Part shown: positions 1 to 32,000 of the stretch, one piece after another
Numbering within the stretch: the first letter of the stretch is position 1
How the letters are laid out: the number at the start of each line of letters is the position of its first letter
NCBI RefSeq assembly: GCF_000012805.1
Contig: NC_007484.1
Coordinates: 2,190,001 to 2,222,000, forward strand
Length of the DNA: 32,000 nucleotides
Direction: 5' to 3'
DNA from: Nitrosococcus oceani ATCC 19707
GTDB taxonomy: Bacteria > Pseudomonadota > Gammaproteobacteria > Nitrosococcales > Nitrosococcaceae
Notes under the pieces: model-generated
Told to the model about the DNA's origin: nothing
What the model saw: only the letters and a program-made list of their open reading frames with translations
The model's database searches: none
Made by a program: the position numbers and the translations under genes

Positions 1-503
1 TTCCTCTCACTCTGCTCATCGTCGCTACGGTGCTGATATTCGGTTCCCTAACCGGTTTTGCTTACGCACTCATAAGCGCAACCTTGAGCGCTCTCCTAAC
101 CTACGGCGTAGGCCGCCTATTCGGGCGCCGTACGGTAAGGCGGCTTGCGGGTAAACGTCTCAACCGGCTGAGCCGCCGTTTAGCTCAGCAAGGTACGCTC
201 ACTATGCTTGCTGTTCGCCTTATCCCCATAGCTCCTTTCACAGTGGTTAATATGGTTGCGGGCGCTTCTCATATTCGTTTTCGAGATTTTATCATAGGCA
301 CCGTACTTGGTTTAATACCAGGGATCCTGGGAATAGCCCTTTTTATTGATCGCGTGGTAGCCACGATACGCGATCCAACACCTCTTAGCTTTGCTATCTT
401 AGGCGTGCTATTGATGCTCCTTGGACTTAGCCTGTTAGGAGTTCGCTGGTGGCTGCGTAAACAAGATGCAACCAACAACGATAAAACCCTGAAGACCTCC
501 TAA
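1..503 (+). CDS. TVP38/TMEM64 (DedA-related) family membrane protein, 5'-partial
   Basis: The reading frame is open from the window edge; nt 3-29 read PLTLLIVAT in frame ahead of the listed start. It is a hydrophobic multi-TM protein. The motif LIPIAPFTVVNMVAGASHIRFRDFIIGTVLGLIPG is typical of this family. Confidence 0.75.
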   Translation, partial: PLTLLIVATVLIFGSLTGFAYALISATLSALLTYGVGRLFGRRTVRRLAGKRLNRLSRRLAQQGTLTMLAVRLIPIAPFTVVNMVAGASHIRFRDFIIGTVLGLIPGILGIALFIDRVVATIRDPTPLSFAILGVLLMLLGLSLLGVRWWLRKQDATNNDKTLKTS

Positions 504-553
504 CTACCCCACGTCAACATTATGAATGCCATCTTTCACTTATCCCTAAGTTA

Positions 554-1834
554 ATGACGCCCGCTTCTGACACTGCCCCGCTCTGGCGCTATCTTCGTCT
601 GAATGATTTCACTAGCCCTAGCCCTACAACGAAGGAAACGGTCCGTAAGGGGGTAACAGAACTATGGCATAAACTTATGGGAGATTCTAAATCAGAAGAA
701 CCTATAAGGGCCCAAGATGAATTAAAGAGTCTATCTGATGAGCTTTACGCCCAGATTGCGCCTGAGCCTGACTGGACAGAACTGGTAACCGCTCTCAACG
801 AGGCTTTGGAAAAAGGATTAACCACAAGAGTTTCACAAGCCCAAATTGTGGTAGGTGCCCCCTTTAGCGGCATTACTGAAACTTTGGAACACTGGGCTAA
901 GCACCGGGGAATAAAAATTATTAAGCCACCAAGCCCGGAAACGATTCTGAACCAAGAGCAGCAGTGGCTACAGCGTCTTGAGGAGGAAGGTAGCGCCCGG
1001 CCTTTGGTCATTTCTCATCTGGAGCGCTGCTATCTGCGCCACCATCATGGTTTAAAACTAATCCGCCAATTACTGCAATGGCTTTCAACGCGTCCGGGTT
1101 ACTGTGTCCTTGGCTGTTCCAGTTGGGCCTGGGCCTATTTCAGCAAAGCTCTACAAGCAGAAAAACTTTTTTCCATCCCCTGGACTTTAGGAGCACTCAA
1201 CCAAGAACGCCTTCAGCAGTGGTTTAGTAACCTGAATACATCCCAGCAGCAGGAGACTTTTATTTTTCGCCAACTGGATAACGGCGACTTCGTTATCCCA
1301 CCTTCAAGGGATGACTCCTTTACAAAAAGAACAACCCAGAAAAGGTTTACTAGCGTTAGCGTAGACTCTGATGATACCGCACGCACTGAAGCGTCTACTT
1401 TCCTCACCGATTTGGCAGCCTATAGCCGTGGTAATCCAGGGGTTGCCTGGGCACTCTGGCGACAAAGCTTACAGGGAGTCCCAGAAACAAAAAACGATGA
1501 TCACGATCACGCCTCTGATTTGGATAAGCCGACCCAAAACCATACTATTTGGGTTAAACCTTGGTCCCAGATCCAGCATCTTGCTTTGTCGGAATCAGCA
1601 GATCGAAGCACACTTCAGATTTTACACACGCTGTTGCTTCATGGACCCTTGCCTGCTTCTCTGCTCATAGAATTGCTTCCCCTTTCCGGTTTTGAAATAA
1701 GGCGGATACTCACTTACCTGGAATATCGCAATTTCCTGATATCAGCACGAGGACAGTGGCAGCTTACACCACTCGGTTATCCTGCAGTACGACAGGCGCT
1801 AGAAGAGGAAGGCTATCTACTAGATTCACTATAG
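554..1834 (+). CDS. hypothetical protein; degenerate P-loop-like N-terminal region and C-terminal winged-helix-like domain
   Basis: 426-aa ORF with no competing frame. VVGAPFSGITETL resembles a Walker A loop but lacks the Lys, and PLVISHLE is Walker-B-like. The C-terminal roughly 80 aa (LQILHTLLLHGPLPASLLIELLPLSGFEIRRILTYLEYRNFLISARGQWQLTPLG) has a MarR/PadR-like wHTH pattern. There is no strong SD, so the start is uncertain. Confidence 0.55.
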   Translation: MTPASDTAPLWRYLRLNDFTSPSPTTKETVRKGVTELWHKLMGDSKSEEPIRAQDELKSLSDELYAQIAPEPDWTELVTALNEALEKGLTTRVSQAQIVVGAPFSGITETLEHWAKHRGIKIIKPPSPETILNQEQQWLQRLEEEGSARPLVISHLERCYLRHHHGLKLIRQLLQWLSTRPGYCVLGCSSWAWAYFSKALQAEKLFSIPWTLGALNQERLQQWFSNLNTSQQQETFIFRQLDNGDFVIPPSRDDSFTKRTTQKRFTSVSVDSDDTARTEASTFLTDLAAYSRGNPGVAWALWRQSLQGVPETKNDDHDHASDLDKPTQNHTIWVKPWSQIQHLALSESADRSTLQILHTLLLHGPLPASLLIELLPLSGFEIRRILTYLEYRNFLISARGQWQLTPLGYPAVRQALEEEGYLLDSL

Positions 1835-1843
1835 GAAAACGTC

Positions 1844-2671
1844 ATGCCCACAGAGACCATCGCCGATATTTTTCAAGATCCTAGCAAAATTGGACTATTA
1901 CAGGTTTTTCTTATTATTGTCCTTAGCTGGCTACTACTTCGCCTGATTGACTGGTTTATCCCGTGGCTTGCCGAACGGCTAGCGGGAGGTGCACGCTTGT
2001 ACCTCTTGCCTTCCATGCCGATCCTTAAATTCGTCATTCTGATTATAGCTACCACGCTTATTCTCCCTTTGCTCATTGATTTCACCTTAAAAAACTTGAT
2101 CACCGTCCTAGGCGCGATCGGCCTAGCTCTAGGATTCGCCTTTAAAGATTATGTCAGCAGTATCATTGCTGGCATCGTAGCGATTTATGAGCGGACCTAC
2201 CGCCCTGGCGATTGGGTTAAAATTGATCAAGCTTATGGCGAGGTGCGTTCAAGCGGCCTGAGGGCGCTAAAAGTCCTTACCCCGGATGACACCATTGTTA
2301 CCATCCCACATGCCAAATTATGGGATACTAATATTTATAACGATAATACTGGGGCACGGGATTTGCTTTGTGTAGCGGATTTTTATCTGGACCCTCGCCA
2401 TGAAGCACACTCAGTACGCGAGGCCCTTTATGATGTGGCTTTAACAAGTATTTTTGTCCAGCTTGATCATTCCATTACAGTTATCGTGGCAGAAAAACCT
2501 TGGGGAACTCACTATCGACTCAAGGCCTATCCTATGGATGGGCGGGACCAATTCCTTTTTACCAGCGATTTAACAGTACGGGGGAAAGCGGCACTAGCAG
2601 CCCTTGGAACGAATCCGGCTCAAGGATGGCCCGCCCTCCAAAGTGGGAGCGATACAACAAGCTTTGAGTAA
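1844..2671 (+). CDS. mechanosensitive ion channel family protein (MscS-like)
   Basis: N-terminal TM helices are followed by an MscS beta-domain signature: LGFAFKDYVSSIIAGIVAIYERTYRPGDWVKIDQAYGEVRSSGLRALKVLTPDDTIVTIPHAKLW. It starts 9 nt after the upstream stop. Confidence 0.85.
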   Translation: MPTETIADIFQDPSKIGLLQVFLIIVLSWLLLRLIDWFIPWLAERLAGGARLYLLPSMPILKFVILIIATTLILPLLIDFTLKNLITVLGAIGLALGFAFKDYVSSIIAGIVAIYERTYRPGDWVKIDQAYGEVRSSGLRALKVLTPDDTIVTIPHAKLWDTNIYNDNTGARDLLCVADFYLDPRHEAHSVREALYDVALTSIFVQLDHSITVIVAEKPWGTHYRLKAYPMDGRDQFLFTSDLTVRGKAALAALGTNPAQGWPALQSGSDTTSFE

Positions 2672-2859
2672 ACGTATTACGGCTTGAACAAATATGTTGG
2701 CGAAATATTTCAGTCCCATTTTTCCCTAATTTTCTATTATCTCAGGACTGGCGCCTCCCCATTTCCCTTGCTAACATTCTCGCCAGAAACACAAAGATAA
2801 GTGGAAAATAAATTATCGACAAAAATTACCAATAAAGATTAAGGAGAGAATAAACTAAA

Positions 2860-3756
2860 ATGGTGGAAAACAAAGCATATCGTTCTATATTTTCCCCTTG
2901 CTCAACCCAAGAGCAAGCAGCTAATTTTGATAGCTACTGGATATTCAGTCAGCGACATGCTGGCGAGCTCTTAGAAGAAGATAAAGATCTGACTAACAAG
3001 CGAGAGAAATTGAATTACTTTCAAAATAACCCAATCCGCTCACGAAACCCTCTTCCCAATCCCGAGCTCTTCTACCGTAATCATGTGAAATTTAAGGACG
3101 ACCCTCAATCCATTGACCGTAAAACTCTGCTTTTAACCACGATTTACAAATTTGCTCGCCACGAATGGGTTGGTATTTCAGGCGCTTGGGATATAATTCC
3201 TAGCATGGCAGAAGCAAAAACACTAACCGATAAAATAAGCCGAGTCCATCTGGCAGAAGAATTCTGCCATGTACGTTTCTTTCATGAAATGTTAAAAACA
3301 TTTCATTTAAATAAGGTTGAGTGGCTACCTTTAGGCCCGGTAAAACAGAAAATTTACAAAATTTTTCCTCGCTTACCTGGATTTTTAATGGATACCCCAG
3401 CTTTCGTCACAGAGCTGATGGGAATGACATTTTACCAGCATCTAGACAAGCTATTTGAGGAAGTGTTTGCTGATGAACCCGAGGCCCGGCAACGCCTAAG
3501 AGAAATTCTCCATGAAATTATGATCGACGAAATGGCCCATGTAGGTCAGCGCAGAAATTTCATTGGCCCTAACGGGGTAAGAGCAGCTAAGCTCATGCTT
3601 GCTCCTTTATATCGTGCATTTTTTCGGGATATCCCAGAAGCTAAATATCTATTTGATATTGAGAAAATGATTCAAGATGGGCTAGCGTTTGATTATAGCT
3701 CCGTATCTCCTAGCCTATTGGCGCGCAGCTGGGTGCCGAGCTATTGTCAAGTCTAA
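2860..3756 (+). CDS. ferritin-like diiron-carboxylate protein (putative oxygenase/oxidase), family unassigned
   Basis: An AAGGAGAG SD lies upstream of the ATG. The canonical four-helix ligand set is present: E102 (ARHEW), E134-x-x-H137 (EEFCH, nt 3259-3270), E185 (VTELMG) and E224-x-x-H227 (DEMAH, nt 3529-3540). Confidence 0.6.
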   Translation: MVENKAYRSIFSPCSTQEQAANFDSYWIFSQRHAGELLEEDKDLTNKREKLNYFQNNPIRSRNPLPNPELFYRNHVKFKDDPQSIDRKTLLLTTIYKFARHEWVGISGAWDIIPSMAEAKTLTDKISRVHLAEEFCHVRFFHEMLKTFHLNKVEWLPLGPVKQKIYKIFPRLPGFLMDTPAFVTELMGMTFYQHLDKLFEEVFADEPEARQRLREILHEIMIDEMAHVGQRRNFIGPNGVRAAKLMLAPLYRAFFRDIPEAKYLFDIEKMIQDGLAFDYSSVSPSLLARSWVPSYCQV

Positions 3757-3785
3757 GGATGCTCTGATTAATACTCCGAATCGTA

Positions 3786-4796
3786 AATAGCCACCAGCGC
3801 CTGGAAACTGATGAAACAGCAAAGCCTCGAAGACACGGGATTTGAGAAATATCGGAGAACGACCCGCGAGGAGCGGTTCCTCGATGTGATAGAGCCGTAT
3901 ATCCGAAGCCTTAGGGGACCGGGAGAAAGCCGATTGGGCTGGAGCGCATGCTGCGCATCCACTTCCGCAATATTTTTTTGAGCTACATCGGATCCCGGTG
4001 CGGAGGAGATACTTTATGATTCGCGTGCCATGCAGCGGTTCGTCGGCATTTATCTGGGTAATGAACCAGTGCCGGATGAGACAACCCTCTGCAGTTTTTG
4101 TCATCTAATGGAAAGGAATAATCTGGGAGACGAACTATTTCCTGTGGTCAATGTGTGTCTGACGGAAAACGGCATGAAGCTCAATCGCGGGACAATGGTG
4201 GACGCCACGATCATCAATGCGCCGAGTTCTACGAAAAACAAGGAAAAAAAGTGTCAGCTGGCTATGCATCAGAGTCGCAAAGGAAATTAGTGGTACTTTG
4301 GGGTGAAAGCCCATATTGGCGTAGACAGAGTAAGAGCAAGCTGATTCACTCGGTTGCAGTCACGCCTGCCAATGTGCATGACTCTCAAACTCTGGAAGAT
4401 CTACTCCATGGCAATGAGACACGGGTGCGGGGTGATTCGGTCTACGCTGAGCAGAAAGAAACCCTGAATGAAATCGAAAGTTAAAACACGCCTTTGGCGT
4501 GATGAAACGGCAGTTTAGTTTTAATAAGCCCGCTATCGGAGGGCTTGATAAAAATGCCCATTGCGTGTTCACCCAATGCGCTTGAGTGAATCTGGTGCTG
4601 GCAAAGCGGCATTTATTAGCGATTTAACTGGCAACCTGCGCCTGATGGCTGGAAACGCCCAAAATCGATGCCTATCCTGGAACAAAAGCAACTTGTTCCG
4701 TAAGCGTTTAGCGTCGATGCCAAGTGAAACGGGTGGGAGCCGAGGATAGCTGCCACCGCCGCCAGAGATGGTTTGAAAAATACAGCGGTGGCTATT
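3786..4796 (+). mobile_element. IS5-family insertion sequence remnant (boundaries tentative)
   Basis: It encloses the decayed transposase. The only candidate terminal inverted repeat I found is 10 bp: AATAGCCACC at 3786-3795 and GGTGGCTATT at 4787-4796. That could be chance. Confidence 0.35.
3811..4627 (+). pseudogene. IS5-family DDE transposase, decayed (several frameshifts and in-frame stops)
   Basis: Family-typical segments are spread over all three + frames: MKQQSLEDTGFEKY..REERFL (frame 1); GRKPIGLERMLRIHF (frame 0, preceded by an in-frame TAG); SDPGAEEILYDSRAMQRFVGI..PDETTLCSFCHLME..GTMVDATIINAPSSTKNKEKK (frame 1); HSVAVTPANVHDSQTLEDLLHGNETRVRGDSVYAEQ (frame 0); KHAFGVMKRQFSFNK..GLDKNAH (frame 2, with an internal TGA at 4583-4585). 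Confidence 0.85.
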
Positions 4797-4843
4797 CTCT
4801 TTCTAGACGCGAGGGTTTTATTAAATTACGAGCGCTCTTCTCT

Positions 4844-5224
4844 TTAGCTACCTGCTTTCTGGGGAGAAGAATCTTGGTGAACCGCTAATCCTGAGGCATC
4901 ACCACAGTAATAAGCTTTGCCATAAGCGTAGGGGGAGCCATATTTTTTGGGGAGCTTCGACCATACTACACGATTGGCACCTAGTTCACCTGCTTCGTGC
5001 AGAGCTTGGTGCTTTGCTTTATTTTTCCATTTTCCCATCATTCCCATCGCGGGCTCGCCCCAACCTGCAAACCCCCGGACATCCCCCATAAATTCACAGC
5101 TGCCCACTGCTGAGCTGGCAACCTGCTGAATATCCTTTGAGTCGCCAGAGGCAACAACCACCGAGGACATTATAAAAAGTACCGCTGCCGCTATACCTAA
5201 GCCAAATTTTCTAGACCGTTTCAT
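4844..5224 (-). CDS. small secreted protein (DUF4156-like resemblance, no lipobox Cys)
   Basis: A GGAGG SD lies 6 nt upstream of the ATG at 5224 (MKRSRKF...), so the longer ORF start at 5242 is probably not used. The N-terminal signal peptide is GLGIAAAVLFIMSSVVVASG. The family resemblance is weak. Confidence 0.55.
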   Translation of the reverse strand: MKRSRKFGLGIAAAVLFIMSSVVVASGDSKDIQQVASSAVGSCEFMGDVRGFAGWGEPAMGMMGKWKNKAKHQALHEAGELGANRVVWSKLPKKYGSPYAYGKAYYCGDASGLAVHQDSSPQKAGS

Positions 5225-5238
5225 TTTTCCCTCCTTTA

Positions 5239-5628
5239 TCACTGATCTGCTCTCACAGGATCATGCTGCGGCTGAAACAGAATCTGCTCTACAGAGAGTC
5301 GCCGCACTTCCCCGCTAGGGAATTTCCAATCGATCGACTCACCCACAGAGAGGCCGAGAAGAGCCGAACCAACGGGGGCTAAAACCGAAATCTTTCCTGC
5401 CCTCGTATTCGCCTCCTCGGGGTATACCAATTCCACCTCTCTACGCTCTCCAGTATTCTCGTCTAGATAGATGAGGCGTGAGTGCATCGTAACGACCCTG
5501 TCGGGAACCCGTTCCTGGGGGATAACGGTAGCGCGATCAAGTTCCTCGGCTAGCAGCGTCTGCTCCCCTAGTGCCCGGAGTCGGCCATAGTCAAGATCTG
5601 TTATAATTAGATCGCTAGTTTTTAGCAT
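5239..5628 (-). CDS. rnk: regulator of nucleoside diphosphate kinase, GreA/GreB-family C-terminal domain protein
   Basis: It aligns along its full length by eye with E. coli Rnk: LIITDLDYGRL..., VVTMHSRLIYLDENTGERREVELVYP, ISVLAPVGSALLGLSVGESIDWKFP. Confidence 0.85.
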   Translation of the reverse strand: MLKTSDLIITDLDYGRLRALGEQTLLAEELDRATVIPQERVPDRVVTMHSRLIYLDENTGERREVELVYPEEANTRAGKISVLAPVGSALLGLSVGESIDWKFPSGEVRRLSVEQILFQPQHDPVRADQ

Positions 5629-5759
5629 TACATCTACCTTTTACGGAATCGGGGTGCTTCTATTCATTAAATTCTATAAGTAATAGTAGGGGCCTAAAGC
5701 TCAAAAAATAAGTACTATAAAGTGAATAGCATTGTTTCTATAATGGAGACAATCAATAT

Positions 5760-6683
5760 ATGCAAGATCTCAATTTAATGGCAATTTTTGCCCGTGTTGT
5801 AGAAGCAGGCAGTTTCTCGGAAGCTGCCCGGCGCATGGAGACTTCCCGCTCCGCCGTAAGCAAGGCCGTCGCCAAACTAGAAAAAAATCTTGGCGCGAGG
5901 CTACTCAATCGCAGCACCCGGCACTTAAGCCTAACCGAATCCGGAGCAGCATTAGTCGAATATGCCGCCCGCATCCTGGAAGAAGCCGAGCAAGCTGAAC
6001 AGGTAGTCAGTAGCCTCCATGCCGAACCGCGTGGAATGCTTAGAGTAAGCGCCTCGGTCGCTTTTGGTACACTCCATATTGCCCCAGCGCTCGCCGATTT
6101 CGTTGCCCGATATCCTGATATCAAAATTGACATGGCAATTACTGATCGGCCGGTAGATTTGGCCGAGGAAGGGTATGACATGATTATTCGTGTAACGGGC
6201 GAGCCAGATCTTAATCTCGTGGCCCGTAAACTCGCGCCCGTGTATCGCAAACTATGTGCTACGCCCGAGTATTTTCAACAGCATGGGATCCCCCAAATAC
6301 CAGAGGATCTGGTCAATCATGATTGTCTCGATTATACCCTCTCTGGTGAACAGGGGTACTGGCACTTTACTGGACCGGAAGGAGAGATAGCAGTACCGGT
6401 ATCAGGGCCATTACGCATCAATGATGACGATGCGCTTGCCCAGGCGGTCCGTGGCGGCCTAGGCATTGCGCTGCTGCCTACCTTTACTGTTGGTAAAGAT
6501 TTACAGGAGGGGCGACTCCAAGCGGTACTCTCCGAATACTTACCGGTAAAACGCTATGTCTATGCCCTCTATCTTCCTACTCGGCATTTGGCGGCAAAAA
6601 TCCGCGTCTTTATCGATTTTCTTTTAACCCGCTTTGGACCTGAACCTGACTGGGACCGCTCTATTAACGTGAGTTCTAGATAA
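5760..6683 (+). CDS. LysR family transcriptional regulator
   Basis: N-terminal HTH FARVVEAGSFSEAARRMETSRSAVSKAVAKLEKNLGARLLNRSTR followed by a LysR substrate-binding domain. It is divergent from rnk. Confidence 0.9.
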   Translation: MQDLNLMAIFARVVEAGSFSEAARRMETSRSAVSKAVAKLEKNLGARLLNRSTRHLSLTESGAALVEYAARILEEAEQAEQVVSSLHAEPRGMLRVSASVAFGTLHIAPALADFVARYPDIKIDMAITDRPVDLAEEGYDMIIRVTGEPDLNLVARKLAPVYRKLCATPEYFQQHGIPQIPEDLVNHDCLDYTLSGEQGYWHFTGPEGEIAVPVSGPLRINDDDALAQAVRGGLGIALLPTFTVGKDLQEGRLQAVLSEYLPVKRYVYALYLPTRHLAAKIRVFIDFLLTRFGPEPDWDRSINVSSR

Positions 6684-7338
6684 AAAGCAGGAATCCCTCG
6701 AAGCTGAATGCTAAAAATTAGAATCCAGAAAAAATCTTTTATTTACAAAAAATATTATGCGCTGGCCTCATAAATCCGCTGCAGGCTCTGGATATACGCA
6801 CCCTAAATAAAAAAGGGACGCTAGAAAATCCTGCGGACTATGTAGAAACTGTGGTAGCGCGCTCTGGCTATGGGACCCCCGATGGCCTGGAACCAGGACA
6901 CCCTCTTGCTTCAGCAATCGACACGGATTTCCCTGCTTCATTGGAAAGGACGCATATGATGTTGAAATCCAAAGCACAGTGGATCGAAGTTCATTCTGCT
7001 CCTGAAAATCAGGAATTTGATACTTATCCGCAGGAATCTCTAGCAGAATGACATAAACGGCGAGGACTGGAAAACTTTAACCCTTAGCAGAGTCTAACAT
7101 CCCTATACATTATTTAAACCATAATCTCAGCAAAACTCCTGAATAAACAAAGAGTCAGTTTCGCACCGCGCAAACGCCCCGTGAATCCACAAATAGCATA
7201 TGCATTGGAGGTAGGAAAAAAAGGTAAATATTAATTGAAACGAAAGGAGAGAAAATTACCTCCCAATTTCTTTTAAAGTGCTTATTAAACGTCTATTAAA
7301 TGGTATAGATATACATAATCTTTTATAGAGAATTTCTT

Positions 7339-7677
7339 ATGGAAACATCGCTTGGAACACAAGAGTATTCAGATAATACCTTCTGGGAAAAGGTGAATAT
7401 ATACGCAAAATCAGCAGGCATAGATATTATAGAAACGGCCTTAAAGCTTTATTATGCCTTACAAGATGATGACACCCCGAAATGGGCAAAAACAGTTATT
7501 TATGGCGCTTTAATTTACTTTATTTCTCCGGCCGATGCCCTACCCGATTTGCTACCAGGGGGTTATATTGATGATTGGGGTACTCTCTTATCAGCAGCCG
7601 CTGCAATATCCATACATATGAAAGCGGAACATTCAGAAAAAGCTAACACTAAAATCAAACAATGGTTTAGAAAATAA
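7339..7677 (+). CDS. YkvA/DUF1232 family membrane protein
   Basis: Motif KWAKTVIYGALIYFISPADALPDLLPGGYIDDWG is typical of DUF1232. The gene sits in an AT-rich context. Confidence 0.7.
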   Translation: METSLGTQEYSDNTFWEKVNIYAKSAGIDIIETALKLYYALQDDDTPKWAKTVIYGALIYFISPADALPDLLPGGYIDDWGTLLSAAAAISIHMKAEHSEKANTKIKQWFRK

Positions 7678-7705
7678 ATTTACCTAAGAACAAACGGGAT
7701 AAATT

Positions 7706-8083
7706 ATGGTAAACGGTGACAATAAAACCATAAAAGTATACTACAACAGCGCCTGTCCCATATGTAACGCGGGAATAAAACACCAAAAATCTAGAGTTCC
7801 CGGCCACCAGATAGACTGGAATGACGTTCATACCCAATCAGGTGTGCATAATGAAGTATCGCCTAACCTTGAGTTAGTCCGCAAAAAACTTCATGTAATG
7901 GATAGGAAGGGAAATATAAAAGTAGGTATTGAAGCATTTGAGGTTATTTGGAGAAACTCACCCAATGAGCACTGGAAAGCGAAGATCGTCTCCTTTCCTG
8001 TGATAAAGCAGATTTCTATTTTTTTTTATAATGTGTTTGCAGAAGCTTTATATCGATGGAATCGCTGGAAGCGGCATTGGTAA
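7706..8083 (+). CDS. DCC-family thiol-disulfide oxidoreductase (DUF393)
   Basis: N-terminal VYYNSACPICNAGI carries the CxxC motif. Size is family-typical (125 aa). It lies 28 nt downstream of the DUF1232 gene. Confidence 0.7.
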   Translation: MVNGDNKTIKVYYNSACPICNAGIKHQKSRVPGHQIDWNDVHTQSGVHNEVSPNLELVRKKLHVMDRKGNIKVGIEAFEVIWRNSPNEHWKAKIVSFPVIKQISIFFYNVFAEALYRWNRWKRHW

Positions 8084-8134
8084 AATTACTATTTTTTTAA
8101 AACAGCTTCTAACGCTTAAATCAGTCATCTAAAA

Positions 8135-8833
8135 TCAGAACTGGAAGATAGAGAAAGACGATTGCTCAGCAAACTGTTCTAAGATAGCAAGCGAAAAGAT
8201 ATTAAGCATGGCATGGGCAAAGATTGCCGGCCACAGAGTTCCCCAACGCACGGTTAAAATAGCTAACACAATGCCAAAAAGCGTAGTTTGCGCTACGCCT
8301 ATCCACCCTTGATATAAATGGCCTAATCCGAACAGAAAAGAGGACAGCAGTACGGGTCCCCATAATCCTCCAAGCGCAAGTCGACAACGGGCTAAGAGAA
8401 AACCTCGCGCCATTATTTCTTCGTACACTCCTACAAAAAACATCAGGGCAGCGATTCCAGCAAAGGATATTTCGCTACTCAATTGGGTTCCGATAATTTT
8501 AAGCGCATCAACATGTTGTTTGAGGGATTGGGTATCGGTAATAAATACCAACGTCGTCAACACCATGTTAGCGCCCATACAGCTTACGAATCCTATCAGC
8601 GCTCGCCCCAAATCCTTTAACGTGAGTACCTGTAATCCAAGGTGCCGCCAACTCTGTCCACGTACAGCAAGGAGGAACCGCAGGCCGAGGAGAATAGCTA
8701 TTCCCTGCAATGCTAACAGCAAGAAAAATTGATGTTGGCCCATGAAGGCACTTATTAACCCAACGGCTATCGCGCTCACCCCCACTAAAATAAGGGCAAA
8801 AATAATATCAATCCAGGCTTGGCGTCTATTCAT
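8135..8833 (-). CDS. CPBP family intramembrane glutamic endopeptidase (CAAX protease-like)
   Basis: Polytopic protein with the three CPBP motifs: YEEIMARGF, FGLGHLY and FAHAMLN. Confidence 0.85.
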   Translation of the reverse strand: MNRRQAWIDIIFALILVGVSAIAVGLISAFMGQHQFFLLLALQGIAILLGLRFLLAVRGQSWRHLGLQVLTLKDLGRALIGFVSCMGANMVLTTLVFITDTQSLKQHVDALKIIGTQLSSEISFAGIAALMFFVGVYEEIMARGFLLARCRLALGGLWGPVLLSSFLFGLGHLYQGWIGVAQTTLFGIVLAILTVRWGTLWPAIFAHAMLNIFSLAILEQFAEQSSFSIFQF

Positions 8834-8862
8834 AGTGGGTTATCTTAGGCAAGTTTTTTCTG

Positions 8863-11766
8863 TCACAAAAGCGCTTTCTGTAGTAACTCCGCCGGATGGT
8901 AGGCAAGCACCCTGGTTCCTTCTTTGATTTGGGCTCGGCAACTTGTGCCCGGCGCACAAATTAAGGTATCCGCTGATGCTTGGCGAACCGCCGGGAATAA
9001 TACGAGCTCTCCGATACGCAATGATACTTCATAATGTTCTTGCTCATAGCCAAAAGCTCCCGCCATCCCACAACAACTTGACGGGATGACTTCCACAATG
9101 CTCCCTTCCATCAAAGCTAATGCATCCAGAAGTGGCTGCATCCCGGATAGAGCCTTCCCATGGCAGTGGCCGTGAATCAAAATACGGCGGGGCTGGCTAT
9201 CGAAAAATGACGGATTAAGTTGCCCAATGGCGGCTTCTTGGGCAATAAACTCTTCGAATAACCGGGCTTTTCCTGCCACCACCTTTGCCCTGCGGCGGCT
9301 TTCGCCCCTAGGCGACAAAACCAGGGCTTCATCCCGAAATGTCAACAACTCCGATGGTTCCAACCCAATTAGCGGTTTACCCTCGGTAGCATAAGGATAA
9401 AGACAAGTCACTGCCCCTTGAAGTAAATTCTGAGCGAGGCGCAACTGACCCTGGCTAATCTGAATTCTGCCTGCTGATAAGCAAGGAGTCACGATGACTT
9501 TATAACCTAACTGTTCCAGGCAGCTAACAGCCGCCATCCCAATCTGAGGATCGAAGAACTCGGTCCAAAGATCGTTAATAAGCACTACCTCACCCCGAGT
9601 ACCCGTATGAATATAAGGAAGCCGGGTTCGGAGTTGAGAGCTAAAAGTACGGCGCGCTAAGAGGGGAAGCTGGCGTTGGGGATGAAATTTTAATACCCGC
9701 TGAAGCAACTTTGAAGCCAATATCCAATTCGCCACAGCGGGTAACCAAGAGCCTAAACGCGCTAAATGCTGGAATTGACTCAAAATCCGCCCACGCCAGG
9801 GAACTCCATGGCGATCCTGATATTGTTGCAGAAACTCCGCCTTCATAAGCGCCATGTCAACTCCCGCCGGGCACTCTGTCTTACAGCCCTTGCAAGCCAG
9901 GCACAGATCCAGTGCCTCTTTAAGCAAGGGGCTATTTTCGCCCGTCAGCCCTCCAGACAAGGCTAATACTTGGCGAAAAATATTAGCCCGGCCTCGGGTG
10001 CCATGCAACTCCTCACCGGTGGCCATATAGGAGGGGCACATGGTTCCCTGGCCAGCTTGTTTGAGACAAACTCCCGCCCCATTGCAGCGAGCGGCAGCTC
10101 CCTGTAAACCTTGATCCTTATGCCAATCGAAAAAAGTCAAAGAGGATTCTATAGGCGCCTCCTTCCCAGTACGAAGAGATTCCAGCAGAGGAGGAGCCGC
10201 TAGAATTTTCCCAGGATTAAAGCAAGAATGAGGATCAGCCGCCTGCTTAATACGACCCAATAGAGCAACGATTTCCGGACCCAATATCGCCTCCAGAAAT
10301 GGCGCCCGTAGCCTCCCGTCACCGTGCTTTGCGGAAAAAGTTCCAGCAAACTCCTTTACCAATTCCGCCATCTCAACCATGATAAGATGGAATCGCTCTC
10401 GCTCTTCTGCCAGGGTCATATCCAGCACGGGCCGCATGTGGAGCAATCCCCGTCCGGCAGATCCATACATCACACAATGAACCCCATAACGGGCCATTAA
10501 AGCCTGCACCCGGGCCACATAGAAGGGAAGATCCCTCACAGCAACGGCGGTATCCTCAATGCCGGTAACGGCCTTGCGCCTGCCGGGCATCCCCATGAGC
10601 AGTCCGAGGCCAGCACGGCGCACCGCCCAGGCCCGTTCGGGAAATGCCAGAATGGGCGCTGCATAACTTCCATGGCCCACACATAAATCCGCCCCTAAAG
10701 CTTCTCCCCGCCCCTGGAGCGAGTTCCCTTTCTCTGCTAGTTCAATAAGCAGGATTGCCGCCGGATCGCCTATTATCCAGGAACAATTTTTTATCTGCTC
10801 TGGGTTGCTCCGGGCTAAATCCAATATCGTCTTATCCAATAACTCTACCGCGACCGGCTGGTGCGCTAATACCCGGACCACCGCCCGCAAAGCCTCGTCC
10901 AGACTGCTAAAGTGAGCAGCCACAAGAACCCGCTCTCCAGACAAGGGAACCAGATTCAAGGTCGCTTCGGTCACCAGGGCCAAGGTACCCTCGCTGCCAC
11001 AGAAAAAAGGCGCCAGGTTGAAGGGGCGGCCATGGCTCACCCAGGGTTGTCCCTGAGCTAATAAATCTAGGGGATAACCCTGGTTACAAGGAATTCCCCG
11101 ACTACTGGGGTAGCGTTCCAGGATAATTTCCCGCTGCTCCGTCACCGCTTCCACCACGGCCCGGTAGAGATGTCCTTCCAGGGATTCCAGCGCTAGCTTA
11201 ACTTCCAATTCGCCAGGAGTTAGCGGCCCAAAGCATACTACGGTGCCATCGCCCAGCACCGCCTTAATCTCCAGCACATGGTCCCGGGTCGTACCATAGT
11301 GGAGACCATGTAACCCCCAAGCATTATTGCCCATCATCCCGCCTATCTGGCAGCGGCTGCTGGTAGAGGGGTCCGGTGCAAACATTAATCCGGAGGAACG
11401 AAGCTGTTCGTTTAAAGCATCTAAAATCACGCCCGGCTGCACCCGTACCCGACGGCTGATCGCATCAATTTCCAGCACCTTCGTCAAATACCGGGAAACG
11501 TCAACCACCAATCCCTCCCCCACGCATTGACCCGCCAAGCTGGTGCCCGCAGCGCGGGGAATCAAGCCAATCCGGTGGCTATTGGCAAATCGTATCAGCG
11601 TTACACAATCCTCAACACTGCAAGGCCGCACTACCCCCAAAGGAAGCTGCTGATAAGGAGAGGCATCCGTAGCATAAAGCATCCGACTCAAATGATCGGT
11701 CAGCACCTCTCCCTGGATCGCCTGGGAAAGCTCTTGGAGGAGATAATCAAAAGTTGATGGAGGCAT
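8863..11766 (-). CDS. FAD-binding plus (Fe-S)-binding/CCG-domain oxidoreductase, YdiJ-like (D-2-hydroxyacid dehydrogenase type)
   Basis: N-terminal FAD-linked oxidase domain (IPRAAGTSLAGQ), central 4Fe-4S motifs (CLACKGCKTECP; CNGAGVC...MCPSY) and C-terminal Cys-rich CCG-type repeats. The ATG at 11766 (MPPSTFDY) is preferred over the TTG at 11784; neither has a good SD. Confidence 0.85.
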   Translation of the reverse strand: MPPSTFDYLLQELSQAIQGEVLTDHLSRMLYATDASPYQQLPLGVVRPCSVEDCVTLIRFANSHRIGLIPRAAGTSLAGQCVGEGLVVDVSRYLTKVLEIDAISRRVRVQPGVILDALNEQLRSSGLMFAPDPSTSSRCQIGGMMGNNAWGLHGLHYGTTRDHVLEIKAVLGDGTVVCFGPLTPGELEVKLALESLEGHLYRAVVEAVTEQREIILERYPSSRGIPCNQGYPLDLLAQGQPWVSHGRPFNLAPFFCGSEGTLALVTEATLNLVPLSGERVLVAAHFSSLDEALRAVVRVLAHQPVAVELLDKTILDLARSNPEQIKNCSWIIGDPAAILLIELAEKGNSLQGRGEALGADLCVGHGSYAAPILAFPERAWAVRRAGLGLLMGMPGRRKAVTGIEDTAVAVRDLPFYVARVQALMARYGVHCVMYGSAGRGLLHMRPVLDMTLAEERERFHLIMVEMAELVKEFAGTFSAKHGDGRLRAPFLEAILGPEIVALLGRIKQAADPHSCFNPGKILAAPPLLESLRTGKEAPIESSLTFFDWHKDQGLQGAAARCNGAGVCLKQAGQGTMCPSYMATGEELHGTRGRANIFRQVLALSGGLTGENSPLLKEALDLCLACKGCKTECPAGVDMALMKAEFLQQYQDRHGVPWRGRILSQFQHLARLGSWLPAVANWILASKLLQRVLKFHPQRQLPLLARRTFSSQLRTRLPYIHTGTRGEVVLINDLWTEFFDPQIGMAAVSCLEQLGYKVIVTPCLSAGRIQISQGQLRLAQNLLQGAVTCLYPYATEGKPLIGLEPSELLTFRDEALVLSPRGESRRRAKVVAGKARLFEEFIAQEAAIGQLNPSFFDSQPRRILIHGHCHGKALSGMQPLLDALALMEGSIVEVIPSSCCGMAGAFGYEQEHYEVSLRIGELVLFPAVRQASADTLICAPGTSCRAQIKEGTRVLAYHPAELLQKALL

Positions 11767-12058
11767 ACATCTCAATACGCACAAAATACCTGTTCATTCT
11801 ATAAGCATCTACTGGCCAGTTTGATTGTGCTTTAAAAACTGGGTGCCTCTTGAAAAGATTATGGCTTATTTGCTTCAAAACCGCGACTAAATCGCCTGAA
11901 CTATAGCGCAGCCCCGGTCTAGGATTTTATTTATTCAATCGCACTTTCCAAGCTAAACGTTTCTTAAAATTCACTGAATAGCCCACTATAGAGTAGTAGA
12001 TTCTTTTAGGTATCTCCCCGCTAATCAAGGAAACTAGCGATTCTCACTGCCAAACCCG

Positions 12059-13987
12059 TCAAAAAGAAAACTCGATACCACCAAAGCCGGAGATGCCTGG
12101 TGTGCCGAATCCAAACACTTCCTGATATTGTTTATCCAGCAGATTATTCGCCCGGGCAAATAATTGAAAATAGTTAGTGACCTCATAGGAAATAGCAGCG
12201 TTAACTACTGTATAGCTAGGCAGAGGGATACCCCCTACATCTTGCCGATGCCCCACATAAACCACCTGAAGATGGAGGTTACCCTTACTCAAAAAGCGGT
12301 AATTAGCGTTAAAGCCTGCTTTGTGTTCCGGACGCCGCACCAAGGGCTGACCGGTTTTCTCATCTTGAGTATGCATCTGGGTATAATTTCCCCGCAAAGT
12401 CAGCCCCTTAAGGGGCGTTAAATTCATAAAGACTTCCCAGCCTTTAATTTTGGCCGCATCGATATTAATAAGCTGGAACTTATCAGCAGCTACCTGGCTA
12501 AACTGAATTAAATCGGTCAATTCATTGTCAAAGTAGGTCACCCCAACCGCCCCTTGCTCGTCCCAAAATGATTGCTCTACCCCAATATCCCAGGAGCTGC
12601 TCTTTTCAGGCTTTAAATCCCGATTGTTGAATTTAAGCTGAGGAGTATTGAAGCGGTTATCCTGAGGGGCATTAAAGCGATCATCGAATAACTGAGATAA
12701 AGTAGGGGCTTTAAACCCAGTGCCATAGCTGCTTCTGAGCGTGAGCCCCAGCGTGTCAAGCACCAGGGCGGCGGTTACCCGTTCAGTGATTTTGGAGCCA
12801 AAAATACTATGATGAGTCAAGCGCACCCCGCCAGTGAGAAACAGCTTATCCCAAAAGCTCAATTGAGCTTGCAAGTAGTATCCCTCGGTGTCAACGCTCT
12901 GCCGGGGCAAGTTTGAACCCGGCGATTGGGCCTCCATGCTGGCCTCTTCCCAGGCGAATCCAAAGGTTAGGGTATGCTTCTTAGAGAACTGCAAATTATT
13001 TTGCCAATCCACTTGGATTTTCTCCCCCTTAAAAGAACCTGGGAAAGGAAAAGGGTTCTGAGGATCGGGCCGATTTTGATTTTCCCTATCATGGTGGGTA
13101 AAAGAAACCCCAAGTATTTGTTCCCATAGATTATCAAACAAAGTAAGATGTCCTTGACCCCGGAGAAACAACTGTTGGCTATCCAGAGTCGAATTAGGAT
13201 CGTCTATGGGCACGACACCTCTGTAGCCATCAATGTCAGTATGGTTACCGTTATAGCGCAAGGTAGTATCAAGGGAAAAAATGGGCGTAGGCGTTAGCCC
13301 GAATCGCCCCGCGAGGGTTGTATTCCGATCACCATCTTTTTCCGGGTTGCCCCGGCGAGAATCAGCCGCTGAGATGCCAGCGCTTTCAAGGCGAGTCCCG
13401 GTCAGGCTGTAATTAACAAGGTCATTTCCGCCATGTACTCCGCCTGTCGCCTTGAAGGTACTAAAAGAGCCACCTTCGACGCGAGCGGTAACGCGAGGCT
13501 TGCCCCTTCCCTTCTTAGTAATAATATTAATAACGCCACCAATGACATCGGAACCGTAAAGGGTGCTTTGCGGCCCTCGCAGAATCTCAATGCGCTCGAT
13601 ATTATCCGTCAGCAAATTGGCGAAATCGAAAGAACCACTGGGGTTGCTGGGATCATTGGCTTCTACCCCATCAATGAGTACCAGGGTATGGTTAGCGTTT
13701 GCCCCCCGCAGGAATACCGAGGTCTGCTGTCCTAAACCGCCGCTTTGAACCACATCGACCCCGGGCAGCCCCCGCAATACCTCTAATACTGGCATTCTTT
13801 GCCGCTGAACAAGATCCTCGGCGGTAATGACACTCATATCACTCCCTACATCTTGCACTGGCGTTGGAGTCCGTGTTGCCGTCACTACTATCGGCTCTAG
13901 GGTTTTTGGGGTCTGCTGCTCACCGGCATAGACAAAAGACCCAAAAACGACCCAACCAACTAATCCAAACGCTGAAAATATTTTCAA
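12059..13987 (-). CDS. btuB: TonB-dependent outer-membrane cobalamin receptor
   Basis: TonB box/plug EPIVVTATRTPTPVQDVGSDMSVITAEDL..., VLRGLPGVDV..., FLRGANANHTLVLIDGV, and a C-terminal ...GIEFSF. A cobalamin riboswitch lies directly upstream. The TTG start at 13987 is preceded by GGAGGGAG; the longer ORF to 14071 would run into the riboswitch platform. Confidence 0.85.
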   Translation of the reverse strand: MKIFSAFGLVGWVVFGSFVYAGEQQTPKTLEPIVVTATRTPTPVQDVGSDMSVITAEDLVQRQRMPVLEVLRGLPGVDVVQSGGLGQQTSVFLRGANANHTLVLIDGVEANDPSNPSGSFDFANLLTDNIERIEILRGPQSTLYGSDVIGGVINIITKKGRGKPRVTARVEGGSFSTFKATGGVHGGNDLVNYSLTGTRLESAGISAADSRRGNPEKDGDRNTTLAGRFGLTPTPIFSLDTTLRYNGNHTDIDGYRGVVPIDDPNSTLDSQQLFLRGQGHLTLFDNLWEQILGVSFTHHDRENQNRPDPQNPFPFPGSFKGEKIQVDWQNNLQFSKKHTLTFGFAWEEASMEAQSPGSNLPRQSVDTEGYYLQAQLSFWDKLFLTGGVRLTHHSIFGSKITERVTAALVLDTLGLTLRSSYGTGFKAPTLSQLFDDRFNAPQDNRFNTPQLKFNNRDLKPEKSSSWDIGVEQSFWDEQGAVGVTYFDNELTDLIQFSQVAADKFQLINIDAAKIKGWEVFMNLTPLKGLTLRGNYTQMHTQDEKTGQPLVRRPEHKAGFNANYRFLSKGNLHLQVVYVGHRQDVGGIPLPSYTVVNAAISYEVTNYFQLFARANNLLDKQYQEVFGFGTPGISGFGGIEFSF

Positions 13988-14124
13988 CGGTCTCCCTCCT
14001 CTAGGACCGCGCGCACCCGCACGGAAGTCATTACGGATATGGCGCAGAGGAAGGCAACAGGAAACAACCACCTGTCATTAGATCCAAAGAAAGGGGTTCT
14101 AACCTCGGTACCGTCGCCCTCCGC

Positions 14125-14300
14125 GACACCACAGGGCACTCTAGGCCGGTCTCCGGGCTTGCAAGTAGCAGAGGTCAAAATACCTGCGGGACTGATTGCC
14201 TTCCCACGAAAATCCGCAGTGGCTTAATAACCAGTCTCTTCTTGCCTACCGTTGCGGGGGCAGCGTCGGCTTTTGACCGACTTCCCGTTTAACCCCTTTA
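14125..14300 (-). promoter_or_regulatory. cobalamin (B12) riboswitch in the btuB leader
   Basis: The minus strand reads GGTTAAACGGGAAGTCGGTCAAAAGCCGACGCTGCCCCCGCAACGGTAGG...AAGCCACTGCGG...GGGAAGGC...AAGCCCGGAGACCGGCC. GCCACTG is the complement of 14217-14223. The B12 box AGCCCGGAGACCGGCC is the complement of 14144-14159. Edges are approximate. Confidence 0.9.
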
Positions 14301-14626
14301 ATTAAGAACGGGGTACCTGTAAGTGAGGGAGGGCAATCTAGGGAAATGAGTGAGCGTTGTCAACTTTACCTCTCCTGTATCAGGGGATTGGGATCGGGGC
14401 ACTTCAAAATAACGGTTGAAAAAGGCAGAGCGCTAGCAACAGAGAGAATAGTGTCGACAAATTGAACCAAGTAGATAATTCACAGAAATCGACCGGGGAA
14501 TTCTTTAATAGAAAGGCTCTTTGAACTCATGCTGTTCAAACCGTGGTGCTTAATATAAAGACAGGCTAATTTAGCTGTTGCCGCTTAACGATTTGAATTG
14601 CATTAAAATTCCCAGTTAAATTCCGG

Positions 14627-16141
14627 CTAGTCAAGGCTAAGTCCTAAAAGTATTCGATAGTCCTCAGGAAAATTAAATTGATTCGAACTAATCTGATAAT
14701 GCCCTTCAAAAAATAAGTGTACTGCAGGAAGCAGATTCTTCCGGTGAGCAAGCCGCCAATCCAAATTACCGCTAGTAGTGTAAGTGCACTTTGATTTCTT
14801 ATTATTCCAGTTTTGTTTCGCAGCCATCTGGAACTGACCCTTGAGGCGCTCTGGAACAAATATGGCGCGGCTCTTGATCCCAACCAGCAGTTCATCGAAA
14901 CTAGCGCCTTGGTATTGATAGCGGAGCATGGGGGCTAAGCTCAAGTTATTGTAACTAAGCAGTTCAAACTGGGTCTCTGCGGATGAAATAGCAAAGTATC
15001 CAGGCTGTGTTGGCATGGTTCTAGTTTTATTCCAATGCAAGCTATGACTTAGATTCCAATGCCAGTCCTGGTAGAGAAAATCAGCTTTAAATTCCGCACT
15101 GGAAGATTGTTGCTGCTTTTTCTCAATTCTTTTTCTGGAAAGCGTCATATCAAAATTAGGAGAACCTAACCACAACGGCAATTTAAAGTGCTGAAACTGA
15201 TAACGTCCTTGCAACTGGGTAGAGTAAGTTCGCTGTGGCGGTAAAGATTTTTCTCCGTTATCCGCTTCCTGGACTATCGAATTATTTAATGCCAGTCCTC
15301 GCCAGTCCAGATGGGTAAAACCTTCCCATCTGGATATTCCCGGTTCTTCAGTTGGTTCAGCAGGGCTTTCAAAAAAACGGCCCACCTGTTTATGTTTTAC
15401 TCCCATAACCCCGTTTAATGGAGCCTCAAAAAAAGAGGCAATCTGGAGGGGTTGATAGCTCAATTGTAATTTGTAAGCATTATCGTTTTGAATCGATGTA
15501 TCTATGAAATGATCGTAATTATAGCGAGTCCAAGCATACTCGCCCTGCAAATTAATCTGCTCCGAAAATATCTTGGTATCCGCCTGTAGGCTCCAAGCAT
15601 GATCATAACTTAACCCAAACCCAGACATTGGGGTTAGACTGCGCTGTCCTTTTAAATAAATTGTTGAGAATGTAATGGGTATGGGGGTTAGATCTGATAT
15701 TGTTCCTGAAAACATCGATCCTTGCAGGGATGGAGGAGAAGGATGGATCCCTAAAGATTGACCAAAACCATGCACTCCAGGGATTGCGAAACGCGTTAAC
15801 GTAGAACCATCGCTTCCTATAGCAAAGTCTTGCCGAATATGGGGTTGCTTAACTTGTTGTAATATTAAAGTATTGGGTTTAAGTATTCTTGATGTGGGAG
15901 GAATGGTGCGCTGTCTGTCCTCATCCTTGAATAAGAACCGCCAGAATTTGCTTGATTTCCCCCCTTTTTCCTCGCTAGGGCTTAGGAGGGGAAACTTTTC
16001 GGCCATTTTATTGGTATGTTCCTCGATTGAGCTACCTAGGTTTTTACCTACGGATGAGCTTGCCTGAGCCATTGTTAATGGCAGAGAAATGGTTAGCACA
16101 AGCAAATATATTAAGCTAGCATAGGATCTATTTCCTTTCAT
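14627..16141 (-). CDS. hypothetical secreted protein, probable outer-membrane beta-barrel
   Basis: Signal peptide MKGNRSYASLIYLLVLTISLPLTMAQA. It has many alternating aromatic/polar strand-like segments (LQGEYAWTRYNY, YKLQLSYQP, FKADFLYQDWHWNLSHSLHW, LRYQYQG). I recognised no family motif. Confidence 0.5.
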   Translation of the reverse strand: MKGNRSYASLIYLLVLTISLPLTMAQASSSVGKNLGSSIEEHTNKMAEKFPLLSPSEEKGGKSSKFWRFLFKDEDRQRTIPPTSRILKPNTLILQQVKQPHIRQDFAIGSDGSTLTRFAIPGVHGFGQSLGIHPSPPSLQGSMFSGTISDLTPIPITFSTIYLKGQRSLTPMSGFGLSYDHAWSLQADTKIFSEQINLQGEYAWTRYNYDHFIDTSIQNDNAYKLQLSYQPLQIASFFEAPLNGVMGVKHKQVGRFFESPAEPTEEPGISRWEGFTHLDWRGLALNNSIVQEADNGEKSLPPQRTYSTQLQGRYQFQHFKLPLWLGSPNFDMTLSRKRIEKKQQQSSSAEFKADFLYQDWHWNLSHSLHWNKTRTMPTQPGYFAISSAETQFELLSYNNLSLAPMLRYQYQGASFDELLVGIKSRAIFVPERLKGQFQMAAKQNWNNKKSKCTYTTSGNLDWRLAHRKNLLPAVHLFFEGHYQISSNQFNFPEDYRILLGLSLD

Positions 16142-16262
16142 GCATTATATATTCTGAACTTCGCATATTTTCTTTACCTCTTCAATTCAAAATTTTTTGC
16201 TGGTACCCTTTACACCGTGACCTATAAAGGGTCTATGAGATAGGTATAAAAAAGGAAAAAGA

Positions 16263-17024
16263 ATGAAGCCAGCTATTGTGATTATTGGTATCGGCGAGAT
16301 AGGCGGGGTATTTGCACGTGGGTTTCTGCGTGCGGGGCACCCTGTTTATCCGGTTTCTCGGAATCTGGCCATGGAGACGGTTGCCAAGGAAGTGCCCCAC
16401 CCTGCTATCGTTTTAGTCGCGGTTGCAGAGACGGAGTTACATCCGGTATTACAGCAGGTACCCGATTCCTGGCAAAATCATCTGGCACTCTTACAAAATG
16501 AGCTATTGCCCAGAGACTGGCAGCCCTATCATTTTTCTAATTTGACTGTTACTTCGATTTGGTTCGAAAAAAAGCCGGGACAAGACGTTAAGATTTTACT
16601 CCCCTCTCCCGCCTATGGTCCTGGCGCGCACTTGCTGTCATCGGCCCTGCAAACATTAGCCATTCCGACTCATATCCTGACCACAGAAACGGAACTGCTT
16701 TTCGAATTAGCGCGCAAAAACCTCTATATCTTGACTACAAATATTGCGGGGCTTATTACCGGGGGCGATGTCGCCACCCTCTGGGGGCGCCACCAAGCGT
16801 TCGCCAAGCGGGTAGCTAAGGATGTTCTGGACCTCCAGGAATGGCTGGCGGGAACCTCCCTTCCCAGAGAACGACTCATGGAAGGACTAGTAGCCGCTAT
16901 TCAGGCAGACCCCCAACATAAATGCACCGGCCGGTCAGCGCCTGCCCGCCTTGAACGAGCCTTGCAACTGGCAGAAGAAGCAGACTTAGAAGTGCCTGTT
17001 TTACGCGAAATCGCTCACCGTTAA
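16263..17024 (+). CDS. NAD(P)-binding Rossmann-fold protein (ketopantoate-reductase-like resemblance)
   Basis: N-terminal IVIIGIGEIGGVFARGF carries GxGxxG. AAAAGGAAAAAG lies upstream of the ATG. Family assignment is weak. Confidence 0.5.
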   Translation: MKPAIVIIGIGEIGGVFARGFLRAGHPVYPVSRNLAMETVAKEVPHPAIVLVAVAETELHPVLQQVPDSWQNHLALLQNELLPRDWQPYHFSNLTVTSIWFEKKPGQDVKILLPSPAYGPGAHLLSSALQTLAIPTHILTTETELLFELARKNLYILTTNIAGLITGGDVATLWGRHQAFAKRVAKDVLDLQEWLAGTSLPRERLMEGLVAAIQADPQHKCTGRSAPARLERALQLAEEADLEVPVLREIAHR

Positions 17025-17626
17025 GCAGGTAAATTCGCCCCATGGAACAGCAGTTGTAAGCGCTCTCGCGGTCCCTCTCCTCCCACTTGAATCCGGCTGA
17101 TGCCGGCATTAGGGACATGGATTCGAAAAACGGTTTCCAAAGGCATTCCCAATACGTAGCGTATCATCATCCGCATCGTTCCAGCATGGGCGACTACCAG
17201 CACATGCTCGCCACCGTGGCGATTAAGTAATTCCTCCCAAGCAGCAATAACTCGATCACGGAAATCCAGGAAAGGTTCTGCACCTGGTGGTGTATGGCGA
17301 ACAGGATCTTCATAAAAGCGCCGGAAAGCCTCCGGTTCCCGCTCTCTGACTTCGGCAGCCGTAGAACCCTCCCAAGCCCCAAAGCTAATTTCCTTCAAAC
17401 GCTCATCTAGCTGTAAAGGCCGCCCATAGCGCTGACTAAGCTCATGGGCGAATTCCGCGCACCGTTTGAGAGGAGAGCTCATGATCCGATCCCAGGGGCA
17501 ATCTTCGCCAACGGCCGCTCGCATCTGTGACCAACCCTTTTCACTCAGAGGGTCATCCCTATGGCCCCGATAGCGGTGCCCTCCCACAGGTTCGCCATGA
17601 CGAATCAGATCGATAAGCGTTGGCAT
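17021..17626 (-). CDS. histidine phosphatase family protein (alpha-ribazole phosphatase CobC-like)
   Basis: LIRHGEP catalytic RHG motif at the N-terminus and a later HAGTMR His motif. The size of 201 aa fits. Confidence 0.75.
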   Translation of the reverse strand: MPTLIDLIRHGEPVGGHRYRGHRDDPLSEKGWSQMRAAVGEDCPWDRIMSSPLKRCAEFAHELSQRYGRPLQLDERLKEISFGAWEGSTAAEVREREPEAFRRFYEDPVRHTPPGAEPFLDFRDRVIAAWEELLNRHGGEHVLVVAHAGTMRMMIRYVLGMPLETVFRIHVPNAGISRIQVGGEGPRERLQLLFHGANLPA

Positions 17627-17662
17627 GGAAACTGATTTAACTTTATTCCTGGTGGATTCTAA

Positions 17663-19045
<1,383 letters not shown>

Positions 19046-19062
<17 letters not shown>

Positions 19063-20350
19063 CGCCCACCATAACCGTGACCATCTTATCTAAATCGATC
19101 CGTTTCTGAAAAGCCTCCCGAATCTGGGTAGCCGTGACCGCCTCTACCTGGGAAATGAAGGTCTCCAGATAATTCCGCGGCAATTGATAGAAAGCAATCA
19201 TGGCAAGATATTGGACCTTCTCCCCATTGCTGTCGATTCGCAGGGGAAAACCGCCAGTAATATTTTGCTTTGCTAGCTGAAGTTCCTTCTCGCTGGGACC
19301 TGTGGCAATAAAATTTTGCAGGGTCTCGCGCAACACTTCTAATGCTTCCTTGGCCTGTTCATTCCGGGTTTGTAGCGACAGAACATAAGGCCCTCGGCGC
19401 CGCATGGGGCTAAAATAACTATAGGCGCTATAGGTCAGTCCTCGCTTCTCTCGAAGCTCCACGCTGATCCGGGAAACCAAACCACTGCCGCCTAAAACAT
19501 GGTTGCCCACATAAAGGGGAAAATAGTCAGGATCACCCCGGCGCACCCCTATCGTTCCCAGGATAATAGTCGTCTGACTAGAAGGATAATGAATGGTTTC
19601 TATTTCTGTCTTTTTGATTTTGGGGACAGGAGACAACGCTGGTGCTGGCTTTCCCGTTGGCAAATCGCCTACCACCTGCTTGGCTACCTGCTCGGCCTGG
19701 GGCCGCTCTAGCGCACCCACAATTGCCACTATCGCATTGCTAGCTACATAGTAGCGCCGGTGGAAGGCCAAGGCATCCTCCTGGGTTAAGCTAGCCAACC
19801 CTTCCTGGGTTCCTAGAGGCAGATGCCCATAGGGGTAGTCGCCATAAAGGCGGTGATAAAAAGCCCGGCTAGCAAGACTGCTCGGCGACTGCAACTGCCT
19901 TTGTAGAGCAGTTTCCATTCGCTTACGTACCCGCTCAAAAGCCGCTACCGGCATAGTAGGCTGCTCCAAAACCAAGGCCATGGTCTCCAATGCCGGCTGC
20001 AAAATTTCAGACTCGGTCAAGCTACGCAGGCTGACTACCGCCATATCCCGTTCGGCCTGGGTACCAAACTGGGCGCCCAAATTATCAAATCGCTTGGCGA
20101 TGGCATCGGCATCTAACTCACCCGCACCTTCCGGTAAAAGGGCGCTGCTCAGTTGGGCCAACCCAGGTTGGTTTTCATCCCGGGCCGCACCTGCGTCGAA
20201 GACTACGCGGACATCCACCATGGGCAATTCCTTGGCCTGGATAAAATAAACCCGGGCTCCGTTAGCCATCGTCCAATGCTGAATATCAGGCGCCGCTAAA
20301 CTTACAGCAGCAATACTCCAGAGCAGTAAAATTGCAAGACTACGAAACAT
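19046..20350 (-). CDS. M16 family peptidase, non-catalytic-type partner (no HxxEH)
   Basis: M16 fold pattern with signal peptide MFRSLAILLLWSIAAVSLA. A GGAGG SD lies 5 nt before the ATG at 20350. The position of the zinc motif reads GLAQLSSALLPEG. Confidence 0.85.
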
Positions 20351-21719
20351 GGCGACCTCCTTCCACGGGCTGAGTCGAAGGCGCTTTTTCTCCTGGCTCA
20401 ATAGGTAAAGGCACCAATTCCGCCCGGGTTAACCTGGCCTCCAACAAATATTTCTGGGCAACCGCCTGGACTTGTTCAGGGGTAATGGCGCGCACCTGAT
20501 CCACATAGGCATCCGCTAGCCGCCAGTCTAGCCCAACCGTTTCCAGCAACCCTAGCTGCATGGCCTGAAAAAACATGGAGTCCTGTTCAAAAACCTGATG
20601 GGCAACTACCTGGTTTTTGATTCGCTCCAGTTCCTCCTTGCTCACGAGTTCTTTTTGCAGGCGCTGAATCTGTGCCCAAATAGCCTCCTCCAACTCGGCA
20701 ATAGTCCGTCCCTGGGCCGGTACTCCAGCAATCACAAATTGGTCTTTGATGCGCCCATACAAATGGTAGCTGGCCCCTACGCTGGTAGCCACTTGGCTGC
20801 CCCGGATAAGTTCCCTGGAAAAGCGAGAACTACGCCCTCCATCTAAAATCCCGCCTAACACCTCCAGGGCATAGGCTTCCCAGTCTTCTTCCGCGTTCTT
20901 TATAACCGGCACCTTCCACCCTAACAGCAAATAAGGCAGCTCAGCCGGTGCCCGCACAAAAATCTCCCGCCGGCCAGTCTGGGAAATCTCCTCCTGGGGT
21001 TTGGGGGGAGTGATTTTCTCTGGTTTTAAGGAGCCAAAATATTTTTCAGCCAAAGCATGGACGGCCTCAGGGTCTACATCTCCCACGACCACCACAGTGG
21101 CATTGTTAGGGGCATACCACTTCTGATACCAGGCTTGCAAATCCTTGAGTTCATAGTGTTGAATATCGCTCATCCAACCAATCACGGGATGATGATAGGG
21201 GCCGCTGAGAAAAGCGGTAGCGTTGAAACGCTCGTAGGTCAAGGCATTAGGATTATCCTCAGTGCGCATGCGCCGCTCCTCCATCACCACCTGCTTTTCC
21301 TTCCGTAATTCTTCGGGAATGAGCACTAGGTTGCGCATGCGATCAGCTTCCAGCCGGAAACTGACCTCTACCTGGTCATTGGCCATCTGCTCAAAATACG
21401 CTGTGTAATCCCGGCCCGTAAAAGCATTTTCCTCACCCCCGTTAGCAGAAATAATCTGCGAAAATTGGTTTGGCTCCAAATTTTTAGTTCCCTTAAACAT
21501 CATATGCTCTAGCATATGGGAAATACCCGTAATCCCATTGTACTCATAGCTAGAGCCCACCTTGTACCACACTTGGGAAACCATCACCGGTGCCCGAGGA
21601 TCTTCCTTAACCAGGAGCTTTAGCCCGTTCTTCAGGGTAAATTCATGTACTTTGGCCATAACTGCTAGTGGCAACATCAGGGCCAAAAAGATTGTTAGCA
21701 AGCGTATGAGTGGCGTCAT
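20340..21719 (-). CDS. M16 family zinc metallopeptidase (pitrilysin/insulinase-like)
   Basis: Signal peptide, then GISHMLEHMMFKGT (HxxEH) and the downstream GGEENAFTGRDYTAY. Confidence 0.9.
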   Translation of the reverse strand: MTPLIRLLTIFLALMLPLAVMAKVHEFTLKNGLKLLVKEDPRAPVMVSQVWYKVGSSYEYNGITGISHMLEHMMFKGTKNLEPNQFSQIISANGGEENAFTGRDYTAYFEQMANDQVEVSFRLEADRMRNLVLIPEELRKEKQVVMEERRMRTEDNPNALTYERFNATAFLSGPYHHPVIGWMSDIQHYELKDLQAWYQKWYAPNNATVVVVGDVDPEAVHALAEKYFGSLKPEKITPPKPQEEISQTGRREIFVRAPAELPYLLLGWKVPVIKNAEEDWEAYALEVLGGILDGGRSSRFSRELIRGSQVATSVGASYHLYGRIKDQFVIAGVPAQGRTIAELEEAIWAQIQRLQKELVSKEELERIKNQVVAHQVFEQDSMFFQAMQLGLLETVGLDWRLADAYVDQVRAITPEQVQAVAQKYLLEARLTRAELVPLPIEPGEKAPSTQPVEGGRHVS

Positions 21720-21819
21720 TGTCTTCCTTCTTGGTTAACGCTATAGAAATTGGTTTTTAAAATCAGCAATAATGATAGGATACTTAATCGTAAGCATTAT
21801 CTAATGAGTCATAAAAGCC

Positions 21820-22908
21820 ATGGTAAGTTTCTTTAAGCGTAAGCGAAAGAGCCCAGAACAGAATTCAGAAGCGACTCTTCCTCCGGTAGCCGCCGAAGCT
21901 ACCAGAGAAGCCAGCTCAGAGACCGGAGCCGGGGAAAAACAATCTTTATTCAAGCGCCTACGTGACCGCCTTGGCCGCACCCGCGGTAATCTGACGGGTG
22001 GTATTGCTGACCTGATGCTAGGCAAAAAATCCATTGATGATGAGTTGTTGGAAGAGATTGAAACTCAACTGCTTATTGCAGACTTGGGAGTCGAAGCCAC
22101 TCAGGCCATTATTGAGGATCTCACCATTCGAACTTCCCGCGAGCAACTCCAAGATGCGGAGGCTTTGATGGAGGCCCTACGGGAGAATATGCAAGAATTA
22201 CTGACGCCTTGCAACCAACCGTTAATAATTCCAGCAGCTATTAAACCCTTTGTCATTCTCATGGTAGGCGTTAATGGAGTCGGTAAAACCACCACTATTG
22301 GCAAGCTAGCGAAAAAATTCCAGGCTGAGGGCCGCTCGGTAATGCTCGCTGCTGGCGATACCTTTCGTGCTGCAGCGGTGGAACAATTGCAAGTATGGGG
22401 TGAACGTAACCAAGTTCCGGTCATGGCCCAGCACAGCGGAGCTGATTCCGCCTCAGTAATTTTTGATGCCGTGCAATCGGCCCAGGTCCGGGGAATCGAT
22501 GTGCTAATTGCGGATACCGCAGGCCGGCTCCATACTCAAACTAATCTTATGGAAGAACTTAAAAAAGTGAAACGAGTTATGGGTAAAGTAAATCCCCACG
22601 CTCCCCATGAAATAATGCTGACCGTGGATGCTGGAACAGGTCAAAATGCACTAAATCAAGCTAGGCAATTCCATGAGGCCGTTGACCTTACCGGGATTAT
22701 CCTCACCAAGTTAGATGGTACTGCTAAAGGAGGGGTAATTTTTGCCATTGCTAAAAAAATGGGACTCCCGATCCGTTTTATCGGTGTCGGCGAGGGCATT
22801 GATGACCTTCGCCCTTTCAATGCCGAGGAATTTGTTAATGCCTTACTTACCCCCCTACCTCCAAGAGAAACCGAAGAACTTGAGAATTCATCAGGACAGC
22901 CGAGTTAA
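21820..22908 (+). CDS. ftsY: signal recognition particle-docking protein FtsY
   Basis: Short acidic A-region followed by an NG domain: ILMVGVNGVGKTTTIGKLA, DTAGRLH, LTKLDGTAKGG, FIGVGEGIDDLRPF. Confidence 0.95.
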   Translation: MVSFFKRKRKSPEQNSEATLPPVAAEATREASSETGAGEKQSLFKRLRDRLGRTRGNLTGGIADLMLGKKSIDDELLEEIETQLLIADLGVEATQAIIEDLTIRTSREQLQDAEALMEALRENMQELLTPCNQPLIIPAAIKPFVILMVGVNGVGKTTTIGKLAKKFQAEGRSVMLAAGDTFRAAAVEQLQVWGERNQVPVMAQHSGADSASVIFDAVQSAQVRGIDVLIADTAGRLHTQTNLMEELKKVKRVMGKVNPHAPHEIMLTVDAGTGQNALNQARQFHEAVDLTGIILTKLDGTAKGGVIFAIAKKMGLPIRFIGVGEGIDDLRPFNAEEFVNALLTPLPPRETEELENSSGQPS

Positions 22909-22995
22909 GGAATATCATTAACTAAGCAGCTATGCCTGTCTCGTTTATTCACGGATAGCTAGTAACACTTATCAGGCCACTGGCGGGGGAACCTT

Positions 22996-23040
22996 TCCCT
23001 AATATTAGCACTCTTATGATAAGAGTGCTAATATTAGGGA
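22996..23040. repeat. perfect palindrome (20-22 bp arms) in the ftsY-rpoH spacer
   Basis: TCCCTAATATTAGCACTCTT (22996-23015), centre atgat, then AAGAGTGCTAATATTAGGGA (23021-23040). The arms are exact reverse complements, and the centre can extend the pairing by 2 bp. Confidence 0.9.
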
Positions 23041-23064
23041 ACTTCTTTTATTTAAGAGGAATTT

Positions 23065-23928
23065 ATGGAACTGACTGTACGCAATGATAATGGGGCGTTA
23101 GTACCCGTAGCCGTTGGTAATCTCAATACCTACTGCCAAAATGCCCATAGCATCCCTGTGTTAAGTGCAGAGCAAGAACGATCCCTTGCCCTTCGGCTTA
23201 GGCAGCATAATGATCTGGAGGCAGCTCGGCAGTTGGTCCTCTCCCATCTTCGTTTCGTCATCCGGATTGCGCGGGGATATAATGGTTATGGGCTTCCTCT
23301 GGCAGATTTAATTCAAGAGGGCAATATTGGTCTTATGAAAGCGGTCAAACGCTTCGATCCAGAGCAAGGAGTGCGTTTGGTGTCTTTCGCTGTCCATTGG
23401 ATCCGGGCGGAAATCCATGAATTCATTCTTCGTAACTGGCGTATCGTCAAAGTCGCAACCACCAAAGCCCAGCGCAAGTTGTTCTTTAATCTGCGGAGCG
23501 CTAAAAAACGTTTAGGCTGGCTCAATAGAAAAGAAGTAGATGAAGTCGCCCAGGATCTGGGTGTCAGCCCCAAGCAAGTAATGGAAATGGAGGCTCGCCT
23601 GAGCAGCCAAGATGCGCCTTTTGATGGCTCTAACGCGGAGGAGAGCGAAAATGGCATCCCCGCGCCGATGGCTTACCTTGCAGATCCATCTGCTGATCCA
23701 GCCCAGAAAATGGAGCTGCTGGATCAGGAAAATTATTATGGCCAACGGTTACAACAGGCATTGGAAGTGCTAGATTTGCGCAGCCGCACTATCATTAACC
23801 GCCGTTGGCTTCAAGAAAACAAAAGCACCTTACACGAACTCGCAGCGGAATACCAAATTTCTGCGGAGCGCATTCGCCAATTGGAAAATAACGCCATAAA
23901 GAAGATGCGTTCCGTACTCGCTGACTAG
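23065..23928 (+). CDS. rpoH: RNA polymerase sigma-32 (heat-shock sigma factor)
   Basis: Collinear by eye with E. coli RpoH: [77 protein letters not shown] (RpoH box) and ...[17 protein letters not shown]. Confidence 0.95.
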
Positions 23929-24012
23929 CCGCTCCTCAAACTGAGAAGCGGCATATTACCTCATTGAAAAAGGGAAAACGGGCTTCAATTATCAGCGCTC
24001 CACCACCTGCCA

Positions 24013-24798
24013 CTACGGCTTTAACCCAGCTCGTCCAAGGAGGGCCTTGACGTAGTCCGCCGGAATCGCATAAGTAATTCCGCTGGGATGTTTAAGAACG
24101 TTTTCCTTACTACCTTTAACAAAAACTTTATTGACCACGCCCAGCACCTGTCCTGTATCCGGATCATAAACGGGACTGCCACTATTACCCGGATATGCTG
24201 TAGCATCTAGCTGAAATACTTTAAAAGGTTGCCGGCGTAGCTGCTGAATACGCTGAGGGTTAAGATCTTGGCTAGCTCGTCCTGCCGTGGCAATGGGGGT
24301 AATGGCTGAGACGATGCCACGGTGGGTCACCGGATAGAGTCCCAGCACGGGTCCAATCGGAAAGCCGGTAAAAGCAACCCCTTCTCCCTCACGGACTTGT
24401 GAGGGGTTTCCCAGTGAAAGAGAGGATAGAGAGCCCCCCCCTATCTTCAGGAGGGCAAGATCATGAACGGCATCCACAGCTACTTTCTCCGCTTGCCGTA
24501 CCTGCCCCTTAACACCGACAAAAACTGCAATATATTCGTTACGCTCTGAATTAAGCTCAGAAGGCAAAACATGGGCATTAGTCACCACATGCCGGCCATC
24601 AGCAACTACAAAGCCTGTTCCCCGATAGCGTGCTTGGACGCCCCGAATGGAGGCATAAGTACCCACCCCCACCACCGCCTGTTTAACGTGCTCGATGGTA
24701 TCCGCTAAATCCGCCAAGGCAGGAATTGCCGTGAAAAGCAGCAGGCTAATTTTTAATGAAAACCACCCTCCTTGCCACAATATTCGACACAAATTCAT
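24013..24798 (-). CDS. secreted trypsin-like (S1/S1C) serine protease without PDZ domain
   Basis: Signal peptide, then a catalytic triad context of VVTNAHV (His), HDLALLKI (Asp) and PGNSGSPVYD (Ser). Its ATG overlaps the upstream gene's stop as ATGA (24795-24798). Confidence 0.85.
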   Translation of the reverse strand: MNLCRILWQGGWFSLKISLLLFTAIPALADLADTIEHVKQAVVGVGTYASIRGVQARYRGTGFVVADGRHVVTNAHVLPSELNSERNEYIAVFVGVKGQVRQAEKVAVDAVHDLALLKIGGGSLSSLSLGNPSQVREGEGVAFTGFPIGPVLGLYPVTHRGIVSAITPIATAGRASQDLNPQRIQQLRRQPFKVFQLDATAYPGNSGSPVYDPDTGQVLGVVNKVFVKGSKENVLKHPSGITYAIPADYVKALLGRAGLKP

Positions 24799-26051
24799 CC
24801 GCTTTCTCTAAGATTACCTTTTAAATCCGGGTAATGGTGCCTACGTATTTCCTGGCGTAATGGCGTGTAGAACCAAGGTAACCACCAAGCAAGTAAAGCC
24901 AATACAGCATCAGTAATATCAGGGTATCGGCCTGCAATGTATTGCTGATTCCATTCCAAGGTGAACATCCCAACAAACACCCCGATTCCTCCCCAGACCA
25001 GTATCCTTCTGGGCCGTTGGGGGCGAAGATGAAGTACCAGTATACTAAGGGCAAAAAAAGGCCAAGCACCAATGAGCGTATCAACAATGCCAATCACGGT
25101 GCTAGTCAAGTGCCCCTTGAAAGGTATCCAGTTAAAATTAGAGATTAGCCACGTTGTCCCAACGCGTAGTTCGTCAATAATAACCGCCCCAAGAATGGCA
25201 ACGATACTGCTTACAATAGCACCCCTTGCTGGTAACTGCCGCAGCAAGGCAAATCCCACTACCCCTACTCCCGCACCTGCAAGGGCCTCAGCAGAGAGCG
25301 GGCGACCCACCACGGGTATTTTAAACAATAGCACCGCGCTAATGAATACCGCAAACCACCAAAACGCGGATTTATCGGATTTTAAGGCTGCGGCACCCAC
25401 CGTGCCCAGCGCCATGATGGTCAAAATATATACTACCATCTGGTTAAAATCGAGGGGGATTTGCTGTGTCAACGTATACCATAACGGCTTTAATTCCTGA
25501 CGCAGGCCAGAGATATCAAGCGACGGAACCCATGGACTGGTTTGAGAAAGCCCCCACAACCCTAACAAAAACATGCTTGCGCTGGCTAACGCTCCAGGCC
25601 GTATGTGGGCTTGACGCAATGAAAGTAGACACTCATAAATCCGGCCTTGGGGACGTACCGCAACGAAGAGCAAGCCGCCCGCAAGGGCTCCCGTAGTGTT
25701 AAGCGCTAAGTCTAGGAATGAAGATACTCGGCTGGGTAGGTAAACCTGTAAGGACTCAAGCAAAAAACTTAATACCGTTCCTCCCAAAAGAGCAGCAATA
25801 ATTTTGCCAATAGGGGAACGGGAAATAACGGCGCGAGCAAGCAAGAAACCTAACGGGATATAGACGACAATATTGGTAAAAATATCTGAATAGCTAACTT
25901 TCGATCCGTGCCCAAAAATAGGCAACCACCCCGATTCCAATGGGACTCGCCAATCATGCAACGGATAGAGGGTACCATAAGCCAGCAATCCCGCGTAGAT
26001 GATTACCGACAATAAGCGAAATGGTTTAGCCTGCCCTTTGGAATACATCAT
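24795..26051 (-). CDS. VanZ-like domain polytopic membrane protein
   Basis: The N-terminal VanZ-like pattern is YAGLLAYGTLYPLHDW..., SDIFTNIVVYIPLGFLLA and LLESLQVYLPSRVSSFLDLALNTTGALAGG, followed by many additional TM helices. The start at 26051 (MMYSKGQ) is preferred because a GGAGA SD lies 6 nt upstream. The ORF-track start at 26084 has no SD. Confidence 0.7.
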   Translation of the reverse strand: MMYSKGQAKPFRLLSVIIYAGLLAYGTLYPLHDWRVPLESGWLPIFGHGSKVSYSDIFTNIVVYIPLGFLLARAVISRSPIGKIIAALLGGTVLSFLLESLQVYLPSRVSSFLDLALNTTGALAGGLLFVAVRPQGRIYECLLSLRQAHIRPGALASASMFLLGLWGLSQTSPWVPSLDISGLRQELKPLWYTLTQQIPLDFNQMVVYILTIMALGTVGAAALKSDKSAFWWFAVFISAVLLFKIPVVGRPLSAEALAGAGVGVVGFALLRQLPARGAIVSSIVAILGAVIIDELRVGTTWLISNFNWIPFKGHLTSTVIGIVDTLIGAWPFFALSILVLHLRPQRPRRILVWGGIGVFVGMFTLEWNQQYIAGRYPDITDAVLALLAWWLPWFYTPLRQEIRRHHYPDLKGNLRESG

Positions 26052-26086
26052 GCATAATCTCCCGTTAGCGTGGAGATTATGCATGA
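26048..26086 (-). promoter_or_regulatory. perfect 15-bp stem / 9-nt loop hairpin covering the SD and start codon of the VanZ-like gene
   Basis: The mRNA sense reads UCAUGCAUAAUCUCC (26086-26072), loop ACGCUAACG, then GGAGAUUAUGCAUGA (26062-26048). The 3' arm contains the GGAGA SD and the AUG at 26051. A regulatory function is inferred, not shown. Confidence 0.5.
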
Positions 26087-26224
26087 GCGAAAGAAAAAAA
26101 TCTAATAACTCCCTTTATAATTCAATTACCTAAAAAGAAACAGTGATATTTATTACCTGCTAGAGGCCAAAACGGAATAATTTACCTCTCTCCTATTTTT
26201 ACTCTCTCCATGTTCCAACAAACG

Positions 26225-27141
26225 TTAATCATTAGTATATACGATGGTAAGTTTAGGCATGAGTGTGGGATCGGCCGTATAATCATTGCTGCGGAAACGT
26301 TGAAGATTACTATTACCACTCACAGACACTAGGCGCCAGCCGTGGTTGGCTTGGCCATTGCTCGTGGCTTGGATACCAGCAGCGATATCAATCTCAAGCC
26401 ACTGGGGATCCCAACCCACCCCCGCTTGGCTATCAGCAACGGCATTATAAATCGGCACCGCTGCCGCCCGCGCCACTTTCGGTCCACTCAACACCGCTGC
26501 GAGGCTCATTCCACGCTGTAATAGCCGATGAGCACGGTACACAAATTGGAAAGGGGACCCTTCACGCTCTACATGGGAAAATGTTGCTGTCGTAGGTATG
26601 AGTAGATGGTGGCGCAGCATCAGGACCATCAACTGGCATAATAAAACCCAGGTCATCTTGGGTGATCTGGCTAGGCAGGGAGGCCTGTTCCCATAAGCGC
26701 GTGGTGCCGCGCCATCGATAAACGTCATTACCGTTGTAATTGGCGTGACCGCCCCCATAAATGATGAGATCGCTTCGATTGGAGTCCCAGGCAAACGAGT
26801 TCCACGCACCGATGATCCTCGACGGAGTCGGGTTACTAAGCCCCCTAAGGGGGCGCAGATTAGGGGGCGTCCATACATCGGCAAAACGGTTAAGGTTAAC
26901 TTTAACCCAATCTCCTTCTGGCAACGCATCGAGAAGAGTTATCAGTCCGCTGAGATCAGGCGGAGTTCCAAGCGCGTTTCGCTGGGCGGTCGGAGCAGAT
27001 CTTTGCTTAGGCGTTAAGTCAGCTTTTGGCCTATCAGTAGCCCCGGTTTTGGAGGCTAATACTTCAACGGCTAACTGCAATACCAGCGAATTCCAACAAG
27101 AAGAAAGCCGCAGCAAGCAATAAAGAGCAGCGCCGAATTTT
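26225..27141 (-). pseudogene. decayed gene for a secreted protein (Kelch/beta-propeller-like N-terminal piece plus DNRLRE-like C-terminal domain)
   Basis: The coding signal is split over three frames. First, a signal-peptide-like KIRRCSLLLAAAFFLLEFAGIAVSR, ending in a stop, with no start codon (about 27141-27067). Second, ORF 26562-27116 (...IIYGGGHANYNGNDVYRWRGTTRLWE...PPSTHTYDSNIF). Third, the sensible tail of ORF 26225-26929 from about 26600 (GVGWDPQWLEIDIAAGIQATSNGQANHGWRLVSVSGNSNLQRFRSNDYTADPTLMPKLTIVY). Confidence 0.6.
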
Positions 27142-27328
27142 GTGGCTAAAATAGCATTTTATGGAGTATGAGTCCTTTCCAGGCTATAAAAAACGATTTA
27201 GCAGGCTATAATTATTGGTTAACTTATATTGATATATTTATAGAATAATTCCTATTCTATCCAGAGCTACAAAGGCTGCATCAAAGCAAAAGGGAAAGTT
27301 CCGGTATGAGGCCAGGATGGCGGTAACG

Positions 27329-29551
27329 TTAAGCAGTTTTCTCACATAAACCTGCCGCCGGTATCTGAAGGGTGGGCAGGTGTTTTGAGCCTTCCACAAA
27401 AGCTTCCCAGTACCGGCAAATTACTTCCAGTTTATCGAGCACTATGCACGCCGCATCAACTTGTTGCGCCAGCCGCTGCGCCCGGTTTCCCCCAATGGAA
27501 GGATCAAAGCAAACCCGGGATACTAGCCGCGATCCCGGTGCAATTCTAAGCGCGCCAAGCCAAATCCCTTTCTCACACCGAATTCGAACCGGCTGCCCAA
27601 TATGACAGCATTTGGCTGCTAAGCGCTGCTCCGCCTCTGAACTCCCGGCGGGAAGCCAGGGGGATAAATCAGCATTCAACCAATGATAGGCCATAACGGC
27701 CTCCTCGTAGGTTAACAAGGCCGAAGCTCGGCGTATCAGGAAGGTAAAAATGGTAGGAACACTATCCCATGAATTGCTCTCTTCTCCATTAACCCGACGA
27801 TAGACAGAAGGTGGCAGTGGTTCGATATATGAGCATCCGTCCATGCGGGTGTGCAACATTTCAGCGAAGTCGTGGAAAATGCTGTGCCGCCTTCGCGAGT
27901 CCGCGGCGAAAAAAGCCTCCATTTCCCATAAAGCTGCCTGCCATCGCAGGAGCAATCCGTAGTTAGGTGAGGTGCCCAAATGCAGTACTTGTTGGGACCA
28001 CCGCCATTCCTCCGGCACCTCCCAGCGGCTCACATAGCCACTGAGACCCTGGGGAAAGGGACTGTCTACATCAATACTGCTAGCTACCGATGAGGGAATC
28101 AGGAGCGCGCCAGCAAATGGCGGGCCAGTAAAGAATTTCGATCCGGTCGCAATCACGTAGAAACCCTGACGCAGATAGGTAGCCAGATTGGCGCGGCTCA
28201 ACCGCATTTGGGCCGCATCCACAATGACCGCAACTCGCTCGCCATAAACTGCCTGCAATTTTGCAATGCAGTCGAGACTAGGCGCCCCTAAGCCTGTTTT
28301 GGAGGAGTCTAATAAATGAATGAGCACCGAACTGCCTGCTTCAATGCCCGAACTCACCCATTCATGCAGACAGCCCTCCACTTCGTTGCTCGACAAGAGC
28401 CGTCCCGTCTCATCGCGCAATTCCAACTCCTGCACTTGAATCTGATCGCAGTGTAGGCCCTCTACCGCCATACCAGGCTGAACCGCGCCACCCAGTGGAC
28501 TGATATGGTCGAAATGCTGACCGGCAGCTGCATAACGGCTACCACTACCAATCTCCCGTGGGGCGATAAGAATATTCAATAAGGGCCGTTTGGCTACTGC
28601 GCTGGCACAGTGCACCGCAAACAACTCTGCATCCGTACCCGAGGGTGTCAACAAAATTTTAGCGCCAGGCACTTGCTCAAGCCGCAATACTTGAGCCAAG
28701 CGTCGCCTTATTCGTGCCATCTCCTCAGCAAATCCGTTTACCAACTGACCGGCTAAAGCCAGCGGGAACAAGCAACGGCGCTGCGCTTCAGCGCTCGCAA
28801 AACCCGGTTCAGAAATCGATGATGCCGTACAGGTTGAAAATGTAATGGCCCAAGGGCGAGGGCTGGGGCTGCAACCATATTTATTAAGTCCCGAATCCGG
28901 GTGGACCAAAAGCCGTTGGTCGCCCCCGAGGGTTAAGAGACGCTCAGTGGGTTGGGCAATCGCTAAGCTCTCTGCGGCGCGATTAATAGCAATTTCATTC
29001 TTTTCATTAACAGGGGAAAGAAAATCGTTGAAACTATGAATAAAACGGAGAAAGGGCACCAAGCTAGTCACAATAACTTGTGGCAAGGTAAACTGCTTGC
29101 GCTGAGATAACAATATTTCGAAAGCCTCCCTCAGCCAAGGGGGATCGGCATCCAAAACCCGGTTTTGGTCTTCCGAGTGCATGCTTTCAAGAACAAGCAG
29201 ACTGGAATGCAACGCAAGCAAGGCCGCCGCGACTGCTTCATTGGGTGTATGCGCCGCTCGCGCCCAGGCGAGTTGCTCGACCCCGTGCCGCAAATGGAAA
29301 ATTGCCAGCGCGGGATGCGCGAGCACCGAGGGATCAATCCGCAAGGTTCCATCCTGCTGAATTTGCAAGGATTGCTCCTGAGCGGACACCCGGACTGAAA
29401 AACCATGCAGCAATATATTAATAACAGGAGCCTGGAGTGTGGATTCCAAGACACGGTATTGTTCTGGTGTCAAGGATGTTTCTAATGTCGGCTCCACACT
29501 GCGAGCCAAGCGGCCATAAGTTCGAGAAACTTCTTCAGCATCCATCGTCAT
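27329..29551 (-). CDS. fold-type-I (class-V-like) PLP-dependent enzyme with a roughly 230-290-aa N-terminal region of unknown function
   Basis: An AAGGAG SD lies upstream of the ATG at 29551. Class-V aminotransferase-like pattern: LLTPSGTDAELFAV, VIVDAAQM (D445, nt 28217-28219) and IATGSKFFTGPPFAGALL with candidate Schiff-base Lys K472 (nt 28136-28138). I did not recognise the N-terminal region. Confidence 0.6.
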   Translation of the reverse strand: MTMDAEEVSRTYGRLARSVEPTLETSLTPEQYRVLESTLQAPVINILLHGFSVRVSAQEQSLQIQQDGTLRIDPSVLAHPALAIFHLRHGVEQLAWARAAHTPNEAVAAALLALHSSLLVLESMHSEDQNRVLDADPPWLREAFEILLSQRKQFTLPQVIVTSLVPFLRFIHSFNDFLSPVNEKNEIAINRAAESLAIAQPTERLLTLGGDQRLLVHPDSGLNKYGCSPSPRPWAITFSTCTASSISEPGFASAEAQRRCLFPLALAGQLVNGFAEEMARIRRRLAQVLRLEQVPGAKILLTPSGTDAELFAVHCASAVAKRPLLNILIAPREIGSGSRYAAAGQHFDHISPLGGAVQPGMAVEGLHCDQIQVQELELRDETGRLLSSNEVEGCLHEWVSSGIEAGSSVLIHLLDSSKTGLGAPSLDCIAKLQAVYGERVAVIVDAAQMRLSRANLATYLRQGFYVIATGSKFFTGPPFAGALLIPSSVASSIDVDSPFPQGLSGYVSRWEVPEEWRWSQQVLHLGTSPNYGLLLRWQAALWEMEAFFAADSRRRHSIFHDFAEMLHTRMDGCSYIEPLPPSVYRRVNGEESNSWDSVPTIFTFLIRRASALLTYEEAVMAYHWLNADLSPWLPAGSSEAEQRLAAKCCHIGQPVRIRCEKGIWLGALRIAPGSRLVSRVCFDPSIGGNRAQRLAQQVDAACIVLDKLEVICRYWEAFVEGSKHLPTLQIPAAGLCEKTA

Positions 29552-29605
29552 TTAGAAGTACTCCTTAAAAAGCCCTATCTTCCATTATTTGACAATATCT
29601 TAGCT

Positions 29606-30733
29606 CTACATATATCTATGTTTGCGCAGCATCTCTCTCAATGGACCTCGATTCATGCCTGCATCAACTACCAGCTGGGGCAAGCGTACCCCGCCGATGA
29701 TATTGACTTCGAGCATCACCGGCCCCCGATCGGTCAACGCAATATCCCACGCCTGCATTTTTAGGCCTGGCAATGACGCCGTGCCCTCCCGGCAAAGTTC
29801 CAGCGTCTGCTCCCAGTTGGGCAAAGTAATCCCTACCAGCTTCTCCCCCGTATCCGGGTGCTCGGAAACATTGCGGCGTTGTAACCCCAAACCCGTAAAC
29901 ATCTGCCCCACGACTCCCGTCTCAGGGTCGATAGGCCCTACTAAATTTCCAGGCTCCCAATAATTATCAGCCATTGCGTTGCCCACAGCGACTTTCCAGA
30001 GAGTGCTAATTATGATAGGCGCCGGGTCCAGCAGGGTCACTACGCGGACACTGCAAATGCGGTTACCACATAGTTCCAATAGCATGGGATGTGGCTTCAA
30101 AAGCTCCTGAAAGAGCCACCCTTGTTTCACCAGGGGCTCAAGAGCAGCCACAAAATCCGCTATAGCCATACGCTTCCCATTAACCAGCACCAGTTCATCG
30201 CTTTCATGCTCAAGGCGCTCGATGGCGTATACATTTTTACCCCACATTCCAAGCACAGGCTTGGCAACCAAAGGGAATGGCGCCTGTTCACGAAGAAACT
30301 GCCCGAGCTGCGCCCCGTTTCGCACTATAGGCAAGGCGCCATGGCGGCGTATCGGATGAAAGAACCCGTACAATTTGGGCGACGGCAATTGCAAGGCTTC
30401 AAATAGGCTGCATGCCACCAGCTTGTCGTTCGCAATGGCATGCCATGACCAGGAATCGAACAGCTCCCATAGATCGTACTGCATGTGCCGACCAAGGAAA
30501 GTCCGCTTCTGCTCGGGGCTGAAACGCCGATCATCAAATAAACAATACTGATAGTATTCATCAGGAGCCAAGCGGCCCTTGCCCCAGCGCAGGGCAATCA
30601 TCTCGGAAGCCTGACCCAGTAGTGACTTCCCAGAGGCCTTTCGCGCCGCCCTGCCATGTTCCCACAGTACCCCCGGCAACGCGGCAAAATCTTTGCAAAA
30701 CCGGCTAACGCGCTGGCGCAGTCTCCAAAACAT
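29606..30733 (-). CDS. sugar-transfer-associated ATP-grasp family ligase (ATPgrasp_ST-like)
   Basis: Family-typical layout: N-terminal ...GKGRLAPDEYYQYCLFDD...; NDKLVACSLFEALQLPSPK; PLVAKPVLGMWGKNVYAI; ICSVRVVTLL; ADNYWEPGNLVGPIDPETGVV; SEHPDTGEKLVGITLPNWEQ; QAWDIALTDRGPVMLEVN. Confidence 0.8.
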   Translation of the reverse strand: MFWRLRQRVSRFCKDFAALPGVLWEHGRAARKASGKSLLGQASEMIALRWGKGRLAPDEYYQYCLFDDRRFSPEQKRTFLGRHMQYDLWELFDSWSWHAIANDKLVACSLFEALQLPSPKLYGFFHPIRRHGALPIVRNGAQLGQFLREQAPFPLVAKPVLGMWGKNVYAIERLEHESDELVLVNGKRMAIADFVAALEPLVKQGWLFQELLKPHPMLLELCGNRICSVRVVTLLDPAPIIISTLWKVAVGNAMADNYWEPGNLVGPIDPETGVVGQMFTGLGLQRRNVSEHPDTGEKLVGITLPNWEQTLELCREGTASLPGLKMQAWDIALTDRGPVMLEVNIIGGVRLPQLVVDAGMNRGPLREMLRKHRYM

Positions 30734-30739
30734 AACGGC

Positions 30740-31987
30740 TTAATTGCTACCGTGACTGGCGACCTTAGAGGCGGCAGGCGCCATCGCCAGAATGGACGTT
30801 GGATCTCTCAGGCCAATCATAGTAGGGCGATAGCGGTCCCGAAGCTGCGCAACAGCCCAATGAAACTTGTATCCCGTTTGGGAAATCAATAGGCGAAGGG
30901 AGATAGGCATTCGCAGGGGCAACCCCAAATTATTGCCCCGCCACACGATCCAATGATACAAAGTAGCCTGCATTCGGCGCAGGCGGTGGCGCATCGATTG
31001 CCGGTTGCGCGATTCAAGTTCTTCCGAAAATGCCATGAGAGCCTGGTGCGATCCTGCCGAAAGCATCGCCCCATTATCCAAGGTTACCCAAAAAGGTTGT
31101 GTAATTGCCTTTTTCTCCTGTCCGAATGCTTCCCGCTCAATGCCAGCCGATTCGGCCAACCGCCGGGGAATCGGCCTATCATAAGTATTTCCAAGGCGCC
31201 AAGGGTCCATTTCAGGCGATTGGGAAATCCGCAGGATCTCGTCGTGGCGGGGCATCGTCAGGACCGGCAACGGCGCGTGGATGAACCCCAATCGCAATCG
31301 AAATTCTCCTAATGAGGCGCCGGAAGGATCCTTGCTCTTGAATTGGGCGCTATCCTCGATGGCTTGTGGTTCGAAATCCCAAATGGTATCTCCCCGAAAT
31401 CCAGTGAAAAATACTGTGCCGGGGAGGTGTTCGGCCAATACCGACATTACTACATCATCACCGCCATTGCCCGTAGCCAGAAACTCAGCTTCGGGAATAC
31501 CTTTATCTTCAAAATAAAGGGAGCGGTCAAATTCCATGACGTTGAAACCAAGTTGCCGCCCGATCTTACCGCCATCATCACAAGCATCCTGGGGATTACC
31601 CACATCGCCGTTAAACTCCATCCGGGCACTGCAAAAAGTTACCGCTTCAGTACCACCACATTTGCGCGCGATGACAGCGCACGCCGGCGAATCATATCCA
31701 GTGGAGACAGTGGCAAGAGGCTTATAGGTGATAGAACGGCGGGAATCACTGGCATTGCCCAGCACCTGTTGCATCGTCCCTTCAAGATAGCCTACGTAAT
31801 CCTCATAGGTGCCAAAATGAGGAAGGGCGGGTGGAGAATCCGTATATATATTAAGGTCGCAGTCAATCCGGAGTCGACGGTAGTACTGAAGCTGAATCCG
31901 CCGACCTTGCGCGGTAGGAACCCACTTTCGGGCACGGTGATAACCTTTTACTACCGACAAAAACTCTAGTTCATACTCCACATGCAT
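30740..31987 (-). CDS. asparagine-synthase-like PP-loop (adenine nucleotide alpha-hydrolase) protein, possibly 5'-partial
   Basis: A PP-loop-like STGYDS sits at residues 95-100 (nt 31688-31705) in the context PLATVSTGYDSPACAVIARKCGG..VTF. It is followed by DDGGKIGRQLGFNVMEFD and FFTGFRGDTIW, which parallel the AsnB C-domain layout. The frame stays open from 31988 to the window edge, so the true start may lie beyond 32000. The stop is 6 nt before the ATP-grasp ATG. Confidence 0.55.
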   Translation of the reverse strand: MHVEYELEFLSVVKGYHRARKWVPTAQGRRIQLQYYRRLRIDCDLNIYTDSPPALPHFGTYEDYVGYLEGTMQQVLGNASDSRRSITYKPLATVSTGYDSPACAVIARKCGGTEAVTFCSARMEFNGDVGNPQDACDDGGKIGRQLGFNVMEFDRSLYFEDKGIPEAEFLATGNGGDDVVMSVLAEHLPGTVFFTGFRGDTIWDFEPQAIEDSAQFKSKDPSGASLGEFRLRLGFIHAPLPVLTMPRHDEILRISQSPEMDPWRLGNTYDRPIPRRLAESAGIEREAFGQEKKAITQPFWVTLDNGAMLSAGSHQALMAFSEELESRNRQSMRHRLRRMQATLYHWIVWRGNNLGLPLRMPISLRLLISQTGYKFHWAVAQLRDRYRPTMIGLRDPTSILAMAPAASKVASHGSN

Positions 31988-32000
31988 TGGATCAATCTCA

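What the first reader, a model, noticed from the sequence alone, without database searches (positions are those of the whole stretch)
27329..32000. AsnB-like PP-loop enzyme / ATPgrasp_ST ligase / PLP-fold fusion protein: candidate uncharacterised amidoligase cassette running off the window
Three co-directional minus-strand genes are packed like an operon. There is a 6-nt gap between 30740 and 30733, and a 54-nt gap with an AAGGAG SD before 29551. The combination is an adenylating PP-loop enzyme, an ATP-grasp carboxylate-amine ligase and a PLP enzyme. That is the chemistry expected for building or attaching an amino-acid-derived amide, either a small metabolite or peptide, or aminoacyl decoration of a glycan (the ATP-grasp family is named for its association with sugar transferases). 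I do not recognise this trio as a named pathway. It is flanked by an AT-rich spacer (27117-27328) and a decayed secreted-protein gene, which suggests accessory DNA. The substrate and the rest of the locus beyond 32000 are unknown.
Basis: partly seen in the sequence, partly recalled or inferred. Interest (0 to 1): 0.75.

Follow-up and report, generated by a model that had tools for sequence, protein, structure and literature searches.

The report
Uncharacterised polysaccharide amide-forming gene module
Three tightly packed Nitrosococcus oceani genes (a glutaminase-dead asparagine-synthetase-like enzyme, a sugar-associated ATP-grasp ligase and a member of a large unnamed vitamin-B6 enzyme family) belong to a conserved, uncharacterised module of exopolysaccharide gene clusters that most likely puts amide-linked groups on a surface sugar polymer.

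Summary
Three co-directional minus-strand genes of Nitrosococcus oceani (Noc_1941/1940/1939) are separated by 6 nt and 54 nt, with an AAGGAG before the third.

All three family calls hold:
- g1 has an asparagine-synthetase B / beta-lactam-synthetase fold. Its PP-loop is intact (S-T-G-Y-D-S) but it has no N-terminal Cys, so it is glutaminase-dead.
- g2 is a clear PF14397 ATPgrasp_ST member.
- g3 is a fold-type-I, class-V-like PLP enzyme with an extra N-terminal helical domain. Its family has about 2,500 50%-identity clusters and no Pfam or NCBIfam model.

The trio is not the conserved unit. Past the window lie a Wzx flippase and three more AsnB-like genes. The closest relative outside Nitrosococcus carries Wzx, two g1 paralogues, the ATP-grasp and g3 inside a Wzx/Wzy exopolysaccharide operon. 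There g3 is followed directly by an exosortase-A-associated O-glycosylation ligase.

Elsewhere g3 is paired with, or fused to, an MfnA-like PLP decarboxylase. Sister N. oceani strains carry a 3.3-kb deletion that destroys g1 and the flippase.

Best reading: a glycan amidation or aminoacylation module. Substrates are unknown and no member is characterised. Interest is moderate: a new variant of a known kind.

The parts
30740..32000 (-). g1 (Noc_1941), C-terminal 415 of 529 codons. It is an asparagine-synthetase-B-superfamily enzyme with a degenerate, Cys-less N-terminal glutaminase-like domain and a PP-loop adenylating domain. The PP-loop S-T-G-Y-D-S is residues 209-214 of the full protein. The gene starts outside the window, at about 32329.
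   Evidence: ORF and sequence. Identity of the window to L001. P0121 is the 100% identical Noc_1941. AF2 model with pLDDT 91. Foldseek top hits are beta-lactam synthetase, carbapenam synthetase, ASNS and AsnB. Invariant S209, G211, Y212, D213, S214. No Pfam or NCBIfam hit.
29606..30733 (-). g2 (Noc_1940), 375 aa. It is an ATP-grasp carboxylate-amine ligase of Pfam family ATPgrasp_ST.
   Evidence: PF14397 at E 3e-33, 115.7 bits against a cut-off of 31.4. Invariant K158, D330, E342 and N344 (the ATP-grasp K-P...G and E-x-N motifs). About 90 close homologues, all PF14397.
27329..29551 (-). g3 (Noc_1939), 740 aa. Residues 1 to about 195 form a helical domain of unknown function. Residues from about 200 to 720 form a divergent fold-type-I (class-V-like) PLP domain. 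The predicted Schiff-base Lys is K472; D445 and Q448 are the PLP-binding pair.
   Evidence: AF2 pLDDT 89, pTM 0.92. Foldseek hits to Egt2/EgtE, PvdN, CsdA, SufS and PhnW, E about 1e-9, target TM about 0.6. Invariant residues. hhalign register against SufS. No Pfam, NCBIfam or PDB sequence hit.
29561..29566 (-). AAGGAG Shine-Dalgarno sequence, 9 nt upstream of the g3 ATG.
   Evidence: Read directly from the sequence.
27117..27328 (.). AT-rich intergenic spacer downstream of g3 (GC 0.377). It marks the end of the co-directional block.
   Evidence: The consensus scan found no convincing terminator here.
26225..27116 (-). Two overlapping ORFs in different frames (184 aa and 234 aa), probably a frameshifted gene. 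They mark the edge of the glycan locus, beyond which the genes are housekeeping.
   Evidence: Gene calls differ between strains. Only a sub-threshold CBM96 hit (E 0.0045). No similarity to the Kelch or CBM96 neighbours of related loci.

Best explanation
The three genes are the promoter-distal part of an uncharacterised module that belongs to Wzx/Wzy-type exopolysaccharide loci, in relatives of the exosortase-A/PEP-CTERM type. The module consists of a Wzx flippase, two or three glutaminase-dead AsnB-like adenylating enzymes, an ATPgrasp_ST ligase and a novel PLP enzyme.

Proposed mechanism:
1. On the cytoplasmic face, carboxylate groups of the lipid-linked or nucleotide-linked sugar repeat unit (a uronic acid or similar acidic sugar) are activated. 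The AsnB-like enzymes activate them as acyl-adenylates. The ATP-grasp enzyme activates them as acyl-phosphates.
2. The activated carboxylates are captured by ammonia or by an amine or amino acid, giving amide-linked substituents.
3. The PLP enzyme g3 makes or tailors that amine or amino-acid donor. In many other lineages it does this together with an adjacent or fused MfnA-like decarboxylase.
4. Wzx flips the decorated unit.

Shown here: gene order, predicted folds, intact catalytic motifs, absence of the glutaminase Cys, synteny and gene fusions.
Inferred: that the acceptor is a glycan carboxylate, the identity of the amine, the reaction type of g3, and the order of steps.
For: Folds and motifs:
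- g1 has the AsnB / beta-lactam-synthetase fold, an invariant PP-loop and no Cys at position 2.
- g2 is a PF14397 member with the ATP-grasp Lys and E-x-N motifs.
- g3 has a class-V-like PLP fold. K472, D445, Q448, K418 and four Arg residues are about 100% conserved in 253 family representatives.

Context in N. oceani:
- Upstream of g1 lie a MOP/Wzx flippase, paralogues of 500 and 522 aa, and a divergent 581-aa AsnB-like gene that starts MIFGML, also without the Cys.
- Further upstream is a DprE1/DprE2/UbiA/HAD-type polyprenyl-sugar gene set and a sulfotransferase.

Related loci:
- Closest relative, L095: GT4 - Wzx (65% identity) - g1a (48% to par_500) - g1b (61% to g1) - ATP-grasp (66%) - g3 (62%) - TIGR03097 exosortase-A-associated O-glycosylation ligase (535 bits against a cut-off of 188) - Kelch. 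The g3 and ligase genes overlap.
- L096: GT4 - Wzx - g3 - Wzy_C - Kelch.
- L040 (Vicinamibacterales): g1 paralogue, Wzx, ATP-grasp, g3, GT2.
- L092: ATP-grasp, g3 and a g1 paralogue packed tightly — ATP-grasp and g3 overlap, and the paralogue starts at g3's last base.
- L033: g3 and the ATP-grasp beside PelG.
- g1-family genes elsewhere always sit among flippases, glycosyltransferases, Wzy_C and UDP-GlcNAc 2-epimerase genes.

g2-g3 linkage:
- Five of the six closest non-Nitrosococcus g3 homologues have the same longest-contig length as a close g2 homologue. One of these was verified directly.

Amine-supply link:
- A PF00282 decarboxylase lies immediately upstream of g3 in 11 of 80 genome loci.
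- It is fused N-terminally to g3 in all 8 long family members tested, namely the seven 1,187-1,247-aa proteins plus P0106, and also in P0442, an 869-aa protein holding only part of the g3 core.
- That decarboxylase is MfnA-like, TIGR03812 E 3e-71.

Other:
- N. oceani has the EpsH/PEP-CTERM system at Noc_1971-1998, a few tens of genes from Noc_1939-1941 (PMC1569441).
- Precedent: in the Campylobacter jejuni HS:2 capsule, PLP enzymes make serinol phosphate or ethanolamine phosphate, and an ATP-grasp domain (Cj1438C) amidates glucuronate (PMC11800379).
Against: - No member of any of the three families has been characterised, so no substrate is known.
- In N. oceani itself no Wzy, GT4 or Kelch homologue lies next to the module. 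The glycan it would act on is therefore unidentified.
- Some decarboxylase-g3-ATP-grasp modules (L007, L019) have no recognisable polysaccharide genes nearby.
- L096 keeps g3 without any amidoligase. g3 does not strictly need g1 or g2 and may have another role, for example making a sugar precursor.
- Only 7 of 80 species-level g3 loci have a g2-clade ATP-grasp, and only 3 of 80 have a g1-family gene.
- g2 is not in the same Pfam family as the characterised Cj1438C, which is TupA-like.
Confidence: 0.55

Rival explanations
1. The genes form a soluble small-molecule pathway, making a dipeptide amide, an osmolyte or another amino-acid-derived metabolite. The ATP-grasp enzyme would join two amino-acid-derived units, the AsnB-like enzyme would amidate a carboxylate, and the PLP enzyme or enzymes would supply a decarboxylated or transaminated building block. 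This is analogous to N-acetylglutaminylglutamine amide synthesis (AsnO plus the Ngg ATP-grasp).
For: - Decarboxylase-g3-ATP-grasp occurs as a compact unit beside unrelated genes (an AraC regulator, riboflavin genes, an AAA ATPase) in L007 and L019.
- UniRef and JGI label g2 homologues 'alpha-L-glutamate ligase' or 'RimK-type'. The weak NCBIfam hits are to RimK-like ligases.
- An AsnB plus ATP-grasp pairing is a known small-molecule theme. This comes from my own knowledge of the NAGGN pathway; the TIGR03104 name appears.
Against: - Neither AsnB-like protein is a TIGR03104 member. The best score is 21 bits against a cut-off of 570, and that is for the 581-aa gene only.
- All four AsnB-like proteins lack the glutaminase Cys.
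- Synteny with Wzx, GT4, Wzy/TIGR03097, GT2 and PelG spans at least four lineages — Nitrosococcus, the unnamed L095/L096 relatives, Vicinamibacterales and Nitrospirales.
- No exporter or regulator typical of metabolite clusters was seen.
Confidence: 0.2
2. The genes form a sulfur-insertion system. g3 would act as a cysteine-desulfurase or C-S-lyase-like enzyme passing sulfur to a carboxylate adenylated by the PP-loop enzyme, giving a thiocarboxylate, thioamide or thio-sugar.
For: - The top structural neighbours include the Egt2/EgtE C-S lyases and the CsdA/SufS desulfurases.
- JGI names two homologues 'selenocysteine lyase/cysteine desulfurase'.
- The N. oceani protein has C649-H650-I-G-Q-P, which resembles the SufS H-H-C-A-x-P catalytic loop (my recollection of SufS), and a second conserved Cys, C227.
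- PP-loop-type proteins sit next to g3 in several lineages: the g1 family, and a 'TGGVDS' protein in Gemmatimonadales.
Against: - C649 is present in only 82% and C227 in 87% of 253 family representatives. C649 is replaced by Phe or Tyr in some, whereas the PLP residues are about 100% conserved. A catalytic persulfide Cys should be invariant.
- No sulfur-carrier (SufE/CsdE/TusA/ThiS-like) gene was seen nearby.
- g1 is AsnB-like, not ThiI/MnmA/TtcA/LarE-like.
- The recurrent fusion partner is an amino-acid decarboxylase, which fits amine chemistry better.
Confidence: 0.07
3. In N. oceani the block is a decaying remnant of a once complete EPS cluster and is functionally inert, whatever its ancestral role.
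For: - No Wzy, GT4 or Kelch homologues are adjacent, unlike in L095 and L096.
- The downstream gene is probably frameshifted.
- Strains AFC27, C-27 and others carry a 3,273-bp deletion that fuses par_500 to g1 out of frame and removes Wzx.
- A transposase (Y1_Tnp) lies upstream in one strain.
Against: - g1 (in this strain), g2 and g3 are full-length with all catalytic motifs intact.
- g2 and g3 are identical across N. oceani strains. They are kept full-length in N. watsonii (88% and 84% identity) and N. halophilus (77% and 73%).
- The ribosome-binding site and tight spacing are preserved.
Confidence: 0.1

Closest known systems
Campylobacter jejuni HS:2 capsule glucuronamide pathway (Cj1435-Cj1438; Raushel laboratory)
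   Same: Within a polysaccharide locus, PLP-dependent enzymes make a small amine donor. An ATP-grasp amidoligase then joins it to the C6 carboxylate of a uronic acid in the growing glycan (PMC11800379). This is the best functional precedent for pairing g2 with a PLP enzyme.
   Different: - Cj1438C is a TupA-like ATP-grasp fused to a GT2. g2 is a stand-alone ATPgrasp_ST protein with no TupA hit even at E<=1.
- g3 is not related in sequence to ordinary aminotransferase or decarboxylase families.
- AsnB-like enzymes are not named among the enzymes that paper lists for the pathway (Cj1432, Cj1434, Cj1435, Cj1437, Cj1438).
- No substrate is known here.
Asparagine synthetase B superfamily members with inactive glutaminase domains: beta-lactam synthetase (1JGT/1MBZ) and carbapenam synthetase (1Q15)
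   Same: The best structural matches to g1 are these two enzymes (E 1e-10 to 1e-7, alignments of about 500 columns over both domains). Like them, g1 keeps the PP-loop adenylation site and lacks the N-terminal Cys nucleophile.
   Different: - Sequence identity is only 11-15%.
- g1 does not reach any Pfam or NCBIfam Asn_synthase model.
- g1 occurs as two to three tandem paralogues in polysaccharide loci, not in beta-lactam clusters.
- An intermolecular amidation of a sugar carboxylate is proposed here, not ring closure.
Class-V fold-type-I PLP enzymes (SufS/CsdA cysteine desulfurases, Egt2/EgtE C-S lyases, PvdN, PhnW)
   Same: g3 has the same fold. The S-G-T, D-A-A-Q and S-K motifs lie in the same register as SufS GTTEG, D200-x-x-Q203 and K226.
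   Different: - Sequence identity is 10-16%, and neither PF00266 nor a PDB sequence match is found.
- g3 has an extra N-terminal helical domain of about 195 aa and a long invariant coil segment (GGDxRL...LNxYGCSPxPRPWAxTFS).
- The candidate catalytic Cys is not invariant.
- g3 is recurrently fused to a group II decarboxylase.
XrtA/PEP-CTERM (exosortase A) exopolysaccharide loci (Haft et al. 2006)
   Same: In the nearest relative, the module lies directly beside a TIGR03097 exosortase-A-associated O-glycosylation ligase. That locus also has an XrtA-type-like AsnB, a polysaccharide deacetylase and an Acetyltransf_6 (PF13480) gene. N. oceani has this system at Noc_1971-1998 (PMC1569441).
   Different: - The g1, g2 and g3 families were not found among the described markers of that system. 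The paper was searched by term only (no 'asparagine synthase', 'decarboxylase' or 'amidotransferase'), and no paper combining exosortase, PEP-CTERM, ATP-grasp and exopolysaccharide was found.
- In N. oceani the module is separated from the EpsH locus by a few tens of genes.

Membership tests
Asparagine synthetase B superfamily (g1) | Two-domain architecture: an N-terminal Ntn-type domain and a C-terminal PP-loop synthetase domain. | tested here: met
   The AF2 model has pLDDT 91. The Foldseek top 23 hits are all beta-lactam synthetase, carbapenam synthetase, ASNS, TsnB9 or AsnB, with alignments of about 500 columns.
Asparagine synthetase B superfamily (g1) | PP-loop ATP pyrophosphatase motif SGGxDS. 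| tested here: met
   The variant S209-T-G211-Y212-D213-S214 is present. S, G, Y, D and S are invariant in 30 homologues.
Asparagine synthetase B, glutamine-hydrolysing (g1) | N-terminal Cys nucleophile (Cys2 before Met removal) for glutamine hydrolysis. | tested here: not met
   The full-length protein starts MKFRMQM. The family consensus has no conserved Cys at the N-terminus. The same holds for the paralogues (MSFRFC, MHFKYQ) and the 581-aa gene (MIFGML).
Pfam PF00733 Asn_synthase / NCBIfam asn_synth_AEB (g1) | A score above the curated cut-off. | tested here: not met
   There is no hit at E<=0.1 in Pfam or at E<=0.01 in NCBIfam.
Pfam PF14397 ATPgrasp_ST (g2) | A score above the gathering cut-off across the domain. 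| tested here: met
   115.7 bits against a cut-off of 31.4, covering profile positions 18-269 of 278. All close homologues carry PF14397.
ATP-grasp superfamily (g2) | The ATP-binding Lys and the Mg-binding acidic/E-x-N residues are present. | tested here: met
   K158 (AKPV...G..G), D330 and E342-V-N344 are invariant in 30 homologues. The roles are assigned by analogy to the superfamily, which is an inference.
TupA-like ATP-grasp (PF14305; includes the characterised amidoligase Cj1438C) | A Pfam match to the TupA-like model. | tested here: not met
   Only PF14397 was reported at E<=1. That Cj1438C is TupA-like comes from PMC11800379.
Fold-type-I PLP-dependent enzymes, class V-like (g3) | The fold, plus a Schiff-base Lys after the seventh strand, an Asp contacting the pyridine N, and a Gln or His contacting O3'. 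| tested here: met
   Foldseek gives 876 hits at E<=0.001, all fold-type-I, with Egt2, PvdN, CsdA and SufS at the top. K472 is present in 253/253, D445 in 252/253 and Q448 in 253/253 representatives.
Pfam PF00266 Aminotran_5 / cysteine desulfurase (g3) | A model match and an invariant catalytic Cys in the C-terminal loop. | tested here: not met
   There is no Pfam or NCBIfam hit at E<=1. C649 is conserved in only 204 of 249 representatives and is replaced by Phe or Tyr in some.
PLP binding by g3 | The purified protein carries PLP (absorbance near 420 nm, reducible internal aldimine). | not testable with these tools
   This needs protein expression and spectroscopy.
XrtA/PEP-CTERM exopolysaccharide locus | Adjacency to system-specific markers (EpsH/XrtA, the TIGR03097 ligase, the TIGR03108 amidotransferase). 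| tested here: inconclusive
   The feature is met in relative L095: TIGR03097 at 535 bits against a cut-off of 188, directly after g3, while the TIGR03108-like AsnB scores 291 bits, below its cut-off. In N. oceani no such gene lies within the window or 20 kb upstream. The EpsH locus is at Noc_1971-1998 (PMC1569441).
NAGGN 'trio' (AsnO/Ngg) dipeptide pathway | A TIGR03104 amidotransferase and an Ngg-type GNAT/ATP-grasp enzyme. | tested here: not met
   The only TIGR03104 signal is 21 bits (cut-off 570) for the 581-aa neighbour. There is none for g1. g2 has no GNAT domain.

The most novel reading that the evidence does not exclude
g3 would found a large, unnamed family of PLP enzymes: about 2,500 50%-identity clusters, in at least 401 GTDB species, with no Pfam or NCBIfam model. 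Together with an MfnA-like decarboxylase (often fused to it) and an ATPgrasp_ST ligase, it would carry out a so far undescribed reaction sequence. That sequence would build an amino-acid-derived amine and attach it to an exosortase-type exopolysaccharide or another envelope glycan. In this reading the glutaminase-dead AsnB paralogues form a new class of sugar-carboxylate amidating enzymes.
Probability: 0.35. Interest if true: 0.7.

Novelty: new variant of a known kind. Interest (0 to 1): 0.5.

Why it matters
Amide-linked amines and amino acids on uronic acids change the charge, antigenicity and phage or host recognition of bacterial surface polysaccharides. The enzymes that install them are known for very few systems.

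This locus links three uncharacterised enzyme families, one of them a PLP family of about 2,500 sequence clusters with no database model. It ties them into a recurring module of Wzx/Wzy exopolysaccharide clusters, found in environmentally important nitrifiers (Nitrosococcus, Nitrospirales) and in soil phyla.

The work yields concrete, testable hypotheses:
- The decarboxylase fusion points to amine chemistry.
- The loss of the glutaminase Cys points to an external nitrogen donor.

A natural experiment is also available: N. oceani strains with and without g1 and Wzx.

Tried and rejected
- **PDB sequence searches.** Searches with each protein and with the g3 profile gave nothing significant. Only structure comparison gave answers.
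- **Chance motif match.** The g3 profile matched class I fructose-bisphosphate aldolase weakly (E 0.47) over the GGDxRL...LNxYGCSPRPRPWAITFS segment. I treat this as chance, because that segment is an extended coil in a PLP fold.
- **Candidate g3 homologues that failed.** A 736-aa Pfam-less neighbour in L087 is not a g3 homologue. A 712-aa one in L090 also is not.
- **Downstream decayed gene.** I tried to link it to the CBM96/Kelch genes that flank the module in L040 and L095. No similarity was found. The CBM96 Pfam hit is below threshold.
- **Metagenome scan.** I replaced it with individual contig look-ups.
- **Literature.** Searches for ATPgrasp_ST, 'sugar-transfer associated ATP-grasp', Noc_1939-1943 and exosortase plus ATP-grasp returned nothing. 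The Iyer et al. 2009 amidoligase paper and the original Cj1438 amidoligase paper are not held.
- **Cysteine-desulfurase reading of g3.** I considered it and ranked it low because the candidate Cys residues are not invariant.
- **Promoter, terminator and Rfam scans of the region.** Nothing exceeded chance.

Full report
**Source and observation**

The window is Nitrosococcus oceani. The three proteins are identical to Noc_1941, Noc_1940 and Noc_1939 of ATCC 19707 and to copies in other N. oceani assemblies. Window 19606-32000 is 100% identical to locus L001, from assembly GCA_007990675.1.

Three minus-strand ORFs lie at 30740..31987+, 29606..30733 and 27329..29551. The sequence shows the following:
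- The gap between g1 and g2 is 6 nt.
- The gap between g2 and g3 is 54 nt.
- An AAGGAG lies 9 nt before the g3 ATG.
- The spacer after g3 is AT-rich: GC 0.377 against 0.493 for the window.

One correction is needed. The ATG at 31987 is internal. g1 is 529 aa and begins 329 nt beyond the window edge.

**g1**

g1 has no Pfam or NCBIfam hit, even at full length. An AlphaFold2 model built on 30 homologues is confident, with pLDDT 91. Its best PDB matches cover both domains: beta-lactam synthetase, carbapenam synthetase, human ASNS, TsnB9 and E. coli AsnB (E 1e-10 to 1e-6).

The PP-loop is present as S209-T-G-Y-D-S214 and is invariant in the family. The protein starts MKFRMQM and the family has no N-terminal Cys. 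The glutaminase function is therefore lost, as in the beta-lactam and carbapenam synthetases.

**g2**

g2 is an unambiguous member of PF14397 ATPgrasp_ST: 115.7 bits against a cut-off of 31.4. The ATP-grasp Lys (K158) and the D330 and E342-x-N344 residues are invariant. It is not in the TupA-like family that contains the only characterised sugar-carboxylate amidoligase, C. jejuni Cj1438C (PMC11800379).

**g3**

g3 has no Pfam, NCBIfam or PDB sequence hit. Its model is confident, with pLDDT 89 and pTM 0.92.

Residues from about 200 to 720 match fold-type-I, class-V-like PLP enzymes at 10-16% identity and target TM about 0.6. The matches include Egt2/EgtE C-S lyases, PvdN, CsdA, SufS and PhnW. 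Residues 1 to about 195 form an additional helical domain.

hhalign places S304-G-T, D445-A-A-Q448 and S471-K472 in register with the GTTEG, D200/Q203 and K226 residues of SufS.

Conservation across 253 family representatives:
- K472, K418, D445, Q448, R213, R450, R536 and R669 are conserved in 99.6-100%.
- C227 is conserved in 87% and C649 in 82%.

The incomplete conservation of the two Cys residues argues against a desulfurase-type mechanism.

An exhaustive profile search found 2,528 50%-identity cluster representatives at E<=1e-3 and 1,404 at E<=1e-30. At least 401 hits encoding a g3 relative were found in the species-representative GTDB genome collection. The family comes in three forms:
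- about 700-760 aa, like g3;
- about 510-560 aa, without the N-terminal domain;
- about 1,190-1,250 aa.

All eight long proteins tested, seven of 1,187-1,247 aa and P0106, carry an N-terminal PF00282 group II decarboxylase. So does P0442, an 869-aa protein holding only part of the g3 core.

**The locus beyond the window**

Upstream of g1, ATCC 19707-type strains carry the following:
- a MOP/Wzx flippase of 491 aa;
- two g1 paralogues of 500 and 522 aa, 30% and 37% identical to g1;
- a divergent 581-aa AsnB-like gene on the opposite strand, with an SAGLDS PP-loop and the start MIFGML, also lacking the Cys.

Further upstream lie a DprE1/DprE2/HAD/UbiA-type set, an LPG_synthase_TM gene and a sulfotransferase.

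On the other side, the window holds housekeeping genes: VanZ, a trypsin-like protease, a sigma factor, FtsY, M16 peptidases and others. The probable frameshifted gene at 26225-27116 therefore marks the edge of the locus.

**Co-occurrence**

Among 80 species-level g3 loci:
- A g2-clade ATP-grasp lies next to g3 in 7. They span Gammaproteobacteria, Nitrospirales, Burkholderiales, Vicinamibacterales and others.
- A g1-family gene lies next to g3 in 3.
- An MfnA-like PF00282 decarboxylase lies immediately upstream of g3 in 11. TIGR03812 gives E 3e-71 for this decarboxylase.

Within the clade closest to N. oceani the g2-g3 linkage is much tighter. Five of the six nearest non-Nitrosococcus g3 homologues have the same longest-contig length as a near g2 homologue.

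The nearest relative, L095, has one tightly packed, co-directional run of genes:

GT4 - Wzx (65% identity) - g1a (48% to par_500) - g1b (61% to g1) - ATP-grasp (66%) - g3 (62%) - TIGR03097 exosortase-A-associated O-glycosylation ligase (535 bits, cut-off 188) - Kelch protein

That locus also carries a methyltransferase, a polysaccharide deacetylase, a glutamine-dependent AsnB resembling the XrtA-system amidotransferase, and an Acetyltransf_6 (PF13480) gene.

Other informative loci:
- L096 has GT4 - Wzx - g3 - Wzy_C - Kelch and no amidoligase.
- L040 has a g1 paralogue, Wzx, the ATP-grasp, g3 and a GT2.
- L092 has the ATP-grasp, g3 and a g1 paralogue packed tightly: the ATP-grasp and g3 genes overlap, and the paralogue starts at g3's last base.
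- L033 places g3 and the ATP-grasp beside PelG.
- g1-family genes elsewhere always sit in polysaccharide clusters, twice beside a MurF-like ligase.

N. oceani itself has the EpsH/PEP-CTERM system at Noc_1971-1998 (PMC1569441). That is close to the module but not contiguous with it. No Wzy, GT4 or Kelch homologue is adjacent in N. oceani.

**Strain polymorphism**

AFC27, C-27 and three other assemblies carry a 3,273-bp deletion, L001 positions 6118-9390. It has 7 bp of junction overlap. It joins the first 337 codons of par_500 to the last ~200 codons of g1 out of frame and removes Wzx. g2 and g3 remain intact. g2 and g3 are also kept in N. watsonii (88% and 84% identity) and N. halophilus (77% and 73%). 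A g1 orthologue (78%) was seen only in N. halophilus.

**Interpretation**

The best-supported reading is a glycan-decoration module of Wzx/Wzy exopolysaccharide clusters, of the exosortase-A type in relatives. In this reading, carboxylates are activated as acyl-adenylates by the Cys-less AsnB-like enzymes and as acyl-phosphates by the ATP-grasp enzyme. They are then converted to amides. g3 supplies or tailors the nitrogen donor. The repeated gene fusion and adjacency to an amino-acid decarboxylase point to amine chemistry.

The folds, motifs, synteny and fusions are shown here. The acceptor, the donor, the reaction type of g3 and the order of steps are inferred.

The closest characterised analogue is the C. 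jejuni glucuronamide pathway (PMC11800379). None of the three proteins belongs to the families of that pathway.

Rival readings:
- a soluble dipeptide or amine metabolite pathway, confidence about 0.2;
- sulfur insertion, about 0.07;
- an inert remnant, about 0.1.

**Novelty**

No member of the three families has a described function in the libraries and papers searched. g3 represents a large family without any model.

The kind of system is known: ATP-dependent amidoligases and PLP enzymes in polysaccharide loci. I therefore rate this as a new variant of a known kind, of moderate interest. It is a good target for enzymology, but it does not break a paradigm.

Noticed in passing
L001 6118-9390 versus L002/L003/L004/L006 (window-equivalent about 31344 to beyond 32000): Several N. 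oceani strains (AFC27, C-27 and others) carry a 3,273-bp deletion between two AsnB-like paralogues. It removes the Wzx flippase and leaves an out-of-frame par_500/g1 chimera, called as 320/337 aa plus 185 aa. The window strain has the intact arrangement.
   Followed up: yes
window 14130-14333 (-) and 12059-14071 (-): A cobalamin riboswitch (Rfam RF00174, 102.9 bits) lies directly upstream of a TonB-dependent receptor gene (Plug plus beta-barrel). This is probably a BtuB-type B12 uptake gene.
   Followed up: partly
window 26225-27116 (-): Two overlapping ORFs in different frames (184 aa and 234 aa) are called differently in each strain, which suggests a frameshifted gene. The only family hit is a sub-threshold CBM96 match. 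They show no similarity to the Kelch or CBM96 genes that flank the module in relatives.
   Followed up: partly
P0106, P0117, P0348, P0366, P0371, P0389, P0398, P0403, P0442; loci L007, L010, L019, L021-L023, L026, L027, L034, L036, L060: Members of the g3 family are repeatedly fused to, or immediately preceded by, a group II (PF00282, MfnA-like) PLP decarboxylase. The fusions are two-PLP-domain proteins of about 1,200 aa. N. oceani has no such neighbour.
   Followed up: yes
L008 7236-8396 and L087 13400-14962: A MurF-like Mur ligase paralogue sits directly beside g1-family genes in two unrelated polysaccharide loci. This hints that some of these loci build peptide-like side chains on sugars.
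   Followed up: no
L011, L012, L017, L020, L024 (for example L020 6504-7610 -): In four Gemmatimonadales loci and one Pedosphaera (Verrucomicrobiota) locus, L024, g3 is adjacent to a ~360-aa protein with a PP-loop-like 'FFTGGVDS' motif and no Pfam or NCBIfam hit. In the Gemmatimonadales loci it is divergently transcribed and g3 is followed by a ~950-aa secreted protein.
   Followed up: no
L093 3316-7868 (upstream of the locus in N. oceani): A gene set of FAD_binding_4 (DprE1-like), short-chain dehydrogenase (DprE2-like), HAD phosphatase and UbiA prenyltransferase resembles the decaprenyl-phospho-arabinose pathway. An LPG_synthase_TM gene and a sulfotransferase accompany it. About 2 kb next to it has no called gene, and one strain has a Y1 transposase there.
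   Followed up: no
g3 residues 86-92 (window about 29296-29276, minus strand): The extra N-terminal domain of g3 carries a conserved H-x-R-H-x-x-E motif. R88 and E92 are conserved in 94-98% of family members that have this domain. It could be a second functional site. Its role is unknown.
   Followed up: no
L090 7764-10179: Two divergently transcribed ATPgrasp_ST paralogues (37-40% identical to g2) occur with no g3 nearby, next to split aromatic amino-acid ammonia-lyase ORFs (PF00221, called as 157 and 329 aa). The g2 clade is therefore not always tied to g3.
   Followed up: partly
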